A program made the position numbers and the translations under genes. This document shows, one piece after another, positions 1 to 50,571 of a stretch of DNA of 50,571 bases (positions are counted from its first letter, which is position 1; the number at the start of each line of letters is the position of its first letter). This DNA comes from an uncultured Candidatus Saccharibacteria bacterium. Lineage in GTDB: Bacteria > Patescibacteriota > UBA1384 > XYA2-FULL-43-10. Under the pieces are notes generated by a model. That model had not been told where the DNA came from. It saw nothing but the letters and a program-made list of their open reading frames with translations, and did not search any database. The stretch lies in assembly GCA_964486765.1 (NCBI GenBank), contig CAZAOA010000004.1:1-50571 (forward strand), given 5' to 3'.

Positions 1-360
1 TACTATGCCGTTTGTTGTTAATGCTGTTTCGATGTCCTGCATTTTAGTTGTTTTGCTTACTATCAAAACGTCAATATCTCCTATCTCCTTTTTCATAGCA
101 TTGATATTTTTTAAATCAAAATGCTTATCTTCTAAGCGATTAAAAATCTTTCCTGGACGATAATGCATCAGAGCACCAACAACTTCATTATTTGCCTTTG
201 CAACTAGCACTTCACCCAAAGATAATGATTGCACGTACTCAATATTATAGTTGGCATCTTTAAAAATGTTATCGTGAAGTAGTTCCAATGCAGATTGAAA
301 ATCCTCTTCTGTGATTGGCTCTAATATTTTAACATTTGAATTTTTATTTTGTTTGGTCAT
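1..360 (-). CDS. GNAT-like N-acetyltransferase, N-terminal part (gene runs off window start)
   Basis: Open-ended, so absent from the ORF track. Manual translation from ATG 360-358 gives MTKQNKNSNVKILEPITEEDFQSALELLHDNIF...VLVAKANNEVVGALMHYRPGKIF with no stop down to position 1. The layout is GNAT-like. The ATG overlaps the rsmI stop. Confidence 0.4.
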   Translation of the reverse strand, partial: MTKQNKNSNVKILEPITEEDFQSALELLHDNIFKDANYNIEYVQSLSLGEVLVAKANNEVVGALMHYRPGKIFNRLEDKHFDLKNINAMKKEIGDIDVLIVSKTTKMQDIETALTTNGIV

Positions 361-1066
361 TGTTTCTTGTATCTTGTTTCTTTGCTATGAGGGTGATCTC
401 ACCTTTAAGCTTGTGATTTTTTAGATCAACAATTACATCATCAATTGTACCACCAAAGTATTCTTCAAACATCTTTGTCATCTCTCGAGCAACAAATACT
501 TCGACATCTTTACCGAAATATTTTTTAATGTCATTTAGAGTTTTTTCAAGCCGCAAAGCATTTTCATAGATAACTACTGGAGCATCAACATTCGATACTT
601 GATTTAGTTTTGTTTGACGTCCCTTCTTTTTGGGTAAAAATCCAACAAAGTAGAACTCTTTTCTAACAAGTCCTGAGACTGAAACAGCCGCCGAAACCGC
701 ACTTGGGCCAGCAATAGGGATAACATCAATATTTTTTTTTCTTGCGATTTTTACCAACTTTTGTCCTGGATCAGATATTGCAGGAGTTCCCGCATCCGAA
801 ACATAAGCAACATTTTTATTGTTTTTAATCTTATCCAATATTTTATCTATACTTTCATCCCTTGAGTGCTGGTGAAGCGCGATCATTTTATTTTTTATCC
901 CAAGAAGTGAGAGCAATTTCCCAGTGGATCTAGTATCTTCACATGCAACAAAATCGACACTCTTAAGTGTCTCAATTGCACGCTTCGAAATATCGCCCAT
1001 ATTGCCAATGGGAGTAGCGACTACATATAATTTTCCTGGTTCAGACTTATTCATAATTCGATTCAT
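344..1066 (-). CDS. rsmI: 16S rRNA (cytidine1402-2'-O)-methyltransferase RsmI
   Basis: LYVVATPIGNMGDISKRAIETLKSVDFVACEDTR and tetrapyrrole-methylase-like fold motifs. The true start may be the internal MNKSEPG. Confidence 0.9.
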   Translation of the reverse strand: MNRIMNKSEPGKLYVVATPIGNMGDISKRAIETLKSVDFVACEDTRSTGKLLSLLGIKNKMIALHQHSRDESIDKILDKIKNNKNVAYVSDAGTPAISDPGQKLVKIARKKNIDVIPIAGPSAVSAAVSVSGLVRKEFYFVGFLPKKKGRQTKLNQVSNVDAPVVIYENALRLEKTLNDIKKYFGKDVEVFVAREMTKMFEEYFGGTIDDVIVDLKNHKLKGEITLIAKKQDTRNNDQTK

Positions 1067-1117
1067 ACTAACATAAAACCAGACATTTAGCCAGTCTGGA
1101 TGTATAACATTTCACAT

Positions 1118-1855
1118 TTAGCTCTTTGCGCCTCTCCACGCCAATTCGAATATAGTCCTTTGAGTTTTAGCTACCTCATTTGATTCAATTAGCACTCCAA
1201 ACGGCTCGGGCTTGTATGTAATCATAATTATTTTATTTGCATAGATGTTGATCTCGTTCTCTAACGGAAACAACTCTTCATCTATTATTCTCGACTCTCT
1301 AAGTTCGCTCTTGTTTCGCTTCAAATGTTTTGAAACCTCAACCGAAGAATTATATAGCCCTTTTATTTTTACTCCCTTCTTTACCCGCCTCTTTACGTAA
1401 TTTTTTGAATAGGTCGGTATAAAATTCATGGTCTCTTTTGTCACATATGCCAAGATTTCGTCGTCTTTTTCCAAAGTGTCCAGTGTGTCTTCATACAATC
1501 TCTTTATCCCTTCTTCGCCCTCAAAGTAAGAAACCGTTGGCTTCTTGTCATTGGTGTTGTAGATTGAAAGCAGATAAGGTAGATCTCCACGAAAGCTAGA
1601 TTTTTGTTCCTCGATCCGATCCAAGATTTTCTTTGGATTGTCAGCTACAAAGTAACGCTTTCCATTCTCAATAGTTTCAGCTACAAACCCTTCGTCTCTT
1701 AATCTATACAAAATGTCATACGTTGTTGGTCTTTTAATTTTTGATTTATAGGCAATTTGGTTTGCGGTAGCTTTTTCTAGCTGCAAAAGAGCAAAATAGA
1801 TACTTTGTTCGTTAATATTTAGACCCAATTTTTGGAGTGATTTAAGTATTTTCAT
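1118..1855 (-). CDS. TrmB-family HTH transcriptional regulator
   Basis: N-terminal winged helix (LGLNINEQSIYFALLQLEKATANQIAYKSKIKRPTTYDILYRLRDEGFV) followed by a TrmB-like C-terminal domain. Confidence 0.7.
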   Translation of the reverse strand: MKILKSLQKLGLNINEQSIYFALLQLEKATANQIAYKSKIKRPTTYDILYRLRDEGFVAETIENGKRYFVADNPKKILDRIEEQKSSFRGDLPYLLSIYNTNDKKPTVSYFEGEEGIKRLYEDTLDTLEKDDEILAYVTKETMNFIPTYSKNYVKRRVKKGVKIKGLYNSSVEVSKHLKRNKSELRESRIIDEELFPLENEINIYANKIIMITYKPEPFGVLIESNEVAKTQRTIFELAWRGAKS

Positions 1856-1950
1856 AATGTGTTATTAGTAGTCGGTTTTAGTCGACTTACTACATTATAC
1901 ACTATATCGTTCGTATTTGTCAATATGTTTATTTAGTAAGTCATTATGTA

Positions 1951-1979
1951 TTGACTAATTCGAATATTTGTGAGATAAT
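1951..1979 (+). promoter_or_regulatory. sigma70-type promoter of island A (TTGACT-17nt-GATAAT)
   Basis: TTGACT at 1951-1956, exact 17-nt spacer, GATAAT at 1974-1979. AAGGAG at 2023-2028 lies 9 nt before ATG 2038. Confidence 0.5.
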
Positions 1980-2037
1980 TCACTGTTTGGCAACCCCAAA
2001 CGTACGTTAACAACTCAACCACAAGGAGACTGCTCAA

Positions 2038-2682
2038 ATGAGCATCGCACTGCCAAGTCGCATACAAGTCCACATGTACATCACATGGACGATAACCGCC
2101 GTAGTCCTCCACTCCATCTGCCTCTGGATCATCGGCCACTGGACACCGCTCATCGGCACTGGCAAGATGCTATGGTTCGATGCCAACAAGATGCTATGGT
2201 TCTTGCCAGTATTGTTCCCTATCTCTCGATGGTGGGACCTGGTGCTCTACCCGGTCATATTGCTTCCGGTATTGGTATTTCACCAAGGTCAGAGAAACTG
2301 GGGCCTGATCATCGGAGGAATCGCTGTAATGATGATCGCCATGGTTCCCGTTCTGAAATACATACTCTGTGGGATTCTGCTTGTGGTTAATCTATTCTCG
2401 ACCATCATATCTCATTGCTCGCATGAAGCGCGTGAAGGTGAAGTACTTGAAGTAACCGCAGTGCTTCTAGTATTTGCCGCGCTAGAGGCCAACGTTGCGT
2501 TCGGCGCTTCAATGACAATCGGACTTGTAGCGGTCCTTGGCGCCGTTTACATCACCGGCCTCCTGCTTCGTTACCTTGTGTTCGCGTTTCAGTGGCTTCT
2601 ATACAGCGCCTTTCCTCTGGTTGCGGCAGCAAGAACCGCCATTGTTGAGTCGGTAAAATGGTGGTTCTTCGATGGCGAATAA
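2038..2682 (+). CDS. Orphan polytopic membrane protein (high-GC island A)
   Basis: 214-aa ORF with strong RBS, several Trp/Leu/Val-rich hydrophobic spans and GC-rich codon choice unlike the flanks. No family recognised. Contains a 24-nt tandem duplication (KMLWFDAN/KMLWFLPV). Confidence 0.55.
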   Translation: MSIALPSRIQVHMYITWTITAVVLHSICLWIIGHWTPLIGTGKMLWFDANKMLWFLPVLFPISRWWDLVLYPVILLPVLVFHQGQRNWGLIIGGIAVMMIAMVPVLKYILCGILLVVNLFSTIISHCSHEAREGEVLEVTAVLLVFAALEANVAFGASMTIGLVAVLGAVYITGLLLRYLVFAFQWLLYSAFPLVAAARTAIVESVKWWFFDGE

Positions 2683-2708
2683 CCTCCCAACCAACCCAAA
2701 CGAGTCCC
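2658..2708 (+). repeat. Direct repeat copy 1 (pairs with 3691-3740)
   Basis: ATGGTGGTTCTTCGATGGCGAATAACCTCCCAACCAACCCAAACGAGTCCC. About 43 of 51 positions match copy 2. Encodes the ...WWFFDGE* end of ORF 2038-2682. Confidence 0.8.
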
Positions 2709-2948
2709 AGTTCCCCGAAGAGCTCGACATCCGCTGTACATTCCTAGAAATAAAGAGGCAGTAATATGGAAGATATGGATCGACAAGCCCAACTTGCAGA
2801 CCGGTTTCGGGGAGAGTTAGTGAACATATATCTTCAGAACTTGCTTCTTACTGAGAAATTGGTAGGGAGCAGAACTGAGGGTAAAACCTCGATCGTTAAA
2901 ACTAATGAGCCCCGACATGAGGCAAAAAGACACAGGAGACTTACCACC

Positions 2949-3476
2949 ATGCGTAACCTGATGATTGCTGTACTGATGCTGTCGGTGTCCGTCGTTGTTG
3001 CTGACGAAGTATCGCTTGGCTACTTTGGTGAGACTGGGTCGTACGATGGCGCATACATGAGCGCGTCGGTAGAGCAGTTCAATGTCTATGTAGAGCACGC
3101 AGGTGAGTGTAATTACACCCTCGCGATGCTCGATGCCGAGGTCGACGAAGGCCTCCGGGTGGGTATGCGTTTCGATTCACCCAGTATTTGGCGGCCGTAC
3201 GTGAAGAAGTCGATAGCGCTGGGTGACGGTTGGGTGGTCGGGCGCTGGTCGGTCGGTGGTTTGGGAGGCGTGAAGCAGCGCTTTGACATCTTCGCAGGCT
3301 ATCCGATCAACGATTGGTTGGCCGTCGAGGGCTGGGAGCGCTACCAGTCGGGATCGGCGCCAGCCCATAGTTGGGGACCGAAGGTATCGTACGGAGACTT
3401 CAGTCTCTGGTACGGCAAGAATTTCGGTGTTGGAGATGATGCTGTTATGGCAAACTACCAGGCATTTGCCTGGTGA
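2949..3476 (+). CDS. Orphan secreted beta-strand-rich protein (high-GC island A)
   Basis: Internal ATG 2949 follows AGGAG and begins a signal-peptide-like MRNLMIAVLMLSVSVVVADE. It has an alternating hydrophobic pattern and a C-terminal ...YQAFAW. The ORF-track start 2766 is probably upstream read-through. Confidence 0.5.
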   Translation: MRNLMIAVLMLSVSVVVADEVSLGYFGETGSYDGAYMSASVEQFNVYVEHAGECNYTLAMLDAEVDEGLRVGMRFDSPSIWRPYVKKSIALGDGWVVGRWSVGGLGGVKQRFDIFAGYPINDWLAVEGWERYQSGSAPAHSWGPKVSYGDFSLWYGKNFGVGDDAVMANYQAFAW

Positions 3477-3690
3477 GAAGGGGGAACTGAATTGGGCGCT
3501 TGGATAAAATGGATACTCTTACAGGGTCCAAGGCTCATTGTGCTGCCTGCCAAGACGGTCTGGATGTGCGAGTAATCCAAGGATAGTGGAATGCCCCTGG
3601 GTCGGATTACAGCGGTGAGGGATTCATCTGTATTATGGGTCTGACGAAGATACCTTCCAACCCCAAAATCACAACCGGAAGCGCCTTTAT

Positions 3691-3740
3691 ATGGTGGTTC
3701 TTCGATGGTGAATGACACCCCACGAACCCAAACGAGTCCC
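3691..3740 (+). repeat. Direct repeat copy 2 (pairs with 2658-2708)
   Basis: ATGGTGGTTCTTCGATGGTGAATGACACCCCACGAACCCAAACGAGTCCC. Closes a 26-codon ORF (3635-3715) that also ends WWFFDGE*. Confidence 0.8.
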
Positions 3741-3755
3741 CCTAAGGGGGACTCG
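3733..3755. terminator. 10-bp GC hairpin, likely bidirectional terminator (island A / Nramp gene)
   Basis: CGAGTCCCCC-TAA-GGGGGACTCG is a perfect 10-bp stem. On the minus strand it is followed by TTTGGGTT, about 25 nt after the Nramp stop. Confidence 0.45.
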
Positions 3756-3779
3756 TAGTCATTTAGATCAAATAAATAT

Positions 3780-5285
3780 TTAGAAAAATACTTCAAGTGC
3801 TAAAGTTACTATCACCGCTGCCGCCATTAAAAATACTGTTAACCAACCAAAAACCTTTACCCAAGTTGGATGAGTCTCCGCACCCATGATATTTTTGTCG
3901 TCTCCAACTTTCATTATTATATAGAGAAGTGGAACTGCGATTATACCGTTTATAAAAGCTGAATAGTAAAGTGCTTTGATCGGATCAATCCCGAAAAGAT
4001 TGAAAAGTAGTCCAAATAAAATTGAAAATGCTATCACCGCATAGAACGGTTTAGCCTTACTTGGTTTCTTATTCATCCCCTCTTTCCACTTCATAACCTC
4101 GGAGAGGGCATAGGCTCCAGACCCCGCCAAGATTGGTACGGCAAGCAGTCCAGTGCCAATTATTCCTAGAGCAAAGAGCAAATAAGCTTTATCCCCCGCA
4201 AGCGGTCGCAGAGCTTCTGCGGCTTGTTCGGCTGAATCGATAGAGTGGATTCCATTTTGAAAAAGTACTGTTGCTGTCGTTAAAATAATAAAGAAAAAGA
4301 CTAAATTGGCCAGTATCATCCCTGTTCTAACATCTGTTCGCATTCTAGCAATCCTCTGCTTTATCGGAGAAACCTTTCTGGACTCTTCTTTTTCAAGGTG
4401 CTCCTCCTCTACTTCTTCGGATGTTTGCCAGAAGAATAGATAAGGTGTGATGGTTGTACCCAGAATCGCCACCATCGCAAAAAGATAGTTTGAATTTAAG
4501 TGAATTTCAGGGACTATAGCTTCCATAGCCACAAAGCCCCAGTCCGGTTTGATCATTATCCCAGTTATCACATATGCAAAAACTGACAAAGTCAGCCATT
4601 TCAAGATCTTTACATAAGTTTTATAGGGAACGTAGATTTCAATTATGATGATGATTACTGCAAAAATTATAGCTGCCAGAACGAAATTGATATCTACTAA
4701 TAGCTGTAAGGAAGCGGCCATTGCGCCCAAGTCAGCGCCGATGTTTATGACATTGGCAATGATCAGAAGCATAACAGCGCTGGTGACCCAGCCCTTTTTG
4801 TATTTTTTGAGCATTACTCCGGCTAAACCCTTTGAAGTCACAACTCCTATTCGAGCACACACTTCTTGAACGGCAATCATAAGTGGCAGAATCCAAGCTG
4901 CCATCCAAATCAGCCCAAAGCCGTATTGAGCGCCAACAGAAGAGTAAGTTGCTATTCCACTTGGGTCGTCATCAGAAGCACCCGTAACCAGTCCGGGACC
5001 CAAAGTCTTGAAAAAAAACTTTGCTTTATTGTAAGGGTTGTTAAAAAATTCTTTTGCCTTATTTAGCTCTTCTTGTGTAATTTGAATCGTTCCATCTGCA
5101 GTTCTGTGACCCTTAACCATCCCCCATAAAACCATCTTTTTTGCCATCACCAAAGAGATCCCCAGTTCTCGTCGAAGATCGGACAACGAAATATGTCCTC
5201 CCGCTTTCTTTAGATCTTCTAACTCTCTGCCTGCTTCTTCTAACTTTTTCTCAGATTTTGTAGTTTCTGACACAAAGTCCCCCAC
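3780..5285 (-). CDS. Nramp/MntH-family divalent metal transporter with N-terminal HTH-like extension
   Basis: GPGLVTGASDDDPSGIATYSSVGAQYGFGLIW motif and about 11 hydrophobic spans. The N-terminal ~70 aa (ISLSDLRRELGISLVMAKKMVLWGMVKGHRTADGTIQITQEEL) resemble an excisionase/MerR-type HTH. GTG start overlaps the rsmA 3' end. Confidence 0.8.
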   Translation of the reverse strand: MGDFVSETTKSEKKLEEAGRELEDLKKAGGHISLSDLRRELGISLVMAKKMVLWGMVKGHRTADGTIQITQEELNKAKEFFNNPYNKAKFFFKTLGPGLVTGASDDDPSGIATYSSVGAQYGFGLIWMAAWILPLMIAVQEVCARIGVVTSKGLAGVMLKKYKKGWVTSAVMLLIIANVINIGADLGAMAASLQLLVDINFVLAAIIFAVIIIIIEIYVPYKTYVKILKWLTLSVFAYVITGIMIKPDWGFVAMEAIVPEIHLNSNYLFAMVAILGTTITPYLFFWQTSEEVEEEHLEKEESRKVSPIKQRIARMRTDVRTGMILANLVFFFIILTTATVLFQNGIHSIDSAEQAAEALRPLAGDKAYLLFALGIIGTGLLAVPILAGSGAYALSEVMKWKEGMNKKPSKAKPFYAVIAFSILFGLLFNLFGIDPIKALYYSAFINGIIAVPLLYIIMKVGDDKNIMGAETHPTWVKVFGWLTVFLMAAAVIVTLALEVFF

Positions 5286-6163
5286 TCTAGAATTGATAGC
5301 TCTTGCGCTCTTACATTTGCATTAAGCTTTGACTTTTCTATTATACCTGCAATTTCTTCTTTAGAGAATTCTGTCCCCGAAGTTAGATTATTGAGCAAAG
5401 TTTTCCGCCTTGATGCAAACCCAGTTTTAACAACTTTGAAAAATTCTTTTTCGTCGCATCCCTGTATACTAAATTCTTTATTCTTCCGCCCTTTGGGCGA
5501 GACCTCGCCACTTTGGCGGGTAATACTTGCGATTCGAAGAATCGCGCTATCAACATCAGGTGCTGGAAAAAACGATCCGCTTTTCACTATCTTAATGATC
5601 TCTGGCTCTCCATATGCTTGAACCGATACGGCTAGAAGTGACATCTGCCCTGCCTGCCCTGAGCTCGTCGAACGGGGTTTGGCACAGATTCGCTCTGCTA
5701 CTTCTTTTTGAGTCATCATCACAATCAGCTTTGGACGATGTTCGCTCTCCAAAAAGTGCCTAAGTATTTTAGATGTAATGTAATACGGAATATTGGCAAT
5801 AAGCTTGTAGCTGTTAGCTGTTAGCTTCTTAGGTTCGATATCAAGAATATCTTGATTTATAATTTGAATATTTGAATTTGTTTGATTATTGTCTCTTGTA
5901 TCTTGTTTCTTTAGAAGTTTTGCAAGTTTCTCATCCAACTCTACTGCTATCACTTCTTTGCAATATTTTGAAAGCTCAAATGTAAGTGTTCCGAGTCCTG
6001 GACCGACTTCAACAATGGTATCATCTTTGCTTAAATTGGCGGTTTCGATAATCGTGTCCAATACATCTCGATCAATTAAAAAATTCTGCCCCAAAGACTT
6101 CTTTGTATAAAGCCCGTTGCTTTTTAGAAAATGTATTAATTCCGACTTATTTGTTAAATCCAT
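5240..6163 (-). CDS. rsmA: 16S rRNA (adenine1518/1519-N6)-dimethyltransferase RsmA/KsgA
   Basis: KKSLGQNFLIDRDVLDTII...IVEVGPGLGTLTFEL and NIPYYITS motifs. Confidence 0.9.
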   Translation of the reverse strand: MDLTNKSELIHFLKSNGLYTKKSLGQNFLIDRDVLDTIIETANLSKDDTIVEVGPGLGTLTFELSKYCKEVIAVELDEKLAKLLKKQDTRDNNQTNSNIQIINQDILDIEPKKLTANSYKLIANIPYYITSKILRHFLESEHRPKLIVMMTQKEVAERICAKPRSTSSGQAGQMSLLAVSVQAYGEPEIIKIVKSGSFFPAPDVDSAILRIASITRQSGEVSPKGRKNKEFSIQGCDEKEFFKVVKTGFASRRKTLLNNLTSGTEFSKEEIAGIIEKSKLNANVRAQELSILEWGTLCQKLQNLRKS

Positions 6164-7158
6164 TAGTACCTTTTAAGTGGTGGCCAACGATCTTTATAGC
6201 CATGAGTCAATGCCCAAGCTGTAACGTGTATCTGCGAACTTGCATCCCAAATGCTTGCACCTGCATACCCGGCTTTAGGAGATACCAAATCCCATAAACT
6301 TTCAGAGTATTGGAATAACCCCTTATGTGGTCCACCGTTTGAATTCGGATTACCCATACTCTCGACCTTCATCAGATAACAGATCATGTTGGGATCAGCA
6401 TCGTATTTGGCCGATGCTTTAAGAACAATATCATTGAATTTGCACCATCCGGTTATAACCGGTTTGATCCCTACAATCAGTATCTTATCTACCGGCTCTG
6501 AAACTATCTCTGTGCTTACCAATGTTTTAGATATCTGTTCGCCATCCTCTCGAATTACTTCGTATGTAAACTTTTTCTCACCTCTTTCTCCAGCTCGCTC
6601 AACACGAGTTTTGCCCTGATCCAGATTTGGATCATCTTTTTCAACTACATCGAAATCTATATCTTCGTATTCATGAACATTTGTCCTTGCAACTCTTATG
6701 ATTTTAATACTCATACCCAACGTTAAATTTTCATCTTCTGAGAAGTTAATCTTGTCTTCATCGCCAAGTGCTACATTTTTTTCAAGAAGTAGTTCGCCAA
6801 CAGTAGTAGTCCAAGAGCGATATAGGGTTGATTTTTTACCATCTACAACTGTATAACTCGAGGCTCGATGCAATGTGATCTTCCCGCCCATCTCAAAGCC
6901 CAATTCGGGAAAAGAAGTTAGTCTATCCTCCGGAAATGGGTTTACGTCTAAGTCAACCGAAATCGTTCGTAAATCTATCTCGGTACTTGATCCGCTATGT
7001 ACAATAACTTCCCCTGTCGGTAAAACCTCCTCAACCAAAAAAGGCCAGCTGTCGGGTTCTGGGCTTAAAAGATCATTATTTGATTTTGCGTATGAGTAGC
7101 CGGCGAATAAAAAAACTGGAATAAATAGCAACGCCAGCAGGTTTATAATTATTTTCAT
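6163..7158 (-). CDS. Secreted RpfB-like cell-wall hydrolase (DUF348-like repeats, G5 domain, transglycosylase-like C-terminus)
   Basis: Signal/anchor MKIIINLLALLFIPVFLFAGYSYA. G5-like segment YEVIREDGEQISKTLVSTEIVSEPVDKILIVG. C-terminal VESMGNPNSNGGPHKGLFQYS lytic-transglycosylase-type motif. Confidence 0.75.
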   Translation of the reverse strand: MKIIINLLALLFIPVFLFAGYSYAKSNNDLLSPEPDSWPFLVEEVLPTGEVIVHSGSSTEIDLRTISVDLDVNPFPEDRLTSFPELGFEMGGKITLHRASSYTVVDGKKSTLYRSWTTTVGELLLEKNVALGDEDKINFSEDENLTLGMSIKIIRVARTNVHEYEDIDFDVVEKDDPNLDQGKTRVERAGERGEKKFTYEVIREDGEQISKTLVSTEIVSEPVDKILIVGIKPVITGWCKFNDIVLKASAKYDADPNMICYLMKVESMGNPNSNGGPHKGLFQYSESLWDLVSPKAGYAGASIWDASSQIHVTAWALTHGYKDRWPPLKRY

Positions 7159-7248
7159 GGAGCTTTGTAAAACATTTTCATGTTCAAAACGCTCAATTTA
7201 ATATCAAGATTGTATTTTTGTTTACGATCATGCGACACCCTCCGACTT

Positions 7249-7328
7249 GTCCCTCGCCGTGCCACTTCCGTAGCTTTTGCGAAGGGTCGTAGCTTTAGCG
7301 AAGTGGGAAGCCTTGTGCGAAGGACGGG
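7249..7328 (-). promoter_or_regulatory. GC-rich structured leader candidate upstream of the RpfB-like gene (3 x ~20-nt tandem units, nested stems)
   Basis: Units GTAGCTTTTGCGAAGGGTC / GTAGCTTTAGCGAAGTGGGA / AGCCTTGTGCGAAGGACGGG lie at 7270-7328. Stems are 7249-7257 with 7317-7325 and 7262-7268 with 7300-7306. The outer stem has a C-A mismatch on plus but a G-U pair on minus, which favours a minus-strand RNA. Confidence 0.35.
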
Positions 7329-7493
7329 TATTAAATAGCAACAAGCCACATAATTATTCTATCACATTTCTTAAAATCTGTGTCTCCGCCAACTGGCGGA
7401 CTCTGTGAAAGATCAGCCTGTCCGCAATGTTTAGCTTATGCAGGCGGGTGTTGGAATTACCTTACAATCTTTAAATCTTATCAATAACAATTT

Positions 7494-7524
7494 TAAAAAA
7501 GCCCCCCCCGCAAGCGGAGGGAGG
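7494..7524 (-). terminator. Rho-independent terminator of island B gene
   Basis: Minus strand reads CCCTCCGC-TT-GCGGGGGG followed by CTTTTTT. Confidence 0.6.
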
Positions 7525-7568
7525 TCGGACGAAGTATTAGAATCCAAGACACGATAGGATCCGAGCGA

Positions 7569-8156
7569 CTAGTTGCGACGGAACACCCAGTGGCGTCCGT
7601 ATGTCATGTCGAGAAGGTCACCGCCGTAGCTGCTCAGCCACAGACCTCCAAGGGTAGGGCTACACCTATGATCGACGCCGAAGATTTGGGGGCGGCCATC
7701 GAATCTCGCGAGCGGCTCCATGACGATCAATAGCTTATCATCGGGCGGTTGTTTGAGGTAGTGACGGCGGATCTCTGGACCGTCTGATGCCAGACAGGGC
7801 TCCCAGCCAAGCTCAATTCCGGCTTCGTACGCTTGAGTCCAGGAGCAACCCAGCGACGGCGACGGGGAGCCGAGTTCCTCGTTAGAGGCCATGACAAAGC
7901 CAATGTCCTCCTTCGTCTGAGGGATACTGTCTGCGAAGGTGGGCTGGCTTATCATCTCGCTGGCCCATCTGTCGATATGGCTGATGGGTTTGATCTGACT
8001 CAAGGCTTGGCGAAAATCCGCCTCGGTTTTGAGTGTCCCGACCCGCACTGTCAGGAACGGTGAGCGTTCGATGAGGGCGCTCCGACCTGGCACCACTAGC
8101 ATCAGATATCTCCTTCTGCGTTTTATACGGGTTTCGCTCTCCCGAATTTCACTCAT
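7569..8156 (-). CDS. Orphan 195-aa protein (high-GC island B)
   Basis: Long ORF in a GC-rich block with its own promoter and terminator. ATG at 8156 follows the TTG of the ORF track. No family recognised and no clear SD. Confidence 0.5.
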   Translation of the reverse strand: MSEIRESETRIKRRRRYLMLVVPGRSALIERSPFLTVRVGTLKTEADFRQALSQIKPISHIDRWASEMISQPTFADSIPQTKEDIGFVMASNEELGSPSPSLGCSWTQAYEAGIELGWEPCLASDGPEIRRHYLKQPPDDKLLIVMEPLARFDGRPQIFGVDHRCSPTLGGLWLSSYGGDLLDMTYGRHWVFRRN

Positions 8157-8277
8157 CAAACGAGTGTAACCCGTAGGCTTAGCTATCTATCTAAAGAGAT
8201 CCTTCATTTTTATTCAGGATGACATTCATATCAGATAAACAATTAAGCCAAAAGGTGGTATTTGTAACTACAATAAT

Positions 8278-8317
8278 ATTATAGTGTAAGCATACACTAA
8301 TAATCAATACTTGTCAA
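8278..8317 (-). promoter_or_regulatory. Overlapping sigma70-type promoters for island B gene
   Basis: On minus: TTGATT(8307-8302)-18nt-TATAAT(8283-8278), and TTGACA(8317-8312)-17nt-TATGCT. Implies a 5' UTR of about 115 nt. Confidence 0.45.
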
Positions 8318-8393
8318 GCTTTTTATCCTCAACAATCCAAGCTGTCAACAACAGACATCGTGTTGTCGAAGCAAAATATTGATTTGACTATAC

Positions 8394-10376
8394 TCAAATT
8401 TTATCTATCAAATGCTCGGGTATATGTTCTATAAAGCGTGAGATTGGATTTGCCTGAAAGCGGCCATACAAATTTCGCTCGTAAGTATTTAATAAGTACA
8501 GATTCTTCTTTGCTCTAGTGATTCCAACATAACAAAGCCTCCTCTCCTCCTCCATCTGGTGTTGGTCATCGAGCGATCTAGAGTGAGGAAAGATCCCTTC
8601 CTCCATCCCAGTAATAAATACTGTGTCGAACTCCAAGCCCTTTGCCGAATGCAAAGTCATCAAAGTCAAAACCTTGTCGTCTCCCCCAACTTTGTCAGTA
8701 TCTTGGATAAGCGCCACTTTTTCAAGAAAAGCTTCGAGAGCTGCACCAGCTTCAGAAGCTTCAGAAACTTGAAATTGATTCTCAATTTCACTAGCTACAG
8801 TCATTAGCTCCTCTATGTTCTCCCAACGCCCTTCTCCTTCAGCAGAACCATCAAGCACCCATTTTTTGTATCCAACCTTCACCGCAACTTGCATAATCAG
8901 ATCATCTAGCCGAATATCTTCGGACTGTTGTTTCAGCTCACGCAGTATTTTGTAAAAATCCTTAACTTTTGGTGGCAGTAACTCATATTCTTCACTTGAT
9001 ACTGTATACTTGATACTTGATACTTTCTGCAATGTCTTTTCACCAATCCCCCTTGGAGGAGCTGCGATTATGCGTGCCATCGACTCCTTGTCGGCTGGAT
9101 TCACCATCAACCTTAAGTATGCGATTATGTCCTTAATCTCTTTTCGCTGATAAAACTGAACTCCACCCACAATCTTATATGGGATATCGAAACGAATGCA
9201 GGTTTCCTCTATAGCACGGGATTGAGCGTTGGTTCTATATAGTACCGCATAGTTATTCAAATCCCCATCTTTGCAAAGTGAACGAAGCTCAAGAGCTATA
9301 AACTCTCCTTCATCTTTTTCGTTCAATGCTTGATAAAGTGTAATTGGACGACCCGGTGCACCCTCTGTCCAAAGAGCCTTATCTGTTTTGTTTTTATTGA
9401 ATTTTATAACTTCGTTTGCCGCCTCTAAAATAGTTTGAGTTGAGCGATAGTTCTGCTCAAGTTTTATCACTTTAGCGCCGGGGTAGTGGCGCTCAAAGTT
9501 CAATATGTTTTTGAAGTTTGCTCCTCGCCAACCATAGATCGCCTGATAATCGTCGCCCACCACCATTATGTTTTTGTGTTTCGAAGCCAACAGTTTCACC
9601 CAGATGTATTGCGCCTGATTTGTGTCCTGATACTCATCAATCAAAATGTATTTGAAAGTCTCTTGGTATTTTTCTAAGATTTTAGGATTCTCTTTAAAAA
9701 GCCGAACGCATTGCATGATCAGATCGTCAAAATCAAGTGCATTGGCCTCTATTAAGTAGTCCTGATAGAGTTTGTAAATCTTGGCTGAAACTTCTGTAAT
9801 CGGCGAGTCAACGTATTTTGCATACTCTTTTGTATCCATCAGTTCATTTTTCGCCCCAGAGATAAAATAGCGGATCACTTCCGGTTTGAATTCTTTAGGG
9901 TCAATCTTTTGCTCTTTCATTAATCTTTTTACGACTGATTTGGAGTCAGAATCATCATAGATCACAAAATTGCGTGAATACCCTAAAACTTCCGCTTCTC
10001 TTCGCAATATCCGAACACAAACGCTGTGAAATGTCCCAAGCCAGGGAAGTCTGATAGGTTGTAGGTTGTAGCTTTTTAGCTTATTAGGTTTTTGGTTATT
10101 TTCAGCCAGAGGCTGATCGTCCTTTGGACGAGAATTTTGTTTGACATTAGTTAGCAATTTGCTTACTCTCCCCCCCATCTCACCCGCTGCCTTATTTGTA
10201 AATGTTACAGCAAGAACATTAAACGGTGAGACTTTCTTTTCCGATATTAGGTAAGCGATTCGGTGAGTCAGCGCTTTCGTTTTGCCACTCCCCGCTCCGG
10301 CGAGTACAAGAACAGGACCGTCAACAGTAGTTACGGCCTCTTTTTGAAACTGGTTTAATCCTTCTAGCATGTTCAT
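8394..10376 (-). CDS. pcrA: ATP-dependent DNA helicase PcrA/UvrD
   Basis: LNQFQKEAV...VLAGAGSGKTKALTHRIAYLI, TFTNKAAGEM, DEYQDTN, YRS, TLHSAKGLEF and VGITRAK motifs. True start is MNMLEGL at 10376. The 119 upstream codons of the track ORF are antisense read-through of island C. Confidence 0.9.
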   Translation of the reverse strand: MNMLEGLNQFQKEAVTTVDGPVLVLAGAGSGKTKALTHRIAYLISEKKVSPFNVLAVTFTNKAAGEMGGRVSKLLTNVKQNSRPKDDQPLAENNQKPNKLKSYNLQPIRLPWLGTFHSVCVRILRREAEVLGYSRNFVIYDDSDSKSVVKRLMKEQKIDPKEFKPEVIRYFISGAKNELMDTKEYAKYVDSPITEVSAKIYKLYQDYLIEANALDFDDLIMQCVRLFKENPKILEKYQETFKYILIDEYQDTNQAQYIWVKLLASKHKNIMVVGDDYQAIYGWRGANFKNILNFERHYPGAKVIKLEQNYRSTQTILEAANEVIKFNKNKTDKALWTEGAPGRPITLYQALNEKDEGEFIALELRSLCKDGDLNNYAVLYRTNAQSRAIEETCIRFDIPYKIVGGVQFYQRKEIKDIIAYLRLMVNPADKESMARIIAAPPRGIGEKTLQKVSSIKYTVSSEEYELLPPKVKDFYKILRELKQQSEDIRLDDLIMQVAVKVGYKKWVLDGSAEGEGRWENIEELMTVASEIENQFQVSEASEAGAALEAFLEKVALIQDTDKVGGDDKVLTLMTLHSAKGLEFDTVFITGMEEGIFPHSRSLDDQHQMEEERRLCYVGITRAKKNLYLLNTYERNLYGRFQANPISRFIEHIPEHLIDKI

Positions 10377-10410
10377 ATTACTGAAACAGTTTACCAAGAA
10401 AACATACCTT

Positions 10411-10448
10411 AGCCAAACATTGACACAATGGCTCTTTTTTGATAGAGT
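10411..10448 (+). promoter_or_regulatory. Cassette 1 promoter/hairpin module
   Basis: AGCCA-N13-TGGCT hairpin whose loop holds TTGACA (10420-10425), then a 17-nt spacer with T-run and TAGAGT (10443-10448). AAGGGAGG at 10475-10482. Confidence 0.5.
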
Positions 10449-10491
10449 TCTGGTGACAGAATACAGAAACCCACAAGGGAGGATGCTGGAC

Positions 10492-11028
10492 ATGAAAGTC
10501 ATCCGGAAAGTATATCCGTTCGTCCCGCTGGTCGTTGCACTGGCGCTTGTAGCCACTTTCCTCTGCCATCGGTTCAAGACCAATGGCGAACTCGAAGACG
10601 CTCGGATCGCCCGTATGAATGCTGAGCTGTCACGGGCAGAAGAATCATTCACCGTCCCAAAAGGTACGCTTCTGGCATCTACTGACGGCGAGAAGTGTCG
10701 AGTCGAAGTCTGGAGTACAGAAGCTATCCCCAACCCCTACAAGGTTCCGTATGCCGATAGTTACTCGCTCGATGGTGTAAGGGTTGTCATCTGTCCAAAA
10801 CAACCCGATGATCCAATGATCCGACGGAAGATCGAAGATGGCGTCGTTTACGATTACCAGCGATCAGGGGCCATAGAACGGCTCATAGACGATGAGCCCA
10901 TTCTCATTCCCGACATATTCACCCTGACTTCGGGTGACTCAGAAATCCAATGGGCGTTCATGCTCGCCATCCCCGACCAGAGTAAGTTTGAGTGGCGAGA
11001 AGAGCCGGCACGAGTGGCAAAGCTCTGA
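10492..11028 (+). CDS. Orphan N-terminally membrane-anchored protein (island C cassette 1)
   Basis: ATG 10492 lies 9 nt after GGAGG. Begins MKVIRKVYPFVPLVVALALVATFLCHRF followed by a soluble domain. GC-rich codons. No family recognised. Confidence 0.55.
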   Translation: MKVIRKVYPFVPLVVALALVATFLCHRFKTNGELEDARIARMNAELSRAEESFTVPKGTLLASTDGEKCRVEVWSTEAIPNPYKVPYADSYSLDGVRVVICPKQPDDPMIRRKIEDGVVYDYQRSGAIERLIDDEPILIPDIFTLTSGDSEIQWAFMLAIPDQSKFEWREEPARVAKL

Positions 11029-11048
11029 TCGTCACCAACACCGCAAGG

Positions 11049-11069
11049 CCGCCCCATACATTGGGGCGG
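11049..11069 (+). terminator. Cassette 1 terminator hairpin
   Basis: CCGCCCCA-TACAT-TGGGGCGG is an 8-bp GC stem 20 nt after the stop. The U-tract is weak. Confidence 0.45.
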
Positions 11070-11133
11070 TCGAATCATTTCTAAAACATTATTTGACTAT
11101 TTAGACCTAGATATTTTTTCGACAATATTCCAC

Positions 11134-11172
11134 GAGCCAAACATTGACACAATGGCTCTTATTTGATAGTTT
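11134..11172 (+). promoter_or_regulatory. Cassette 2 promoter/hairpin module
   Basis: GAGCCA-N13-TGGCTC hairpin, TTGACA 11144-11149, 17-nt spacer, TAGTTT 11167-11172. GGAGG at 11202-11206. Confidence 0.5.
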
Positions 11173-11212
11173 GAATAGGACGAAAATCTGCGACCACACA
11201 CGGAGGCATTCC

Positions 11213-11743
11213 ATGCATCGCAAAGGGTATACGCTGATTGAACTTCTGGTCGTGATCGTGCTCATCGTTTTATTGATAGCAATCGCTATGCCTTGTTATC
11301 AAAAGATAAGCCAGGTAAGCCGAAAAGCCGAAGCGGTCGACACAATCTTCCCACTTAAGGCCGGTGAGATCGCACATATAGCATCGTTGCTTGATGACGA
11401 AGTCATCGTTGTGTATCGGTATGAGAGTACAATCGAGTCACTCCGTGAATACAACGAACTCGTCGATCAAGGAACTGCAGGCCCTCTAGTGGCGCGTGTC
11501 ATAAGCCAACTTCCGATCGCTGGCTCTCCGCCAAACCTATACGTACTGGGAAGTGATGGACAGTCTCTGACGCTAACGCCAAACCCTCCAACCTCGATTC
11601 ATCTGCCCTGCACTTTCGAAGGGCATGAATTCACGAAAGAGATTGATGTGAAGATGAATCCGAAAGTTACGTACGTCGATCAGTCAAAAGCTCTTGCAAA
11701 GAGCGAGAGCTCCACCCGAACCGACCCTGACGCTACACGGTAG
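11213..11743 (+). CDS. Prepilin-type (class III signal peptide) protein, divergent body, C-terminal TRTDPD tail (cassette 2)
   Basis: MHRKG/YTLIELLVVIVLIVLLIAIAMP is a canonical N-methylation/cleavage motif with Glu+5. ATG 11213 lies 6 nt after GGAGG. The track start 11144 is the TTG of the -35 box. Confidence 0.7.
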   Translation: MHRKGYTLIELLVVIVLIVLLIAIAMPCYQKISQVSRKAEAVDTIFPLKAGEIAHIASLLDDEVIVVYRYESTIESLREYNELVDQGTAGPLVARVISQLPIAGSPPNLYVLGSDGQSLTLTPNPPTSIHLPCTFEGHEFTKEIDVKMNPKVTYVDQSKALAKSESSTRTDPDATR

Positions 11744-11787
11744 TTGTCAGGGGCTGTACAAATATTATTTCATTACATATAACAAAA

Positions 11788-11812
11788 AACCGCCATTATA
11801 TGGTGGTTTTTT
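11788..11812 (+). terminator. Cassette 2 rho-independent terminator
   Basis: AACCGCC-ATTATAT-GGTGGTT followed by TTTT. Confidence 0.65.
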
Positions 11813-11841
11813 GAAGTGTTAACTTTCGAAATGGAATTGAA

Positions 11842-11880
11842 GAGCCAAACACTGACACAATGGCTCTTTTTTGATAGTTT
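11842..11880 (+). promoter_or_regulatory. Cassette 3 promoter/hairpin module
   Basis: GAGCCA-N13-TGGCTC hairpin, CTGACA 11852-11857, 17-nt spacer, TAGTTT 11875-11880. GGAGG at 11909-11913. Confidence 0.45.
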
Positions 11881-11919
11881 GAATGGGACGAAAATCTGCG
11901 ACACACATGGAGGCATGCA

Positions 11920-12492
11920 ATGAGTCGCAAAGGGTTTAAGCTGATTGAAGTTCTGGTTGTGATCGCCGTCATCGCCGTCTTGGCTGCAATCCTTTTTCCT
12001 CAATTCGCAAAGGCAAAACGCAAAGCTGAATTGAAGAATGCCATGAGGAATGCCACAAAGGAGTCAATTCTTCCGCTAGAGCGCGGCGTGGTTGCCGCTT
12101 CGCACTCCTTGATGGATGGTTCCGTCAAGATCGAGTATCGGTATGACCGAACCATCACATCTCTGCAGAATTATGATGATCCTGAAACCGTGGTCATCCA
12201 CGAAACAGCCGTACCACTAGTGGTGTATGTCGACAGTCAGCTTCCGATCATTGAATCACACACGACGCCATCTAACCTTCGTCTGAGAATGGCCGACAAC
12301 CGATTCGTAGACATAGACATTGAGCCACTATCGATATCGGCGATCGATTTCCCATACATCCACAATGGCGAGGAACACACAAACAAGATCCCGGTCGAGG
12401 TTGCCCGAACCGAATACCTTGATCTGTCTGGATTAACAGACACAGAAGTCGATATCGCCCGACGTACCCGAACCGACCCTGACAATTCGTAG
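11920..12492 (+). CDS. Prepilin-type (class III signal peptide) protein, paralog of cassette 2 product (cassette 3)
   Basis: MSRKG/FKLIEVLVVIAVIAVLAAILFPQFAKAKRKA. Shares YRY..TI.SL..Y and SQLPI motifs and the RTRTDPD tail with the cassette 2 product. Confidence 0.7.
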   Translation: MSRKGFKLIEVLVVIAVIAVLAAILFPQFAKAKRKAELKNAMRNATKESILPLERGVVAASHSLMDGSVKIEYRYDRTITSLQNYDDPETVVIHETAVPLVVYVDSQLPIIESHTTPSNLRLRMADNRFVDIDIEPLSISAIDFPYIHNGEEHTNKIPVEVARTEYLDLSGLTDTEVDIARRTRTDPDNS

Positions 12493-12536
12493 TTGTCAGG
12501 GGCTGTACAAACATAATTACATTACATATAACAAAA

Positions 12537-12561
12537 AACCACCAGTATATGGTGGTTTTTT
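12537..12561 (+). terminator. Cassette 3 rho-independent terminator
   Basis: AACCACC-AGTATAT-GGTGGTT followed by TTTT. Confidence 0.65.
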
Positions 12562-12589
12562 GAATGGGCGAAAGATAGAGGTAAGCTTA
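12556..12589 (+). repeat. 34-nt direct repeat copy 1 (TTTTTGAATGGGCGAAAGATAGAGGTAAGCTTA)
   Basis: Exact repeat of 12694-12727 apart from its first base. Immediately followed by the GC hairpin 12589-12635, which is absent from copy 2. Confidence 0.85.
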
Positions 12590-12693
12590 CCTGCCCGCAA
12601 CGCCTCGCAAGCTCGGCTTGCGTGGCGGGCGAGGTCGGGAACAATATTTAAAATACTTGTTCACAATCAAAAAAACACTACTTGTTGTAATGT

Positions 12694-12727
12694 CTTTTTG
12701 AATGGGCGAAAGATAGAGGTAAGCTTA
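12694..12727 (+). repeat. 34-nt direct repeat copy 2
   Basis: CTTTTTGAATGGGCGAAAGATAGAGGTAAGCTTA. Followed by CGGGAACAAGTATTTTAAATATTG, the reverse complement of the palindrome that follows copy 1. Confidence 0.85.
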
Positions 12728-13012
12728 TCGGGAACAAGTATTTTAAATATTGCCCGGTTACATTTCTTTCGCCCGAAAGGAGCCTAGCAGGTTATGTATT
12801 ATCCCTTATGAAACAAATAGTCACACAAAAGAATTTTTCCTGCTTTACTCTCTTTACATTTTTGGCCCTACCCATTCAAAGTACAAAGAATGACTGAATA
12901 ATTTAGTAGGACTGAGCTGGGAGGAAGATGACGATAACAAAGTTTAACATTACGCATCATCTTCCTTATAGGAGGGCGGGAGCATTCCCTCCAAATCCCA
13001 TCTCACTCTTAC

Positions 13013-13037
13013 TAAAAAAAACGTCCACGGGGGACGT
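13013..13037 (-). terminator. Rho-independent terminator (minus strand), probably for dnaB
   Basis: Minus strand reads ACGTCC-CCCGT-GGACGT followed by TTTTTTTT. Confidence 0.6.
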
Positions 13038-13307
13038 CTTTGTCTTTCTAATAAGCCAAGCAGCTAATAAGCTACAAGCTAACAGGTCCCTCCGTATTTC
13101 AATTTTTTGTTGTTAATGAACTTTTGTTTTAACAAATTATATCATTATATCTCATATACAATATGTTGTCAAGTCTTTTTGTGGTCTGGTATAATTCACG
13201 CCATATATTTATCTAATATGCGAGTGGATATTTAGCATATTTAACCTAAATATTGATTAATATCTCATATACAATATTCAACATTCCAAATACAGTATTC
13301 TGCTTTA

Positions 13308-14741
13308 TCAGTCTATCGGCTCAAGATCCCTAGCACTGATTTCTCCAGCGCGTTTTTTCTCAAGATCCCTAAAGCGCATCTGCTCTGGATGGAAGAAAAG
13401 CTCACAAGCCCCAGTCGGACCATTTCTATGTTTTTTGATCAGAACTTCGGTTATCCCTTTTCTGTCTGTATCAGGTTCATAGTACTCTTCGCGATACAAA
13501 AAGGCTACCACATCGGCATCTTGCTCGATAGATCCACTCTCGCGTAAATCCGAGAGTTGCGGACGTTTGTCAGGACGATGTTCAACAGCACGAGAAAGCT
13601 GTGAAATCGCAATGACCGGTACGTCGAGTTCACGTGCCAATCCTTTAAGTGAACGAGATATTTCAGAGATCTCTTGGACTCGATTACTTTCCCCTGAACG
13701 AGATCGACCTTCCATGAGCTGCATATAGTCAATAATAATCAGCCCCAATCCATGTTCCATCTGAAGTCTTCTTGCTTTTGCTCGTATCTCCATCACATTT
13801 GCCCCAGCAGTATCGTCCAAAAACAGAGGTGCTTCCGCTAAAACCCCCATCGCATAACCTATCTTTGGAAAATCATCGTCACTTAAGTTTCCCGTTCGAA
13901 GTTTCCAAGAATCAACTCCTGCTTGCGAGGAAAGCAATCTGTCCACCAGCTGGTCCTTACTCATCTCTAAGGAAAATATCCCAACTGGGATCTTTTCCTC
14001 GATGGCAACATGCTCTGCAATATTTAATGCAAAAGAAGTTTTACCCATAGATGGACGAGCCGCTAGAACTATCAAATCAGAATTCTGAAAACCAGAAGTT
14101 AAGTTGTCAAGATCTCGAAAACCGGATGGGGTTCCGCGAAGAGCACCCTTTTCTTTATCTTTATGAATCTTATCGATCCTATCGAAGGCTTCGGTCAAAA
14201 CATCTTTAACTGGAACAAATTTATCTTTTAAGAATTTTTGTGAAACCGCAAAAAGTGCTTGCTCGGCCTTGTCCAATGTGTCAGAGATCTCTGCATCTTC
14301 CTCATCGTATCCCAACCCGCCGATGGTGCCAGAACATTCTATTAGGCGACGCAAGACTGCTTTATCTCTTGTAATTTGTGCGTAATGGACAACGTTGGTT
14401 GCAGATGGAGTCAGATTCACTACTTCTGCAAGATAGCTCGATCCCCCAACTTCATTAAGCTTGTCGTCGTTTTCCAAAACTTCAGAGAGCGTTACAATAT
14501 CGATCGGCTTTCTCTGTTCAAAGAGTGTGATCATCGCACCAAAGATAACGCCATGCCTATCCTCATAAAAATCTTCAGAGTAAACTACGTCGGCAATCTT
14601 TACGATGGCGTCTTTTTCTAAAAGAATCGCACCCAAAACTGAACGCTCCGCGTCTATATTTTGTGGAGGAATCCGAACATCCTTAGGGATGTTCACCTTC
14701 TTCTTATTCCTCCTATTATCTTTTCCCTCACTTTTTGCCAT
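13308..14741 (-). CDS. dnaB: Replicative DNA helicase DnaB
   Basis: PPQNIDAERSVLGAILL N-terminal motif, Walker A ARPSMGKTSFALN, IIDYMQLM, and SQLSR..E.R.DKRP..SDLRESG.IEQDAD. Confidence 0.95.
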   Translation of the reverse strand: MAKSEGKDNRRNKKKVNIPKDVRIPPQNIDAERSVLGAILLEKDAIVKIADVVYSEDFYEDRHGVIFGAMITLFEQRKPIDIVTLSEVLENDDKLNEVGGSSYLAEVVNLTPSATNVVHYAQITRDKAVLRRLIECSGTIGGLGYDEEDAEISDTLDKAEQALFAVSQKFLKDKFVPVKDVLTEAFDRIDKIHKDKEKGALRGTPSGFRDLDNLTSGFQNSDLIVLAARPSMGKTSFALNIAEHVAIEEKIPVGIFSLEMSKDQLVDRLLSSQAGVDSWKLRTGNLSDDDFPKIGYAMGVLAEAPLFLDDTAGANVMEIRAKARRLQMEHGLGLIIIDYMQLMEGRSRSGESNRVQEISEISRSLKGLARELDVPVIAISQLSRAVEHRPDKRPQLSDLRESGSIEQDADVVAFLYREEYYEPDTDRKGITEVLIKKHRNGPTGACELFFHPEQMRFRDLEKKRAGEISARDLEPID

Positions 14742-14835
14742 AATTAAATTTACTAGATTCTACTGTTCAATGATCATCAAATGATTAATTGTTTAAATGA
14801 AAATTAATTGGAAATTGTGAATTGATAATTGAAAA

Positions 14836-16488
14836 TTAATCATTGAAGATCTCTTCTGCTGCTTTTTGAAGATCGTCATCAGATGATGAAACTGTGGGTT
14901 TGCGTCTTAAATCTGCGATTCTACACTTCACCCTTACATTTTGCCCAGAAACTTTGTGAATCACTCCTTCTAAGATGGATATGTTTTTTGCTTCAGAAAT
15001 TTTGTCTTGATGAAACTTGAACTTGACCCCAACTATCAGATTTTCAGCTTCAGCACCAACCGGTTTTGCATCTCTTAAAAGCGCAGCTAATGTTGAGTTT
15101 TCGGTCTTTGTTTCATTTATTACCTTTTGCCATATATCTTCTGAAAAAGATTCGAGGCTAACAAAAGTGGGGAGTTCGGGGCTAGCTTCCAAAGCTTCAG
15201 GAGCTGTATTAACTTTTTGAGCTTCTTGCTTTTGTGAATCGATGATATCTTCTTTTATCGATTCAATGTTTTGCAGTGGAATTTTTTCTTCTTTTTGGAT
15301 TTTTGGTTTTTGATCATTCGAATTTGCCACCGCCTTTGGCGGGGTCCCGCTGAAAGCGGTGATTTCTTCGTTCTTCAGTTTATTAGTTTCATTGAGTCCT
15401 GTGGACTCAATGATTGCCATCTCTATCGGAAGCACCGGATAACTGACATCTTTTATTAGCCTGCCAGCTTCAATAAAGATCTCAATTAAGTTTATCAATC
15501 TTTTAGTTGAATTGATTCGGTCTTTCTTAGAAAAATACTTTTCTGAAAATTCTTTAATCTGCTCGGTATTCTCTTTCGTATCCTCGAACAATACTTCATT
15601 TGAAGAAACATACAACAAAAGCTTTCTTAAGGTTTCAATAATATGGACATTGAACTGTGAAAGTGAAATTCCCTCTTTATAAAGATTTTGGGCGATTTTT
15701 AGTCCCTCCTCCGGGTTAGTACTAAAAATCGCCTCAAGCATATTCATCACCTCAACCTCTGAGGCAATTCCCAATATATTTTCAACATCGGTCAAATTTA
15801 ACTTCTTCTTAAAAGATGAAGCTTGATCTAAAAGAGAGATCGCATCTCTGTGTCCGCCTTGAGCAGTTGTCGCAATTAAGTCCAGTGAATCATCATCGAT
15901 CTCAATTTTTTCCTTCTTGGCAATTAATTTTAAATTTGTAACTATATCTTTTTTGGAGATTCTTCGAAAATCAAATCGTTGCGTTCTTGAGATTATAGTT
16001 GCAGGAATTTTATGTGGTTCAGTCGTAGCTAAGATGAAAATTGCATGATTGGGCGGCTCTTCCAATGTTTTTAAAAGTGCGTTGAAAGCTTCACGGGTCA
16101 ACATATGAACTTCATCTATAATGTAGATTTTGTATTTAAGTTTAGTTGGCGAAAACTTCACATTTTCACGAAGTTCCCGTATCTCGTCAATTCCACGGTT
16201 AGATGCTGCATCAATTTCGATAATATCCATCGACTTTAAATCAGATATTTCTTTGCAAGATTCGCATTTGTTACAGGGTTCACCCGTTTCATTTTTAATA
16301 TTCAGACAATTTGCTACTTTTCCGATCAATCTCGCTGTAGTAGTTTTTCCAGTCCCACGAGGTCCAGTAAAAAGGTACGCGTGGGAGAGCATATCTTGTT
16401 TGACCGCCTCTAAAAGCGTATCTCTAATGTGGTCTTGACCTATAAGATCTGAAAAAGTTATTGGACGATGTATGCGATATAAAGACAT
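14836..16488 (-). CDS. dnaX: DNA polymerase III subunit gamma/tau
   Basis: YRIHRPITFSDLIGQDHI, GPRGTGKTTTARL, zinc module CNKCESC, and IIDEVHMLT. Confidence 0.9.
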   Translation of the reverse strand: MSLYRIHRPITFSDLIGQDHIRDTLLEAVKQDMLSHAYLFTGPRGTGKTTTARLIGKVANCLNIKNETGEPCNKCESCKEISDLKSMDIIEIDAASNRGIDEIRELRENVKFSPTKLKYKIYIIDEVHMLTREAFNALLKTLEEPPNHAIFILATTEPHKIPATIISRTQRFDFRRISKKDIVTNLKLIAKKEKIEIDDDSLDLIATTAQGGHRDAISLLDQASSFKKKLNLTDVENILGIASEVEVMNMLEAIFSTNPEEGLKIAQNLYKEGISLSQFNVHIIETLRKLLLYVSSNEVLFEDTKENTEQIKEFSEKYFSKKDRINSTKRLINLIEIFIEAGRLIKDVSYPVLPIEMAIIESTGLNETNKLKNEEITAFSGTPPKAVANSNDQKPKIQKEEKIPLQNIESIKEDIIDSQKQEAQKVNTAPEALEASPELPTFVSLESFSEDIWQKVINETKTENSTLAALLRDAKPVGAEAENLIVGVKFKFHQDKISEAKNISILEGVIHKVSGQNVRVKCRIADLRRKPTVSSSDDDLQKAAEEIFND

Positions 16489-16569
16489 ATTGTGTATTTC
16501 TTGGATTTAGTGCTTGGTGTTAATATTATAGTTGACTTATTCACTTCCATAACCCCTCGATCATCATAG

Positions 16570-16670
16570 TTATCAAATAGTGAATTCCATAGCTTTAAGT
16601 TTTAAGTTTTAAACTATACACAATTGTTATCCATAGTTTTATGCACAGATTATCCACAACCTTATCCCCG
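16570..16670 (+). promoter_or_regulatory. Cluster of four same-orientation DnaA-box-like 9-mers
   Basis: TTATCAAAT 16570-16578, TTATCCATA 16627-16635, TTATCCACA (perfect consensus) 16650-16658, TTATCCCCG 16662-16670. Lies in the divergent gap between dnaX (minus) and pilB (plus). Confidence 0.45.
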
Positions 16671-16728
16671 TATTGCAGCTAAGCTGCAAATCCTTCGAAT
16701 TGTCTGTATTTTCGCAATAAAAAAACAC

Positions 16729-16757
16729 TTGCTAGTAAATTTTCTGGTTGGTATAAT
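16729..16757 (+). promoter_or_regulatory. sigma70-type promoter for the pilB operon (TTGCTA-17nt-TATAAT)
   Basis: TTGCTA 16729-16734, exact 17-nt spacer, TATAAT 16752-16757. Implies a leader of about 225 nt. Confidence 0.55.
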
Positions 16758-16844
16758 GTAGATAGTTTACTAGATTGTAGTTTTTTAAGTTTCGAATCTT
16801 TATCGTTTGGGTTTGTTTAGTATTTAGATGTTGATCAATTGTTC

Positions 16845-16988
16845 GACACCTGCCCGTCCTGCGCTCGAGTTTGTCTCGAAACCTATCCGCCGTGGCTCGA
16901 CCACGGCGAGACAGGCGGGTTCGCAGACGAATCGTCGCTACGGAGGGCGCGACAGACTATCGATAAAATTAAGGTGTCGCGGAGGGGA
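16845..16988 (+). promoter_or_regulatory. GC-rich conserved 5' leader element, copy P (upstream of pilB)
   Basis: GC-rich block inside an AT-rich leader. It shares GTCTCGAAACCTAT...GGGTTCGCAG.CGAA.CGTCGCT..GG.GGGC.CGACA.ACTAT.GA.AA..TTAAGGTGTCG.GGAGGGG.ATG with 30862-30960 (minus). It carries an extra 8-bp hairpin CGCCGTGG-CTCGA-CCACGGCG at 16888-16908. Confidence 0.5.
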
Positions 16989-19586
16989 ATGAACAGAAAA
17001 GAGCTAGCGAGGGAACTGGCCAAAAAGACCAAACTTTCGGCTAAGCAAGCCGAGAATCTTATAATTGCCTTCGGTGCTGTAGTCACCGATGTTCTAGAAA
17101 AGCAAGAAAAAATCGTTTACTCAAATTTTGGGACATTTTACACTGTTCACTATCCTTCAAAAACAATCTATCACCCAAAACTTGGCAAAAAGAAAACCAT
17201 GATAATGCTTCCGACCAATGCCGCAAAGTGGATGCCCGCAAGTAATATTAAAAAGATGGTAAATGGAGGAGTAGAAGTGGATGAACCAACTAGACACAAA
17301 GCAACAAAATCTCCGATTCAAAAGCCAGATGTTAAAGATGTTCCAGAAAAACCCAAGACCGAAAGCGTAAAGCCGAAAGTTGCAAGTAAACTCGATGAGA
17401 TCGAGGATCTGGAAGAATATCAGAAAGCCAAAAAAGAGATGGCAGATGGGACTCCTTTTGATGTTGGAGATAAGTCAACGTCAAAAAAAGTCAAAGAAGT
17501 AGAAAAAGAGCGAGCAAATATATATGAAGAAACTATGGCGGATGGTTCTAGCGAGCTCTCAACTGTGGACGGCTCAATCAAACTTCATGATGACAAAGAC
17601 GATCATACGATAGATGATGGTCGCAATATGGATAATAGTCATAAGATGGACGATATAGTTGCAAAAAATAAAGAACTTGAAGAAGAAAAAGATAAGAAAC
17701 CAGAGAAAAAAGAAACAAGTCACGATGGAGCATTTAGCAAAATAAAATCAAAGTTCGGGTTTGGCCATAAAGATGATGAAAAAGTGGATGAAGTCAAAAA
17801 AGAAACCAAGGAAGATGAAGAAACGTCTGTAAGTCTTGCAGGATCAGGTATTTTTGGAACTGAGAATATGAAAGATCGCGAAAAAGAAAAAGATATTAAG
17901 ACTACTGGAGCACGAAAGATTGATAAAATAAAAGACGAATTTCACGAAGGCTCAAAAGGCGATGATGATGATTCACTTAGCAAAAGTGCTGAGATACAAA
18001 AACCGAATTTAAGCCTAGTTAGAGAGCCTGTAAATATTGTTTACAAGGACCTTACAAAAGAAGATATCGATAAAGAACTTCTCAAAAAGGTTCCACTTAA
18101 GATTGCCAGAAAATACAAAGCCGTTCCATTGAATGAGAAAGATGGAGTAATCTCCGTTGCTATGGTTGACCCGCAAGATGTCGAGACCAAAGAGATCTTA
18201 AAAAAGAATTTGGGTCAAAATCTTCAAATTGTGCTCTCTACTGAAGCAGATATTAATCATGTTTTGAATCAATACCAAGGCTTGGAAAGTGAAGTTACTA
18301 GCGTTATAGAGGGTGCCGTATCTGCAGGAGAGAAAGATGAAGAAAAGAAAAAGAAAGAAGAGAAAAAGAAAGTTACTGCAGATGAGATCTCCGATGACGC
18401 TCCAGCTGCAAAAATCGTGGATTCATTACTGAAGCGCGCCATTCGTGATAAGGCTTCAGATATTCACATAGAGCCTGCTGAGAAAGAAGTTGAGGTCAGA
18501 TTCAGGATTGATGGAGTACTTCGAAAGAAAGTTTCGCTCCCTAAAGACATTCAGGCTGCAGTTGTTTCTCGATTAAAGATCTTATCAAATATGAAGATTG
18601 ATGAACAGCGTGTGCCTCAAGATGGAAGATTTAACATGATTGTAGATAATAGACAAGTCGACTTTCGTGTTTCGACCATGCCAATCTCTTCTGGTGAAAA
18701 AGTAGTTATGCGTATCTTGGATAAAGAAACTGGAATTTTGACAATAGAACAGTTAGGTATTCAGGGTAGTGGTAAAGTAGTCATCGAAGACAACCTTAAA
18801 AAGAGCCATGGGATGATACTTGTTACCGGTCCTACTGGTTCAGGTAAGTCCACCACTCTTTATGCTATGATCAGCAAGATTTTCAATGTTGGAGTAAATA
18901 TTATTACACTTGAAGATCCGATTGAGTATCAGATCAAAGGAATCAACCAAAGCCAAGTTAATTCAGCTATCGGTTACACATTTGCAAGTGGGCTTAGATC
19001 CATTCTAAGACAAGATCCGGACATTATCATGCTTGGGGAGATTCGTGACAAAGAAACTGCAGAGATGGCCGTTCACGCCGCTCTAACTGGTCATGTACTT
19101 TTGTCTACTCTTCACACAAACACAGCTGCAGGTGCAGCACCTCGAATGATTGATATGGGTGTTGAGCCATTCCTTTTAACTTCTTCCATAAATGTAATTA
19201 TTGCTCAAAGACTTGTAAGAAAGATCTGTAGCGAATGCAAAGAGGAAGTCAAGCTTGCTCCCGAAGAGCTAGAAACAGTCAAAAAAGAGATTGAATTACT
19301 TCCTGAAAAGGAAAAAGCTGAGATTAAAAAGAAAGACATTAAGTTTTTCCATGGAAAAGGCTGCAAGACTTGCGATAATTCTGGAACAAAAGGACGAATT
19401 GGAATCTATGAAGTACTTGATGTAACTGAAGAGATAAAAGCGTTGGTTCAACAGCGTTCTTCAGACGCAGGGATCCATAAGATTGCAATTTCACAAGGGA
19501 TGGTTACCTTATTACAAGATGGAATAATCAAAGCCGTAAATGGTGAAATACCAATGACTGAAGTATGGAGAACAACTAAGGAATAA
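16989..19586 (+). CDS. pilB: HU/IHF-like DNA-binding domain fused through a K/E/D-rich linker to type IV pilus assembly ATPase PilB (GspE family)
   Basis: ATG 16989 follows GGAGGGG. Residues 1-95 (MNRKELARELAKKTKLSAKQAENLIIAFGAVVTDVLEKQEKIVYSNFGTFYTVHYP...) look like HU. Then come a T2SSE_N-like domain, Walker A GPTGSGKSTT, and the tetracysteine CSEC...CKTC. The 50 upstream codons of the track ORF lie in the leader. Confidence 0.85.
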   Translation: MNRKELARELAKKTKLSAKQAENLIIAFGAVVTDVLEKQEKIVYSNFGTFYTVHYPSKTIYHPKLGKKKTMIMLPTNAAKWMPASNIKKMVNGGVEVDEPTRHKATKSPIQKPDVKDVPEKPKTESVKPKVASKLDEIEDLEEYQKAKKEMADGTPFDVGDKSTSKKVKEVEKERANIYEETMADGSSELSTVDGSIKLHDDKDDHTIDDGRNMDNSHKMDDIVAKNKELEEEKDKKPEKKETSHDGAFSKIKSKFGFGHKDDEKVDEVKKETKEDEETSVSLAGSGIFGTENMKDREKEKDIKTTGARKIDKIKDEFHEGSKGDDDDSLSKSAEIQKPNLSLVREPVNIVYKDLTKEDIDKELLKKVPLKIARKYKAVPLNEKDGVISVAMVDPQDVETKEILKKNLGQNLQIVLSTEADINHVLNQYQGLESEVTSVIEGAVSAGEKDEEKKKKEEKKKVTADEISDDAPAAKIVDSLLKRAIRDKASDIHIEPAEKEVEVRFRIDGVLRKKVSLPKDIQAAVVSRLKILSNMKIDEQRVPQDGRFNMIVDNRQVDFRVSTMPISSGEKVVMRILDKETGILTIEQLGIQGSGKVVIEDNLKKSHGMILVTGPTGSGKSTTLYAMISKIFNVGVNIITLEDPIEYQIKGINQSQVNSAIGYTFASGLRSILRQDPDIIMLGEIRDKETAEMAVHAALTGHVLLSTLHTNTAAGAAPRMIDMGVEPFLLTSSINVIIAQRLVRKICSECKEEVKLAPEELETVKKEIELLPEKEKAEIKKKDIKFFHGKGCKTCDNSGTKGRIGIYEVLDVTEEIKALVQQRSSDAGIHKIAISQGMVTLLQDGIIKAVNGEIPMTEVWRTTKE

Positions 19587-19640
19587 TCAAACTTCAACTT
19601 TCAATGTGAAAATGGAAATTGGAAATTGGAAAATAATATT

Positions 19641-20840
19641 ATGCATTTTAAATACACAGCTAGAAATTCTGAAGGAGAGCAGATTAAAGGTGAAATCGAA
19701 GCTGCAGATGAGACTTTGGCGTCTTCTGCGTTGAGAGAAAAAGGCTTATATATAAGCTCCATGAAGAAAGTATCTGAGAGCAAACTACCAGAAATCCCGT
19801 TTCTGAATAAAACCAGCCTTAAAGATAAGATAATTTTCACCCAACAGCTTGGGATAATGATTAAATCGGGCTTAAACGTAGTTGACGCTCTAAAAGCCTT
19901 AAGTACAGAAACTACAAATCAAAATTTCACCGACGAGATTACCGACATTATCTCAGATGTAAAAGGAGGAGCCCCACTTTCTGATGCTTTTGCAAAACAC
20001 CCCAGAACATTTGACCCTGTATATATCAGTACTGTGCGATCTGGTGAGAAATCTGGAAAGTTAGATGAAGTCTTGAAAAGGTTGGCAATTCAACTTGATA
20101 AGGATTATGAATTAAGTTCCAAACTTAGAAGTGCAATGTTTTATCCTGCCTTTGTTTTAACTGCACTTGTAATTGTGATGGTTCTTGTAATGATTGTGAT
20201 TGTGCCACAACTTACAGCAATATTTGAAGATGTTGGTGTCCCTCTGCCTATATTGACCAGAATAGTGATCACATTAAGCAAGTTTATGCAAAGCTATATC
20301 CTCTACATTGTTATCGCTCTAATCGGCATATACGCTTTAAGTGTGTATTATGGACGAACCACTTCAGGAAGACATCTTTATGATACTCTCAAGCTTAAGG
20401 TTCCAGTTTTTGGAAAGCTTTTAAAAAAATCCTATATGGCCAAATTCACCCGAACTTTTGCCGGGCTTTCAGCAGCAGGCCTTCCCCTACTAGATATCTT
20501 TAAAGCCGCGAAAGAGGTTATAAACAACTCTGTTTACCAAGAAGAAATTGCTAAAATGGAGAAAAAAATTGAAGTGGGGGAATCCATCTCTAAAGTAATC
20601 AAAGACTGTCCCCTATTTCCTGGAATGGTTGGGCAACTGGCTTCAGTCGGTGAGAAATCTGGAAGCATTGATTTGGTTTTTGACAGCATGGCAAACTTCT
20701 TTGACAAAGAAGTGGACAATATTACTTCCAATCTCTCAGTTCTTCTTGAACCGATTCTTATGGTAATTATGGGAATTGGAGTAGGACTTCTGATTGTTTC
20801 TGTTCTACAACCGATATATGGCTTGGTCAATGCATTGTAG
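19641..20840 (+). CDS. pilC: Type IV pilus platform protein PilC (GspF family)
   Basis: MHFKYTARNSEGEQIKGEIEA start typical of PilC, two GspF repeats and three hydrophobic spans. The track start 19626 is a TTG. Confidence 0.9.
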   Translation: MHFKYTARNSEGEQIKGEIEAADETLASSALREKGLYISSMKKVSESKLPEIPFLNKTSLKDKIIFTQQLGIMIKSGLNVVDALKALSTETTNQNFTDEITDIISDVKGGAPLSDAFAKHPRTFDPVYISTVRSGEKSGKLDEVLKRLAIQLDKDYELSSKLRSAMFYPAFVLTALVIVMVLVMIVIVPQLTAIFEDVGVPLPILTRIVITLSKFMQSYILYIVIALIGIYALSVYYGRTTSGRHLYDTLKLKVPVFGKLLKKSYMAKFTRTFAGLSAAGLPLLDIFKAAKEVINNSVYQEEIAKMEKKIEVGESISKVIKDCPLFPGMVGQLASVGEKSGSIDLVFDSMANFFDKEVDNITSNLSVLLEPILMVIMGIGVGLLIVSVLQPIYGLVNAL

Positions 20841-20988
20841 AAAAAAGTTAGTAGTTTCGTGGTAATACAATCAGTTTCGTCGATAGTCATTCATTAAACG
20901 ACTATAATCCATTGCAAATATTTCAATTTGATATTAGAATATAATTAGAATATAATTTCGGTATTTTTGCACGTTGTTAAGGAGGGTT

Positions 20989-21984
20989 TTGGGGATTTTT
21001 TCATCAAATTCAGCAAATGTTTTCGGGCTTGATATAGGCTTCGAGACTTTGAAGTTGTGTGAAACTCGAAGATCTGGTAACTCTGTTAAGATTGTAGGTC
21101 TCTCTGAACACCACATTACCGAAAGAATTTTAGATAAAGACACCATAAAAAATAAGGCTAAAGTCGCCAATATGATCAAGGAATCAATGCGTACAGCGAA
21201 ACCTCATTCGATTAGGGCCAACAAGATTGTGACAGCTCTACCCGAAACATTTGTATTTTCTAAAACCATACAGGTACCCAAGATGGGACCAAAAGAACTT
21301 ACAGTTGCTATCCCCAACGAAGCAGCGCAGTACCTTCCAATGCCGATTGTTGAAGTCTACATAGACTACCAAGTCTTGGTAACTCACCCCGAAGAGAACC
21401 GAATGGACATTCTTGTCGCAGCAGCCCCTAAAAGGCTTGTTGACGATTATGTTGAAATGGCCAAGATGGCGAAGATGGAACTTGCTGCACTAGAAACCAA
21501 ACCTGTAGCAGTTGGACGGGCTCTGATTCCTGAAAAATCCAACGAAGGAATCGCTATCTTACATATAGGGACAGAGATTTCTCGAATATCGATATGGGAC
21601 AAAGGAGATATCCGCCTTATCACTACCGTATCAACCGGAAAAAACAAACTTCTGGAAAGTCTTGGTATGGTCAATAAAAGTACGGAAGAAATTACAAAGA
21701 TCAGCCTTGATGAGGAGAAAAAGCTAAACTTAATGCTACCACTAAATTCTATAATTGATGAAGTCGCAGAAGCAATCAGGTATCACCAAAATCGTGGTTA
21801 TAAACCCTCCCCCATCAAACACATTGAGCTTTGTGGAACCGGCGCGCTCATATCGGGAATAGATAAAATAATTGAATCCGAGATAAAGATAAAGACCGAA
21901 GTTTCAAGTTCACAGTTCAATTTAAAAGATAGCCTTCATCCACAGTATCTGACAGCATTTGGATTATCGTTAAGGGAGATATAA
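20989..21984 (+). CDS. pilM: Type IV pilus assembly protein PilM (actin-like ATPase fold)
   Basis: VFGLDIGFETLKL and LCGTGALISG motifs. AGGAGG at 20980-20985 lies inside the track ORF (TTG 20974), so TTG 20989 is the proposed start, which remains uncertain. Confidence 0.8.
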   Translation: MGIFSSNSANVFGLDIGFETLKLCETRRSGNSVKIVGLSEHHITERILDKDTIKNKAKVANMIKESMRTAKPHSIRANKIVTALPETFVFSKTIQVPKMGPKELTVAIPNEAAQYLPMPIVEVYIDYQVLVTHPEENRMDILVAAAPKRLVDDYVEMAKMAKMELAALETKPVAVGRALIPEKSNEGIAILHIGTEISRISIWDKGDIRLITTVSTGKNKLLESLGMVNKSTEEITKISLDEEKKLNLMLPLNSIIDEVAEAIRYHQNRGYKPSPIKHIELCGTGALISGIDKIIESEIKIKTEVSSSQFNLKDSLHPQYLTAFGLSLREI

Positions 21985-22523
21985 TGTCGATTACCACTAT
22001 TAACCTAATTCCTCCCCGAATCAAAAAAGAACAGAGATTGAGACAAATCTCGAAAGTAGTTTTTTCGTTCTTTTTCGCATTACTTCTTATGTCCATTCTC
22101 GTATATGGAGCAATTTTCATGGCAAATTATTATACTCAAGAAGAGCTTACTTCTGCACAAAGCGAATTAGCTGAATACGAGGTTAAAATTAAAAAACTAG
22201 AACCGTTAGAAAAAGATGTAACACTTATTAACTCACGATTAAATAAGATCTCGGAGCTTCGAAAAAATAGCATGCTTTGGAGCGAATTTTTGGAGATCTT
22301 CAATAACTCAACTCCCACTGAACTGCATATTGATTCATTGTCAGTTGATTACAAAGCGAAGACTATTGTCATGGCTGGATCAGCAGAGACTAGAAGGGAG
22401 ATCGTCAAACTCGAGACAAAGCTAAACACAATGGAATCTTTAACCGAAGTAGGATTTAGCTCATCAACCTACGACGAAACTGATTACAACTATAACTTCT
22501 CGATGACAGGAGTATTCAAATGA
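21984..22523 (+). CDS. pilN: Type IV pilus assembly protein PilN
   Basis: INLIPPRIKKEQRLRQ motif, single TM, coiled coil. ATG overlaps the pilM stop. Confidence 0.8.
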   Translation: MSITTINLIPPRIKKEQRLRQISKVVFSFFFALLLMSILVYGAIFMANYYTQEELTSAQSELAEYEVKIKKLEPLEKDVTLINSRLNKISELRKNSMLWSEFLEIFNNSTPTELHIDSLSVDYKAKTIVMAGSAETRREIVKLETKLNTMESLTEVGFSSSTYDETDYNYNFSMTGVFK

Positions 22524-23092
22524 AATCAACTCAAACAAAAATTATAATTACAGCTCTGGTTTTCATATTTATTATTGCTGCCATTATATTCTTTGGGATC
22601 TATCCCGAAATACCCAAATACTCAAACAACAAATCAGAGCTTTCTGAAACCAAGGCAATGATAGAAGAGGCAGATTTTAAATTATCAGAGCTTAACAAGC
22701 TAGATAATAATTCAGAGGAAGTATCAACTGCAAAAGAGTTCGTTACCGGACTTCTTCCAGAAAACATATCGACTTCAGACTTTGTCGTAAAAGTTGAAGC
22801 TATGTCTGTCGGCGTACCAGTCATCGTCAGTACTTTGTCTACCGGATCCAGCACTCCAGCCGCTAGCGCGAGCAAGGCTGCCGTCCCCACACAAGACAAT
22901 AAAGGTTCAGACAATTCTGTGGATTTTTCACTGACAGCAACAATCGGTTATAACACAATTTTAGAAGTAATAGAAAAGCTTGAATCATTCCCTCGCTTCA
23001 ATATTTTAGATTCTATTAATCTGTCTGGACGTGATAAAAAAACTCAAACTTTAGATCTTCAAGCAAAAGGAAGAATTTTTTATGGAAAATAA
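22520..23092 (+). CDS. pilO: PilO-like pilus assembly protein
   Basis: Position after pilN, N-terminal TM plus coiled coil, 4-nt overlap with pilN. Confidence 0.6.
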   Translation: MKSTQTKIIITALVFIFIIAAIIFFGIYPEIPKYSNNKSELSETKAMIEEADFKLSELNKLDNNSEEVSTAKEFVTGLLPENISTSDFVVKVEAMSVGVPVIVSTLSTGSSTPAASASKAAVPTQDNKGSDNSVDFSLTATIGYNTILEVIEKLESFPRFNILDSINLSGRDKKTQTLDLQAKGRIFYGK

Positions 23093-23426
23093 AAAAAACA
23101 TAAAATTAATTACAATGATTGCAATCCTAATAATTGTGCTATTGGGAATGGTCATGAGCTTTTTTCTCTATAGCTATCTAACTGAAAGTTTGATTTTAGA
23201 AACCGTAAACAAAGAGCCGATTGCGATCAATACAGAACTTTACCAAGAACTTAAGGGAATACCTTCATATGGAGTTCCTGTCACTGCAGAAGAACCTGGG
23301 TATGGACGAGACAATCCATTTATACCATATAAAACCTTGCCAAGCGAAATCGAAGAGGCAGCTGCCCTAGCTGATACTTCAGTTAACGAGGCCATAGCAG
23401 AAACAGAAACTCCAGCAACAGAATAA
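23082..23426 (+). CDS. Small membrane-anchored protein, PilP-like (GRDNPF motif)
   Basis: N-terminal TM, an R-x-NPF motif of the kind seen in PilP-type proteins, and operon position after pilO. Confidence 0.4.
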   Translation: MENKKNIKLITMIAILIIVLLGMVMSFFLYSYLTESLILETVNKEPIAINTELYQELKGIPSYGVPVTAEEPGYGRDNPFIPYKTLPSEIEEAAALADTSVNEAIAETETPATE

Positions 23427-23438
23427 CTACTCTATAAA

Positions 23439-23467
23439 TAAAAAAAGAATCTATAGATTCTTTTTTT
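23439..23467. terminator. Bidirectional rho-independent terminator
   Basis: A-run, AGAATC-TATA-GATTCT, T-run. Lies between the convergent pil operon and the receiver gene. Confidence 0.7.
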
Positions 23468-23479
23468 ATTTAATTTAAC

Positions 23480-23866
23480 TTAATCAGATTTCTTACCTAA
23501 AGCTTTCTCGACTTTCTCGATCACGTCTTTTGGCATCTCTTTGCTTTTTATCAGATATGAGTCTTTCGGTCCCATAAGACCTTTTAGCTTGTCTATCTCC
23601 TGAACCAGAGCGGTCAATATAATAATGGGGATTTCTTTTGTCTTTTCTTCATTCCGAAGCTTCCCCATCACATCTATACCATTTAGCTTGGGCATCATGA
23701 TATCCAAAATTATTAGATCGGGTTTGACCTCTTCTGCTTTTTTCAAAGCCTCTACACCGTCTGCCACTCCAATAACCAAATAACCTTCTTGCTTAAGACG
23801 TTCTTCATACATCTCGCGAAGTGTCAAATCATCATCTACCAACAAAATTGTGCTTCCCTTTGCCAT
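23480..23866 (-). CDS. Single-domain response regulator (CheY/PilH-like receiver)
   Basis: ILLVDDD...DLIILDIMMPKLNG...IPIIILTA...K receiver motifs. No output domain. Confidence 0.85.
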   Translation of the reverse strand: MAKGSTILLVDDDLTLREMYEERLKQEGYLVIGVADGVEALKKAEEVKPDLIILDIMMPKLNGIDVMGKLRNEEKTKEIPIIILTALVQEIDKLKGLMGPKDSYLIKSKEMPKDVIEKVEKALGKKSD

Positions 23867-23960
23867 ATTACCTTTCTTTCTGAAAACTCCGATTTTTTTC
23901 GAAGTTATTCAATATTATACTTCAAATACATTCTACACTACTACACTAAATTTACTATAA

Positions 23961-24983
23961 TCAAAAAACTGGCTGTGGAACAATTGTCGGGTTAGTGAGA
24001 AAAAATGAGCTTGACCCGCTAGGGGCATTTCCATACTGATAAATCACAAAGTCATATATGTCATACAAAGTTCCGGATTGTCTATCTATATTTGCAATCA
24101 ATGTTCTAGTAACACCACCGAAATGTCCGACTGAGTGAATAGTAGTGTAGGGTGAAGCTATCTGGACATCACTGATCGTTGCAAACATCCCAATTTTCGC
24201 CCCACAACCGATCGGCTTTAAATACAATTCTGTTTGACCACTAAATGGTGCAGCAGTGGAGATACTGCGAATCTCGCCAAGTAGGTTATTTATTCTGTAA
24301 GTTTTAGGGTTATCATTTCTGTTGGATTCAAAAAGCTTCACGTACCCTTCCAAATTAAGGGTACTTTTGTCTGAAGGCCATAAAACAGCCTTAATCTCTT
24401 TCAGCTCACCCATAACAGTAGAAGTAACCTTAGACTCAAAATACAACTTGTCACTGCATTGCGTTTTGTCGGCCTGAACATAGAGCTTGATATCGCTATT
24501 ATTTGCAGCAACAATATTTGTAACATCAATCTTAATCGCTTCATCTTGCTCTAGCCAATAAATCTTATCATAGTCACTGTTCGCAAGCTCTGGTAATGAT
24601 AGCGCACCATCATTGTTGATGTCATCTCCATAAACATCTGCCAAGTAGTTCATGTTCAAATCGTAGTACTTTGTATCCAACTTAGAGGTTGAGATAACTA
24701 CATCACGATTCAACATATCTACACTATTTGCATCTGAAACATTGCTTCTCATCATCTTGTCCTCGTCATATGGATTTGGCAGCTGTGAATTCTTATCATA
24801 CCTGTATCGAAGCATCCCCTCCTCAATTCCAGATTCAGCCGCATAGTAGGCAATAACTGAGTTTTCATACAATGATGCAATGTTCTGATTTAAAAAGAAC
24901 AACCTACCAATTCCAAAAACGATACCACCAACGGTCGCCATTATCAAAAGCGCAATTATAAGAGCTGACCCTCTCTTCTTCAT
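23961..24983 (-). CDS. PilX-like minor pilin / pilus-associated protein
   Basis: MKKRGSALIIALLIMATVGGIVF resembles a PilX_N-type N-terminus. Contains a DINNDGALSLPEL Ca-binding-like DxNxDG loop. Confidence 0.5.
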   Translation of the reverse strand: MKKRGSALIIALLIMATVGGIVFGIGRLFFLNQNIASLYENSVIAYYAAESGIEEGMLRYRYDKNSQLPNPYDEDKMMRSNVSDANSVDMLNRDVVISTSKLDTKYYDLNMNYLADVYGDDINNDGALSLPELANSDYDKIYWLEQDEAIKIDVTNIVAANNSDIKLYVQADKTQCSDKLYFESKVTSTVMGELKEIKAVLWPSDKSTLNLEGYVKLFESNRNDNPKTYRINNLLGEIRSISTAAPFSGQTELYLKPIGCGAKIGMFATISDVQIASPYTTIHSVGHFGGVTRTLIANIDRQSGTLYDIYDFVIYQYGNAPSGSSSFFLTNPTIVPQPVF

Positions 24984-25111
24984 AATAACTAAATTATATC
25001 ATAATCTAGAAGGAATATTGAATATTGAATGCAAAGTATTGTATAAGTCTCGTTTTCATAATTTTTCAGTTCTTCAATCCTTGGATTTTTTAGTATATAA
25101 TATGAATTAGA

Positions 25112-26419
25112 ATGAGTGGAAAAGATCATAAAAAACTAGTTAACTTCATCGAAGCGATTATCTGGGTTGGCATCATAGCCCTAACAATAATCACTGTTTT
25201 GGAGTTTGACTGGAACCAGGCTCAAAATATATTGCAATACATCCTGATTGCAGGTGCAATTGCCTCTATCTACTTTTATCTCACAAACCGATCACTGTAT
25301 AAAAGGTCTCAAGGACAAAATGAAGAACTTCAACTGAAACAAAAAGAGATAAAAGAGTATCACGCAATTACCGATTTGGTGATCAATAACTCTGCGGATG
25401 GTTTTTTAATACTTGATGAAAACCAGCAGATTGAGGAGTTTTCTCCCGGGATGGAGAAGATAACAGGGTTTTCAAAAAACGAATCGATCGGAAGAGATGC
25501 AAAAGTGCACCTGAAGTTTCGATCAGATAAGGGAATCTCACTTCTTCCAGATCTAATGTTCACTGCAGGCGCAATAAGTCAAGACCCCTACGTTCGAAAT
25601 TACATTATCAATAAAGACGGCAAAGACATCACTATCGAGGCAAGTTATGCTCTGACAAAGGGCGTTAAGGGTAAAACCAAAGCCTTAGCGATCGTTCGAG
25701 ACATTACCTACGAAGAAGATTTGATTCAAAGAGATAAAGAATTTATCGCTGTAACCTCTCATCAGTTAAATACCCCCCTATCCATAATCCGGGGCTACTC
25801 CTCTCTTTTGCTCCAAGGTAAAGTTGGAACTATCTCTGCAAAACAGAAAGATTCTCTTCAAGAGATATATAACTCTGTTGAGAAGATGATAACTTTGACC
25901 AACAATATGTTATCGGTCTCGAGGATTGAGCAAGAAAAGATAAAACTTAACGTTGATGATGTAAATGTGGGAGAGCTGATCGAAAGCGTCGCAGTACTAT
26001 TTAGGCCTAAAGCAAAAACAAAAGGAATCGAGTTTTCTATTTCTGACATTAAAAATAATCTAATTATAATGGCAGATGAAGATAAACTTTTTCAAGTAAT
26101 TTCCAATTTGGTTGACAATGCGTTAAAATACACTAAAAAAGGATCAATTAAAATCGATGTAATAGACAAAGCCAACAAAGTCCTATTTAGAGTGACTGAC
26201 ACAGGAATTGGGATATCAGAAGAAGATATAGAAAAAATTGGCACTCGTTTTTTCAGATCACAAGAAGCAATCAATGTGGATAATCACGGCACTGGACTTG
26301 GACTATACATTTCAAAAACGATAATAGAAAAACATAATGGAGAATTAAATATTGTGAGCCACTTAGGCAAAGGAACAACGATAAAGGCGACCTTTCCCAA
26401 AAGACAACAAATTAAATAA
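25112..26419 (+). CDS. Sensor histidine kinase with PAS domain
   Basis: Two N-terminal TMs, a PAS-like region, H-box FIAVTSHQLNTPL, N-box NLVDNALKYT, and G-boxes DTGIGI / GTGLGL. Confidence 0.9.
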   Translation: MSGKDHKKLVNFIEAIIWVGIIALTIITVLEFDWNQAQNILQYILIAGAIASIYFYLTNRSLYKRSQGQNEELQLKQKEIKEYHAITDLVINNSADGFLILDENQQIEEFSPGMEKITGFSKNESIGRDAKVHLKFRSDKGISLLPDLMFTAGAISQDPYVRNYIINKDGKDITIEASYALTKGVKGKTKALAIVRDITYEEDLIQRDKEFIAVTSHQLNTPLSIIRGYSSLLLQGKVGTISAKQKDSLQEIYNSVEKMITLTNNMLSVSRIEQEKIKLNVDDVNVGELIESVAVLFRPKAKTKGIEFSISDIKNNLIIMADEDKLFQVISNLVDNALKYTKKGSIKIDVIDKANKVLFRVTDTGIGISEEDIEKIGTRFFRSQEAINVDNHGTGLGLYISKTIIEKHNGELNIVSHLGKGTTIKATFPKRQQIK

Positions 26420-26450
26420 TTGGAATAATTAATAACGACGAAGGAGTTTT

Positions 26451-26810
26451 ATGGCTAAGATCTTACTGGTAGATGATGAAGAAGCAATATTGAACATGTA
26501 TGGCAGTGCTCTTGTAGAGCATGAAGTTATTAAAGCAAGAAACGGTAAAGAAGCGTTAGAAATGGCTGAGAAAGATGCACCGGAATTGATTCTTTTAGAC
26601 ATAATTATGCCAAAAGAAAACGGGTTAGATGTTTTAGTGAAGCTAAAAACTGGAGATAAAACCAAAGATATCCCTGTTATAGTTTTAACAAACCTTCCAG
26701 AGGAAGCCTCCGCAGAAAAAGCAAAATCCCTTGGGTCAAACGGTTACTTCGTAAAAGCTAAAATCGAGCCAACAACATTGGCTGAAGAAGTTAACAATCT
26801 TTTGAAATAA
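26451..26810 (+). CDS. Single-domain response regulator receiver
   Basis: ILLVDDEE...LILLDIIMPKENG...PVIVLTN...K motifs. Adjacent to the kinase. Confidence 0.85.
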   Translation: MAKILLVDDEEAILNMYGSALVEHEVIKARNGKEALEMAEKDAPELILLDIIMPKENGLDVLVKLKTGDKTKDIPVIVLTNLPEEASAEKAKSLGSNGYFVKAKIEPTTLAEEVNNLLK

Positions 26811-26829
26811 ATTTTATATAATATAGTTC

Positions 26830-26858
26830 TTGAAAAGTGAGGCTTTTTTTGGTATATT
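26830..26858 (+). promoter_or_regulatory. sigma70-type promoter for tRNA-Glu (TTGAAA-17nt-TATATT)
   Basis: TTGAAA 26830-26835, 17-nt spacer, TATATT 26853-26858. The tRNA starts at 26871. Confidence 0.45.
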
Positions 26859-26870
26859 GATTGATGTTTT

Positions 26871-26946
26871 GGCGCCATCGTCTAGAGGCCTAGGACGCCG
26901 CCCTCTCACGGCGGTAACAGGGGTTCAAATCCCCTTGGCGCTACCA
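26871..26946 (+). tRNA. tRNA-Glu (anticodon CUC), CCA encoded
   Basis: GGCGCCATCGTCTAGAGGCCTAGGACGCCGCCCTCTCACGGCGGTAACAGGGGTTCAAATCCCCTTGGCGCTACCA. Cloverleaf folded by hand. Close to the classical tRNA-Glu D-arm GTCTAGAGGCC.AGGAC. Confidence 0.9.
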
Positions 26947-26967
26947 AAATAATTCGGCCATAGGTCG

Positions 26968-27177
26968 GATTTTTTATGTGGCAAGGGGTTTGAACCGGGA
27001 AGGGGTCGGGAAACGGGAGTTTCCCGTTGGAGGAAATGATTCAAAACCGTGGGTTTTGAAAAACCAGCAACTGGTTTGTGAAAATCCCCTTGCCGTGCCG
27101 GGCATAGCTTTAGCGAAGACTGGGCGCTACCATAAACAATTCAAGCTTTTGCTTAGATTTTTTATGTGGCAAGGGGT
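26968..27177. mobile_element. ~190-bp insertion-like segment at the tRNA-Glu 3' flank, bounded by 22-bp direct repeats
   Basis: GATTTTTTATGTGGCAAGGGGT occurs at 26968-26989 and 27156-27177. The interior holds a degenerate second copy of the tRNA 3' end (AAATCCCCTTG..GGCGCTACCA, 27083-27130) and a stem-enclosed three-hairpin core (26980-27094). Confidence 0.45.
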
Positions 27178-27279
27178 GAAAAACCCCTGTTGCTATAAAC
27201 TAATATCAAAATCACTCCAATTAGATGAAGTGATTTTTTCATTAGTTTTATGTTTTTCGCATTAAGTTTACGTTAGACT

Positions 27280-27798
27280 TTATATAACTAATAGTTTTGC
27301 GATCTCTTGTCCAAACAGCATTGCTGCATCTGGTCCATTTGCAGTTACAACATTTCCATCTACTTCAACCGATTTCCCGGTATAATTCGCTCCACCTTTT
27401 GTCAGATCGTTTTTTGCACCGTCCCAACAAGTTGCATTTTTGCCATTTAAAACACCTGCATTTGCCAATATTGCTGGTGCCCAACAGATAGCAGCAACAA
27501 CCTTTCCTAAAGCAACAAAGCTTTTTGCCAACCCGTGGGCTCCCTGATCATGTAGATAACTCTCTGCCCCAGGTCCACCGATAAATATGACGGCATCAAA
27601 TCTTTCAGGATCAAGGTCATCAAATGTATAATCCGGCATGATAGTTCTACCAGCGACTCCTCTACACTCATTAGCTCCAGAAGATGCCATCTTGATACCT
27701 ATACTGGCTTCAGAGAGAGCATCTTCGACACCACTTAACTCTGCATCCTGAAATTCGACGCAAGGTATAACTATTAAAACTTCATTTTCACTTCCCAT
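27280..27798 (-). CDS. DJ-1/PfpI family protein
   Basis: AICWAP nucleophile-elbow Cys motif and DAVIFIGGPG. ATG 27798 lies 5 nt after GGAGG. Upstream track codons are read-through. Confidence 0.85.
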   Translation of the reverse strand: MGSENEVLIVIPCVEFQDAELSGVEDALSEASIGIKMASSGANECRGVAGRTIMPDYTFDDLDPERFDAVIFIGGPGAESYLHDQGAHGLAKSFVALGKVVAAICWAPAILANAGVLNGKNATCWDGAKNDLTKGGANYTGKSVEVDGNVVTANGPDAAMLFGQEIAKLLVI

Positions 27799-27918
27799 AA
27801 AACCTCCACAATAAAATAATATTTTAGTAAATGTTTGGTCCACCACTGTGAGCAACGTTAGAACTGTTATTCAAGTTAATAAAGCAATTTGTATTTCAAA
27901 TCTATAAATAGTGAATCA

Positions 27919-28362
27919 TTATTCTTTTTTCGTCTTCTGTTTTGTTTTCGGACTTTTATTTTGCTTTACAGTAGGTATTGGCTCCCTATCTATAAATGTT
28001 GATTTTCTATCTGAAATTGATAGAGTAAAGTCCATTCCAACCTTTTCTAGAAATTGCATTCCCAATAAACTGTCGTTTGATGTTTCAGAAAGAGACATCA
28101 CACCAAAAATCTCTTTTCCAGCAAATCTTATTGTCCCGAAACATTGCAGATTCTTTACTTTTCTGCCATCAGCTAACACTGAGTTGCCCACACTGAGTAG
28201 CCTCAGATTAGATCTTAACCCTATCGCTAAAGGAATTTGCAAAAACCCAGTGAAGCCAGTATCTACGATAGCAACAACTTTAGTTGGTTCGGTCAATCCC
28301 ATCACTTCTACGGTAATTTCTGGTGAAAAGTTTTCAATTATTGGGTATTCGAGTTTAGGCAT
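27919..28362 (-). CDS. Retropepsin-like (clan AA) aspartic protease
   Basis: VVAIVDTGFTGFLQIP contains the D-T-G catalytic motif and the protein is small. ATG 28362 overlaps the upstream stop (ATGCCTAA), so translation is probably coupled. Confidence 0.65.
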   Translation of the reverse strand: MPKLEYPIIENFSPEITVEVMGLTEPTKVVAIVDTGFTGFLQIPLAIGLRSNLRLLSVGNSVLADGRKVKNLQCFGTIRFAGKEIFGVMSLSETSNDSLLGMQFLEKVGMDFTLSISDRKSTFIDREPIPTVKQNKSPKTKQKTKKE

Positions 28363-28660
28363 ATTGTAAGTAGTTATTTTTAAGTAATCCCACAGAGTAA
28401 AGTATCCGATTGGGATATTTATTTTTTGAATATTCAAATAATTTGACTTCATCAGAAGACGCTATCAAGAAGCCACTAACCGGCTCAATGGCAACGAACC
28501 AATTATCCTTTACGTTCTCTTTGATAAAATCACGATTTGCAGAATAAAGTCTTGCACCAAAACTGCTAAGCAAATCAAGATCGTTAGTTTCTGCTTGAAG
28601 CTTCTTACCTGGCAAAGGTATTTCTACGATATCTTCTGCTACATCAAACTGGTTCGTCAT
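28355..28660 (-). CDS. Small protein with DUF5678-like C-terminal half, partner of the aspartic protease
   Basis: ATG 28660 lies 8 nt after GAGGA. NWFVAIEPVSGFLIASSDEVKLFEYSKNKYPNRILYSVGL resembles the W-V-A-I...G-x-V-V-A pattern of that family, recalled from memory and not searched. Confidence 0.45.
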   Translation of the reverse strand: MTNQFDVAEDIVEIPLPGKKLQAETNDLDLLSSFGARLYSANRDFIKENVKDNWFVAIEPVSGFLIASSDEVKLFEYSKNKYPNRILYSVGLLKNNYLQYA

Positions 28661-28824
28661 ATTAAATTCCTCTAATATAGTTTTTTTCACTAACAACTTT
28701 AGCTTAACTTAATCACACATAATGTGCAATATAAAACATTTAACTTTGTGATCTATGCTAGAGATGCTTTTAATAATAGTACTAACCAAAATAAAAAAAT
28801 AGCACGTATGCTACATTTTCATTT

Positions 28825-28898
28825 TGGTTCGGGGACAGGGATTCGAACCCCGATTCCTTGGACCAGAACCAAGTGTCCTGCCATTAGACGATCCCCGA
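28825..28898 (-). tRNA. tRNA-Gln (anticodon CUG), CCA encoded
   Basis: Minus strand reads TCGGGGATCGTCTAATGGCAGGACACTTGGTTCTGGTCCAAGGAATCGGGGTTCGAATCCCTGTCCCCGAACCA. Cloverleaf folded by hand. Confidence 0.85.
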
Positions 28899-28969
28899 AT
28901 ATGTACAGATACTATCAGGAATAGCCCTAAACATCAATCAAATGACATAATCATAAATTCATAAAAATA

Positions 28970-29719
28970 CTACCCAAACTTTGTGTATCCCTCCGCATAT
29001 TTGCTTACCCCTAACCCCTTGCCGACGTATTCATCCATCGCCATTATCGCATCATCGTATTTTTTAACTTTGAGTTGAGTTTTAAACATCTTTATCGCCT
29101 CATTCTTGTATCTAACGTATTTATCTATCGGGAAAATGATATTTGGATTACCTATTCCCCAAACATGATATTCCCAAACCTCCGGCTTCTTCCCCGATGC
29201 GACACGGTCGGGGTTCCGACCCTCCGGGCGTCGGAATTTACACCTTATAAAAGCCTTCTTAAAAGCCTCATAGACGTTTTGATGATCATGATGCCACTCT
29301 ATACCACTGGGAATTAAAACAAGCTCTAAAGGATGAGTTTTAAGTTCTTCCAAAATATTCTCGTCCAGCTTCTTTCCTTTTGTGCCCTCTTTCATTCTCA
29401 AAAAGTTGACTTCGCTTACATCTATTATTTTCGATGCTTTAAATGCTTCTTTTTCCCTCTCAACAACCAATGAACTGTCAACGACTCCTTCGCGATTACC
29501 ACTTGCTCCATTAAAAATGTAGAGAACTCTTATAAATGCTCCCTCTTCTGACAGATGCTTCAACAATCCTGCACATCCAAAAATCGCATCATCTGGATGG
29601 GGCGCCAAAACCAAAACGTGCTTTGCATTCACAGAAGAAACGACCTTGGTTTTCAAATGATCCCGAGTAGTCGAATGAACAAATTTATCATCATCAAAGT
29701 ATTTTATTTTCAACATCAA
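28970..29719 (-). CDS. PIG-L/LmbE-family N-acetylglucosaminyl deacetylase
   Basis: VLVLAPHPDDAIFGCAG and HHDH motifs. Contains a GC-rich in-frame segment at 29190-29245. Confidence 0.8.
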   Translation of the reverse strand: MMLKIKYFDDDKFVHSTTRDHLKTKVVSSVNAKHVLVLAPHPDDAIFGCAGLLKHLSEEGAFIRVLYIFNGASGNREGVVDSSLVVEREKEAFKASKIIDVSEVNFLRMKEGTKGKKLDENILEELKTHPLELVLIPSGIEWHHDHQNVYEAFKKAFIRCKFRRPEGRNPDRVASGKKPEVWEYHVWGIGNPNIIFPIDKYVRYKNEAIKMFKTQLKVKKYDDAIMAMDEYVGKGLGVSKYAEGYTKFG

Positions 29720-30864
29720 AACTCCTTAGAAAGTCGTACATACTCATCTTCCAATCTCTTAACCACCTTATCCCAGTCAAATTTTTTAAGTCTTTCTTTC
29801 CCACCTCTAATTAATTGAGCTGCTAAGGCAGGTCGTCTTAAAAGCTCATCAATCGCTTCGGCAATCTCCTTTGGGTTTTTTGCAGGAATCAGCATTCCAC
29901 TTTTACCATTTTCAATAACATCTTTCACTCCCCCGACTTTTGTTGCCACTATCGGAACGGAAACACTCATCGCCTCCAATAGCACTATCCCAAATGTTTC
30001 TGCAACAGAAGAAAGAACAAAAACATCCCATTTCTTCACAAAAGTTAGCGGATCACTCTTTCTTCCCATTAGAGTTACATTGTGTTCAAGTTTCAACTCT
30101 TTAATCAGGTTTGAAAGATTCTTTTTTTCGGGTCCATCTCCAATGATCTCTAGAGTTGCATGCGGATGATCATCGACAATTTGCTTCATAGCCCTAATCA
30201 AGTATTCATAACCTTTTTGTGGATTCAGATTTCCAACCGAACCAAGGTGGGGAGGGTGATTGGAATGTGCGATTCTGCGTTTTGATTTTGAAATATTACC
30301 TTTAAATTTTTCAGCATCTATGGCATTTGGAATTGTTATTATTCTCTCTTTTGGTGCCATGTTGGTTTCAACCAGATACTCTTTAACTGCGCTAGATACA
30401 GCGATTATTAGATTGGTTTTATTATTTAGTTTTTTTAGAACTTTTTTCTGGAACCACTCATTAATTCCGCCAATGCTATAGTCGGCATCCCATCTGTGTT
30501 CGGTGTAAACAGAGAGTGCTCCAGTCGGAATTGCCATTCTACCCAGCAAACCTGCACGTGGTCCATGAGTATGAACGATCATCGGTCCAAACGGATTTTT
30601 GTCCGACTGGATTTGTGACAAAGTTTCAAAGATCTTTTTCTTTGCTTCCATGTCGAACTTGGATCGCATTGGAATTTTTATCACCGAAATCTTTGAAAGT
30701 TTCTCGGCCTCATTTGGCAAATTCCCAGAAGGTGAAATCAAAAACAGATCGAATTTTCTTCTGTCGATGTTTCGCAAAATTCCCAAAACATGAGTCGGTC
30801 CCCCTGAAAGATCGGAGTCCGCTATGATCTGGACTAGTTTAATTTTCCCCTTCTTCTTTTCCAT
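29716..30864 (-). CDS. Glycosyltransferase family 4 (GT-B, group 1)
   Basis: True start MEKKKGKIKLVQIIADSDLSGGPTHVL at 30864, after GGAGGGG. C-terminal E-x7-E-type region FGIVLLEAMSVSVPIVATKVGG. Confidence 0.85.
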   Translation of the reverse strand: MEKKKGKIKLVQIIADSDLSGGPTHVLGILRNIDRRKFDLFLISPSGNLPNEAEKLSKISVIKIPMRSKFDMEAKKKIFETLSQIQSDKNPFGPMIVHTHGPRAGLLGRMAIPTGALSVYTEHRWDADYSIGGINEWFQKKVLKKLNNKTNLIIAVSSAVKEYLVETNMAPKERIITIPNAIDAEKFKGNISKSKRRIAHSNHPPHLGSVGNLNPQKGYEYLIRAMKQIVDDHPHATLEIIGDGPEKKNLSNLIKELKLEHNVTLMGRKSDPLTFVKKWDVFVLSSVAETFGIVLLEAMSVSVPIVATKVGGVKDVIENGKSGMLIPAKNPKEIAEAIDELLRRPALAAQLIRGGKERLKKFDWDKVVKRLEDEYVRLSKEF

Positions 30865-30983
30865 ACCCCTCCACGACACCTTAATACTTTTCAATAGTTT
30901 GTCGTGCCCACCAAAGCGACGTTTCGGCTGCGAACCCATAGGTTTCGAGACGAACCCGAGCGACGGCTGGGCTACTCATTATC
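30865..30983 (-). promoter_or_regulatory. GC-rich conserved 5' leader element, copy G (between gltX stop and the GT4 gene)
   Basis: Minus strand reads ...CTCGGGTTCGTCTCGAAACCTATGGGTTCGCAGCCGAAACGTCGCTTTGGTGGGCACGACAAACTATTGAAAAGTATTAAGGTGTCGTGGAGGGGTATG. About 83 percent identical to copy P over ~99 nt by hand alignment. Confidence 0.5.
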
Positions 30984-32384
30984 CTATCTCAATAATTCTA
31001 TCGCCTTTTCTATCCTTTTTATCGATTCTTCTTTTTCGAGCGCTACCAAAAGTTCAATCGGTGATGGTGATCTCTCTTCTCCCGAAAGCGCTACTCGAAC
31101 CGGCCAAAAAACGTCTCCGTTGGTCAAACTATTGTTACTCACAACTCTAGCTAACACTTCTTGCAAATATTCCGCGTTCCAATTTGAGTCTTCAACATTT
31201 TCAAACTCTTCAATAACCCACTTCAATCCTTTAGCTGTTGCTTCTTTGTCTGATTTTTTGAAGACCAATATTGTCGATTTGTAATCTGGAGTCTCTCTTA
31301 GTTTTAATATATAGTCCGCTGCTTCTTTTAAAGTTTTATATCCACCACGTTTTACAATTTCAGATTCTCCAGAATTTACTTCATCGACTCCAAACGGTAC
31401 CATTAGATTGCCCAATTTACTATCTGACAATTCTCTCAAATAATGCTCATTAGTATCATTTAATTTATCTTCGTCAAATATTGCAGCTGCTTTATTTACA
31501 TTTTCTATCTTAAATTCTTTTTTTAGTTCATCAAGAGTAAAAAACTGTTTGCTATCATCTTTAGGGTTCCAGCCTAAAAATGCCATAAAGTTGATTAGAG
31601 ATTCTGACAAATACCCATCACTTCGAACATCTTTCACTGATGTTCCATTATGACGCTTGCTCATCTTCTTTTTTTCTGCACCTAATATCATCGATAAATG
31701 TGCATAGATTGGGATATCCCAACCAAACATTTTGAACAATACTATATGCTTTGGAGTAGACGAGAGCCACTCCTCCGCCCTGATTATATGTGTGATCTCC
31801 ATCTCATGATCGTCAACAACTGCAGCCAAGTGGTAAGTTGGAAAACCGTCAGATTTCAAAATTATCTGATCATCTATCAAGCTTGAATCGAATTCTACTT
31901 TTCCTCGAACCAAATCGTTGACAACGATTTTTTCATTTTCAGGCATCTTCATCCGAACAGCATAGGAGCTATCTTCAAGATCATTAATGTCAATTTTAGC
32001 ATCGCGACAATGTCCTTCGTATCTTGGAGGCAATTTAGATTTTTCCTGTTTCTCTCTATCAGCCACAAGTTTTTCTTTGGTACAAGTGCAGATATATGCT
32101 TTTTCATTATTTACTAGATCAAAGGCGTGTTTTTTATACACCTCTTTGCGATCTGACTGGATCATAGGCTTGTCAACATTATCAGGAGTAATTCCGAGCC
32201 ACTTCAATGATTCAATAATTCGTTCGACTGATCCCTTAATAAAACGCTCTCTATCAGTATCCTCAATTCGAAGTAAAAACTCTCCACCTTCTGACTTAGC
32301 AAAAAGATATGCAAAAAGAGCGGTTCTGGCTCCGCCTATGTGTAGCTCCCCTGTTGGACTTGGTGCAAATCTAGTTTTTATCAT
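30984..32384 (-). CDS. gltX: Glutamyl-tRNA synthetase
   Basis: RFAPSPTGELHIGGARTALF (HIGH) and KMSKR (KMSKS) motifs. Confidence 0.95.
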   Translation of the reverse strand: MIKTRFAPSPTGELHIGGARTALFAYLFAKSEGGEFLLRIEDTDRERFIKGSVERIIESLKWLGITPDNVDKPMIQSDRKEVYKKHAFDLVNNEKAYICTCTKEKLVADREKQEKSKLPPRYEGHCRDAKIDINDLEDSSYAVRMKMPENEKIVVNDLVRGKVEFDSSLIDDQIILKSDGFPTYHLAAVVDDHEMEITHIIRAEEWLSSTPKHIVLFKMFGWDIPIYAHLSMILGAEKKKMSKRHNGTSVKDVRSDGYLSESLINFMAFLGWNPKDDSKQFFTLDELKKEFKIENVNKAAAIFDEDKLNDTNEHYLRELSDSKLGNLMVPFGVDEVNSGESEIVKRGGYKTLKEAADYILKLRETPDYKSTILVFKKSDKEATAKGLKWVIEEFENVEDSNWNAEYLQEVLARVVSNNSLTNGDVFWPVRVALSGEERSPSPIELLVALEKEESIKRIEKAIELLR

Positions 32385-32457
32385 ATGTAAAAATACTTAA
32401 ACGCTTTTAAGTTCTATACCTAGATTATCACATTCAGATAAATTTTTCGACACACTT

Positions 32458-32814
32458 TCAATTCACAGCATTTATAAGATGCTCAATTCTTGGGGGGTTT
32501 TTGTGCATGTGCACACCGATCACATCAATCCGAATAGTACTTTTCGGATACTCCTGCTCCAACGCTTTTCCAAGTAACTTCAATTTCTGCTGCTTTTTAT
32601 ACCTAACTAAATCTTGAGCAACACCAAATTTGTCGCCCTTCACAGTTTTAACCTCTACTAAGACTATGGTATTCTTGTCTTTAGCCAACACATCTATCTC
32701 TCCACAAAACATATTATAATTGGTATCTAGTATTTTATACCCGATACCTATCAGATACTTAACTGCCAACTTTTCGCCTACATCCCCAGTTTTCTTGTTT
32801 TTGCTTTTATCCAT
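32458..32814 (-). CDS. yraN: YraN-family (UPF0102) endonuclease-like protein
   Basis: GEKLAVKYL...GYKILDTNY....GEIDVLAKD.NTIVLVEVKT pattern. Confidence 0.8.
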   Translation of the reverse strand: MDKSKNKKTGDVGEKLAVKYLIGIGYKILDTNYNMFCGEIDVLAKDKNTIVLVEVKTVKGDKFGVAQDLVRYKKQQKLKLLGKALEQEYPKSTIRIDVIGVHMHKNPPRIEHLINAVN

Positions 32815-32872
32815 ATTTATATAATATCAAAAACAGCCCTTGAGCTGGGCTGCTTTGTTATATCTTCTATAA

Positions 32873-33409
32873 TTATTTGTCTTTTTTATTCTCTTTCTTT
32901 GAATCTTTTTTTGTATCAATCACTCTGTCACCTGCGGCTGCTTTAGCTTGGGCTTCTAGTTTAGCTTCTGCGGCTGCTTTTTTAGCAGCTTGAGCTTCTG
33001 CCTCTTTGGCTTTTTCAGCTGCGATTCTAGCTTCCTCTTCTTCTGCGTTTGGCTCTTCCCAAAGTTTTGCATCCCTATTTAATTCTTTTAATCTCGCTTC
33101 CTTACCTTTCAGCTCTCTCATATAGTAAAGTTTAGATCGTTTTACCTTTGATTGTTTTACTCTTTCAATTTTGATAATTCGTGGTGAGTGAAGTGGAAAA
33201 ACTCGCTCAACACCAACTCCGTAGGACTCTTTTCGTACAGTAAATGTTCCATCGATCCCTTTTCCGTGTTTTGCGGCTATAACAAGTCCTTCAAAAATCT
33301 GGATCCTCTCCTTTTCACCTTCTTTGACTTTCAAGTGAACTTTAATCGTGTCTCCGGAGTTAATCTCTGGGACATTTTTCTTTAAGTATTTGTGAGTTAT
33401 TGTATTCAT
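32873..33409 (-). CDS. rplS: 50S ribosomal protein L19 with Lys/Ala/Glu-rich C-terminal extension
   Basis: [30 protein letters not shown]...FTVRK core, plus a low-complexity tail of about 60 aa. Confidence 0.9.
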
Positions 33410-33427
33410 AATATTGTTTTAGTGGTC

Positions 33428-33452
33428 AGGGGCGGCTACTCCAGCCGCCCCT
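33428..33452. terminator. 10-bp GC hairpin at the edge of island D, 19 nt upstream of the rplS ATG
   Basis: AGGGGCGGCT-ACTCC-AGCCGCCCCT is a perfect stem. No U-tract on the minus strand. Confidence 0.35.
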
Positions 33453-33494
33453 TGTCGGATCATTCTAGCCCAGGAAGCGTATGGCCATTGACGC

Positions 33495-33650
33495 TCAAGG
33501 GCTAGCACTCACAGTTCCTGTCAGGTCCTCTGCCGCCCGAGCATCGCGCAAGGTAATCTCGCGGATTATCTCCCTTTGCTTCTCTTCGAGTCGCGCGAGA
33601 CTCTCTTGATCATCTTTCTTCTCAGTCGGTACATTTGCGGAGTCAGCCAC
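33495..33650 (-). CDS. 51-codon ORF, charged/coiled-coil-like (island D)
   Basis: Below the ORF-track cutoff. GTG 33650 follows GGGGGTGAAAAA. Product is VADSANVPTEKKDDQESLARLEEKQREIIREITLRDARAAEDLTGTVSASP. Confidence 0.3.
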   Translation of the reverse strand: MADSANVPTEKKDDQESLARLEEKQREIIREITLRDARAAEDLTGTVSASP

Positions 33651-33704
33651 TTTTTCACCCCCAGTCTCTTGTTGTGGTGTGATGTTGTGCTACGATTGTT
33701 GCTA

Positions 33705-33827
33705 CTATTTCCTGACTTCTTCGCGAGTTAATGCTTGATTGCAGATCGGACATCGAACAATTCCGATCGATATCTCAGCAAACCTCTTGCAACCAACACA
33801 CCAAAGCTCAATTTTCGACTTCGCCAT
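33705..33827 (-). CDS. 40-aa zinc-ribbon micro-protein (island D)
   Basis: Below the ORF-track cutoff. ATG 33827 lies 8 nt after GGGAG. Product MAKSKIELWCVGCKRFAEISIGIVRCPICNQALTREEVRK carries two CxxC pairs. Confidence 0.4.
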   Translation of the reverse strand: MAKSKIELWCVGCKRFAEISIGIVRCPICNQALTREEVRK

Positions 33828-33901
33828 CGCCACGCTCCCGATACGTCCGTGATGGTACGGTCAATCTTAATCAACATTTGATCAAGTATTGGCGATACAA
33901 T

Positions 33902-34177
33902 CTACTTTACCACACTTACAAACTGTCTAATCTTCTTATTGCCAGTAAAGGCTGTTACTTTTTTCTCTTGGAATTTAACTGTTCCCTCGATTTTAGCATA
34001 CAGAGTGTCATCGTTTCCAATTCCTACATTGTCGCCAGCATGATATTTGCTTCCTCGTTGTCGAATGATTATCTCTCCAGCAGTAACCTTTTGGTCACCA
34101 TAAACCTTAACGCCTAAACGTTGTGCATTTGAATCTCTTCCTAACCTTGTGCTTCCTCCAGCTTTCTTATGCGCCAT
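33902..34177 (-). CDS. rpmA: 50S ribosomal protein L27
   Basis: [29 protein letters not shown]...RQRG.K.H.G.NVG.G.D.TL.A. The start is taken at MAHKK rather than the track start. Confidence 0.95.
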
Positions 34178-34284
34178 TGTAATCCTTTGGATTACCCCTA
34201 CCAATTACGAATCAAACGAAATTACGAATATATAGTAGTATTCTATTTGTACTTTCGTGTAATTTGTACATTTGCGAAGGGGTT

Positions 34285-35577
34285 TTAAATACTTAAAACC
34301 ACGATTTCACGTTTTACAACCTGATAGTCTCTCCCATATCTAAGGGAACAAGATATAGTGTAGCCTAATTTTTCTATTTCGTCAACAATTTCTTCAAATA
34401 AACTCCTGCTCTCTTTGTTCTGAAGTTCATAGGTTGGAAAAACTAAGCAAACTCTTTTTAGATTCATCTTCTCTTTTTGAGAGTAAATGTTTTTTAAGAA
34501 TCCTGTATAAAGTTTTTTAATATTACTAAGCTCCTTGGTCGCTTCATCCTCACCAACAGTCTGTTTTTTAGGAGTTCCCAAGTATGGCTCCGCAACTACA
34601 ACAGTCTCAACATCTGAAGCTAAATATTGTGCATTCGTTGCATCAGCTTTTTGTATTTTTTTATCAATGCTATCTATCTGGATTTTATAGATCCTTGAAA
34701 GCCATTTTAGATTCTCTTTTGTATCAAATACTGCTCTCTCTGAAATATCGCTCCCAGCTACATCTAGATCCAGTACCATAGCCTCTAGTAAGATGTTCCC
34801 CGAGCCACAGAAGGGATCGAAAATGACTACGTCATTTGAATTTCCAATTTTCAATTCACAATTTTCAATTATGGAATCTTTATTTTTATCATTAGAAATT
34901 TGAAATTCATCACCAATTGCTATATTTATCATCATTCGAGCAAGTTTTGGAGGAATCATGCCAGAGAATCTATCACCTTTTGGTTTTCCATAATCTCTTT
35001 TTGACCATTCGTTTGGATTTGTTACCGCAATCAAAATCCCAACATAGTCGTCAAACACACCAACTTCAACACCATCTTTGTTAAATATGCCGTTAAAAGA
35101 TTCCGCAGAAGAGAGAGCTTCGCCTTCTTTTTCTTGAACAAATCTAGAGCTAATCTTTCTTCTTGATAAAACTTTTTTAATCTCAAAGCCTAAATTCTTG
35201 AAAAGTGGTTTTTCAGAGTAATTCGAGATAGCATATTTCAGCTTTCCATCCTTTTTTTGCTTGGAAATTATATCTACAATCTGGGTTTTAATATTTTTGT
35301 CTCTGAAAGAACGTATTTTATAAATTTTAATAGTGCCGCCCAAACGCTTCATTAGCCTCGAAACCTCAATTGGTTTTGAATTTTTGATGTTGAATAGAAC
35401 TATATTTTTATCTACACTAAGTATAGAGGTCGTCTCGACATTTTTATCGGGATTGATCCTTTCAAAATCAAAACACAAAGAGCGCAAAACTGATTCCAAT
35501 TCCTTAAGCGCTATTTTTTGTTCACGCCCTAACAAAAAAGCGTACATGTTTTTGATGTTTTTATTTTCCATTTCCAA
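34285..35577 (-). CDS. UPF0020/THUMP-type SAM-dependent RNA methyltransferase (Trm14/RlmL-like)
   Basis: VIFDPFCGSGNILLEA motif I and a downstream VAEPYLG (N/D-PPY-like) motif. Contains an AT-rich 8-nt-periodic repeat segment at 34838-34874. Confidence 0.65.
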   Translation of the reverse strand: MEMENKNIKNMYAFLLGREQKIALKELESVLRSLCFDFERINPDKNVETTSILSVDKNIVLFNIKNSKPIEVSRLMKRLGGTIKIYKIRSFRDKNIKTQIVDIISKQKKDGKLKYAISNYSEKPLFKNLGFEIKKVLSRRKISSRFVQEKEGEALSSAESFNGIFNKDGVEVGVFDDYVGILIAVTNPNEWSKRDYGKPKGDRFSGMIPPKLARMMINIAIGDEFQISNDKNKDSIIENCELKIGNSNDVVIFDPFCGSGNILLEAMVLDLDVAGSDISERAVFDTKENLKWLSRIYKIQIDSIDKKIQKADATNAQYLASDVETVVVAEPYLGTPKKQTVGEDEATKELSNIKKLYTGFLKNIYSQKEKMNLKRVCLVFPTYELQNKESRSLFEEIVDEIEKLGYTISCSLRYGRDYQVVKREIVVLSI

Positions 35578-35608
35578 TTGACTATACCATATTCTAATAC
35601 TTTTATCA

Positions 35609-38600
35609 ATGCCAAAAGAAGAAATAAAATCTGACTTTGTCCATATTCACACGCACAGTCATTATTCTATGTTAGACGGAATGGCGAAGGTTCCCGATTT
35701 AGTAAACAAAGCTAAAGAGTTGGGCATGTCAGCCTTAGCACTTACTGATCACGGGGTTATGCACGGCGCAGTGGAATTTTATGAAGAGTGCACTGAAGCT
35801 GGAATAAAACCGATCATCGGATGTGAAGTTTATGTCGCTCCAAGAACTCTAAAAGACAAAGTACCGCGCGTCGATGCTTATCCCTATCATCTAATTTTGG
35901 TTGCAAAAGATATGGAGGGTTACAAAAACCTGATTCAACTTACTACCATTGCTCACCTTGAGGGCTACTACTACAAACCGAGAGTCGATAAAAAACATCT
36001 GCGCAAATTCTCAAAAGGTCTGATCGCCTCCTCCGCTTGCGTTCAAGGAGAAGTGCCGAGAAAAGCTTTAGAGGACATAAAAAAAGGTCGTGAGGCAGTT
36101 GAAGAATACATCGATATATTTGGCAAAGACAACTTCTATCTGGAGGTTCAGGAGCATAAAAATGTTGAATCCCAAGCTGCTGCTAACAAGTTAATGTTTC
36201 AGCTTGCTAAAGAGTTTGATTTAAAGGTTATAGCCACAAATGACATTCACTATGTAAATACCGATGACGCCGAGGCACAAGATGCGCTGATATGTCTTCA
36301 AACCTCAAGATTGATGAGCGAAGAAGACAGAATGACGATGGCCAATGACAATTACTCCATGCTTTCTGAAGAAGATGTTCTAAAAGCTTTTCCAGATAAC
36401 AAAGAAGTGGTTACAAATACCAAAGAGATTGCAGATCGCTGTAATCTGAAGCTTGATTTGGGCGGGATAATTATTCCGGACTTTCCTGTTCCAAAAGATC
36501 ACACTCCAAATTCTTTCTTTCTGGAACAATGCTACTTGGGGCTAAACAACCGTTACGGATCATCGAAAATATCTAAAAAAGATCTTCCAAAACCTGGAGT
36601 TAAACCAAAATTTAAAGATCTGAAGATAGCAAAAGAGATCTGGGATAGATTCAAGTACGAGTTAAGTGTAGTTGAAAATATGAAGTATCAGGGATATTTT
36701 TTGATCGTTTCCGATTTTATCCGTTGGTCAAAAAACCACAAGATCTCTGTCGGACCTGGTCGTGGCTCTGGAGCAGGATCGATTATACTTTATGCCCTTG
36801 ATATTACTGACATTGACCCTCTCCCATACGACCTTTTGTTTGAGCGATTTTTAAACCCTGATCGAATCTCTATGCCAGATATTGATACCGATTTTGCCGA
36901 CGATCGAAGGAACGAAGTTATCGAATATGTTACCAGAAAATACGGCAAGGATCATGTAGCCCAGATTATTACATTTGGAACAATGGCAGCTCGTATGGCG
37001 GTTAGAGACGTAGGAAGAGTTCTTGCAATGAATTATTCTGAAGTGGATACAATTGCTAAGCTAATTCCGACTGGTGAAAAACTTCAGGAAGCTCTCGACT
37101 CTACCACCGAGCTTAAAGAGCTTTATAATGCTGATGCAAATGTAAAGCGATGCATCAATATCGCAAAAAAACTCGAAGGAGTAGTTAGACACGCCTCAAT
37201 GCATGCAGCTGGAGTTGTTATATCGAGAGACCCGTTGACCGAATACGTGCCCCTGCAGGCTGCTGCCAAAGGCGATATCTCGACCGTTACTCAGTATTCT
37301 ATGAACCCTATCGAACACTTGGGTCTTCTTAAGTTTGACTTTTTGGGGCTTGCCAACCTTTCGATCATTCAAAATGCACTTCGAATTATTCGAAAAACTA
37401 GAGAAAAGGAGATTGACATTTTAACGCTTCCACTAGATGACAAGAAAACCTATAATCTTCTTTCTCGCGCAGCAACTACCGGTGTTTTCCAGCTGGAGTC
37501 AGACGGAATGAAACGTTATCTAAAAGAATTAAAACCCTCAGTTTTTGAAGATATTATAGCTATAGTTGCGCTATATCGACCGGGACCGATGCAGTGGATT
37601 CAGGATTTTATCGATCGAAAAAACGGTAAAAAAAACATAGAATACGTTCATCCAAAAGCTAAGGAAGCATTAAAAAACACCTACGGGATTATCGTTTATC
37701 AAGAACAAGTGATGCAACTTAGCAAAGATATGGCCGGTTTTAGTGGTGGTCAAGCCGATACTCTTAGAAAAGCGATGGGTAAAAAGATAGCATCTTTAAT
37801 GAAAAAGGTCGGAAAGGAATTTTTGGATGGTTGCGTTAAAAATGGAATCGATAAAAAAATTGCCGAGGATCTCTACCAAGCAATGCAAGACTTCGCTCAA
37901 TATGCTTTCAACAAGTCCCACGCCGCCTGCTATGCTTTGATCGCTTACCAAACTGCATACCTAAAAGCCCACTATCCTCCAGAATTTATGGCCGCTCTTA
38001 TGGCTTCGGAGCAATCTGACTTAGATAAATTGGCATTTTGCCTTCAAGAGTGTGAAGACATGAAAATTAAAGTTTTGCCTCCTTCTGTCAATGAATCTTT
38101 CGTCGATTTTGGAGTAGTTAAAGAGAGCGGAAACATCCGCTTTGGACTTAGTGCGATAAAAAATGTTGGAGAGCAGGTTGCAGAAGAGATTTCAGAGGGT
38201 AGAAAAGATGAAGGAAAATACAAAGACATCGAAGATTTTGTGACTAGATTAGGGCCCAAGGTGATCAATAAAAAATCACTCGAGTCGCTTATAATGGCAG
38301 GTGCACTAGATGATTTGGGAGAGCGAGCTGAACTAATCTATAACATTGAAAAGATTTTGGCTTACTCTTCTGGACTTCAAAAAAGAAAATCATCTGGTCA
38401 AAATTCACTCTTTGGTGAAGAAGATGACAAAAATATAATGAAGATTGAGTTTGAGGAAACTTCACCAGCACCAAAACGCCAAAGGTTGAGTTGGGAGAGA
38501 GAACTTATGGGTATGTATGTTTCAGAACACCCCCTAACTGGAATCTCTCATATGATAGAGCCACATCGAACGTGTCAGGTCAAAGAAGTAAATGAGAGCA

Positions 38601-39238
38601 AGGAGGGCGAATTTGTTCGCATCTCCGGCATCATTACATCGGTTCAGACTATAATGACCAGACAAAACCAAAAGATGGCGTTTGCACGTTTTGAAGATCT
38701 TGGGGGTTACTTAGAAGTGTTGATATTTCCGAAAATGTACGAGGCTTTAAAAGATTTTATCATTCCCGATAAAATCGTCGCTGTCGACGGTTACATCAAC
38801 TTCAAAGATGGTTCGGCCAAACTTCTGGCTGAACAGATTCAAGAGATCTCCGAACAAGCATCACTATTAGACTTTGAACCACGCACTAAAAAAACTCAAG
38901 GATATGGCAAGGGCAACTCATACGGTTCAAATGAAAATGGTGCTGGATTTAATAGTTTCAATAACCCTCCTGTACCTAAAAAACCGGGGGTAAAAGAATA
39001 TAACTTCTCACCCAAAAATCTGACCGTAACTATTCCCAAAGGATCAGATAAATCAATCCTTGCCGATCTCAAATCTGTATTTTTGGAGAATAAAGGAAAT
39101 TCTTCAGTATCGATAAAAGTGCCAGATAACGGTCACGGCTATAAAGAGGTGGCTATAAAAGCAAAAGTTTCGATCGACCCAGTGCTCAATCGAAAACTTT
39201 ATGAACTAATTGGTAAAGAGAATGTAAGTGCAAACTAG
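35609..39238 (+). CDS. dnaE: DNA polymerase III alpha subunit
   Basis: PHP domain FVHIHTHSHYSMLDG, the palm motif SMPDIDTDF, and a C-terminal OB fold. Confidence 0.95.
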   Translation: MPKEEIKSDFVHIHTHSHYSMLDGMAKVPDLVNKAKELGMSALALTDHGVMHGAVEFYEECTEAGIKPIIGCEVYVAPRTLKDKVPRVDAYPYHLILVAKDMEGYKNLIQLTTIAHLEGYYYKPRVDKKHLRKFSKGLIASSACVQGEVPRKALEDIKKGREAVEEYIDIFGKDNFYLEVQEHKNVESQAAANKLMFQLAKEFDLKVIATNDIHYVNTDDAEAQDALICLQTSRLMSEEDRMTMANDNYSMLSEEDVLKAFPDNKEVVTNTKEIADRCNLKLDLGGIIIPDFPVPKDHTPNSFFLEQCYLGLNNRYGSSKISKKDLPKPGVKPKFKDLKIAKEIWDRFKYELSVVENMKYQGYFLIVSDFIRWSKNHKISVGPGRGSGAGSIILYALDITDIDPLPYDLLFERFLNPDRISMPDIDTDFADDRRNEVIEYVTRKYGKDHVAQIITFGTMAARMAVRDVGRVLAMNYSEVDTIAKLIPTGEKLQEALDSTTELKELYNADANVKRCINIAKKLEGVVRHASMHAAGVVISRDPLTEYVPLQAAAKGDISTVTQYSMNPIEHLGLLKFDFLGLANLSIIQNALRIIRKTREKEIDILTLPLDDKKTYNLLSRAATTGVFQLESDGMKRYLKELKPSVFEDIIAIVALYRPGPMQWIQDFIDRKNGKKNIEYVHPKAKEALKNTYGIIVYQEQVMQLSKDMAGFSGGQADTLRKAMGKKIASLMKKVGKEFLDGCVKNGIDKKIAEDLYQAMQDFAQYAFNKSHAACYALIAYQTAYLKAHYPPEFMAALMASEQSDLDKLAFCLQECEDMKIKVLPPSVNESFVDFGVVKESGNIRFGLSAIKNVGEQVAEEISEGRKDEGKYKDIEDFVTRLGPKVINKKSLESLIMAGALDDLGERAELIYNIEKILAYSSGLQKRKSSGQNSLFGEEDDKNIMKIEFEETSPAPKRQRLSWERELMGMYVSEHPLTGISHMIEPHRTCQVKEVNESKEGEFVRISGIITSVQTIMTRQNQKMAFARFEDLGGYLEVLIFPKMYEALKDFIIPDKIVAVDGYINFKDGSAKLLAEQIQEISEQASLLDFEPRTKKTQGYGKGNSYGSNENGAGFNSFNNPPVPKKPGVKEYNFSPKNLTVTIPKGSDKSILADLKSVFLENKGNSSVSIKVPDNGHGYKEVAIKAKVSIDPVLNRKLYELIGKENVSAN

Positions 39239-39724
39239 CTAACCTATCAATTTAGTAATTTTTTGTTGTAAGTCATACGGGTTGGATATATTTTTTGCAA
39301 CAATCTCTTCCCCTTTTGTCGCTCCGGCTGTTCGAATTATTAGATCTCCAAAATTAAGTGAGGTTTTAATCATCCCGTCCATATCAGATGCGACATCTTG
39401 AATTTTCTCTAAACCAGTCTCTGTGATCTTTCTTTTGAAAAAACCTTTTTGTTCCAAATTTATCACCCTTTGGTTAGTTACGATAAGAACTGACGATGAA
39501 TACTCAAAAAATGCCTTTGAAAAGATCGCTACTGCAACTAAAACACAGACAAATGTTGCCAATGAAAACAGCGTGCTCGCTCCAAAAAAAATCAGAATCA
39601 ATACTGGAATCGCCAAAAGCATCACAACCTTTAAACCGGGCCAAAACATAACAAAAGGGTGGTTTTTTATGATCTCTTCTATCTCTTCGTCCGAACGTTG
39701 TCCTTTAAAAGTGAACTCTTTCAT
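39239..39724 (-). CDS. Membrane-anchored bacterial PH (YdbS/YdbT-like) domain protein
   Basis: Two TM helices followed by LIVTNQRVINLEQKGFF.RKITE...GDLIIRTAG. Confidence 0.6.
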   Translation of the reverse strand: MKEFTFKGQRSDEEIEEIIKNHPFVMFWPGLKVVMLLAIPVLILIFFGASTLFSLATFVCVLVAVAIFSKAFFEYSSSVLIVTNQRVINLEQKGFFKRKITETGLEKIQDVASDMDGMIKTSLNFGDLIIRTAGATKGEEIVAKNISNPYDLQQKITKLIG

Positions 39725-39794
39725 AACATAATTGTATCACGAATATTGAATCATGAGATTTTTTCCATCCATTTAGATCAGTAAACGACATAAT

Positions 39795-40886
39795 TTACTT
39801 GATTCTTGATTTATGATTACTAATACTTTTCAATTTTTTTAAACCGACTATGATAAGCCCCAACAATAATACCAATATGCCAGCGGCATAAAGCTTATTT
39901 GTCGTTGTTGTTCGAAGGGCCACCCAAGCAAATGCTGTAGCGATGAGATACATAGAAATTAATGCAAATTTAGGAGAAAAACCAGCGTCTAAAAATCTGT
40001 GATGTAGATGAGTTTTATCTGGCGTAGTAAAAGGATTTTGACCTCGAAGGACTCTGCCTAAGGTCACAATTATCCCATCTACGATAGGAAAGCCCAAAAC
40101 TAAAAATGCTGTGGCCAATTTACCACCAGAGATAAGGGTTAAGGCCCCAAGTACAAATCCCAAAAACATCGATCCGCTATCTCCCATAAAGATTTTGGCT
40201 GGAGGGAAATTCCAGACTAAAAAACCAACACAAGCACCTGCTAGAATAATCGAAATCAAGGCGACCGATGGTTGGTTAACGGCCAGAGTGATTGAAAGTA
40301 AAAAGATGGAGATGGCTGCTATAGTTGAAAAGCCGGCCGCAAGACCATCTATGCCATCAATAAAATTAATCGCATTCATCAGCCCAACCAGCCAAATTAG
40401 TGTCAAAAGATCAGACCAAAGAGAAAAATAATAGGTGACGCCACCTATAGAAAGTGCAGGAATATAAACTGAATTCAGATTGATAGGGTCACCGAATGGA
40501 TTGATGAGTGTATCAATTCCTAGACCAGAGATAATAACTACCAAAGCGGCTAACAATTGAAAAATGATTTTTTGCCAAGCCTTTAGACCCTTAATATCGT
40601 CAAGCAGCATAGAGAGTGCAATTATCGACGCACCTAGAACCAAACCTATGGATTTTTTAAATATCTCGCCTTCAAAGTATCGATCTTTAAAAATAAATAT
40701 TACTGCAAGCGAGACAATTAAAAATGCGATAAAAATTGCAACTCCACCTATACGTGGAGTTGGTTTTTTATGGATATCCCTCTTTCTCGGTTTTGAGACC
40801 AGCTTGAACCTAAGTCCAATTTTGCGGACAATTCCGGTAAGTAATATTGACAATATTAATGTTGTGACAAAAGCTAGTAGATACAT
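39795..40886 (-). CDS. WecA/MraY-family polyprenyl-phosphate N-acetylhexosamine-1-phosphate transferase
   Basis: NAINFIDGIDGLAAG and MGDSGSMFLGF motifs with about 10 TM spans. Confidence 0.85.
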   Translation of the reverse strand: MYLLAFVTTLILSILLTGIVRKIGLRFKLVSKPRKRDIHKKPTPRIGGVAIFIAFLIVSLAVIFIFKDRYFEGEIFKKSIGLVLGASIIALSMLLDDIKGLKAWQKIIFQLLAALVVIISGLGIDTLINPFGDPINLNSVYIPALSIGGVTYYFSLWSDLLTLIWLVGLMNAINFIDGIDGLAAGFSTIAAISIFLLSITLAVNQPSVALISIILAGACVGFLVWNFPPAKIFMGDSGSMFLGFVLGALTLISGGKLATAFLVLGFPIVDGIIVTLGRVLRGQNPFTTPDKTHLHHRFLDAGFSPKFALISMYLIATAFAWVALRTTTTNKLYAAGILVLLLGLIIVGLKKLKSISNHKSRIK

Positions 40887-40983
40887 GTTTTTTCGTTAAT
40901 CGTTTGCGATGCCCGTAACGTCATACGTCATTCGTTTAACGTAACCGATTCCGATACGGGCTTCGTTACCGTTACCGACTGTC

Positions 40984-41595
40984 CTACTCATTAAACATCG
41001 CCTTATGATCGGATCTTGCATAATCGTCATATATATCTTCTTGTGAAAACCAGTGAGCAATTTCGTGCTCTGCCTCTTTTGTATTTTCAGATGCGTGCAC
41101 AATGTTCTTAATTGCTCTGCCTTCAAGATTAGCTGAAGCAGGTGAATCCACAGAATAGTCGCCCCTTATAGTTCCGATATCCGCTTTACTTGGCAGTGTT
41201 GTGCCCGCTATCTTTCGAACCATGTCAACAGCGTGAACTCCATCAATAATCATAGCTACAACCGGTGCCTCTGTCATATACTCAACAAGCCATTTTCGAA
41301 CCATCTTACCGGCCTCCATCTGATCATCGGTTCCCATATGATCCTTCGGTTTCAGACCGTACTCTTCAAATACCTTAAAACCTTTTTCACCAAGTCTATT
41401 CACCCACTCATCATCTTGCGGGTAATGGCTGTCGATGTGTTCCAATGTCGGTTTTATCATCTTAAGTGCTATAACCTTTAACCCTCGCTTCTCAAATCGC
41501 CCGATTACCTCGCCGATCAAGCCACGTTGTACTCCATCTGGCTTAATCATTACAAATGTCCTCTCCCATGCTGGACCTTTTTCTTTCTTGCTCAC
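40984..41595 (-). CDS. ndk: Nucleoside diphosphate kinase (long form with insertion)
   Basis: ERTFVMIKPDGVQRGLIGEVIGRFEKRGLKV, TIRGDY and NIVHASE (catalytic His) motifs. Confidence 0.85.
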   Translation of the reverse strand: MSKKEKGPAWERTFVMIKPDGVQRGLIGEVIGRFEKRGLKVIALKMIKPTLEHIDSHYPQDDEWVNRLGEKGFKVFEEYGLKPKDHMGTDDQMEAGKMVRKWLVEYMTEAPVVAMIIDGVHAVDMVRKIAGTTLPSKADIGTIRGDYSVDSPASANLEGRAIKNIVHASENTKEAEHEIAHWFSQEDIYDDYARSDHKAMFNE

Positions 41596-42878
41596 TTTCT
41601 GCCCCTTTTCACATTATTTACAATATTATTAAACTCATCTTCATCAACATTTGGACCAATCGCTGCCATAACTATTTTATCTAAATTAAAGTATTTTTTT
41701 GCCAAATTTATAATGTCATTTTTAGTAACTGCCATTATTTTATCGATATACTCTTTCGGCTCTTCAAACATATCTAAAATAATCTCTTCAGTTGCGTATT
41801 GAAACGCCCATTCGCTCGAATCTTCAAGCTCGATAAAAAGCGATCCTTTTATTATCTCTTTGGCTCTATCTAACTCTTTGTCATCAATATTCTCAATCAA
41901 TTTTAGATGCTCTCCTATAATCGCCTCCGTTGCTTCCTTGGCTTTGTCATTACTAATCCCAGCTTTTGTAGTCAAAAGTCCGGTATTTTTATATGGCAAA
42001 TACGATGTGCTTACATGATACGCCAATCCTCTTTTTTCACGGATTTCAGAAAACATCCGAGAACTCATTGAACCACCCAAAACTTTTGCCAAAACTTTGG
42101 CAATGTAGAACTCCTCTTTATTTTTAGTACTTGGAAATTTGAAACCGATCACGATATTGGTCTGCTCTGTCTCTTTCTTATATGTTTTTATCGATATTAA
42201 CTGGTTGTGTGAAACCGTACCATCTTGCTCTTTTCGAAAGTCACCAAGCTGAAACTTGTTTTCAATCTCTTTTACTAACTTATCAGAAGATGCATCGGTA
42301 ATGTTTCCAGCTACCACCACAACAGCATTTTTATAGTTATAATGTTTCTTTTTATAATTATCAATATCATCTTTTGATATTGACCCAACCGTTGAACTTA
42401 CCCCCTGAACCGACCTTGATATATCTGAACTTGCAAAAGCCGCCTCCTCGAATATATCTTTGACTTTTTCTTGAGGTAAGTCATCGTACATTTTAATCTC
42501 TTCCAGTATGACATTTTTCTCTTTTTTAACTTCTGCTTCAGGTAAAGTTGCATTTGAGACATTGTCAGAAAGAAAATCGATCGCGTCGAAAAGGTGATCG
42601 GATGAAGCTTTAACATAATAACCTGTGTATTCTTTTGAGGTAAAGGCGTTATGTTCGGCTCCGATAGAATCAATAAATTCTGCAACTTCTTTTGCAGTTT
42701 TTCTACTTTTCGCCCCTTTATAGATCATATGCTCAAGAAAATGAGAGATACCAGAGTTTTTCTCATTTTCATGAACCGATCCGACACCAAATAAAATCAT
42801 CGCTGTTATCGTTTTTGTCGATTCAAGCGGTATCGTGATTATCCTTAGTCCTGATTTTGTAGTAATCTTTTTGTGCAT
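41592..42878 (-). CDS. M16-family zinc peptidase (insulinase/PqqL-like)
   Basis: HFLEHMIYKG inverted zinc motif HxxEH plus a downstream Glu. Confidence 0.85.
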   Translation of the reverse strand: MHKKITTKSGLRIITIPLESTKTITAMILFGVGSVHENEKNSGISHFLEHMIYKGAKSRKTAKEVAEFIDSIGAEHNAFTSKEYTGYYVKASSDHLFDAIDFLSDNVSNATLPEAEVKKEKNVILEEIKMYDDLPQEKVKDIFEEAAFASSDISRSVQGVSSTVGSISKDDIDNYKKKHYNYKNAVVVVAGNITDASSDKLVKEIENKFQLGDFRKEQDGTVSHNQLISIKTYKKETEQTNIVIGFKFPSTKNKEEFYIAKVLAKVLGGSMSSRMFSEIREKRGLAYHVSTSYLPYKNTGLLTTKAGISNDKAKEATEAIIGEHLKLIENIDDKELDRAKEIIKGSLFIELEDSSEWAFQYATEEIILDMFEEPKEYIDKIMAVTKNDIINLAKKYFNLDKIVMAAIGPNVDEDEFNNIVNNVKRGRK

Positions 42879-43023
42879 TTCCTACTGATTCTAACACAAT
42901 CTTGTTGTATTTTAAAGGTAATTTTGATAGTATTTGTTTAAGACAGCTTGAAGTTGTTATTGTTTTAGTTGTGGAGAGATGTCCCTGCTTCAACAAAATT
43001 ATAGAATCATTTGATATCAACAT

Positions 43024-43113
43024 GGAGAGATGGCAGAGTGGTTGAATGCGGCGGTCTTGAAAACCGTTAGACGTGCAAGCGTCTCGTGGGTTCGAATCCC
43101 ACTCTCTCCGCCA
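43024..43113 (+). tRNA. tRNA-Ser (anticodon UGA), long variable arm, CCA encoded
   Basis: GGAGAGATGGCAGAGTGGTTGAATGCGGCGGTCTTGAAAACCGTTAGACGTGCAAGCGTCTCGTGGGTTCGAATCCCACTCTCTCCGCCA. Confidence 0.9.
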
Positions 43114-43179
43114 TGTAATATATTAAAGTATTGTTTTGTGGCAGGGTCAGGAGAACATCGAAATCATTATTGAAGTTGT

Positions 43180-43272
43180 GGAGAGATGGCTGAGTGGCTT
43201 AAAGCAACGGATTGCTAATCCGTCGGTGGCATAAAAACCGCCTCGTGGGTTCGAATCCCACTCTCTCCGCCA
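43180..43272 (+). tRNA. tRNA-Ser (anticodon GCU), long variable arm, CCA encoded
   Basis: GGAGAGATGGCTGAGTGGCTTAAAGCAACGGATTGCTAATCCGTCGGTGGCATAAAAACCGCCTCGTGGGTTCGAATCCCACTCTCTCCGCCA. Acceptor and T arms are identical to the neighbouring tRNA-Ser. Confidence 0.9.
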
Positions 43273-43392
43273 GTTGGAAAATTCAAAACATGTGTATGTT
43301 TATAGCTTTAACCAATAAACACGGTCGCAACATTGCATATCCAGAAACGTTGTACAAAATGAATCTCGGCCTAAAAACAATGAGAACAATCA

Positions 43393-44217
43393 ATGGCAAA
43401 TATATTAACAAACAAATTCTATGATCAAATGGCTATCGATTTTTTAAATAGAAACACCACTTTTTCAACTAACAAAGAAAGGGAATTCCAAATAGACTTA
43501 ACCGATCATAAGGAATATTTTGCTGAAAAAGAAGACAAAAATAAAATCGAGGATATGAAAATAAATATTCCATTAAAGAATAAAATACGTCATCCCGGTC
43601 AATGCGATGTATTAACAACCTATTTTGAAATTAATGACAAACGGATAAATAGAATTTCTAAAAAAATCGAAAACAAAATGAACCATGTTTTACCGAGTAA
43701 TTTCGACATATATTTTCCTGAATATTCTACATATCATATTTCATTAGTTATGATACACGATTTAAGACCCGTCGATATGAATAATTCTGAAATGCTATTA
43801 CATAGAAAATCAGAGAAGGAAATTCAAAAAATTAACGACCTATTATCAGAAGTTAATATCAAGCCTTTCACAATTAATTTATATGGACTTCGAATCGGAT
43901 CCGATGGTTGCGGCTTGTTTACATTTTCAGATGACGGTAATGTAGAAAAATTACGAAGTGTAATAGGTGATAAAATATCACCTTATTTACAAGGAGAATA
44001 TTTAAAATACAAAAAGCCATTCATCCACACAACGATTTTTAGAATATTAGACCAAGTTGATGGTGGGACTTATGAAAAGATTAAAGATATTCAAAGAGAA
44101 TATTTTTGTGTACTTAATAGTGATATATCTCTAAAAATAAAAAAATTCGAATTTTCAAGAGAGACTTCTTGGCAACATACTAAAATTCAAAAATTAAATA
44201 TATATAATTTTAAGTAA
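43393..44217 (+). CDS. 2H phosphoesterase superfamily protein (LigT/cyclic phosphodiesterase-like)
   Basis: Two H-x-[ST]-x motifs (YHISLVMI and FIHTTIFRI) at spacing typical of 2H enzymes. Confidence 0.5.
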   Translation: MANILTNKFYDQMAIDFLNRNTTFSTNKEREFQIDLTDHKEYFAEKEDKNKIEDMKINIPLKNKIRHPGQCDVLTTYFEINDKRINRISKKIENKMNHVLPSNFDIYFPEYSTYHISLVMIHDLRPVDMNNSEMLLHRKSEKEIQKINDLLSEVNIKPFTINLYGLRIGSDGCGLFTFSDDGNVEKLRSVIGDKISPYLQGEYLKYKKPFIHTTIFRILDQVDGGTYEKIKDIQREYFCVLNSDISLKIKKFEFSRETSWQHTKIQKLNIYNFK

Positions 44218-44257
44218 AAACATCTGGACAAGATACACTTCGTACAACACGGATTAT

Positions 44258-44758
44258 ATGCGACTTTCGACTATCGCCTTTCTTGGGCTTCGCCACATTT
44301 TGCCTTTGGCAAAACGTCAAATAATCCGAAACGTAATACGCAATTCAAAAAATATTTTTCTATCCTACATGCAAAAAACGGAATTCAAAAATAATTATTT
44401 TGATGTAGTGGTTGGTCGATTTTCTTTGCACTATCTTGCTAAATTTGATTTAGCATACATAGAAATTTTAAGAATCTTAAAAAGAGGCGGCTGTTTAATT
44501 TTCGTGGCTCATCATCCATTCAAGGATTTAATGATGCAAAAGGTTAAAGAATATGGTAAAAAAGAAGTCATTAGGTTAGACTTGTATTGCAATAAAGTTC
44601 CAATATATTTTCCTACCCACACATTGCAAGATTACTTCTCAAAATCGTTTTTCAAATATTTTTGTATTGATAATTTTCAAGAAGAGCAAAGCCCAGAAGA
44701 GTACCTTGATGAATTTAGATTACCAGGATTTATTGGTGTCAAAACAATAAAAAAGTGA
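44258..44758 (+). pseudogene. Class I SAM-methyltransferase C-terminal portion lacking a recognisable motif I (truncated or degenerate)
   Basis: FDVVVGRFSLHYLAKFDLAYIEILRILKRGGCLIFVAHHP matches post-motif-II regions. No GxGxG upstream. The 5' ~80 nt are compositionally different. Confidence 0.35.
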
Positions 44759-45018
44759 TGTGGTGCGCCAATGAAATTGGCACAGCCTAAAATTCCGCCG
44801 AGAAAAAGAATCGTCCCCTCTCGGGCGTGGCAGATGGGGTTTTACACAAAGAAAGTTTGAACATTGTCCAAAAAACTCCGCCATTTTGCAAGCTCTCTTC
44901 GAGTCTGAGCCTGAGTGCTATTCCCTCAGAGTTGAAAACATGGTCTTCGACCAGAGCTCAAAGAATGTTGTGAGTAAATGCAATGTATCGATCGACAATT
45001 ATTACAAAAGGAGGAATC

Positions 45019-45519
45019 GTGGCTGATGTAAAAAAAACAAATACTGCAAATGCCCCCGACAATACCCCGGTATTTTCGTGGGAAGCAAGAGAATTTGCTG
45101 ATTATAAAAAGAACGGTTCTTGGTTTGCAATTGTTATAGCTGTTGCTATAGCATTGGCTGCGTATTTCATTTGGCAGAAGAATTGGACTGCGACTGGTGT
45201 AGTTGTCGCCGCTAGCTTTGCCCTGATCGCTCAGTCACGAGTTAAACCAAAAAAAGTCAAATGTGAAGTTTTTAGAAGCGGTGTAGTCGTCGATGAAAAG
45301 GCACATCCCTATGAGACTTTAAAAAGTTTTTGGGTTCTAGGTGGGGATCATCCCACAGTCAGACTTGAGCAAACTTCACGTTTCAGAGCTCCAATCAACA
45401 TGCCAATTGCTGATGAAGACCCTGAGCAGGTCAGACTTTATCTTGCGAAGTTTCTGCCTGAAAATGAAGATCAGGGGGAAGATTTTACAGATACAATTTC
45501 ACGTTGGCTACGTTTCTAA
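45019..45519 (+). CDS. Conserved-hypothetical membrane protein (two TMs plus C-terminal soluble domain)
   Basis: GTG 45019 lies 5 nt after AGGAGG. Contains FSWEAREFADYKKNGSWFAIVIAVAIALAAYFIW followed by a second TM. Confidence 0.55.
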   Translation: MADVKKTNTANAPDNTPVFSWEAREFADYKKNGSWFAIVIAVAIALAAYFIWQKNWTATGVVVAASFALIAQSRVKPKKVKCEVFRSGVVVDEKAHPYETLKSFWVLGGDHPTVRLEQTSRFRAPINMPIADEDPEQVRLYLAKFLPENEDQGEDFTDTISRWLRF

Positions 45520-45587
45520 TTATAAACCTAAACTTGCGAATCTGCCCTCGTAGCTCCAGTCATAGGCTGGCAGGCACTGAATATCAC

Positions 45588-45664
45588 GTCCTCGTAGCTC
45601 AGTTGGATAGAGCGTTGGCTTGCGGAGCCAAAGGTCAGAGGTTCAAATCCTCTCGGGGATACCA
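45588..45664 (+). tRNA. tRNA-Arg (anticodon GCG), CCA encoded
   Basis: GTCCTCGTAGCTCAGTTGGATAGAGCGTTGGCTTGCGGAGCCAAAGGTCAGAGGTTCAAATCCTCTCGGGGATACCA. The anticodon loop TTGCGGA was read by hand. Confidence 0.8.
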
Positions 45665-45688
45665 TTTCTAATTAATTAGCATTCGATA

Positions 45689-46903
45689 ATGATAAAGATT
45701 GAATTAAATACAATCCGAAAAGCTCAAAAAACTCTAAATAAAGTTCTAAGACCCACAAAACTGATCTTCTCTGATTATCTCTCCGAGATGACAAATGGCA
45801 GTGTTTTTCTTAAACCCGAAAATCTTCAAATAACGGGTTCCTATAAGATTCGAGGTGCTTATGTAAAAATCGCCAGGCTTTCATCAAATGAGAAGAAAAA
45901 AGGGTTGGTGGCTTCTTCTGCTGGCAATCATGCCCAAGGCGTCGCATACGCCGCAAAAGAGACCGGTGTCCCAAGTACTATTGTGATGCCGACAACAACA
46001 CCCCTGATTAAAGTGGACTCCACAAAAAAACTTGGCGCAAAAGTTGTACTATTTGGTGACTGTTATGATGATGCATACAAGAAGGCACGAGAAATCGAAG
46101 AAAAAGAAGGATTAGTTTTCATCCATCCCTTCGACGATCTCGACATTATCGCTGGTCAGGGAACAATTGGACTTGAAATCCTCGAAGAACTCCCAAATGT
46201 CGACTACGTCCTCATACCAATCGGTGGTGGAGGGCTCGCATCTGGAGTTGCAACCGCTATAAAGTTGTCTGGTTCAAATGCGAAAATAATTGGGATCGAA
46301 CCATGTGGCGCAAACGCGATGGAAAAATCATTGAAATCAAAAAAGCTCTGTAAGCTGAATAGAGTGGATACTATCGCAGACGGCGTTGCAGTTAAAAAAC
46401 CTGGAGACCTAACTTATGAAATTGTATCCAAAATGGTAGATCAAGTTATAACTGTCTCTGATACTGAAATAATGGAAGCATTTCTGGTACTTTTGGAGAA
46501 ACAAAAACTAATTGCTGAACCAGCTGGATCTATAAGCGTTGCTTCACTTTTTGGCAAACTACAATCTTTAAAAAATAAAAATGTCGTCTGCCTTATAACC
46601 GGCGGTAATATTGACGTTCTCACAATCTCGGCCCTAGTCTCTAGGGGCCTAAAGAAACTCGGAAGAGTCTTTGAATTTTACATTGATCTGACAGACAAAC
46701 CAGGAGAACTTTTAAAGATTGCTGAAATCCTTGCCAAATTAAAAGCAAATGTGATCAAAATCAACCACGACCAATTCAACAGCATTGAGCGAATCAACAA
46801 TGTGAGAATCACTTTCACTGTCGAGACAAATGGTCACGATCATATAAAAATAATTAGAAAATTTCTTAGAGCAAAGGGATACATTGTCAAATCGAAAAAC
46901 TAA
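45689..46903 (+). CDS. ilvA: Threonine ammonia-lyase (threonine dehydratase) with C-terminal ACT-like domain
   Basis: PLP-lysine motif SYKIRGA, plus SSAGNHAQGVAYAA and GGGGL. Confidence 0.9.
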   Translation: MIKIELNTIRKAQKTLNKVLRPTKLIFSDYLSEMTNGSVFLKPENLQITGSYKIRGAYVKIARLSSNEKKKGLVASSAGNHAQGVAYAAKETGVPSTIVMPTTTPLIKVDSTKKLGAKVVLFGDCYDDAYKKAREIEEKEGLVFIHPFDDLDIIAGQGTIGLEILEELPNVDYVLIPIGGGGLASGVATAIKLSGSNAKIIGIEPCGANAMEKSLKSKKLCKLNRVDTIADGVAVKKPGDLTYEIVSKMVDQVITVSDTEIMEAFLVLLEKQKLIAEPAGSISVASLFGKLQSLKNKNVVCLITGGNIDVLTISALVSRGLKKLGRVFEFYIDLTDKPGELLKIAEILAKLKANVIKINHDQFNSIERINNVRITFTVETNGHDHIKIIRKFLRAKGYIVKSKN

Positions 46904-47231
46904 TCAGGGGTCTATTCCTAAAGCGATTGGGCCATACTCGCAATCAGTTGCGTTTGAAAACCTTGTTTTTACATCTAGACAAATCGCCCTTGACCCTATA
47001 AGTATGAATTTAGTTAGTAGAGACATAGAAAGTCAAACCGAACAAGTTATTCAAAACTTGAAAAATGTTCTAAAAACTACAGTCTTTTTAACAAACATGA
47101 ATGATTTTGATTCAATGAATAAGGTATATGCAACTCACTTCTCTCATAAACCAGCTCGCTCTACGATAGAAGTTTCTCGTCTTCCCAGGGGAGCACTGAT
47201 AGAAATCGAGTATACAACTTGTACAAAATAA
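46884..47231 (+). CDS. ridA: RidA/YjgF-family enamine/imine deaminase (short form)
   Basis: AIGPYSQSV...KTTVFL.NM.DF...N.VY...F...PARS.IEV..LP.GALIEIE. TTG start overlaps the ilvA end. Confidence 0.8.
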   Translation: MSNRKTNQGSIPKAIGPYSQSVAFENLVFTSRQIALDPISMNLVSRDIESQTEQVIQNLKNVLKTTVFLTNMNDFDSMNKVYATHFSHKPARSTIEVSRLPRGALIEIEYTTCTK

Positions 47232-47523
47232 TAGATCTCTGATAAAATTGTATAGGATATCTTTTTGATATCGGGAGCATTGCGGTAAGCCAAGCGTAGT
47301 GTTTGAATTTGGTTTTTGAGCAAATTCTAGCTATATGTGAATTCACATGTTGTATTTGTGTTTTCTCTGGAGGGGTTAAGAACCTATTTTGTAGTTGTTT
47401 ATTATACCCTACTGTGGTATATACAATATATATTGGGTATATTTAAAAATATCCGATATTTGATAAAAAAGCTATGAATACGAACAAATTGTACTATTTA
47501 TCAAACATACATATCGCCTATTC

Positions 47524-48231
47524 TTATCTCTTTGCTACTACTACTGCCCAGACACTTTTTGCGCCATCTGCTTTCAATACATTTGCGCACTCTTTAAGCG
47601 TAGATCCGGTCGTAGCCACATCATCGACAAGTAAAACATTTTTATCCTTTATCAGTGCTTTGTCCTCGCATCTTATGTTGCCTACAATATTTTTTAACCG
47701 CTTTTCACGGCTTAACCCTATTTGGCGCACAGTATTGGTTACTCTCTCAAGAACTAGACCACCCTTATAACCCAAACGATGTGAGATGTAACGCGCCATC
47801 AATTCGGCGTGATTATAACCACGCTCACCGATACGAGATGTGTGCATCGGTACCGGTACGACAATATAATCTTCAAATGGGATACCGCTTCTGACGATCC
47901 GCTCCACCATCAGTTCCCCTAAAAGATCCGCAAACTCAAAGTATCCGTTGTACTTCAAATAATGGATCATCTCTTTTGTTGGACCTTCGTCAAATCGCGT
48001 TGCAACCAAGATACCCCTAAGTTTGTCATTATTTTCACTACGACAGTTTTTGCAGTGCTTTGACTGCTTTGAAATGCGGCCACAGTAGAAACAAGTGTTG
48101 GTTTTTATTCGATATATACTATTTACACAATCAAAACAAACCTGCTCTCCATGCTTTTTGCACTCGACACAAAACTTTGGATAAAAAGTGTCAAGTATAG
48201 TCTCTTTTATTTTGTTATATAATATCTTCAT
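47524..48231 (-). CDS. comFC: ComF-family protein (ComFC, double zinc ribbon plus PRTase fold)
   Basis: CxxC pairs at the N-terminus (CVECKKHG...CFDC, CFYCG...CKNC) and the PRPP loop VLLVDDVATTGSTL. Confidence 0.85.
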   Translation of the reverse strand: MKILYNKIKETILDTFYPKFCVECKKHGEQVCFDCVNSIYRIKTNTCFYCGRISKQSKHCKNCRSENNDKLRGILVATRFDEGPTKEMIHYLKYNGYFEFADLLGELMVERIVRSGIPFEDYIVVPVPMHTSRIGERGYNHAELMARYISHRLGYKGGLVLERVTNTVRQIGLSREKRLKNIVGNIRCEDKALIKDKNVLLVDDVATTGSTLKECANVLKADGAKSVWAVVVAKR

Positions 48232-48426
48232 CTGTGCCTATATTATATCAGATCCAACGGATATAAGGCTGGATTTGCTTTAAACCCTTCTTTTTTATAT
48301 TGAAATACTTCTTTGTGTTTGTATATGTCAATTCAATATAACATATAGTTCTTTTCAGGATTTGTATAATCTGCGTTTATCAGCGTAAATAATCTGTGTT
48401 AGAAGTATCTTGATATTTATAATGTG

Positions 48427-48455
48427 TTGACGACATAATTTCATATGTTTATAAT
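48427..48455 (+). promoter_or_regulatory. sigma70-type promoter for hsp20 (TTGACG-17nt-TATAAT)
   Basis: TTGACG 48427-48432, exact 17-nt spacer, TATAAT 48450-48455. Confidence 0.55.
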
Positions 48456-48552
48456 GTTTATAGAGTGCTTAAGGATTCCAATTCAAGTTTGGGTTTTGCG
48501 ATTTGATATTTGGGGTTTTAAGTCCCGGTTTTTCGGGACAGTTGAGGGGCAA

Positions 48553-48906
48553 ATGGCTGAAGAAGATACACAAAATGAAGGGCAACTTGCCGTAGATGTT
48601 TACCAAGACGACCACAGCGTCTATATTTTGGCGCCTGTTGCCGGAGTAAAAGCAAACCAGGTAGATATCTCTATCACCGATGAAGTGGTAACCATTCGTG
48701 GTGAACGAGTTTCAGGACATGATTCTGCTGATGAACAACACTTCACCAAAGAGTGCTATTGGGGGGCATTTTCACGCTCTTATGTTATGCCGATTGCGGT
48801 AAATTCAGATAAGGCTAAAGCCACCTTGAAAGATGGCATGCTTAGGATTGTCATCCCTAAAGATGAAAAAGTTATGACAAAGTTCATAGAAGTTTCAGAC
48901 ACATAA
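48553..48906 (+). CDS. Hsp20/alpha-crystallin small heat-shock protein
   Basis: ATG 48553 follows GAGGGG. Contains LAVDVYQDD..VYILAPVAGV....DISI.D.VVTIRGER and the A.L.DGML.I.IPK motif. Confidence 0.9.
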   Translation: MAEEDTQNEGQLAVDVYQDDHSVYILAPVAGVKANQVDISITDEVVTIRGERVSGHDSADEQHFTKECYWGAFSRSYVMPIAVNSDKAKATLKDGMLRIVIPKDEKVMTKFIEVSDT

Positions 48907-48990
48907 ATTCTAATTTGAAATTACAACACACCTGCCTGCCGGCAGTCAGGGAAACTTCACATCCCAACGGGGGCCCTTAGGGGCATAATA

Positions 48991-49012
48991 ACACAGAAAG
49001 CTGTGTTTTTTT
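48991..49012 (+). terminator. Rho-independent terminator after hsp20
   Basis: ACACAG-AAAG-CTGTGT followed by TTTTTTT. Confidence 0.7.
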
Positions 49013-49174
49013 ATTGTATCTGCTCCCATTTCATGATATTTTATTCATAATACAAAATAATGGTTAAATATAGTCTATTGTTAAATGGTTCTGGTTTTGT
49101 GGTTTCTTAACTGTTGTATTCTGGTGCTGTAATATTTATAGATAATGAATATCATTAATGGATATTAGGAGAAT

Positions 49175-50005
49175 ATGAGTAAAATTAGAAAAGCAGTCAT
49201 ACCTGTTGCTGGTTACGGAATAAGATTTTTACCAGCTGCAAAGGCGATCCCAAAAGAGATGTTCCCGATAGTTGACAAACCGATTATTCAGTATGTGGTA
49301 GAGGAGCTAATTGAAGCTGGAATCGAACAGATCATATTTGTAACGTCCTGGCACAAAAGTTCAATTGTAAACCATTTTGACAGACATCTGGAACTTGAAC
49401 AAAAGCTCAAAGAATCTGGTGGAAAAGAAGAGTACATCAAAAAAATTACCTGGCTTAGCGAAGCTGTCGAATATGTAGCTGTAAGGCAAAAAATTATGAA
49501 TGGCAACGGTGGAGCAATACTTGCAGCGAAGAATATTGTGGGAAACGATCCCTTTATCTGCTTTTGGGGAGATGACCTCTTTTCTGCTCGACCTTCAAGG
49601 GCTATTCAGTTAGTCAAGGCGTTTGAAAAATACGGAACTCCGATTGTGGCCGGACTTGAAACTAAAGCAAAAAATGATGTAAACAAATATGCCTACTGTA
49701 GTGGTGAAGAGATAAAAGATGGTATAATAAAAGTTGATAAGATTATTGAGAAGCCCGGAACCCTCGAAGGCGTCCATAATTTGGGTGTCTCCGGATTTAT
49801 ATCAACTCCAGATTTATTTGAAGCGTTGGAGAGATTTAATGCCAAAAAGGGCAAAGAACTTGTTTATGTGGATGGTTTGAACATAATGCTAAAAGATAAT
49901 AAACCGATGCACATTATCAGGCTGAACGAAGCAGGTTTACACGACTGTGGCAACTGTTTAAACTATCATGAGTCAAAGGTTAATTTAGCATTAAAAGATA
50001 AATAG
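49175..50005 (+). CDS. galU: UTP-glucose-1-phosphate uridylyltransferase
   Basis: KAVIPVAGYGIRFLPAAKAIPKEMFPIVDKPIIQYVVEE signature. Confidence 0.9.
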   Translation: MSKIRKAVIPVAGYGIRFLPAAKAIPKEMFPIVDKPIIQYVVEELIEAGIEQIIFVTSWHKSSIVNHFDRHLELEQKLKESGGKEEYIKKITWLSEAVEYVAVRQKIMNGNGGAILAAKNIVGNDPFICFWGDDLFSARPSRAIQLVKAFEKYGTPIVAGLETKAKNDVNKYAYCSGEEIKDGIIKVDKIIEKPGTLEGVHNLGVSGFISTPDLFEALERFNAKKGKELVYVDGLNIMLKDNKPMHIIRLNEAGLHDCGNCLNYHESKVNLALKDK

Positions 50006-50029
50006 ATTGACAAATGGTTCAAAAAGTAT

Positions 50030-50571
50030 GTGTCTGATTTTGCCAGAGGAATACCAACGGACGGCGAATTGGTCAATGAGAAAATCAAGCGAGCTTCATT
50101 CTTGGCAAATCTTCAGCAGCATGTACTGAGAGATTGTATGGTTGAAGGTAGGTTTCATAGAGGCCAAGCTCTTTGTGAGATTAAAGAGCGGTTGGCTCAC
50201 CAGAAAAATCAACTGAAAGGTAATTGGGGCAACAAAGGCAATACTGAGATGGATTTCTTCACTCAGTCTGGCAAACCAGGACAGGGCCTAAAGTGGTGGA
50301 CCTTGCAGAATGATTTGTCTGGCTCATGTGTAGCTACAAACATGGATGTGGTTGAGCTGCTAAAGTCTGGAGCATGCGATGTCGAGTGTGCTTATTTCGA
50401 CCCTCCTTATGGTGGAAATTCTTCAGACTATGCTACGATTTACAGATTTCTTGAGGAGTACATTTACAGTCAAGAATTAGAAGATTTGCCACACATGCAG
50501 TCTTATACGAGCAGATTTGTTAAGAAGAGAACATACGAACAAAACTACGTTGAAGTGCTTGAAGCGGCTTC
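50030..50571 (+). CDS. DNA N6-adenine methyltransferase (DPPY motif), 5' part, runs off window end
   Basis: Open-ended, so absent from the track. Manual translation gives ...DVVELLKSGACDVECAYFDPPYGGNSSDYATIYRFLEEY... The start is uncertain (GTG 50030 or ATG 50138). GC is visibly higher than in galU. Confidence 0.5.
   Translation, partial: MSDFARGIPTDGELVNEKIKRASFLANLQQHVLRDCMVEGRFHRGQALCEIKERLAHQKNQLKGNWGNKGNTEMDFFTQSGKPGQGLKWWTLQNDLSGSCVATNMDVVELLKSGACDVECAYFDPPYGGNSSDYATIYRFLEEYIYSQELEDLPHMQSYTSRFVKKRTYEQNYVEVLEAA

What the first reader, a model, noticed from the sequence alone, without database searches (positions are those of the whole stretch)
1951..3755. High-GC island A: own promoter, orphan Trp-rich membrane protein, secreted beta-barrel-like protein, and a 50-nt direct repeat that duplicates a WWFFDGE* C-terminus
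A GC-rich plus-strand block sits between two minus-strand AT-rich genes. TTGACT-17-GATAAT plus AAGGAG drive a 214-aa polytopic protein. A 175-aa protein follows, with a signal-peptide-like N-terminus (MRNLMIAVLMLSVSVVVA/DE), alternating beta-type hydrophobicity and a C-terminal aromatic ...YQAFAW. That is reminiscent of small outer-membrane barrels, which is odd for a genome that otherwise looks monoderm/CPR-like. A direct repeat (2658-2708 versus 3691-3740, about 43 of 51 identical) brackets the second gene. Copy 1 encodes ...KWWFFDGE* of the membrane protein. Copy 2 closes a 26-codon ORF (3635-3715, MGLTKIPSNPKITTGSAFIWWFFDGE*) with the same ending. This suggests either an insertion or duplication scar, or a conserved C-terminal peptide/3' module.
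Basis: partly seen in the sequence, partly recalled or inferred. Interest (0 to 1): 0.7.

Follow-up and report, generated by a model that had tools for sequence, protein, structure and literature searches.

The report
Porin-like barrel gene in a CPR bacterium
A GC-rich two-gene block in an AT-rich, ultra-small (Patescibacteria/CPR) genome is the cargo of a regulator-plus-cargo module, and its second gene encodes an exported protein predicted to fold like an outer-membrane porin, which is unexpected because CPR bacteria are thought to have no outer membrane.

Summary
Positions 1985-3756 are 46-56% GC against 39% for the window. A TTGACT-17-GATAAT promoter and an AAGGAG site precede a 214-aa orphan membrane protein (g1). 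A 175-aa exported protein (g2) follows. A 51-nt direct repeat (45/51 identical) brackets g2.

New results:
- g2 belongs to a rare, unannotated family of 166-195-aa proteins. All aligned members have a signal peptide, and 17 of 18 end in Phe or Trp. AlphaFold2 (pLDDT 89) predicts 12 strands, and Foldseek matches them best to 12-stranded membrane barrels (KdgM, TM 0.61-0.63).
- Every family member whose context I could read sits as a GC-rich transcription unit (GC3 0.59-0.80) in AT-rich DNA that is CPR-like wherever enough flank is held. Most lie divergent from a TrmB-like regulator, sometimes in arrays of up to five modules. The "flanking" trmB is therefore part of the module.
- Relatives have Nramp directly next to rsmI, so trmB plus the island is an insertion there.
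- The repeat is a local scar. A barrel unit without its -35/operator and without half its terminator lies between g1's stop codon and g1's terminator hairpin. The WWFFDGE tail occurs nowhere else.

Function is inferred only. The likeliest is a regulated pore acting outside the cytoplasmic membrane.

The parts
1118..1855 (-). TrmB-like winged-helix regulator (245 aa, TrmBL2-like size). It is the regulator half of the module.
   Evidence: Pfam PF01978 E 5.4e-15. Best PDB sequence hits are TrmBL2 and TrmB, E about 7e-4. TrmB paralogues lie directly divergent from barrel or other GC-rich genes in L096, L097, L099, L104 and L105.
1856..2037 (.). AT-rich (27% GC) back-to-back promoter region. The trmB promoter is TTGACA-18-TATAAT (1923..1894, minus strand). 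The g1 promoter is TTGACT-17-GATAAT (1951-1979, plus strand). The inverted repeat 1884-1895/1931-1942 is a candidate operator. The g1 5'UTR and AAGGAG (2023-2028) follow.
   Evidence: Operator function is inferred, not tested.
2038..2682 (+). g1: 214-aa polytopic membrane protein, 5.1% Trp, orphan.
   Evidence: ORF. Hydropathy. GC1/2/3 of 0.55/0.38/0.60. No Pfam, NCBIfam, PHROG or PADLOC hit. Only self-hits among 5.8 billion proteins by word-indexed search. No tblastn hit in plasmids. Exhaustive HMMER was not run for g1.
2658..2708 (+). Repeat copy 1: the last 8 codons of g1 (WWFFDGE*) plus 26 nt of 3'UTR. It ends at ACGAGTCCC, which is the left arm of the terminator hairpin; the right arm is missing here.
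2709..2848 (+). Filler of unknown origin. It contains the ATG at 2766 that opens the spurious 61-codon N-terminal extension of the g2 ORF.
   Evidence: No match in any related locus. Homologues do not have the extension.
2849..2948 (+). Promoter remnant and conserved 5'UTR of the barrel unit. A -10-like stretch (ACTGAGAAATTGGTA, 2850-2864) is followed by GCAGAACTGAGGGTAAAAC..., with AGGAG at 2934-2938. The -35 and the palindromic operator seen in L098, L099 and L105 are absent.
   Evidence: No sigma-70-like promoter or plus-strand terminator was detected between g1 and g2.
2949..3476 (+). g2: 175-aa precursor. It has a Sec signal peptide (aa 1-18, VVA|DE) followed by a predicted 12-stranded transmembrane-type beta-barrel that ends in ...AFAW.
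   Evidence: Family of about 13 cluster representatives. Alignment A4. AF2 pLDDT 89.4, pTM 0.79, 12 strands. Foldseek: KdgM 4fqe/4pr7 TM 0.61-0.63, designed 12-strand barrel 9fdg 0.62, then NanC, Tsx and intimin/invasin. Phage OMPs in BFVD. Strand faces alternate hydrophobic and polar.
3494..3509 (+). Truncated intrinsic terminator of the barrel unit. The left arm GGGCGCTTGG and the loop ATAAAA are kept. The right arm and T-tract, present in L098, L100 and L001, are missing.
   Evidence: homology to L098 ends at 3509.
3510..3690 (+). Filler of unknown origin. It has stops in all three plus-strand frames and holds the 5' part of the 26-codon ORF 3635-3715.
3691..3740 (+). Repeat copy 2 (WWFFDGE* plus 3'UTR).
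3732..3756 (.). Perfect 12-bp hairpin, ACGAGTCCCCCT-A-AGGGGGACTCGT. It is the presumed original g1 terminator and now ends the g1-g2 operon. It lies 24 nt from the Nramp stop codon, so it may also terminate Nramp.
   Evidence: z -3.46. Terminator function is inferred; it has no strong T-tract.

Best explanation
Island A is the cargo half of a two-part module. The other half is the AT-rich TrmB-like regulator gene (1118-1855), transcribed divergently from a back-to-back consensus promoter.

Such TrmB-plus-GC-rich-cargo modules recur in Patescibacteria, singly or in arrays, at different places in related genomes. Here the whole 2.7-kb module lies between Nramp and rsmI, which are adjacent in relatives.

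The cargo is a fused operon.
- g1 is an orphan polytopic membrane protein.
- g2 belongs to a rare, unannotated family of Sec-exported proteins. They are predicted to form 12-stranded, porin-like transmembrane beta-barrels with a charged lumen and a C-terminal aromatic residue.

The 51-nt direct repeat is a local scar of that fusion. A barrel transcription unit was cut inside its promoter spacer and inside its terminator loop. It was placed, with 140 and 180 nt of filler, between g1's stop-codon region and g1's terminator hairpin. This duplicated the last 24 coding nt plus 26 nt of 3'UTR. g2 thereby lost its own operator and -35 and its terminator. It is now presumably read through from the g1 promoter and ended by the old g1 hairpin.

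Steps shown: the anatomy, the family, the predicted fold, the contexts, the composition and the synteny. Steps inferred: TrmB represses the cargo promoter; g1 and g2 are co-transcribed; the barrel acts as a pore in a membrane outside the cytoplasmic membrane (that of a host or partner, or an unrecognised outer layer).
For: Composition and gene models. GC rises at the transcription start and falls after the terminator. The promoter region is 27% GC, the g1 5'UTR 46%, the two CDSs 51% and 56%, and the 23 nt after the hairpin 17%.

Family and fold: exhaustive HMMER found 17 hits, about 13 of them small full-length proteins. All 14 aligned members have signal peptides, and 17 of 18 sequences end in F or W. 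The AF2 model is confident only with the 14-sequence alignment (pLDDT 32.9 with 2 sequences, 89.4 with 14). Foldseek top hits are 12-stranded outer-membrane barrels. The invariant residues E49, R74, R82 and D113 lie on the polar face of their strands.

Context: the barrel gene is divergent from a TrmB gene in L096, L097, L099 (twice), L104 and L105 (twice). L105 has five TrmB/GC-rich modules in 10 kb. Barrel GC3 is 0.59-0.80 and other cargo 0.51-0.66, against 0.37-0.49 for the TrmB genes.

Changing location: L104 is syntenic with window 23.5-27.8 kb and L094 shares gene order with window 35-50 kb, yet both carry their barrel at sites that are empty in the window. The Nramp-rsmI gap is 25-105 bp in L005, L007 and L012.

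Scar: homology to L098 spans exactly 2871-3509. L098, L099 and L105 carry a palindrome, GTCAAC-N7-GTTGAC at its core with arms of up to 11 bp, over the -35 upstream of the same 5'UTR; the window lacks it. The terminator right arm is present in L098, L100 and L001 but absent in the window. The copy 1 hairpin arm has no partner, while copy 2 has the full hairpin. No promoter or plus-strand terminator was detected between g1 and g2.
Against: - The fold is a prediction from only 14 sequences. No coordinates were inspected, so which strand face points outward is inferred from the hydrophobic/polar pattern only.
- No Pfam, NCBIfam or PDB sequence match ties g2 to any porin family.
- CPR bacteria are regarded as monoderm and without porins (10.1101/2021.05.31.446380; PMC8871954), so there is no known assembly route (BAM) or target membrane.
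- I could not scan the 694-kb genome for BamA or LPS genes.
- The mechanism that made a 51-nt duplication is not identified, and the two fillers have no known source.
- In the coding part of the repeat both differences are silent (GGC/GGT, TAA/TGA). This hints at constraint on copy 2 that a dead scar would not have.
- One barrel (L094) has no TrmB neighbour.
- TrmB control is untested.
Confidence: 0.6

Rival explanations
1. Classic one-off horizontal transfer. The island is a recent import from a GC-rich diderm bacterium. g2 is an ordinary outer-membrane protein stranded in a monoderm, with no role there, and trmB is just a neighbour.
For: GC3 is 0.60-0.65 against 0.23-0.43 for housekeeping genes. 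The OMP-type fold and C-terminal aromatic residue are diderm hallmarks. The island is absent from the syntenic junction in relatives.
Against: No homologue was found in a GC-rich or diderm context. Pattern scans with two subgroup alignments found none in 185,579 species genomes or in IMG/VR, and tblastn with g2 found none in plasmids or phages. The contexts recovered have AT-rich flanks, and the longer ones (L094, L098/L100, L104, L105) carry CPR-like genes; in most of them a TrmB gene lies next to the barrel. The family keeps invariant lumen residues, signal peptides and a shared 5'UTR, which argues for function.
Confidence: 0.12
2. The 51-nt repeats are attL/attR-type sites of a site-specific cassette (integron-like or a small integrative element). 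Such an element would have carried g2 into the 3' end of g1 while restoring the g1 C-terminus.
For: Direct repeats bracket a single gene. The repeat covers the 3' end of a gene, as with elements that rebuild their target. Both the g1 repeat and the g2 unit break inside hairpin loops.
Against: - No integrase or recombinase lies in the module or its flanks.
- The repeat occurs only twice in the window and nowhere else searched.
- Other barrel loci have no such repeat.
- The conserved barrel unit (2849-3509) does not abut the repeats; 140 and 180 nt of unrelated filler lie between.
- By eye there is no attC-like GTTRRRY core (the repeat has GTTCTTC).
- The copies differ at 6 of 51 positions.
Confidence: 0.07
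3. The repeat is a functional 3' module. This could be a conserved C-terminal peptide (WWFFDGE), with the 26-aa ORF 3635-3715 a real micro-protein, or a 3'UTR-derived small RNA ending in the hairpin.
For: Both substitutions in the 24 coding nt plus stop are silent. By simple counting, 9 of 72 possible single changes are silent, so two silent changes have a chance of about 0.016. The non-coding half has 3 substitutions and an indel. The hairpin is strong.
Against: The tail is found nowhere else. The 26-codon ORF has no Shine-Dalgarno at a working distance (GAGG ends about 15 nt before the ATG). Similarity stops abruptly 5' of the Trp codons. g1 itself has no homologues to show that the tail is conserved.
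Confidence: 0.1
4. g2 is a secreted soluble beta-barrel (a lipid or small-molecule binder, or an enzyme), not a membrane pore. Alternatively, it is a TrmB-repressed self-killing pore that inserts back into the cell's own membrane during phage attack (abortive infection).
For: No outer membrane or BAM is expected in CPR (10.1101/2021.05.31.446380). Some soluble barrels appear lower in the Foldseek list (OssO/OlmO, Rv2717c, TM about 0.46). The architecture resembles regulator-gated defence operons: a tight palindromic operator over a consensus -35, variable orphan cargo and arrays.
Against: The best structural matches are all membrane barrels with 12 strands. One face of nearly every strand is hydrophobic or aromatic, and the other carries the charged and invariant residues. 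That is the membrane-barrel pattern, and a 12-strand barrel is too wide for a packed hydrophobic core. No PADLOC match for g1, g2 or nine of ten other cargo genes; the tenth is only a generic methyltransferase-domain match.
Confidence: 0.2

Closest known systems
KdgM/NanC family of 12-stranded outer-membrane porins (PDB 4fqe, 4pr7, 2wjr; Pfam PF06178)
   Same: Monomeric size class (about 155-aa mature g2 against 170-200-residue chains). Sec signal peptide. 12 antiparallel strands with short turns. Charged residues on the presumed lumen face. C-terminal aromatic residue. Best Foldseek TM-scores, 0.61-0.63.
   Different: No detectable sequence relationship (9-16% identity in the structural alignments; no Pfam, NCBIfam or PDB profile hit). 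The host lineage is presumed monoderm. The genes are GC-rich islets next to TrmB regulators, not sugar-catabolic regulon members.
Phage- and island-borne small OMP genes (lambda Lom, phage 'outer membrane protein' morons)
   Same: A single-gene, self-contained transcription unit with its own promoter, leader and terminator. Atypical composition. Variable location between related genomes. A barrel fold matches phage OMPs in BFVD.
   Different: No phage genes nearby, and no homologue in 50,697 phage records or IMG/VR. It is paired with a dedicated regulator.
TrmB/TrmBL2 winged-helix regulators (PDB 5bqt, 3qph)
   Same: N-terminal TrmB HTH (PF01978, E 5e-15). Length similar to TrmBL2 (245 against 262 aa). 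Aligns to residues 12-182 of TrmBL2.
   Different: Weak similarity (E about 7e-4). There is no match to the sugar-binding domain of true TrmB. It is bacterial (CPR), multi-paralogous, and each copy is paired with a GC-rich cargo unit.
Regulator-gated defence or accessory operons (for example BrxR/CapW-type wHTH regulators divergent from variable cargo) and integron-like cassette arrays
   Same: Repeated regulator-plus-variable-cargo units in arrays. Mostly orphan cargo. Strong promoter overlapped by a palindrome.
   Different: Different regulator family. No WYL domain, no integrase and no attC. One of ten other cargo genes matched a PADLOC model (a generic methyltransferase-domain hit to mad2). 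This is a resemblance of layout only.

Membership tests
Outer-membrane beta-barrel proteins (OMP fold class) | N-terminal cleavable Sec signal peptide | tested here: met
   MRN + 14 hydrophobic residues + VVA|DE. AF2 models residues 2-17 as a helix. An equivalent N-terminus with an A|D/Q site is present in all 14 aligned members. No dedicated signal-peptide predictor was available.
Outer-membrane beta-barrel proteins (OMP fold class) | Closed antiparallel barrel with an even strand number, and strands with alternating lipid-facing hydrophobic and lumen-facing polar residues | tested here: met
   AF2 predicts 12 strands at pLDDT 89.4 and pTM 0.79. Foldseek probability is 1.00 to KdgM, designed 12-strand barrels, NanC, Tsx and intimin. 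Alternation shown. This is a prediction only, and coordinates were not inspected.
Outer-membrane beta-barrel proteins (OMP fold class) | C-terminal aromatic residue (beta-signal) | tested here: met
   17 of 18 family sequences end in F or W; P0004 ends in R. The full beta-signal motif is only partly matched in g2 (...NYQAFAW).
Outer-membrane beta-barrel proteins (OMP fold class) | Resides in an outer membrane and is assembled by BAM (BamA/Omp85) in the same organism | not testable with these tools
   Only 50 kb plus about 8 kb of the 694-kb scaffold could be read. The type IV pilus cluster 16839-23426 has PilB, C and M, a weak PilN match and a PilO-like ORF but no secretin. The literature counts CPR as monoderm (10.1101/2021.05.31.446380; PMC8871954).
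KdgM/NanC porin family (Pfam PF06178) | Sequence match to the family profile | tested here: not met
   None of the 14 members hits any porin or OMP Pfam family at E <= 1. No NCBIfam hit. The profile search against PDB sequences gave nothing relevant. It is therefore not filed as a KdgM member; only the fold is shared.
TrmB family transcription regulators | TrmB-type winged-helix DNA-binding domain | tested here: met
   PF01978 at 55.4 bits against a 25.6-bit cut-off.
TrmB family transcription regulators | C-terminal sugar-binding effector domain (TrmB sensu stricto) | tested here: not met
   NCBIfam TrmB/TrmBL1 equivalogs score 30-35 bits against cut-offs of 600-650 bits. The 245-aa length is closer to TrmBL2.
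Integron gene cassette / attC | Imperfect inverted-repeat attC with R''/R' cores (GTTRRRY), an IntI integrase nearby, and the same site class after each cassette | tested here: not met
   No integrase in the gene tables. The repeat is direct, occurs only twice, and has no GTTRRRY core (read by eye). No attC model search was run.
Diversity-generating retroelement (VR/TR pair) | VR at the 3' end of a target gene and a TR that differs at adenines, with a reverse transcriptase nearby | tested here: not met
   The differences are C/T, A/G, T/A, A/C and C/G plus an indel, which is not adenine-specific. No RT lies in the module.
Integrative genomic island / mobile element | Atypical composition and absence from the syntenic site in relatives | tested here: met
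Integrative genomic island / mobile element | Own integrase or transposase and terminal repeats at the island borders | tested here: not met
   No such gene was found. The 51-nt repeat lies inside the island and brackets only g2. No convincing repeat lies at 1067-1117 against 3757-3779.

The most novel reading that the evidence does not exclude
Patescibacteria, presumed to have a single membrane, keep a pool of GC-rich, TrmB-gated cargo units that move between genomic sites. One recurrent cargo is a true porin-type 12-stranded membrane barrel that works outside the cell's own cytoplasmic membrane. It could be inserted into the outer membrane of the host or partner bacterium as a feeding or killing pore. 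Alternatively, it could reveal an unrecognised outer lipid layer in some CPR lineages. The GC-richness, which is confined to the transcribed unit, would mark a special evolutionary regime for these genes, such as recombination-driven GC-biased conversion or exchange through a shared pool.
Probability: 0.25. Interest if true: 0.85.

Novelty: new variant of a known kind. Interest (0 to 1): 0.66.

Why it matters
CPR/Patescibacteria make up a large share of bacterial diversity. They live attached to other cells, and they are taken to lack an outer membrane and porins.

A conserved, exported, porin-fold protein family in these genomes would give a concrete, testable candidate for how these epibionts breach or tap a partner's envelope. 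Alternatively, it would force a second look at their own envelope.

The paired TrmB-cargo layout, with GC-richness limited to the transcribed unit, is a simple genomic signature. It could be used to mine thousands of CPR genomes for further surface or interaction genes that currently look like unrelated orphans.

The direct repeat itself matters little. It records how one such unit was spliced into another operon.

Tried and rejected
1. Rfam at gathering score on the window and at E <= 1 on 1850-3850: only tRNAs and one chance snoRNA hit.
2. The 18-mer GCAGAACTGAGGGTAAAA in GTDB genomes: 10 hits in unrelated phyla. About 17 are expected by chance, so this was uninformative.
3. WWFFDGE-stop DNA pattern: 0 hits in GTDB genomes. 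The one IMG/VR hit is antisense inside a phage tail gene, so it is chance.
4. Barrel family in GTDB species genomes and in IMG/VR (pattern scans with alignments A5 and A6), and g2 by tblastn in PLSDB plasmids and INPHARED phages: nothing. The full alignment A4 was too diverse for the pattern scan.
5. AF2 with a 2-sequence alignment gave an unusable model (pLDDT 33).
6. Remnant of a g1 paralogue upstream of copy 2: all three frames of 3479-3720 carry stops and show no g1-like sequence, and there is no DNA similarity beyond the repeat.
7. The 61-codon N-terminal extension of g2 (from 2766): rejected because no homologue has it.
8. DGR and integron readings: rejected (see the membership tests).
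9. Structured 5'UTR: the fold is not better than shuffles (z -0.72).
10. Homology among the different GC-rich cargo genes (g1, orf196 and the L096/L099/L104/L105 cargo): none except among the barrels. Pfam and PADLOC on ten of them: only a methyltransferase.
11. High expression as the cause of high GC3: the ribosomal protein L19 gene has GC3 of 0.28.
12. P0002 (117 aa) is only an alternative gene call for the g1 C-terminal half.


Full report

Yes. GC is 0.50-0.57 in 2001-3500, against 0.394 for the window. The rise begins at the transcription start and ends at the hairpin. The promoter region 1856-1979 is 27% GC, the g1 5'UTR 46%, g1 51%, g2 56%, 3477-3756 is 52%, and the 23 nt before Nramp are 17%.

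The consensus scan finds TTGACT-17-GATAAT (with TG) at 1951-1979. On the other strand it finds a perfect TTGACA-18-TATAAT for trmB. AAGGAG lies 9 nt before the ATG at 2038.

The repeat 2658-2708 / 3691-3740 is 45/51 identical with one indel. Its edges are sharp: the flanks are 11/30 and 9/30 identical. Shuffles give 0 expected matches.

The island is identical in two other assemblies that hold it, so it is not an assembly artefact.

**2. Gene models**

g1 (2038-2682, 214 aa) is hydrophobic with several membrane-spanning stretches and 5.1% Trp.
- It has a coding-like GC1/2/3 pattern of 0.55/0.38/0.60.
- It has no Pfam, NCBIfam, PHROG or PADLOC match.
- The word-indexed search of 5.8 billion proteins returned only itself (P0002 is an alternative call of the same gene).
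- I had only one exhaustive HMMER job and spent it on g2, so "orphan" for g1 rests on the less sensitive search.

The g2 ORF opens at 2766. All homologues begin at the signal-peptide Met, so the real gene is 2949-3476 (175 aa), preceded by AGGAG.

**3. What g2 is**

Exhaustive HMMER with a two-sequence profile found 17 proteins among 1.84 billion cluster representatives. About 13 are full-length proteins of 166-195 aa.
- All 14 aligned members have an N-terminal signal peptide with an A|D/Q cleavage-type site.
- 17 of 18 sequences end in Phe or Trp.
- Y32, E49, R74, R82, D113, G143 and P144 are invariant.

None of the 14 members matches a related Pfam family, and the family profile hits no solved structure by sequence.

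AlphaFold2 failed with 2 sequences (pLDDT 33). With the 14-sequence alignment it gave pLDDT 89.4 and pTM 0.79: a signal helix followed by 12 beta-strands of 8-12 residues with short turns.

The best Foldseek matches in the PDB are:
- the 12-stranded porin KdgM (TM 0.61-0.63);
- a de novo 12-stranded transmembrane barrel (0.62);
- NanC, Tsx, and the intimin/invasin barrels;
- other porins.

Soluble barrels score lower. In BFVD it matches phage outer-membrane proteins.

Within the strands, one face is hydrophobic or aromatic and the other polar or charged. The invariant charged residues lie on the polar face. That is the pattern of a lipid-embedded barrel with a water-filled, functionally constrained lumen.

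These are predictions. The closed barrel and the orientation of the faces were not checked on coordinates.

**4. Where the family lives**

Every context I could recover has AT-rich flanks, and the longer ones (L094, L098/L100, L104, L105) carry CPR-like genes.
- The window's own relatives are Patescibacteria MAGs (Nramp 57-66% identical).
- L094 carries T4SS_pilin genes and shares gene order with window 35-50 kb. Both have NTP-transferase, HSP20, ComF, M16 peptidase, NDK, GT4 and DnaE.
- L104 is syntenic with window 23.5-27.8 kb at 36-65% protein identity.

In all cases the barrel gene is a GC-rich islet (GC 0.53-0.65, GC3 0.59-0.80) in DNA of 36-43% GC.

A TrmB-family gene lies immediately upstream on the opposite strand in L096, L097, L099 (two barrels), L104 and L105 (two barrels).
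- L105 has five consecutive TrmB(-)/GC-rich(+) modules beside dnaA.
- L099 has three such modules and L096 has two.

The other cargo genes are unrelated to each other. They are almost all without Pfam or PADLOC matches and are likewise GC-rich.

The window's trmB (1118-1855; PF01978; TrmBL2-like by length and PDB match) therefore belongs to the module. It is not a host flank.

**5. Is it an insertion?**

Yes. In moderately related genomes the order is G5-ksgA-Nramp-rsmI. The Nramp-rsmI gap is 25-105 bp in L005, L007 and L012, and holds other variable content elsewhere. The window has trmB, g1 and g2 (about 1067-3779) at that junction.

Conversely, L104 and L094 carry their barrel modules at sites that are empty in the window. 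The modules thus change place between related genomes.

There is no integrase or transposase, and no terminal repeat at the module borders.

No reservoir was found in 185,579 species genomes, IMG/VR, PLSDB or INPHARED.

**6. Anatomy of the repeat**

Comparison with intact barrel units defines what was moved.

In L098, L099 and L105 the unit reads, in order:
- a palindrome whose core is GTCAAC-N7-GTTGAC (arms up to 11 bp, ACGTTGTCAAC...GTTGACAACGT in L105), overlapping a TTGACA -35;
- a 17-nt spacer and a -10;
- a leader that begins at ...GCAGAACTGAGGGTAAAAC...;
- the CDS;
- a canonical terminator, GGGCGCTTGG-ATAAAA-CCAAGCGCCC-TTTT.

The window keeps the -10-like stretch, the leader, the CDS, and only the left arm and loop of the terminator. 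BLAST homology to L098 is exactly 2871-3509. The -35 and operator and the right arm of the terminator are gone.

This truncated unit is padded by 140 nt (2709-2848) and 180 nt (3510-3690) that match nothing. It sits between two copies of the last 24 coding nt plus 26 nt of 3'UTR of g1.

Copy 1 ends at ACGAGTCCC, the left arm of a hairpin whose right arm is found only after copy 2 (3732-3756; z -3.5). Removing one repeat copy and the intervening DNA would leave g1 followed directly by that hairpin.

No promoter or plus-strand terminator is detected between g1 and g2. I therefore read the repeat as an insertion-duplication scar that fused a promoter-less barrel unit into the g1 operon.

How a 51-nt duplication arose is not resolved. 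Candidates are single-crossover integration of a circular fragment carrying a diverged copy of the g1 end, or a replication or repair template switch.

One oddity remains. Both differences in the coding part are silent (Gly GGC/GGT; stop TAA/TGA), while the non-coding half has three substitutions and an indel. This could mean that copy 2 came from a functional orthologue, or that it is under some constraint.

The rival readings fail their defining features (see the membership tests):
- att site or integron cassette;
- DGR VR/TR pair;
- conserved peptide or 3' module.

The WWFFDGE-stop pattern is absent from GTDB genomes, and its single IMG/VR hit is antisense in a tail gene.

**7. How it most likely works (inferred)**

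The TrmB-like protein probably represses the back-to-back promoters through repeats in the 182-bp intergenic region. A candidate operator is the inverted repeat 1884-1895/1931-1942.

On release, a g1-g2 transcript would run from about 1985 to the hairpin at 3756. g1 would go to the cytoplasmic membrane. g2 would be exported by Sec and its signal peptide cleaved after VVA.

The literature counts CPR as monoderm and lacking porins (10.1101/2021.05.31.446380; PMC8871954). In the window, the pilus cluster lacks a secretin.

The barrel would therefore have one of three fates:
- it inserts into a foreign outer membrane, that of the host or partner of an epibiont;
- it sits in an unrecognised outer layer;
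- it re-inserts into the cell's own membrane as a regulated lethal pore.

I favour a pore acting outside the cytoplasmic membrane, but none of this is tested.

**8. The composition puzzle**

GC3 of 0.6-0.8 is confined to the transcribed cargo units. It is not explained by high expression, because the L19 gene has GC3 of 0.28. No GC-rich donor was identified.

The signal-peptide DNA of g2 is 90% identical over 59 nt to that of the L097 barrel. The alignable part of the two proteins is only 43% identical, and the L097 protein is 35% identical to g2 overall. This suggests mosaic recombination.

GC-biased gene conversion at recombination-prone genes, or exchange through a shared pool, are possible explanations. 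Both are offered as hypotheses only.

**9. Comparison with known systems, and verdict**

By fold, g2 works like a KdgM/NanC-type small porin. It fails the sequence test for that family and for every curated OMP family, so it is a new family with a known fold in an unexpected lineage.

The regulator is a TrmB-family member of the short, TrmBL2-like kind.

The module layout resembles regulator-gated accessory or defence operons and phage "moron" units. It shares no defining component with them.

I found no paper that links Patescibacteria with TrmB modules or porin-like barrels.

The finding is real and more interesting than a plain genomic island.

Noticed in passing
window 7401-8200 (ORF 7569-8159, minus strand): A second GC-rich islet (up to 60% GC). 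It holds a 196-aa orphan ORF with GC3 of 0.66 and no Pfam, NCBIfam, PHROG or PADLOC hit. It has no TrmB neighbour and no homologue in any fetched locus.
   Followed up: partly
window 7402-7458; L002 5152-5210; L003 1-36: An intergenic element of about 59 nt with an imperfect hairpin (…CCGCAATGTTTAGCTTATGCAGGCGGG…). It lies at the edge of islet B and recurs (93% identical) between TatD and EamA genes elsewhere in the same genome. It looks like a small dispersed repeat.
   Followed up: partly
window 10369-12564: A tandem set of GC-richer ORFs (GC3 0.52-0.55); two of the three carry an N_methyl pilin motif. They have repeated 5' regions (10410, 11134, 11842) and repeated terminators (11740, 12489). 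This indicates recent tandem duplication of whole transcription units.
   Followed up: partly
window 342-383 and 5871-5912: A 42-nt repeat (88% identical) lies inside coding sequence. It encodes KKQDTRNNDQTK at the C-terminus of rsmI and KKQDTRDNNQTN inside ksgA, as if a short insert had been shared by two unrelated genes.
   Followed up: no
window 16839-19586: One 915-aa ORF combines an HU-type DNA-binding domain (Bac_DNA_binding), MshEN and a PilB-type T2SSE ATPase. It is either an unusual fusion or two genes merged by the mechanical ORF call. The pilus cluster that follows (PilC and PilM by Pfam, a weak PilN match, and a PilO-like ORF by its homologue in L104, up to 23426) has no secretin.
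   Followed up: no
window 15-82: There are 16 mismatches to L002/L003 within about 70 nt, while the next 12.6 kb differ at only 2-4 positions. This is a sharp strain-level recombination edge at the window start.
   Followed up: partly
window 2163-2178 and 2187-2202: A perfect 16-nt direct repeat inside g1 encodes KMLWF twice (GKMLWFDANKMLWF).
   Followed up: no
window 2866-2935; L098 84-146; L105 about 11890-11915; L001 about 104-125: The leader motif GCAGAACTGAGGGTAAAAC (plus about 45 further nt shared with L098) is about 90% conserved between barrel genes whose proteins are only 50-61% identical. It is not significantly structured (z -0.72). Its role is unknown.
   Followed up: partly
L105 3055-12490; L099 72-6719; L096 777-4112: Arrays of two to five consecutive modules, each a TrmB gene (minus strand, AT-rich) facing GC-rich orphan cargo (plus strand). 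In L105 the array lies next to dnaA. The cargo includes two barrels, signal-peptide proteins, membrane proteins and a methyltransferase.
   Followed up: partly
window 33401-33700: A GC-rich (up to 55%) stretch begins with the strong hairpin GGGGCGGCTACTCCAGCCGCCCC, downstream of the L19 gene. It has no Rfam hit at gathering score and was not examined further.
   Followed up: no
L033 9446-10647 and L046 8412-8957: In two relatives the Nramp-rsmI gap also holds GC-richer DNA (0.50-0.52 against 0.43 for the locus) with small orphan ORFs. This junction may be a recurrent landing site for such islets.
   Followed up: no

Follow-up and report, generated by a model that had tools for sequence, protein, structure and literature searches.

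Patescibacteria are host-attached and recognise their hosts via pili and surface proteins. Variable families of surface proteins with conserved flanks are known from the pilE/pilS system of Neisseria, with its 3′ Sma/Cla repeat, and from the vsp, vlp and vsa loci of Mycoplasma; the Neisseria system draws on silent donor copies, and the Mycoplasma system on a phase switch that operates through an invertase or a homopolymer. The diversifying type IV pilins of Patescibacteria/Saccharibacteria combine a conserved N-terminal class III signal peptide and helix with very divergent C-terminal domains (PMC11623550). Here we analyse a 50.6-kb window (the whole stretch of DNA under study) that carries the islands A, B and C. 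We found that island C is a recombining, fast-evolving cassette array that is mosaic between co-occurring strains, and that the hairpin closing two of its cassettes recurs in island A, at 2634–2672 and again downstream.

In the explanation that we favour, the hairpin at 2634–2672 would belong to a small, locus-restricted family built as A-tract / ACCRCCA-loop-TGGTGGT / T-tract, whose members would be intrinsic-terminator modules at the ends of accessory surface-protein cassettes in the genome of a marine member of the Patescibacteria (CPR). We hold this explanation as a whole, a terminator-module family that works in island C and survives as a relic in island A, with moderate confidence, and its parts are graded separately below.

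Setting and composition of the islands

The window comes from a marine metagenome, where it lies on a 694-kb scaffold (ENA ERZ23486238, SAMN10404973). Independent Logan assemblies of SRR8482191-98 hold identical stretches of it, indicating that its arrangement is not an assembly chimera. The nearest species representatives are Patescibacteria/Berkelbacteria-like MAGs, in which the identity of UvrD to that of the window is only 50–56%. The gene order DnaX-DnaB-(gap)-UvrD-G5-KsgA-NRAMP(-RsmI) is kept in MAGs of relatives, and these relatives lack both island A (about 1990–3756) and island B (7500–8320). The site of island C is the gap between DnaB and UvrD, where each relative has different, lineage-specific genes. 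Rightward of island C, at a distance of 4 kb, begins a type IV pilus cluster encoding PilB/PilC/PilM/PilN (16839–22523). Pfam searches with every major ORF of the 50.6-kb window turned up neither an integrase or Xer-type recombinase nor a transposase or RAYT, and an Rfam scan of the window returned five tRNAs and no other known RNA family.

Islands A and C had been described as compositionally foreign, and this is borne out: GC3 is 0.51–0.69 in all six island genes, as against 0.23–0.41 in native genes. A GGAG-type Shine-Dalgarno site precedes six of six island genes and only 4 of 39 native genes (P = 2.6e-5), and many of the native genes look leaderless. The preliminary description had further read a likeness between the ribosome-binding contexts of the two islands, comparing ACCACAAGGAGA, which was placed at 2020–2030 and in fact lies at 2018–2029, with CCCACAAGGGAGGA (10470–10483). 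This part of the claim fails, as the two align no better than shuffled sequences (331/2000). The 5′ resemblance of islands A and C is essentially a common Shine-Dalgarno site. The real content of the 5′ observation is that such a site stands before all island genes and is mostly absent from native ones.

Island C is a recombining cassette array

Island C consists of three tandem cassettes, each of which opens with a near-identical 61-nt promoter module. In this module the −35 box TTGACA lies in the loop of a short inverted repeat, GCCA..TGGC, and is followed by a T6 spacer and a −10 box TAGnnT, with the spacing TTGACA-17-TAGnnT. The features of the island are as follows.

10410–10470, plus strand: C1 promoter module, with the GCCA..TGGC repeat, TTGACA, T6 and the −10 box TAGAGT (repeats and consensus scan)
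10492–11028, plus strand: C1 ORF, 178 aa with an N-terminal membrane anchor, an orphan (ORF and Pfam analysis)
11047–11071, plus strand: C1 terminator, different from those of C2 and C3 (folding)
11134–11194, plus strand: C2 promoter module (repeat comparison)
11213–11743, plus strand: C2 ORF, a 176-aa type IV pilin-like protein (TIGR02532, 26.7 bits against a cut-off of 16.3)
11714–11815, plus strand: C2 3′ module, comprising the TRTDPD codons, a stop-codon hairpin CCCTGAC..GTCAGGG, an AT-rich spacer and the terminator (repeats and folding)
11783–11813, plus strand: C2 terminator, A6-CCGCCA-TTATA-TGGTGG-T6-GA (−18.6 kcal/mol, z −6.3)
11842–11902, plus strand: C3 promoter module (repeat comparison)
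11920–12492, plus strand: C3 ORF, a 190-aa type IV pilin-like protein with 41% amino acid identity to C2 (TIGR02532, 25.6 bits)
12466–12564, plus strand: C3 3′ module (repeats and alignment)
12532–12562, plus strand: C3 terminator, A6-CCACCA-GTATA-TGGTGG-T6-GA (−18.4 kcal/mol, z −5.4)
12590–12727, plus strand: a 105-nt strain-polymorphic segment and the second copy of an exact 33-nt repeat (repeats, strain comparison and the covariance model R1 described below)

The promoter modules are 95% identical and the 3′ modules (~100 nt) 93% identical, and the ORFs that they enclose share about 40% identity (41% at the amino acid level between C2 and C3). The predicted terminators of C2 and C3 lie ~40 nt past the stop codon and are followed by the next promoter module; their loops measure 3–5 nt and their T6 is intact. 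The T6 of the promoter module is constant in length in six copies. We rejected the promoter-module hairpin as an RNA terminator (it is weak, at −4 to −8 kcal/mol, and shows one compensatory change); a DNA-level inverted repeat over the −35 box is more likely.

The proteins of C2 and C3 also match PF07963 (28.3 and 22 bits against a cut-off of 21.2) and carry a class III signal peptide, G|F/YxLIE, with a hydrophobic helix. Searches of the island proteins in Pfam, NCBIfam and PHROGs recognised the pilin N-terminus only, and a PDB sequence search with them was empty. The AlphaFold2 model of a pilin-like protein places strands after a long N-terminal helix but is unreliable at a mean pLDDT of 41.5, and a second island-protein model reaches pLDDT 31; neither is good enough for a fold search.

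We recovered four other versions of the island C locus (L024, L134, L135 and L003). The version from a sister sample, L024, has C1 and a single mosaic allele whose identity to C2 is 45–90% as far as about 11497 and 100% from 11498 onward; the sole mapped recombination breakpoint (~11497) falls in coding sequence. L134 (Ga0114923) has two cassettes and L135 yet another 5′ end, and the cassette number is 2 or 3 depending on the strain. The 105-nt segment after C3 is absent from all four versions. In the window it is bracketed by the exact 33-nt repeat, which begins in the C3 T-run, and the stretch 12590–12727 is probably the stub of a fourth cassette, holding a decayed terminator module at 12666–12709.

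The ORFs of island C diverge fast, with dN/dS of 0.5–0.8. Between the window and L134, C1 shows dS 0.76, dN 0.40 and dN/dS 0.53, as compared with dS 0.215, dN 0.002 and dN/dS 0.01 for DnaB. Across five alleles the terminator keeps its stem, with a G-U to A-U variant, and the loop varies (TTATA, GTATA, TATAA and TAATC). The mosaic alleles and the varying cassette number indicate that recombination is homologous, not integron-like. That island C is a cassette family, as previously proposed, is well supported by the combination of 93–95% identical modules, ~40% identical ORFs, and cassette numbers and alleles that vary between strains. The modules are predicted to start and stop transcription of each cassette, and the mosaic pattern suggests that they may in addition supply the homology for RecA-type recombination, by unequal crossing-over and by allele replacement after DNA uptake. 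The outcome would be a shuffling of surface-protein alleles beside the type IV pilus machinery.

The hairpin of islands A and C

The features of island A, in which the hairpin is found twice, are as follows.

1951–1979, plus strand: island A promoter, TTGACT-17-GATAAT with TG (consensus scan)
2038–2682, plus strand: gene A1, encoding a 214-aa multi-pass membrane protein, an orphan (GC3 0.60, Shine-Dalgarno site AAGGAG)
2631–2669, plus strand: A1 hairpin copy, AAGAACCGCCATT / 13-nt loop / AATGGTGGTTCTT, with a 13-bp stem (folding; pattern match at 2634–2672)
2658–2708, plus strand: direct repeat copy 1 (A-type 3′ module), consisting of the right arm, DGE-stop and then CCCAACCAACCCAAACGAGTCCC (repeat alignment)
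2949–3476, plus strand: gene 2, encoding a 175-aa secreted all-beta protein with a signal peptide (sequence analysis; homologue P0007)
3676–3705, plus strand: A2 hairpin copy, CGGAAGCGCCTTTATATGGTGGTTCTTCGA, with a degenerate stem and the loop length of C2 (−11.7 kcal/mol, z −1.4)
3691–3740, plus strand: direct repeat copy 2 (A-type 3′ module), with the WWFFDGE-stop frame kept and TGA for TAA (repeat alignment)
3732–3756, plus strand: GC hairpin CGAGTCCCCC-TAA-GGGGGACTCG, at the right edge of island A (−22 kcal/mol, z −4.1)

The island A promoter, strong by consensus scan, is predicted to drive A1 and is divergent from the promoter of a TrmB-family gene (1923–1894, minus strand). The consensus scan found no match to a promoter between A1 and gene 2. 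Gene 2 is probably co-transcribed with A1, and the GC hairpin at 3732–3756 is probably the true terminator of the island A operon. No homologue of A1 was found among 5.8 billion or 1.84 billion proteins, an exhaustive search included. The sole homologue of gene 2, P0007 (in L147), stands alone beside a TrmB-family gene in a distant genome, and the TrmB-family protein encoded there is 35% identical to that of the window. Gene 2 and P0007 are 90% identical over their first 59 nt and share about 35% amino acid identity over the rest, so that in this pair, too, a conserved 5′ end is joined to a divergent body. Public assemblies yielded no strain variants of island A, only the same arrangement; the contig L028 ends 38 nt into A1. 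A role as a defence system was rejected, since PADLOC was empty for the six island proteins and gave weak matches only for the adjacent TrmB-family gene.

The preliminary description held that the terminator stem of cassettes 2 and 3 recurs in island A, and we found this to be correct, apart from coordinates that were off by one. Three fixed patterns, each with an expectation of 0 in the shuffled window, match in both islands and nowhere else in the window: the 24-mer CGCCATTATATGGTGGTTTTTTGA, with at most 3 mismatches, at 3682–3705, 11791–11814 and 12540–12563; the right arm plus tail ATGGTGGTTYTTYGA at 2658, 3691, 11800 and 12549; and the gapped pattern AACCRCCA-N3-19-TGGTGGTTYTTYGA at 2634–2672, 11788–11814 and 12537–12563. 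The downstream match, earlier given as 3 mismatches over 26 nt at 3683–3706, does have 3 mismatches but covers 24 nt, at 3682–3705. Smith-Waterman alignment of A2 with C2 pairs AAGCGCCTTTATATGGTGGTTCTTCGA with AACCGCCATTATATGGTGGTTTTTTGA at 23/27 identity, a result reached by 0/2000 shuffles, and the left arm of A1, AAGAACCGCCATT, agrees with AAAAACCGCCATT at 12/13 positions, which is reached by 3/2000 shuffles. Formal alignment hence upholds the 3′ part of the proposed resemblance and leaves the 5′ part at chance level. The three versions of the hairpin align column by column, and the match extends past the hairpin, where GA-TGG-CGAA of island A faces GAATGGGCGAA of the terminal island C module.

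In island A the A1 hairpin lies inside the coding sequence: the module encodes the last 16 codons of A1 (..ARTAIVESVKWWFFDGE*), the right arm ends four codons before the stop, and a promoterless gene follows downstream. As had been noted, the T-run is replaced there by in-frame codons, TGG TGG TTC TTC (2659–2670), which read WWFF in the ORF at 2038–2682. Neither A copy has an uninterrupted U-tract; both read TTCTTCGA (TTCTTC), at 2658–2672 and 3691–3705. One A-U pair of island C is a G-C pair in both A copies, formed by the first C of TTCTTC and a left-arm G in place of A, and the stem is kept in island A because the left-arm A became G where the T-run became TTCTTC. The A1 loop is 12 nt longer than that of the other copies, which corresponds to four codons and is in frame, and the A1 hairpin folds at −21 kcal/mol (z −2.8), with 4/200 shuffles equally stable. 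The hairpin is present twice in island A because 51 nt of the A1 3′ end are duplicated either side of gene 2. This repeat spans the right arm, the last A1 codons, the stop and 26 nt beyond (score 70, reached by 0/3000 shuffles), and the A2 copy lies 200 nt past the gene 2 stop.

We built a covariance model, R1, from seven hairpin copies. Over the 50.6-kb window it recovered the four known copies (49–65 bits) and one decayed copy at 12666–12709 (23.6 bits, E 0.002). All its matches fall inside the islands, within the ~58 kb read of the 694-kb scaffold (~8%), and R1 had no match over 186 kb of flanking and related loci. The profile thus marks no native terminator in the ~58 kb of genome or in the 186 kb of related loci, and the hairpin does not appear to be the general terminator of this genome, as far as ~58 kb of 694 kb goes. 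Cassette C1 and island B have terminators unrelated to the shared hairpin, and the similarity of the hairpin at the end of island A to the C1 terminator is not significant (397/2000 shuffles). The earlier idea of one family of cassettes is therefore to be narrowed: it stands for island C and, at better than chance, for the hairpin core of island A, and it does not extend to the 5′ similarity, to the terminators of C1 and island B or to the rest of islands A and C.

Origin of the island A hairpin and comparison with known systems

Shared descent of the 3′ module in islands A and C is likely, if short of proven. Common descent is the better reading because the match sits at the cassette 3′ end, extends past the hairpin, includes the A1 left arm and is missing the T-run. 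The island A copies would then descend from the same terminator module as those of island C. Recombination at the module would have given the island A cassette a downstream gene or joined it to another cassette, and the 51-nt duplication would mark the recombination event that joined the two cassettes. The upstream copy would subsequently have lost its U-run and been absorbed into the A1 reading frame, so that the island A hairpin is probably a translated relic of a terminator. Copy 1 has presumably lost terminator activity, since the promoterless gene 2 needs read-through. Counted against this explanation is the orphan status of A1, which leaves no homologue for a comparison of WWFFDGE.

The main alternative, which we consider doubtful but worth weighing, is convergence or chance: island A would hold ordinary coding sequence (..WWFFDGE) that resembles a common terminator, and islands A and C would share no ancestry. 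The stem itself is indeed a common, ordinary terminator design. In public metagenomes the arm pattern occurs on at least 116 unrelated contigs besides L134 and L135, and these use AAAAACCACCA...TGGTGGTTTTTTGA as an ordinary terminator (for example AACCGCCATTAATTGGTGGTTTTTTGA in L047), so that matching arms by themselves say little about kinship. A few of the unrelated contigs encode WWFFD in GC-rich genes; in L041, L043 and L132, which are unrelated GC-rich genomes, WWFFD is encoded by the same DNA with AACCRCCA upstream. L041 and L123 come from the same projects as true relatives, but in them the match lies in a 1002-aa protein with an internal WWFFDD, which points to chance. The loop identity of A2 and C2 could also be luck, as loops vary among true alleles.

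Convergence would also suit the modest scale of the similarity. Over the whole islands (1.9 kb vs 2.9 kb) the best local score, 34, is reached by 1/200 dinucleotide shuffles (P ~0.005), and BLAST of island A against island C gives E = 0.018 and aligns nothing else outside the hairpin match; at this scale the match appears significant but modest, and the 5′ match is not significant. Against convergence, however, essentially no such match would be expected by chance in a 50-kb window, and the whole of IMG/VR yielded only four matches to the arm pattern, all from one unrelated phage family beside a tRNA. The match is found at the cassette 3′ end in both islands and runs beyond the hairpin, and the A1 left arm matches independently and carries its side of the compensatory G-C pair. 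Finally, the A copies are without a T-run, which implies that there is no selection for termination there, and selection for termination cannot then explain convergence. In IMG/VR the promoter module, the A-type module and the gene 2 signal-peptide segment were all without a match. A phage or plasmid origin was rejected, island C being unmatched in phages and island A in plasmids.

A very improbable reading is that the hairpin is an attC-, dif- or REP-like site for a recombinase or transposase encoded elsewhere, which would make the islands a non-integron cassette platform. The hairpins lie exactly at the cassette 3′ boundaries, two copies bracket gene 2, the exact 33-nt repeat brackets the polymorphic 105-nt segment, the arm sequence is conserved rather than the pairing alone, and the cassette number varies between strains, all of which would suit a recombination site. 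Yet the 50.6 kb encode none of the enzymes sought, the breakpoint at ~11497 lies in coding sequence and the mosaic alleles are a signature of homologous recombination, and the loops, where crossover would take place, are free to vary. The integron version of this reading was rejected on the missing integrase, on arms (AACCRCCA / TGGTGGTT) without the GTTRRRY core, and on the promoter that each cassette carries of its own. Nothing points to a mechanism dedicated to capturing cassettes, with no recombinase in the window and the breakpoint inside coding sequence. Equally improbable is the proposal that the A1 hairpin is no relic but a selected RNA element, an attenuator or 3′-end stabiliser setting the ratio of A1 to gene 2: the stable 13-bp stem, the A-U to G-C change that keeps the stem in both A copies and the position between two probably co-transcribed genes would suit it, but that change is a single compensatory event common to both copies, A2 folds weakly, and the searches gave no A1 homologues in which to look for covariation.

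Beyond the terminator-module explanation, one could envisage a recombinase-independent "expression-and-exchange" cassette platform in Patescibacteria, in which the AT-rich promoter and terminator modules, native in style, and the first 10–30 codons would act as portable homology arms. We consider this unlikely as matters stand. If true, several intergenic sites would serve to capture, swap and express GC-rich foreign ORFs for pilins or other surface proteins, and the hairpin that islands A and C have in common would be a trace of the common platform. By itself the hairpin is ordinary; its occurrence in both islands hints, if only slightly, at a possible shared origin of such cassettes.

Among known elements, the C2 and C3 hairpins resemble intrinsic terminators of the bidirectional A-tract/hairpin/U-tract type in their GC-rich stem of at most 13 pairs with A/T tracts, 3–5-nt loop, T6, position ~40 nt past the stop, and conserved stem with a free loop. 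The island C copies differ from such terminators in being embedded in a ~100-nt module far more conserved than the genes preceding it, and the island A copies in having no U-run, the A1 copy also in lying in a reading frame with a 13-nt loop. REP/BIME or MITE palindromes are typically dispersed in many copies between genes; the present family counts 4 copies and 1 decayed copy, all in islands, in the ~58 kb of this genome that were read and none in 186 kb of other loci, and the window holds no RAYT or transposase. Integron cassettes are similar as tandem single-gene units each closed by an imperfect palindrome (attC), but Pfam scans of the 50.6 kb found no IntI, and attI, Pc and R/L core sites are lacking; the cassettes here have their own promoters, and recombination is homologous.

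The pilins described in PMC11623550 share with C2 and C3 the pattern of N-terminus and C-terminus, and here a T4P cluster lies nearby; the modular framing by promoter and terminator, the strain-level gain and loss of cassettes and the foreign composition are not described there. The locus also resembles the Neisseria and Mycoplasma families. It differs from the former in having no silent donor copies, as every copy in island C has its own promoter and terminator, and from the latter in having no invertase in the window and a promoter T6 without length variation in six copies; it differs from both in that the ORFs are foreign (GC3 0.5–0.7) and the modules AT-rich. What it has in common with them is a set of tandem pilin-like or secreted paralogues in which a fast-evolving core lies between 5′ and 3′ segments that are conserved, the conserved 5′ segment here being promoter, 5′ UTR and signal-peptide codons, together with mosaic alleles and a variable copy number in a host-dependent bacterium with a small genome. 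Our literature search found no description of this arrangement, and we conclude that the locus is a modestly novel variant of the variable surface-protein families, undescribed in this lineage as far as that search extends. A pilin-like array of this kind, lying 4 kb from the genes of the pilus machinery, would give these uncultivated bacteria a concrete means of changing their surface rapidly.

The inverted repeat of the island C promoter module

The promoter module that precedes the open reading frame in the tandem cassettes of island C, one of three GC-rich, foreign-looking gene blocks, contains an inverted repeat, GAGCCA-N13-TGGCTC, whose loop holds the -35 box. It was located at the following positions:

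Window 10412-10442, 11136-11166 and 11844-11874: promoter-module inverted repeat
Metagenome contig L134, 300-330 and 1002-1032: promoter-module inverted repeat

One allele of the module carries a compensatory change (GAGCTA/TAGCTC), and in another allele the repeat is shifted in register. The repeat is too weak to act as an RNA terminator, and we rejected that assignment; it may instead be an operator.

Cassette ends and contig breaks

Downstream of the pilin-like cassette C3 lies a 105-nt segment that is missing in four other versions of the locus and is flanked by an exact direct repeat.

12557-12589 and 12695-12727: copies of the 33-nt direct repeat, within region 12557-12752

The segment holds a GC hairpin (-33 kcal/mol) and a decayed copy of the terminator module, and the right flank (12727-12752) has an inverted copy inside it at 12642-12667. 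This stretch could be what remains of a fourth cassette, or a small insertion.

In sibling samples, short-read contigs end at the borders of the conserved modules or close to them, as expected if strains with differing cassette bodies coexist.

2075: end of contig L028
11532-12506: extent of contig L005
12586: end of contig L004

The L028 break falls 38 nt inside A1, the membrane-protein gene of island A, which hints that variants of this island exist, none of which was recovered.

Islands A and B

A1 contains an exact 15-nt direct repeat, AAGATGCTATGGTTC (2164-2178 and 2188-2202, 24 nt apart), that encodes KMLWF twice. An AACCC(C)AAACG motif lies 3' of both A-type modules (the duplicated A1 3' end), with a variant in the A1 5' UTR (1993-2002, 2693-2702 and 3725-3734); it may be part of a cassette junction, with weak statistical support. 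The signal-peptide codons of gene 2, the secreted-protein gene (2949-3007), are 90% identical in DNA to positions 1274-1332 of L147, a distant Patescibacteria contig whose TrmB-family neighbour protein is only 35% identical. This similarity begins at the ATG and ends after 59 nt.

Island B carries its own signals and is not present in syntenic relatives; the Logan contig L002 stops at 7445, directly at its edge.

7500-8320, minus strand: island B, a single orphan ORF of 177-196 aa
8317-8289, minus strand: its own promoter
7523-7502, minus strand: terminator of an unrelated type

The ORF has the highest GC3 value (0.69) and the Shine-Dalgarno sequence AAGGAG.

Translation signals and the PilB reading frame

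Most native genes across the window have no Shine-Dalgarno site (4 of 39 have one), against a GGAG site in each of the six island genes. Several native genes carry a TATAAT box immediately 5' of the ATG (for example, starts 24983, minus strand; 25112; 32814, minus strand; and 48231, minus strand), an arrangement that suggests leaderless mRNAs.

In the ORF for the T2SSE ATPase PilB (16839-19586), residues 51-142 form a HU-like Bac_DNA_binding domain at the N-terminus. This is an unusual fusion, or else the ORF call has merged PilB with a hup gene lying upstream.

Follow-up and report, generated by a model that had tools for sequence, protein, structure and literature searches.

A lineage-restricted and probably hypervariable type IV pilin locus between pcrA and dnaB in Berkelbacteria-like CPR bacteria

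CPR bacteria (Patescibacteria) are obligate epibionts, and in the few that have been cultivated contact with the host is mediated by type IV pili. The pilA allele groups of Pseudomonas aeruginosa represent a strain-variable major-pilin locus, with accessory genes, situated between pilB and tRNA-Thr. The locus described here resembles it in several respects: a monocistronic pilin with or without a small accessory gene at a fixed site, divergent alleles on a similar backbone, atypical composition, and replacement by homologous recombination in conserved flanks. It differs in lying between pcrA and dnaB, off the pil operon, in having alleles that are intragenic mosaics, and in that it can carry two complete pilin units one after the other; its accessory gene (U1) is an orphan equipped with the same promoter module, and its pilin body is unlike any solved pilin. 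The type IV pilins of the saccharibacterium TM7x have a demonstrated role in host binding, and CPR pilins diversify in their C-terminal domains (PMC11623550). The TM7x pilins share with those presented here a conserved N-terminal signal and helix, poorly conserved "diversifying" globular domains and a conserved pilus machinery, but the latter come from another CPR lineage (Berkelbacteria-like) and form a family unrelated at the level of the body, for which host binding is presumed by analogy (PMC11623550). The GC-rich islet, the mosaicism of alleles, and promoter and terminator modules that units have in common find no counterpart in the passages of PMC11623550 on which we draw.

In the 50.6-kb stretch of DNA analysed in this work (the window), the islet occupies positions 10405–12564 on the plus strand between pcrA and dnaB, and comprises three monocistronic units coding for one membrane-anchored protein (U1) and two type IV pilin-like proteins (U2 and U3). 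Every unit has a TTGACA promoter framed by a hairpin, then a GGAGG, an ORF and a stem-loop tail. The features are collected in Table 1. We interpret the islet as a type IV pilin locus of Berkelbacteria-like CPR (Patescibacteria) that is hypervariable and lineage-restricted and diversifies by homologous recombination via its conserved regulatory ends, a reading to which we give a probability of about 65%. The islet ORFs have a GC content of 0.49–0.53 and a GC3 of 0.51–0.56, compared with 0.38 and 0.345 ± 0.052 in the 41 other ORFs of the window, which places their GC3 3–4 standard deviations above the rest. An earlier note on this DNA had placed the three-unit block at 10405–12561 and pointed to its atypical composition; both descriptions hold, down to the position of every feature. 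Two further GC-rich islands of the same kind, which had gone unnoticed, are found in the window at about 2038–3760 and 7400–8200.

Table 1. Features of the islet and its flanks (positions in the window)
Feature	Position	Strand	Remarks
pcrA/uvrD-type helicase gene	8394..10376	-	Left backbone flank; Pfam UvrD-helicase 6.8e-94, UvrD_C 7.7e-82
Unit 1 promoter module	10411..10448	+	AGCCA-N13-TGGCT inverted repeat around -35 TTGACA (10420-10425), T-run spacer, extended -10 TGATAGAGT, -10 at 10443-10448
U1, 178 aa	10492..11028	+	Orphan family; one N-terminal hydrophobic anchor or signal segment
U1 3' GC-rich hairpin, GGCCGCCCCA-tacat-TGGGGCGGTC, no T-run	11047..11071	+	Kept in L004 and L006
Unit 2 promoter module	11134..11172	+	GAGCCA-N13-TGGCTC hairpin, -35 at 11144-11149, 17-nt T-run spacer, -10 TAGTTT at 11167-11172
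U2 prepilin, 176 aa, MHRKG/YTLIELLVV (/, cleavage site), Glu+5, C-terminal TRTDPD	11213..11743	+	N_methyl 28.3 bits, TIGR02532 26.7 bits
Hairpin CCCTGAC...GTCAGGG, U2 stop codon in loop	11725..11752	+	Folding, conservation
U2 bidirectional intrinsic terminator, AAAAAACCGCCAT-tat-ATGGTGGTTTTTT	11783..11815	+	Repeat scan, folding
26-nt linker, unit 2 tail to unit 3 promoter	11816..11841	+	Unique; junction in no relative
Unit 3 promoter module	11842..11880	+	GAGCCA-N13-TGGCTC hairpin, -35 CTGACA at 11852-11857, -10 TAGTTT at 11875-11880
U3 prepilin, 190 aa, MSRKG/FKLIEVLVV, Glu+5	11920..12492	+	Divergent U2 paralog; N_methyl 22.0 bits, TIGR02532 25.6 bits
Hairpin CCCTGACAA-ttcgtag-TTGTCAGGG, U3 stop codon in loop	12477..12501	+	Folding, conservation
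U3 bidirectional intrinsic terminator	12532..12564	+	Repeat scan, terminator scan, folding
33-nt exact direct repeat (12557-12589 and 12695-12727)	12557..12727	+	Brackets a 105-nt segment holding a GC hairpin
Conserved structured non-coding element	12700..13045	+	Islet's right boundary; resided ancestrally in the pcrA-dnaB gap
dnaB replicative helicase gene	13308..14741	-	Right backbone flank; L006 ortholog with Pfam DnaB, DnaB_C

The promoter module (AGCCAAACA[T/C]TGACACAATGGCT) is found at three sites (10411, 11135, and 11843) and at no other in the 50.6 kb, with none expected from shuffled sequences, and a wider version of it (TTGAC-N8-TCTTTTTTGATAG) is confined to the same three promoter sites in the window. 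The layout is a TTGACA (CTGACA, not TTGACA, in unit 3), a 17-nt spacer, an extended -10 (TGATAGAGT or TGATAGTTT) and then the GGAGG. The hairpin that had been reported for all units, (G)AGCCA-N13-TGGCT(C), is indeed present in the three of them, but the stem of unit 1 is just 5 bp long (-4.4 kcal/mol). Promoter hairpins are stronger in internal units than in first units, and unit 1, both in the window and in the related contig L065, is missing a T-run terminator of its own. With a 13-nt loop and only 6 bp the promoter hairpin is not a canonical terminator, and a consensus terminator scanner made no call on it. At the 3' side, the units end in a stop-codon hairpin of 7–10 bp and an intrinsic terminator, and the tail structures reach folding z-scores of -5.3 and -5.9 against shuffles. 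The stop-codon hairpin is kept in seven units (95.7% of cells paired), with two compensatory pairs by which the inner stem covaries. The terminator arms also covary (CCACCA/TGGTGG versus CACTCA/TGAGTG in L065), as do those of the promoter hairpins (GAGCCA/TGGCTC, GAGCTA/TAGCTC, and AGACCC/GGGTCT), and these compensatory changes point to promoter hairpins and terminators being functional. Units 2 and 3 share a 61-nt promoter and leader (95% identical), followed by 99 nt at 77%, and at the other end the 18 nt of the TRTDPD codons (100%) and a 76-nt tail (93%), a 21-mer of which occurs exactly twice in the window. The near-identity of their ends that had been claimed is thus borne out, with flanks at 93–95% and protein cores at 38–41%.

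U1 shows its Kyte-Doolittle hydrophobicity peak at residues 7–25, and its family gave neither Pfam or NCBIfam hits above threshold nor any PHROG or plasmid match, in agreement with its description as an anchored protein other than a pilin. Both U2 and U3 have the basic leader, Gly-1, aromatic residue at +1 and Glu+5 of prepilins, and score above the cut-offs of PF07963 (N_methyl, 21.2 bits) and TIGR02532 (16.3 bits), so the HMM searches support the prepilin assignment made for them in the earlier note; no other canonical prepilin is encoded in the window. The two proteins can be aligned over their whole length with 38–41% identity (38% by BLASTP), with a dS of 1.2 and an omega of 0.48. The pilin profile matched 21 pilins or pseudopilins in the PDB, solely over query residues 2–51, and AF2 places a helix at residues 5–46, the long hydrophobic alpha-1 helix typical of pilins. 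Beyond residue 51, the body had no Pfam, NCBIfam or PDB sequence match. AF2 modeled U3 with an all-beta body, at a pLDDT of 70.5 in one of five models (45–52 in the other four), and Foldseek with that one-of-five model found no pilin fold in the PDB (best E 0.4, TM ≤0.18). The bodies are as unrecognizable as had been stated, and the sequence searches and the model suggest that they belong to a new family, unmatched in sequence or fold. Since there is no fold match to known pilins, the prediction of pilus formation rests on the N-terminal domain and the gene neighborhood. It is also a tiny family, as HMMER, run exhaustively with a profile of the body alone, recovered four real relatives among 1.84e9 representatives and no homologs outside the clade.

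The genes for PilB, PilC, PilM, and PilN are located at 16839–22523, 4.5 kb from the islet. The observation that this operon has no pilin gene nearby stands as far as canonical prepilins are concerned, but a PilX_N-like protein is encoded at 23961–24983; no prepilin peptidase was found in the 50.6-kb window. Downstream of U3, the islet adjoins a highly conserved structured non-coding element that was overlooked before. It is about 99–100% identical between the window and the relative L006, shows covariation in its P1/P2 stems, and was recovered by a covariance model in the distant relatives L011 and L013, with no match in Rfam.

Related genomes with a dnaB dS of about 0.2 contain a pcrA-U1-pilin-dnaB locus, mostly with one pilin and once with two, so that the islet dates back to the ancestor of a small clade and is not unique to this genome, a point missed by the earlier note. 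About five independent relatives are available in all, mostly as short contigs. The order U1, single pilin, dnaB is shared by L004, L006, and L007 (with pcrA on the contig only in the last two), L005 is a short contig with a single pilin next to dnaB that ends inside the N-terminal coding region of the pilin, and L065 presents two tandem pilins and no U1. U3 is present in L001–L003 and absent from L004–L007. The window DnaB is 79% identical to its counterpart in a Ca. Berkelbacteria MAG, and the pcrA/uvrD-type gene is syntenic in L006, L011, L013, and L065. In the distant L011 and L013, dnaX, dnaB, the gap, pcrA, a G5 protein and Nramp follow in the same order as here, with no prepilin and no U1. 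The islet thus has two marks of horizontal acquisition, atypical composition and absence from relatives with conserved flanking synteny (L011 and L013); no mobility genes were found in the window.

The islet genes evolve at a pace very different from that of their neighbors. Between the window and L006, the DnaB proteins are 99.6% identical (dN 0.002), compared with 70% for the pilin (dN 0.19) and 48% for U1 (dN 0.40, dS 0.76, omega 0.53), and the U2 orthologs P0002, P0005, and P0006 are 69–77% identical. The pilin alleles are mosaics, different segments of which group the alleles differently. U2 and its L004 counterpart have 76 differences in 272 positions 5' of nt 282 and none in 250 positions 3' of it (Fisher P = 9e-25), and this 3' half together with the tail is 100% identical while dnaB differs by 8%. 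Along nt 121–275, U2 clusters with L006 (94%) and L004 with L005 (97%), whereas along nt 276–400 U2 clusters with L004 and L005 (97–98%) and is only 63% identical to L006. Conserved ends with variable cores, as proposed earlier, therefore describe the locus well, with one or two pilin units per relative, hyper-divergent cores and intragenic mosaic recombination. Relatives retain the raised GC of the islet genes and the divergence is strongly non-uniform, which goes against the same genes existing elsewhere at genome-typical GC and diverging evenly. Omega values of 0.4–0.8 are elevated but below 1, so relaxed constraint is inseparable from diversifying selection. The pattern is explained by ordinary homologous recombination and fast surface-protein evolution, and not by a dedicated cassette system or a new kind of element.

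A likely scenario for this hypervariable pilin locus would start with an ancestor of the clade taking up foreign DNA of high GC content into the region of divergent promoters that separates pcrA from the RNA-like element beside dnaB. The islet would encode U1, a small protein that is anchored or secreted, along with a pilin or two of the new family, each gene forming its own transcription unit with a near-consensus sigma-70 promoter, presumably a strong one, an extended -10, a strong Shine-Dalgarno and a stop-codon stem-loop, to which the pilin units would add a bidirectional intrinsic terminator. Framing the -35 and followed by the T-run, the inverted repeat would most likely serve also as terminator or insulator for the upstream gene. 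The pilins would presumably be cut by a prepilin peptidase, assembled by the PilB/C/M/N machinery 4.5 kb away and involved in host or surface recognition. While the coding cores would evolve very fast and be reshuffled between strains through homologous recombination, the short regulatory ends would be held by purifying selection, passively providing the homology. This lineage may have gained U3 by recombination within the homology of the tail or the promoter, a diverged homologous locus being the probable source.

It is possible, but in our opinion unlikely, that the modules act as portable homology arms with which competent CPR cells capture, stack and swap pilin and U1-type genes from related strains. 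No recombinase would be needed, and hairpins could favor recombination, for instance through single-strand structures during transformation. The footprint would be insertions flanked by direct repeats of 33–83 nt, and such repeats of a gene tail are seen in this genome at U3, in island 1, and in a 138-nt unit (the 33-nt repeat plus the 105-nt segment), the last being missing in L001 and every relative. If true, swapping whole genes would let cells change their specificity for hosts or surfaces.

Simple tandem duplication of a single pilin gene followed by ordinary divergence, with the similar ends reflecting functional constraint, is an unlikely origin of the array. U2 and U3 do align as full-length paralogs, a second lineage (L065) likewise has two pilins in tandem, and the regulatory ends are conserved in all clade alleles. 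However, divergence is grossly non-uniform, and with a core dS of 1.2 next to flanks 93–95% identical, U3 is not a recent duplicate. Besides, four close relatives have a single pilin with no trace of U3, U3 brings along a linker that is unique, together with an additional copy of the downstream anchor whose flank has diverged, and the perfect match of the U2 3' half and tail to L004 contrasts with the 8% difference in dnaB.

Programmed variation of the Neisseria pilE/pilS type, in which U2 and U3 would be expression loci fed by gene conversion from silent copies elsewhere in the genome, with the modules as anchors, seems doubtful. The likeness lies in the mosaic alleles with sharp breakpoints and in the short conserved 3' repeat after every pilin copy, analogous to the Sma/Cla repeat, and both SNPs detected within the population are non-synonymous. 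Yet these are the only two SNPs in 2.5 kb among Logan contigs of the same population, and such near invariance argues against high-frequency switching. Silent or partial copies were not detected in the 50.6-kb window of the roughly 0.69-Mb genome, where tblastn at E ≤10 hit only U2 and U3 (queries were six family members, U2, U3, P0002, P0003, P0005, and P0006; P0008 and P0009 came later), and the exhaustive protein search gave no further paralogs. No G-quadruplex motif (G3+N1-7 x4) that could act as initiator exists on either strand at 10000–13400. Unlike in Neisseria, both copies here are complete expression units, and the mosaic partners are alleles of other strains and not copies within this genome; the exchange observed is between strains and not within a cell line. 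Signs of a diversity-generating retroelement were also absent, with the window encoding no RT domain and none of the core segments recurring in near-identical form.

A site-specific mobile cassette system, whether of the integron type or another, with the hairpins as sites for a recombinase encoded elsewhere, is very improbable. Integron cassettes, usually promoterless, are similarly compact single-ORF units with structured inverted-repeat borders, tandem order and strain-variable content; here, unit borders match the 5' hairpin and terminator exactly, hairpin arms change with pairing kept as in attC sites, and the direct repeats mentioned above flank insertions. But each unit has its own TTGACA-17-TAGNNT promoter and terminator, stems of 6 bp are far shorter than those of attC, and no IntI tyrosine recombinase with attI lies next to the array. 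Pfam scans of window ORFs of at least 100 aa gave no integrase, recombinase, transposase or RT and no attC (R''/L''/L'/R' with GTTRRRY) was found in the window, so the absence of such machinery, already remarked upon, is confirmed within it. Exact-match scans of JGI metagenomes and IMG/VR for both the promoter hairpin and the tail 21-mer, and of GTDB genomes for the hairpin, retrieved only known relatives. About 0.8 Mb of related CPR loci did not contain a looser version of the promoter pattern, and neither the modules nor homologs of the islet came up in collections of phages and plasmids. In these searches, the two modules were seen only at the orthologous locus of a few close relatives. The suggestion that the units have the architecture of exchangeable or variable cassettes finds no support if dedicated machinery or mobile modules are meant, given modules known from one locus, own promoters and no silent copies in the window. 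Lastly, an assembly chimera in which a CPR contig has received DNA from an organism of higher GC, which the atypical composition and the chimeric look of L005 at the pilin N-terminus might suggest, has a negligible chance, as the array recurs in independent Logan, ENA and JGI assemblies from different projects, in which the GC-rich genes are connected on either side to one and the same CPR backbone (L002, from five samples and 99.92% identical, spans pcrA, U1, U2, and U3; L001, like L003 100% identical to the window, runs from U3 to dnaB; L006 and L007 go from pcrA to dnaX).

As no new mechanism is needed, the value of the recombining pilin locus lies in a well-documented case and testable hypotheses and not in a new principle. 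It shows in compact form a promoter lying inside a terminator-like hairpin and a stem across the stop codon co-evolving with the final codons of the gene, and it adds a new pilin family whose body is unrecognized. Being small, highly expressed-looking and strain-variable, with alleles that recombine as modules and a copy number that shifts between close relatives, the islet is a concrete candidate for host-range determination in uncultivated marine-sediment Berkelbacteria-like organisms.

The GC-rich islet consists of three plus-strand units, U1 to U3, lying between the start of a helicase gene (pcrA) and the 3' end of dnaB, and direct reading of positions 10200-12800 confirmed the three-unit array with its features and coordinates, so that the description in the earlier note proved accurate. 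Each unit runs from an inverted repeat around the -35 box TTGACA (CTGACA in unit 3) through a 17-nt T-run spacer, an extended -10 (TGATAGAGT or TGATAGTTT), GGAGG and an ORF to a stem-loop tail. The 23-mer AGCCAAACATTGACACAATGGCT is found at 10411, 11135 and 11843 (the third with one mismatch) and at no other site in the window, with 0 matches in shuffled sequence, and a window-wide pattern search confined the wider promoter module TTGAC-N8-TCTTTTTTGATAG to the same three sites. Units 2 and 3 had been described as near-identical at both ends and only weakly similar in their interiors, which is what we find: their promoter/leader regions are 95% identical over 61 nt and then 77% over 99 nt, 18 nt of C-terminal codons are 100% identical and the 76-nt tails 93%, and the two proteins share 38% identity (BLASTP). 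These tails fold far better than shuffled sequences (z -5.3 and -5.9). The atypical composition of the block also holds, with a GC3 of 0.51-0.56 in U1-U3 versus 0.345±0.052 in 41 other ORFs. Outlying GC3 values are shared by three further orphan ORFs, located in two separate islands of the window (2038-3476 and 7569-8159).

Coordinates of the islet, its neighbours and other features of the window
Feature	Coordinates	Strand	Remarks
GC-rich island 1	2038-3760		GC3 of both islands 0.60-0.67
Second further island	7400-8200
UvrD/PcrA-type helicase gene	8394-10376	-	Pfam UvrD-helicase 6.8e-94
U1 ORF	10492-11028	+	178 aa
U2 ORF	11213-11743	+	176 aa
U3 ORF	11920-12492	+	190 aa
138-nt unit	12590-12727		whole region with repeats 12557-12727
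Conserved non-coding element	~12700-13045, perhaps to ~13300	+	directly downstream of islet
dnaB	13308-14741	-	right neighbour of islet
PilB/T2SSE ATPase	16839-19586	+	915 aa
PAS histidine kinase and two stand-alone receiver proteins	23480-26810		beside the pil genes
ComFC-like protein	47524-48231	-	double zinc ribbon and phosphoribosyltransferase

The products of the two further islands are orphan proteins, membrane-bound or secreted, for which Pfam, NCBIfam and PHROG gave no match, and both islands are absent from the syntenic contigs L011 and L013. Island 1 contains an insertion of about 1 kb between 88-91% direct repeats of a gene tail (2658-2708 and 3691-3740); the duplicated tail encodes ...WWFFDGE*, and the signature is the same as at U3.

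The array is not an assembly artefact, as independent Logan assemblies hold the same DNA: L002 (five runs) covers the pcrA start and U1, U2 and U3 at 99.92%, L003 covers U2-U3 at 100%, and L001 covers U3 to dnaB at 100%. The two differences between L002 and the window are both non-synonymous (U1 T54P and U2 G90V). The DnaB protein of the window shares 79% identity with its counterpart in a Candidatus Berkelbacteria MAG, and its closest matches all belong to CPR/Patescibacteria; the source contig measures about 0.69 Mb. Close relatives (contigs L004-L007) were recovered via the pilin proteins. L004 is 92% identical to the window in nucleotides over the sequenced 3' part of dnaB, and 95% over the whole 1,055-nt match, which includes the conserved non-coding region; L006 and L007, identical in sequence and coming from two sources, have a dnaB pS of 0.19. 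The gene order is U1, one single pilin and dnaB in L004, L006 and L007, with pcrA present on the contig in the latter two only. L005, a short contig, has one pilin beside dnaB and looks chimeric further 5', and U3 is carried by none of these four relatives. A more distant contig, L065 (DnaB protein 91% identical), presents pcrA followed by two tandem pilins, the distant family member P0008 and a 151-aa prepilin, each unit being equipped with a promoter module and ending in a stop-codon hairpin tail with TDPD; it is devoid of U1. The order dnaX, dnaB, gap, pcrA, G5 protein and Nramp is kept in the still more distant L011 and L013 (DnaB 78% and 68% identical), where prepilins, U1 and all three GC islands are missing from the syntenic region. 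Since the relatives share the locus with differing genes and L011 and L013 are without the islet, the islet was acquired by the ancestor of a small clade; it is not peculiar to this genome, and clade members differ in the genes that it holds. L005 comes from a deep-sea sediment metagenome, and papers on such metagenomes cite the accession of its assembly. In its positions 1-195, the terminal part of a GC-rich PEP-CTERM protein gene (3' end) and the start of another prepilin are fused to a U2-type body and CPR backbone. The assembly has probably formed a chimera where the codons of the pilin helix are conserved; if the junction were real, it would indicate a possible donor.

The identification of units 2 and 3 as prepilins stands, both proteins being above the curated cut-offs of Pfam N_methyl and TIGR02532. 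Their bodies resemble no recognised pilin in sequence, as the earlier note had said: similarity to solved type IV pilins and pseudopilins is limited to the first 50 residues, and beyond residue 51 sequence searches of Pfam, NCBIfam and the PDB gave no match. The AlphaFold2 prediction for U2, from a 5-sequence alignment, was unusable (pLDDT 45). For U3 (seven sequences) a long helix and an all-beta body were predicted, with a pLDDT of 70.5 in one of five models, and this single acceptable model had no significant Foldseek match in the PDB. Homolog searches returned two non-self relatives for U3, three for U2 and none for U1. A body-only HMMER profile, run exhaustively against 1.84 billion representatives, added the distant pilins P0008 and P0009, plus one spurious repeat protein; as it yields just four real relatives, the pilin family is restricted to this clade. 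Within the bodies, the motifs FPLxAGE, YRY and SQLPI are conserved, as is TRTDPD at the C-terminus. U1 fits its description as a non-pilin anchored protein, with a lone, N-terminal hydrophobic segment and no family match in Pfam, NCBIfam or PHROG.

The suggestion that the native pil operon has no pilin gene holds in part. Apart from U2 and U3 the window has no canonical prepilin, and PilB, PilC, PilM and PilN are found 4-12 kb from the islet together with a PilX_N-like protein, which qualifies the claim. We infer that U2 and U3 would be filament subunits, and probably major pilins, given that they sit in monocistronic units with strong expression signals. In the PilB ATPase, the MshEN and ATPase domains are preceded by an HU/IHF-type Bac_DNA_binding domain near the N-terminus (residues 51-142, 6.8e-15), and this N-terminal region is also conserved in relatives L009-L013. 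The ComFC-like protein, the PAS kinase and the receivers are possible components of competence or pilus regulation.

The islet genes evolve very differently from their neighbour. Between the window and L006, DnaB is 99.6% identical (dN 0.002, dS 0.215, omega 0.008), compared to 48% for U1 (dN 0.40, dS 0.76, omega 0.53) and 70% for the pilin (dN 0.19, dS 0.30, omega 0.61). With omega below 1 and few sequences, diversifying selection and relaxed constraint are inseparable, and either could underlie the rates of the pilin and U1. Divergence is also patchy along the pilin gene, blocks of 93-97% identity lying beside blocks of 55-58% in a 60-nt sliding comparison. U2 and the L004 allele differ at 76 of the first 272 aligned positions and at 0 of the last 250 (Fisher P = 9e-25), and this 3' identity runs on through the tail. 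Segment trees conflict: at nt 121-275 U2 pairs with L006 (94%) and L004 with L005 (97%), while at nt 276-400 U2 pairs with L004 and L005 (97-98%) and L006 is only 60-63% identical to all three. The 5' part of the L004 allele has patches closer to U3 than to U2. Judging from these alignments, the alleles are mosaics produced by recombination with one another, and fast evolution of the proteins comes in addition.

As to the second pilin, a plain tandem duplication would predict relatives with the same genes at genome-typical GC and uniform divergence across the units. Elevated GC persists in L005, L006 and L007, and divergence is patchy. A plain recent duplication is excluded because the U2/U3 core has a dS of 1.2 between flanks 93-95% identical and U3 is absent from the close relatives. 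Units 2 and 3 are homologous from precisely the 5' hairpin as far as the terminator T-run plus GAA. Between the U2 tail and the U3 promoter lies a unique linker of 26 nt, and the ancestral downstream sequence continues from the U3 tail, not from that of U2. The U2 tail is identical to the L004 tail, and the U3 tail is nearest to that of L006 (96%). A single crossover in the tail homology would yield the order U2, tail, linker, promoter, U3, tail and anchor; the incoming partner could have been a circular or a tandem-junction fragment.

In 8 of 8 units from four genomes, an inverted repeat brackets the -35 and is followed by TCTTTTTTGATA. The arms are GAGCCA/TGGCTC in the window and L004, GAGCTA/TAGCTC in U2 of L006 and AGACCC/GGGTCT in unit 2 of L065, that is, their sequences differ between units with the pairing kept, and selection seems to act on this pairing. 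Such a palindrome might be a common operator for one regulator, which is unlikely because the arms differ even between the two units of L065, in a single genome, and because changes in one arm are compensated in the other. Internal units have the strongest hairpins (-7 to -10 kcal/mol), whereas in first units beside pcrA the hairpin is weak or not the minimum-free-energy fold, and the genes directly upstream of internal units (U1 in the window, unit 1 in L065) end in a hairpin without a T-run. For these two reasons, the promoter hairpin and its T-run might also terminate or insulate the gene upstream, in which case the following promoter would be nested inside this structure. It is not a canonical terminator, having a 13-nt loop, and a terminator scanner made no call. 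The stop-codon hairpin is kept in seven units (95.7% of cells paired versus at most 56% in slid controls), and two inner pairs have changed on both sides, so the post-stop arm tracks changes in the final codons of the gene. Covariation is also seen between the arms of the terminator (CCACCA/TGGTGG versus CACTCA/TGAGTG). None of the unit hairpins has a match in Rfam.

The conserved structured non-coding element downstream of the islet has changed very little, the region 12735-13334 being ~99-100% identical to L006 (few substitutions) compared to a 19% difference at dnaB synonymous sites, and L065 has an almost unchanged copy of its core. Covariation of its stems is seen with L011 (98.5% of cells paired, four compensatory pairs, with 0-7 of 500 shuffles as good) and also in L065. 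A covariance model built with L013 left out finds the element in the dnaB-pcrA gap of this contig (51 bits, E = 1.5e-8). Nothing in Rfam corresponds to it, and on comparative grounds it may be a new ncRNA; its first domain is followed by a tiny ORF, MYYPL*, preceded by an SD sequence. The element occupied the pcrA-dnaB gap ancestrally, before the islet was inserted between it and pcrA, and this gap is a recurrent insertion hotspot. In L065, an extra 5.5 kb of mostly GC-rich genes lies between the element and dnaB (2200-7780 of that contig), whose products include several orphan membrane proteins, a TrmB-type regulator and an HTH protein of XRE type. In the window, the 138-nt unit, made of a 105-nt segment and a 33-nt repeat and bounded by the 33-nt exact direct repeat, is inserted between AGCTTA and TCGGGAAC. 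The 105-nt segment contains a stable GC hairpin and a degenerate copy of the inner hairpin of the element. Neither L001, which belongs to the same population, nor any close relative has the unit; in the distant L011 this site holds a comparable insertion (~12236-12462, minus strand), with a 63-nt duplication.

A phage or plasmid origin of the islet was rejected, PHROG matches being limited to the pilin N-terminus and tblastn against phage and plasmid records giving no match. As the earlier note had stated, there is no recombinase or reverse transcriptase: Pfam scans of window ORFs of at least 100 aa revealed no integrase, transposase or reverse transcriptase. No silent pilin fragment was found in the window and no G4 motif at the pilin locus. 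From integrons, DGRs and Neisseria-type systems alike, the locus departs in one or more of the defining features testable here. The search for portable modules elsewhere came out negative: exact-match scans gave 0 promoter hairpins in GTDB genomes, IMG/VR and JGI metagenomes, the leader had 0 matches in IMG/VR, and the tail 21-mer recovered only known relatives and three chance matches of 21-24 nt in JGI metagenomes and IMG/VR. The looser promoter pattern is absent from ~0.8 Mb of related CPR loci.

Of the idea of exchangeable cassettes, the variability of the locus and the exchange at conserved ends survive; the evidence does not point to new cassette machinery. It points to a hypervariable pilin islet in which surface proteins evolve fast and homologous recombination of the ordinary sort is at work. 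Other bacteria are known to have loci of this kind, and what is new here is the pilin family itself, the CPR context and GC-rich islet, the nested promoter/hairpin design and the documented mosaicism.

What the first reader, a model, noticed from the sequence alone, without database searches (positions are those of the whole stretch)
16845..16991. Conserved GC-rich leader ending in SD+ATG upstream of two unrelated envelope genes (pilB and a GT4 glycosyltransferase): candidate novel cis-regulatory RNA
Hand alignment compared 16868-16991 (plus) with the reverse complement of 30862-30960. Block 1, CTCG.GTT.GTCTCGAAACCTAT, gives 21 of 23 identical. Block 2 gives about 63 of 76 identical: GGGTTCGCAG.CGAA.CGTCGCT..GG.GGGC.CGACA.ACTAT.GA.AA..TTAAGGTGTCG.GGAGGGG.ATG. 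Similarity stops at the start codon. The pilB copy carries a 30-nt insertion between the blocks that forms a perfect 8-bp hairpin (16888-16908), as a variable stem would in a structured RNA. Both copies are GC-rich islands in AT-rich DNA, and both place the SD inside the conserved part. C-rich stretches upstream (CCCGTCC, CCCAGCC) could mask GGAGGGG. I checked from memory against c-di-GMP-I/II, ykkC, ZTP, glycine, TPP, fluoride and ydaO signatures and saw no match.
Basis: partly seen in the sequence, partly recalled or inferred. Interest (0 to 1): 0.8.

Follow-up and report, generated by a model that had tools for sequence, protein, structure and literature searches.

The report
Modular structured leader before strong ribosome-binding sites
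Two genes in this candidate-phyla-radiation (Berkelbacteria-like) genome carry the same folded 110-140 nt RNA leader ending at the ribosome-binding site; it belongs to a small undescribed family found before unrelated genes in five genomes, and it looks like a translation or mRNA-stability leader rather than a metabolite-sensing riboswitch.

Summary
Window 16852-16987 (+) and 30972-30866 (-) are homologous, non-coding, GC-rich leaders that end at GGAGGGG plus ATG. No Rfam family matches either copy.

I found six more instances in four other Patescibacteria genomes. All eight lie in sense orientation and abut a start codon. The genes are HU-PilB (2), pilM, a GT4 glycosyltransferase (2), enolase (2) and a DUF4012 protein.

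Anatomy:
- P1 is a clamp helix, GCCCRUCC paired with GGAGGGC. Its 3' strand looks like the Shine-Dalgarno (SD) sequence.
- P2 is a 2-bp helix.
- P3 is a long optional hairpin, with an optional 30-nt extension, P3a.
- P4 is a hairpin whose sequence varies freely.
- The SD, GGAGGGG, follows P4 directly.

P1, P2, P3a and P4 show compensatory changes: 9 pairs changed on both sides, against 3.2±1.1 in shuffles. P3 shows none. It is truncated, deleted or replaced in three members.

The element is missing from close orthologues, including a GT4 locus whose protein is 98% identical. That locus keeps the SD.

Best reading: a lineage-restricted, modular translation-initiation leader that keeps a strong SD exposed. 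It may work as an anti-SD/decoy switch. A metabolite riboswitch is unlikely. The function has not been tested.

The parts
16729..16757 (+). Sigma-70-like promoter (TTGCTA-17-TATAAT, with TG before the -10 hexamer). It would start the pilB transcript about 90 nt upstream of the element. Context only, not part of the repeated unit.
   Evidence: Comparable promoters precede orthologous pilB leaders in L003, L089, L099 and L100.
16852..16859 (+). Copy 1, P1 5' strand GCCCGTCC. It is C-rich and anti-SD-like, with a bulged G.
16863..16864 (+). Copy 1, P2 5' strand (GC). It pairs with 16937-16938.
   Evidence: Both pairs become AU and UA in the enolase copy L084.
16870..16931 (+). Copy 1, P3 long hairpin (TTTGTCTCGAAACC / GGGTTCGCAGACGAA). 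Its apical part is the 30-nt insertion.
   Evidence: P3 shows sequence conservation without compensatory change.
16887..16916 (+). Copy 1, 30-nt optional extension P3a, with an 8-bp hairpin at 16888-16908.
   Evidence: A homologous insertion, 21 of 30 identical with two pairs changed on both sides, occurs in the enolase copy L084.
16937..16938 (+). Copy 1, P2 3' strand (GC).
16942..16948 (+). Copy 1, P1 3' strand GGAGGGC. This is the internal SD look-alike, or 'decoy'.
16949..16980 (+). Copy 1, P4 hairpin (GCGACA / TGTCGC, 20-nt AU-rich loop). It abuts both P1 and the SD.
16981..16987 (+). Copy 1, Shine-Dalgarno sequence GGAGGGG. The ATG is at 16989-16991.
16989..19586 (+). Downstream gene: HU/IHF-type domain fused to the PilB-type T4P/T2SS ATPase (865 aa).
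30965..30972 (-). Copy 2, P1 5' strand GCCCAGCC. It starts 12 nt after the gltX stop codon (30984-30986).
30923..30954 (-). Copy 2, P3 hairpin without the 30-nt extension (loop TAT).
30906..30912 (-). Copy 2, P1 3' strand GGTGGGC. The U-A pair of copy 1 is replaced here by G-U.
30873..30905 (-). Copy 2, P4 hairpin (ACGACA / TGTCGT). Its first pair is A-U instead of G-C.
30866..30872 (-). Copy 2, Shine-Dalgarno sequence GGAGGGG. The ATG is at 30864-30862.
29716..30864 (-). Downstream gene: GT4 glycosyltransferase (382 aa), followed by a PIG-L deacetylase (28970-29719).

Best explanation
The two stretches belong to a small, undescribed family of modular structured mRNA leaders. The family is restricted to a few Berkelbacteria-like Patescibacteria.

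Anatomy (shown). The unit runs from GCCCRUCC to the start codon.
- P1 is a 7-bp clamp. It pairs the C-rich, anti-SD-like 5' strand with an internal SD look-alike (GGAGGGC).
- P1 closes a pyrimidine-rich internal loop and a 2-bp P2.
- Beyond P2 lies an optional long hairpin, P3, with or without a 30-nt extension, P3a.
- A second hairpin, P4, follows directly. Its sequence is free to vary.
- P4 abuts the real SD, GGAGGGG. The start codon comes 1-3 nt later, or 4 nt later in L002.

Mechanism (inferred, not shown). The leader acts in cis on the RNA as an organiser of the translation-initiation region. P1 and P4 soak up the flanking sequence, including a strand that could otherwise mask the SD. A strong SD is therefore left single-stranded whatever lies upstream, whether a 5' UTR (pilB, enolase) or the end of the preceding cistron (gltX-GT4). 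The stable hairpins may also protect the mRNA or mark a processing site.

Possible switch. The C-rich strand can pair with either the decoy or the SD. A trans factor that binds the sequence-conserved P3 could use this arrangement as an on/off switch.

Evolution. The family changes through module loss, indels and recombination rather than staying fixed to particular genes.
For: Homology and significance.

Eight distinct instances in five genomes, all in sense orientation and all ending at GGAGGGG plus a start codon:
- window, two copies;
- L003 (HU-pilB) and L084 (enolase), both from Berkelbacteria RIFOXYA2_FULL_43_10;
- L096 (enolase) and L100 (pilM), both from JGI sample 3300045006;
- L092 (GT4);
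- L002 (DUF4012 protein).

Structure. 95.9% of cells form standard pairs. Nine pairs changed on both sides, against 3.2±1.1 in shuffles (0 of 500 shuffles reach it). Slid controls give 0-1. My own segmentation counts 117 Watson-Crick pairs, 2 G-U and 4 A-C in P1, P2 and P4. P4 has three unrelated stem sequences: GCGACA, GCTAC or ACTGC, and an A-tract.

Non-coding. The reading frames differ between the copies.

Specificity. A descriptor scan for P1 + decoy + P4 + SD over 2.5 Mb returns only the known instances.

SD accessibility. The fold with P1 on the decoy beats the fold with P1 on the SD by 2-10 kcal/mol in all eight.

Strong SD. GGAGGGG occurs only four times in the window, and two of these are the elements.

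Orthologous leaders without the element still have a small hairpin followed by (G)GAGGGG.

Age. The copies are 75-88% identical over a gap-free 67-nt domain, both within and between genomes whose PilB proteins are only about 57% identical. They are therefore old and constrained, not recent transposition products.
Against: No expression, structure-probing or reporter data exist. The effect on translation or stability is inference.

The sample is small: eight instances, several of them related. The alignment used for pair counts was fitted to the model.

Sense and antisense strands fold equally well, and G-U does not outnumber A-C in P1, P2 and P4. Selection on RNA rather than on a DNA palindrome is therefore supported mainly by orientation and position.

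The strong sequence conservation of P3, without covariation, is not explained by a purely architectural role.

The element is dispensable. Close orthologues lack it, including a GT4 locus whose protein is 98% identical. A decayed relic seems to exist upstream of pilM in L089.

MFE predictions for three copies already mix in pairing between the SD and the C-rich strand.
Confidence: 0.5

Rival explanations
1. Regulated three-strand switch. A protein or other trans factor binds the conserved P3 hairpin or the P1/P2 internal loop. This decides whether the C-rich strand pairs with the internal decoy (SD free, translation on) or with the real SD (translation off). Pilus, glycan and glycolytic genes would then be co-regulated.
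For: - The decoy (GGAGGGC) and the SD (GGAGGGG) are near-identical, so the same 5' strand can pair with either. The energy gap is only 2-3 kcal/mol in win_pilB, win_GT4 and L092, and unconstrained folds mix both states.
- P1 is far more conserved in sequence than P4. That is expected if the 5' strand must stay complementary to an SD fixed by the rRNA.
- P3 is conserved in sequence without covariation, as protein-binding hairpins are.
- An unrelated GT4 leader (L102) carries a perfect CCCTCC upstream of GGAGGGG.
Against: - P3 is absent or different in three of eight members.
- Where P1 varies (win_GT4, L002), the 5' strand follows the decoy and not the SD.
- The on-state is favoured by 5-10 kcal/mol in five copies.
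- No candidate factor has been identified.
Confidence: 0.2
2. Metabolite- or second-messenger-sensing riboswitch, with P1-P3 as the aptamer and P4 plus the SD as the expression platform.
For: - GC-rich structured leader adjacent to the SD, with some covariation.
- A P1 strand could act as an anti-SD.
- No known family matches, so it would be a new class.
Against: - There is no conserved multi-helix core. The structure is essentially one irregular hairpin plus a second hairpin.
- The putative aptamer is truncated (L096), deleted down to 15 nt (L092) or replaced (L002), while P1, P4 and the SD persist.
- The associated genes are functionally unrelated: PilB, PilM, GT4, enolase and DUF4012.
- Presence is sporadic among near-identical orthologues.
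Confidence: 0.07
3. Selfish or neutral dispersed repeat: a MITE-like or REP-like palindrome acting at the DNA level. It is tolerated upstream of genes, has no role in expression, and is spread by transposition or recombination.
For: - P1 resembles short terminal inverted repeats.
- Length variants arise by internal deletion or insertion.
- Presence/absence polymorphism occurs between close relatives.
- A decayed relic seems to exist.
- Sense and antisense fold equally well.
- These genomes also carry another dispersed GC hairpin family, CCTGCC..GGCAGG.
Against: - All 8 instances are in sense orientation and immediately 5' of an SD and start codon (two-sided binomial p about 0.008 for orientation alone).
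- No target-site duplication flanks the unit.
- Copies are 75-88% identical, not near-identical.
- Only two copies occur in 50 kb, and no stray copies in 2.5 Mb scanned.
- The window-versus-L103 difference is a recombination tract with its breakpoint at the SD, not a clean insertion.
- Compensatory changes keep the helices.
Confidence: 0.12
4. RNase III-type processing and insulation site. The 22-40 bp P1-P3 duplex is cleaved. This uncouples the downstream cistron from upstream RNA and leaves P4 as a 5' stabiliser next to the SD.
For: - The long, nearly continuous duplex sits in a polycistronic context: gltX-GT4 with no room for a promoter, and pilC-pilM.
- P4 would become a 5'-terminal hairpin.
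- Precedent: RNase III binds or cleaves Correia elements (abstract of PMC2649163, listed).
Against: - The mini version (L092) has only about 9 bp and could not be an RNase III substrate.
- Nothing here tests cleavage.
Confidence: 0.08
5. Portable promoter cassette. The AT-rich P4 loop supplies a -10 box, so transcription starts inside the element.
For: - TATAAT lies in the P4 loop of L084 and L100.
- L100 has a 10-of-12 promoter-like match, TTCGCA-18-TATAAT.
Against: - No promoter-like match exists in the two window copies, L084 or L096.
- The A-tract P4 type has no -10 box.
- A promoter does not explain the covarying helices.
Confidence: 0.03

Closest known systems
Anti-SD / anti-anti-SD expression platforms of translational riboswitches (for example thiM TPP and btuB cobalamin). 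Recalled from my own knowledge. PMC11162775 (listed) uses these terms for btuB.
   Same: Three collinear strands are present: an SD, a complementary C-rich strand, and an SD-like strand that competes for it. The unit ends at the start codon.
   Different: No recognisable aptamer and no Rfam match. The domain between the competing strands is dispensable. The predicted default state leaves the SD free. No ligand is known.
Correia repeat enclosed elements (CREE/NEMIS) of Neisseria and similar small structured repeats (ERIC, BOX, RUP). Sources: abstracts of PMC2649163 and PMC2229807, listed.
   Same: Repeats of 50-150 nt with inverted-repeat ends. They are co-transcribed with neighbouring genes, occur as long and short variants produced by internal indels, vary in presence between strains, and can influence expression of the adjacent gene.
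   Different: Here the copy number is low, all copies are in sense orientation and fused to the SD and start codon, there is no target-site duplication, copies are 12-25% diverged and carry compensatory changes, and no evidence of transposition exists.
5'-UTR stabiliser or translation-enhancing hairpins (ompA 5' stem-loops; the Bacillus cryIIIA STAB-SD). Recalled from my own knowledge, not checked here.
   Same: Stable hairpins, an SD-like sequence upstream of the real SD, and no ligand needed.
   Different: In STAB-SD the upstream SD-like sequence is single-stranded and binds the 30S subunit. Here it is base-paired in P1. The element also occurs between cistrons.
RNA thermometers (ROSE, fourU). 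Recalled from my own knowledge.
   Same: Control at the level of SD accessibility by local pairing.
   Different: In the favoured fold the SD is not paired. The helices are GC-rich and long.

Membership tests
Any described RNA family (Rfam 15) | Match to a curated covariance model at or near its gathering score | tested here: not met
   The window scan at gathering thresholds found only five tRNAs. Permissive scans (E<=10) of both window copies, L084 and L002 gave only chance hits of 12-14 bits to eukaryotic lncRNA and miRNA models, or no hit at all for L002.
Metabolite riboswitch (generic) | A conserved ligand-binding core kept in all members | tested here: not met
   P3 is truncated in L096, deleted in L092 and replaced in L002, while P1, P4 and the SD persist. 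P3 has no compensatory change.
Metabolite riboswitch (generic) | Association with genes of one pathway or process related to the ligand | tested here: not met
   The genes are HU-PilB x2, PilM, GT4 x2, enolase x2 and a DUF4012 protein.
Metabolite riboswitch (generic) | Ligand-dependent structural change | not testable with these tools
   Needs in-line probing or ITC.
Anti-SD / anti-anti-SD translational switch | An SD, a strand complementary to it, and a competing SD-like strand in one leader | tested here: met
   CCCRUCC, GGAGGGC and GGAGGGG are present in 6 of 8 instances, with weaker SD complementarity in win_GT4 and L002.
Anti-SD / anti-anti-SD translational switch | Two mutually exclusive folds of comparable stability, with switching between them | tested here: inconclusive
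   The off-state is 2-3 kcal/mol above the on-state in three copies and 4-10 kcal/mol above it in five. Whether switching occurs cannot be tested here.
MITE / Correia-like mobile repeat | Terminal inverted repeats flanked by a target-site duplication | tested here: not met
   P1 could serve as a 7-8 bp inverted repeat, but the flanks show no direct repeat.
MITE / Correia-like mobile repeat | Many near-identical copies, in either orientation, at varied distances from genes | tested here: not met
   Two copies occur in the 50-kb window. Identity is 75-88%. All 8 are in sense orientation and abut the SD. No other copy was found in 2.5 Mb scanned.
MITE / Correia-like mobile repeat | Presence/absence polymorphism between close relatives with otherwise identical flanks | tested here: inconclusive
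   The element is absent in L103 (GT4 98% identical), but the upstream flank (gltX) is only 67% identical. This is a recombination tract rather than a clean insertion.
RNA thermometer (ROSE/fourU) | SD base-paired in the ground-state hairpin | tested here: not met
   The SD is unpaired in the favoured constrained fold of all eight.
Intrinsic terminator / transcription attenuator | GC hairpin followed by a U-run | tested here: not met
   No terminator-like site lies on the sense strand of either window copy. P4 is followed by GGAGGGG.

The most novel reading that the evidence does not exclude
The element is a new class of trans-factor-controlled translational switch specific to candidate-phyla-radiation bacteria. 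A protein, or an unknown ligand, reads the conserved P3 hairpin or the P1/P2 loop. It toggles a C-rich strand between an internal SD decoy and the real SD. This would co-regulate type IV pilus assembly (PilB, PilM), surface glycan synthesis (GT4, DUF4012) and glycolysis (enolase) in these host-dependent, genome-reduced organisms.
Probability: 0.15. Interest if true: 0.75.

Novelty: new member of a known kind. Interest (0 to 1): 0.45.

Why it matters
Very little is known about post-transcriptional control in Patescibacteria (CPR), and these genomes yield few matches to described regulatory RNA families. This is a concrete, testable leader family placed before genes central to the CPR lifestyle: type IV pili, surface glycans and glycolysis. 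Natural variants already mark out the minimal functional unit, namely the full element, the truncated P3, the mini element and the element-free form.

If the decoy/anti-SD arrangement really switches, it would be a compact, ligand-free design for tuning ribosome access. If it is constitutive, it is a natural 'insulated RBS' module.

It is also a caution. A GC-rich leader with conserved sequence and an SD can look like a riboswitch without being one.

Tried and rejected
- Rfam at gathering and at permissive thresholds on four instances gave nothing.
- DNA pattern scans of species-representative genomes (three patterns), JGI metagenomes and IMG/VR recovered only L002 and the RIFOXYA2_FULL_43_10 genome, in part as identical metagenome contigs. 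Two hits were chance hits inside coding sequence (L001, L083). The viral scan found nothing.
- The third window match, at 21034, is a chance hit inside pilM.
- Orthologous loci were checked and the element is absent from them: pilB in L004-L006, L089, L090, L099 and L100; GT4 in L091, L093, L102 and L103; enolase in L095 and L097/L098.
- Coding reading rejected. The mechanical ORFs through the element (16828-16992, 16839-19586, 29716-30939) are in different frames in the two copies.
- N-terminal extensions of homologous proteins were scanned for translated element motifs. This led only to L102, which is not a member.
- Strand asymmetry, by G-U versus A-C counts and by sense versus antisense fold energy, was uninformative.
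- An internal promoter is plausible in only one copy.
- The resemblance of GGGTTCG / TCGAAACC to a tRNA T-arm finds no support in the Rfam scan, which places tRNAs only elsewhere in the window.
- A literature search for structured RNAs in Patescibacteria found nothing relevant.
Full report
**1. Observation**

There is a 5' block (…GCTCGNGTTYGTCTCGAAACCTAT) and a 3' block (GGGTTCGCAG…GGAGGGGNATG). A 30-nt insertion is present only in the first copy (16887-16916, with a perfect 8-bp hairpin at 16888-16908). Similarity ends at the ATG.

- The 19-mer TTAAGGTGTCGNGGAGGGG occurs exactly twice in the window, against 0.01 expected.
- The copies lie in different reading frames for most of their length and carry a 1-nt indel. 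The ORFs that run through them are therefore mechanical.
- The homologous unit begins at GCCCGTCC (16852) and GCCCAGCC (30972).
- Downstream genes: an HU/IHF-type domain fused to a PilB-type ATPase (PF00216 + PF05157 + PF00437), and a GT4 glycosyltransferase followed by a PIG-L deacetylase.
- Copy 2 starts 12 nt after the gltX stop codon. Copy 1 lies about 90 nt downstream of a good sigma-70-like promoter.

**2. Not a known family**

Rfam 15 finds only tRNAs in the window. Permissive scans of four instances give only chance hits.

**3. More members**

DNA pattern scans, protein-guided locus retrieval and a covariance model (R1) gave six further instances.

| Instance | Source | Gene downstream | Form |
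|---|---|---|---|
| L003 | Berkelbacteria RIFOXYA2_FULL_43_10 | orthologous HU-pilB | full P3, A-tract P4 |
| L084 | same genome | enolase | full P3 with a homologous 30-nt insertion |
| L096 | JGI sample 3300045006 | enolase | truncated P3 |
| L100 (= L101) | JGI samples 3300045146 and 3300045006 (identical protein) | pilM | full P3 |
| L092 | Logan contig, GT4 83% identical to the window's | GT4 | mini version |
| L002 | another Patescibacteria MAG | DUF4012 protein, after a gene resembling a polysaccharide chain-length determinant (Wzz; my reading of its sequence) | P3 of unrelated sequence |

- Model scores run from 173 down to 31 bits.
- A hand-written descriptor (P1 + decoy + P4 of at least 5 bp + SD) over 2.5 Mb of held sequence returns exactly these instances and nothing else.
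- All eight are in sense orientation and end in GGAGGGG. The start codon follows 1-3 nt later, or 4 nt later in L002.

**4. Anatomy and covariation**

RNAalifold on four copies, my own segmentation of eight and the count of structure pairs on the model alignment agree.

- **P1:** GCCC-R-UCC paired with GGA-GGGC. It has one C-G to U-A change and one U-A to G-U change.
- **Internal loop:** 3×3 and pyrimidine-rich.
- **P2:** 2 bp. It is GC/GC in seven copies and AU/AU in L084.
- **P3:** 13 bp with two bulges.
- **P3a:** the optional 8-bp hairpin, with two pairs changed on both sides between the two copies that have it.
- **P4:** a hairpin that abuts both P1 and the SD. It has three unrelated stems (GCGACA; GCTAC or ACTGC; A-tract). 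Pairs 1, 3 and 4 changed on both sides.

Overall, 95.9% of cells are paired. Nine pairs changed on both sides, against 3.2±1.1 in shuffles (0 of 500), and slid controls give 0-1.

Caveats: there are eight related sequences, and the alignment was fitted to the model.

P3 is different. It has no compensatory change, three pairs carry mismatches, and yet it is the most conserved part in sequence. The 67-nt domain has no indels and is 75-88% identical, even between genomes whose PilB proteins are about 57% identical.

**5. Modularity and sporadic distribution**

P3 can be shortened, removed or replaced.
- L096 has AGGTTCG-TAAA-CGGATCT. This looks like a deletion between the two GGTTCG direct repeats.
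- L092 has only 15 nt between the P1 strands.
- L002 has an unrelated P3.

The whole element is missing upstream of close orthologues.
- **pilB:** L089 (70% identical to the window's PilB), L090, and L099 and L100 (86% and 75% identical to L003's PilB).
- **GT4:** L091 (79%) and L103 (98%).
- **Enolase:** L095 (91%) and L097/L098 (75%).

Those leaders keep a small hairpin and (G)GAGGGG. The exception is L091, which has no visible SD.

Window versus L103: nucleotide identity is 96% from the SD onward, but gltX is only 67% identical at the protein level. The difference is therefore a recombination tract with its breakpoint at the SD, not a clean insertion.

L089 has what looks like a decayed copy before pilM. 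It keeps a P4-like stem through two G-U pairs.

**6. Mechanism**

Shown: the P1 3' strand (GGAGGGC) is nearly identical to the SD (GGAGGGG), so the C-rich 5' strand can pair with either.

Constrained folding favours P1 on the decoy (SD free) by 2-10 kcal/mol in all eight. Unconstrained ensembles mix in some pairing between the SD and the C-rich strand. Where P1 varies, the 5' strand follows the decoy and not the SD.

GGAGGGG is rare in the window: four occurrences, two of them in the elements.

I infer that the unit is a cis-acting RNA leader that organises the translation-initiation region. P1 and P4 absorb the flanking sequence and neutralise an anti-SD-like strand. A strong SD is then displayed whether the element sits in a 5' UTR or between cistrons. 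It may also have stabilising or processing roles.

The decoy/anti-SD geometry, the sequence conservation of P1 and the conserved P3 leave room for a factor-controlled switch (rival 1).

A metabolite riboswitch is unlikely for three reasons: there is no conserved core, the genes are unrelated, and the 'aptamer' is dispensable.

A neutral or mobile repeat is disfavoured by five observations: orientation and position (8 of 8), the lack of target-site duplications, low copy number, 12-25% divergence with maintained pairing, and the absence of stray copies. Equal folding of both strands means a DNA-level palindrome cannot be excluded from structure alone.

**7. Comparison with known systems**

It works most like the anti-SD/anti-anti-SD expression platforms of translational riboswitches, but without an aptamer.

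Its population behaviour resembles that of small structured repeats such as Correia elements (PMC2649163, PMC2229807). The shared traits are length variants, presence/absence and co-transcription. It fails their defining features, as set out in the membership table.

**8. Verdict**

This is a real, previously undescribed, lineage-restricted structured leader family. It is a new member of the broad class of cis-acting mRNA leaders.

- The riboswitch and envelope-gene interpretation is only partly supported.
- Function remains inferred.
- Interest is moderate.

Noticed in passing
window 16989-19586 (+): The PilB-type ATPase carries an N-terminal HU/IHF-type DNA-binding domain (PF00216), followed by a long acidic/lysine-rich linker, MshEN and T2SSE. 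Of the 120 homologues listed (40-100% identical, mostly unnamed metagenome proteins; the few named ones are Patescibacteria, Berkelbacteria or unclassified 'bacterium'), more than 100 share this fusion architecture.
   Followed up: partly
window about 10430-12500 (+): Three tandem paralogous genes (176-190 aa) have near-identical leaders: ..TTGATAGTTTGAA..GACGAAAATCTGCGAC..GGAGGCAT..ATG. This is another repeated upstream element.
   Followed up: no
window about 2000-3600, 7500-8100, 10500-12000: These GC-rich stretches (0.49-0.62) stand out in a window of about 0.39 GC. Rfam finds no RNA family there.
   Followed up: no
window 30866-30873 versus L103 2253: A recombination breakpoint lies exactly at the SD. 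Downstream (GT4 and PIG-L) is 96% identical at the nucleotide level to JGI contig Ga0114923_10014894. Upstream, gltX is only 67% identical at the protein level.
   Followed up: partly
L005 5755; L089 12818, 19871; L091 14389; L100 4405, 8545, 11876; L101 4828; L102 1005: A second dispersed GC-rich hairpin family, CCTGCC(TGCC)GGC(G)AGGCAGG, occurs in intergenic DNA of several related Patescibacteria contigs. It may be a terminator-like or REP-like element.
   Followed up: partly
L095 6640-6680: The enolase leader that lacks the element has three direct repeats of ATCCGTG just upstream of AAGGAGGG. This may be an operator.
   Followed up: no
L102 2795-2850: A GT4 leader unrelated by covariance model carries a perfect anti-SD hexamer, CCCTCC, 41 nt upstream of GGAGGGG plus TTG. 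The annotated protein P0133 is extended through this leader.
   Followed up: partly
L089 14150-14262: This appears to be a decayed copy of the element upstream of pilM in the closest relative. The decoy is reduced to GGAGTC. The P4-like stem CATGATA/TGTCGTG is kept through two G-U pairs.
   Followed up: partly
window 16765-16850; L003 5825-5890; L089 9915-9970; L100 4440-4535: The orthologous pilB 5' UTRs share a long G/U-rich spacer (…GTTTGTTT…GATTTTTGAT…) between the promoter and the SD-proximal hairpins. This holds whether or not the element is present.
   Followed up: no
window 16828-16992 (+): A 54-codon ORF spans copy 1 and ends in an ATGA overlap with the pilB start codon. It has no SD of its own, and its frame is not kept in copy 2.
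   Followed up: partly
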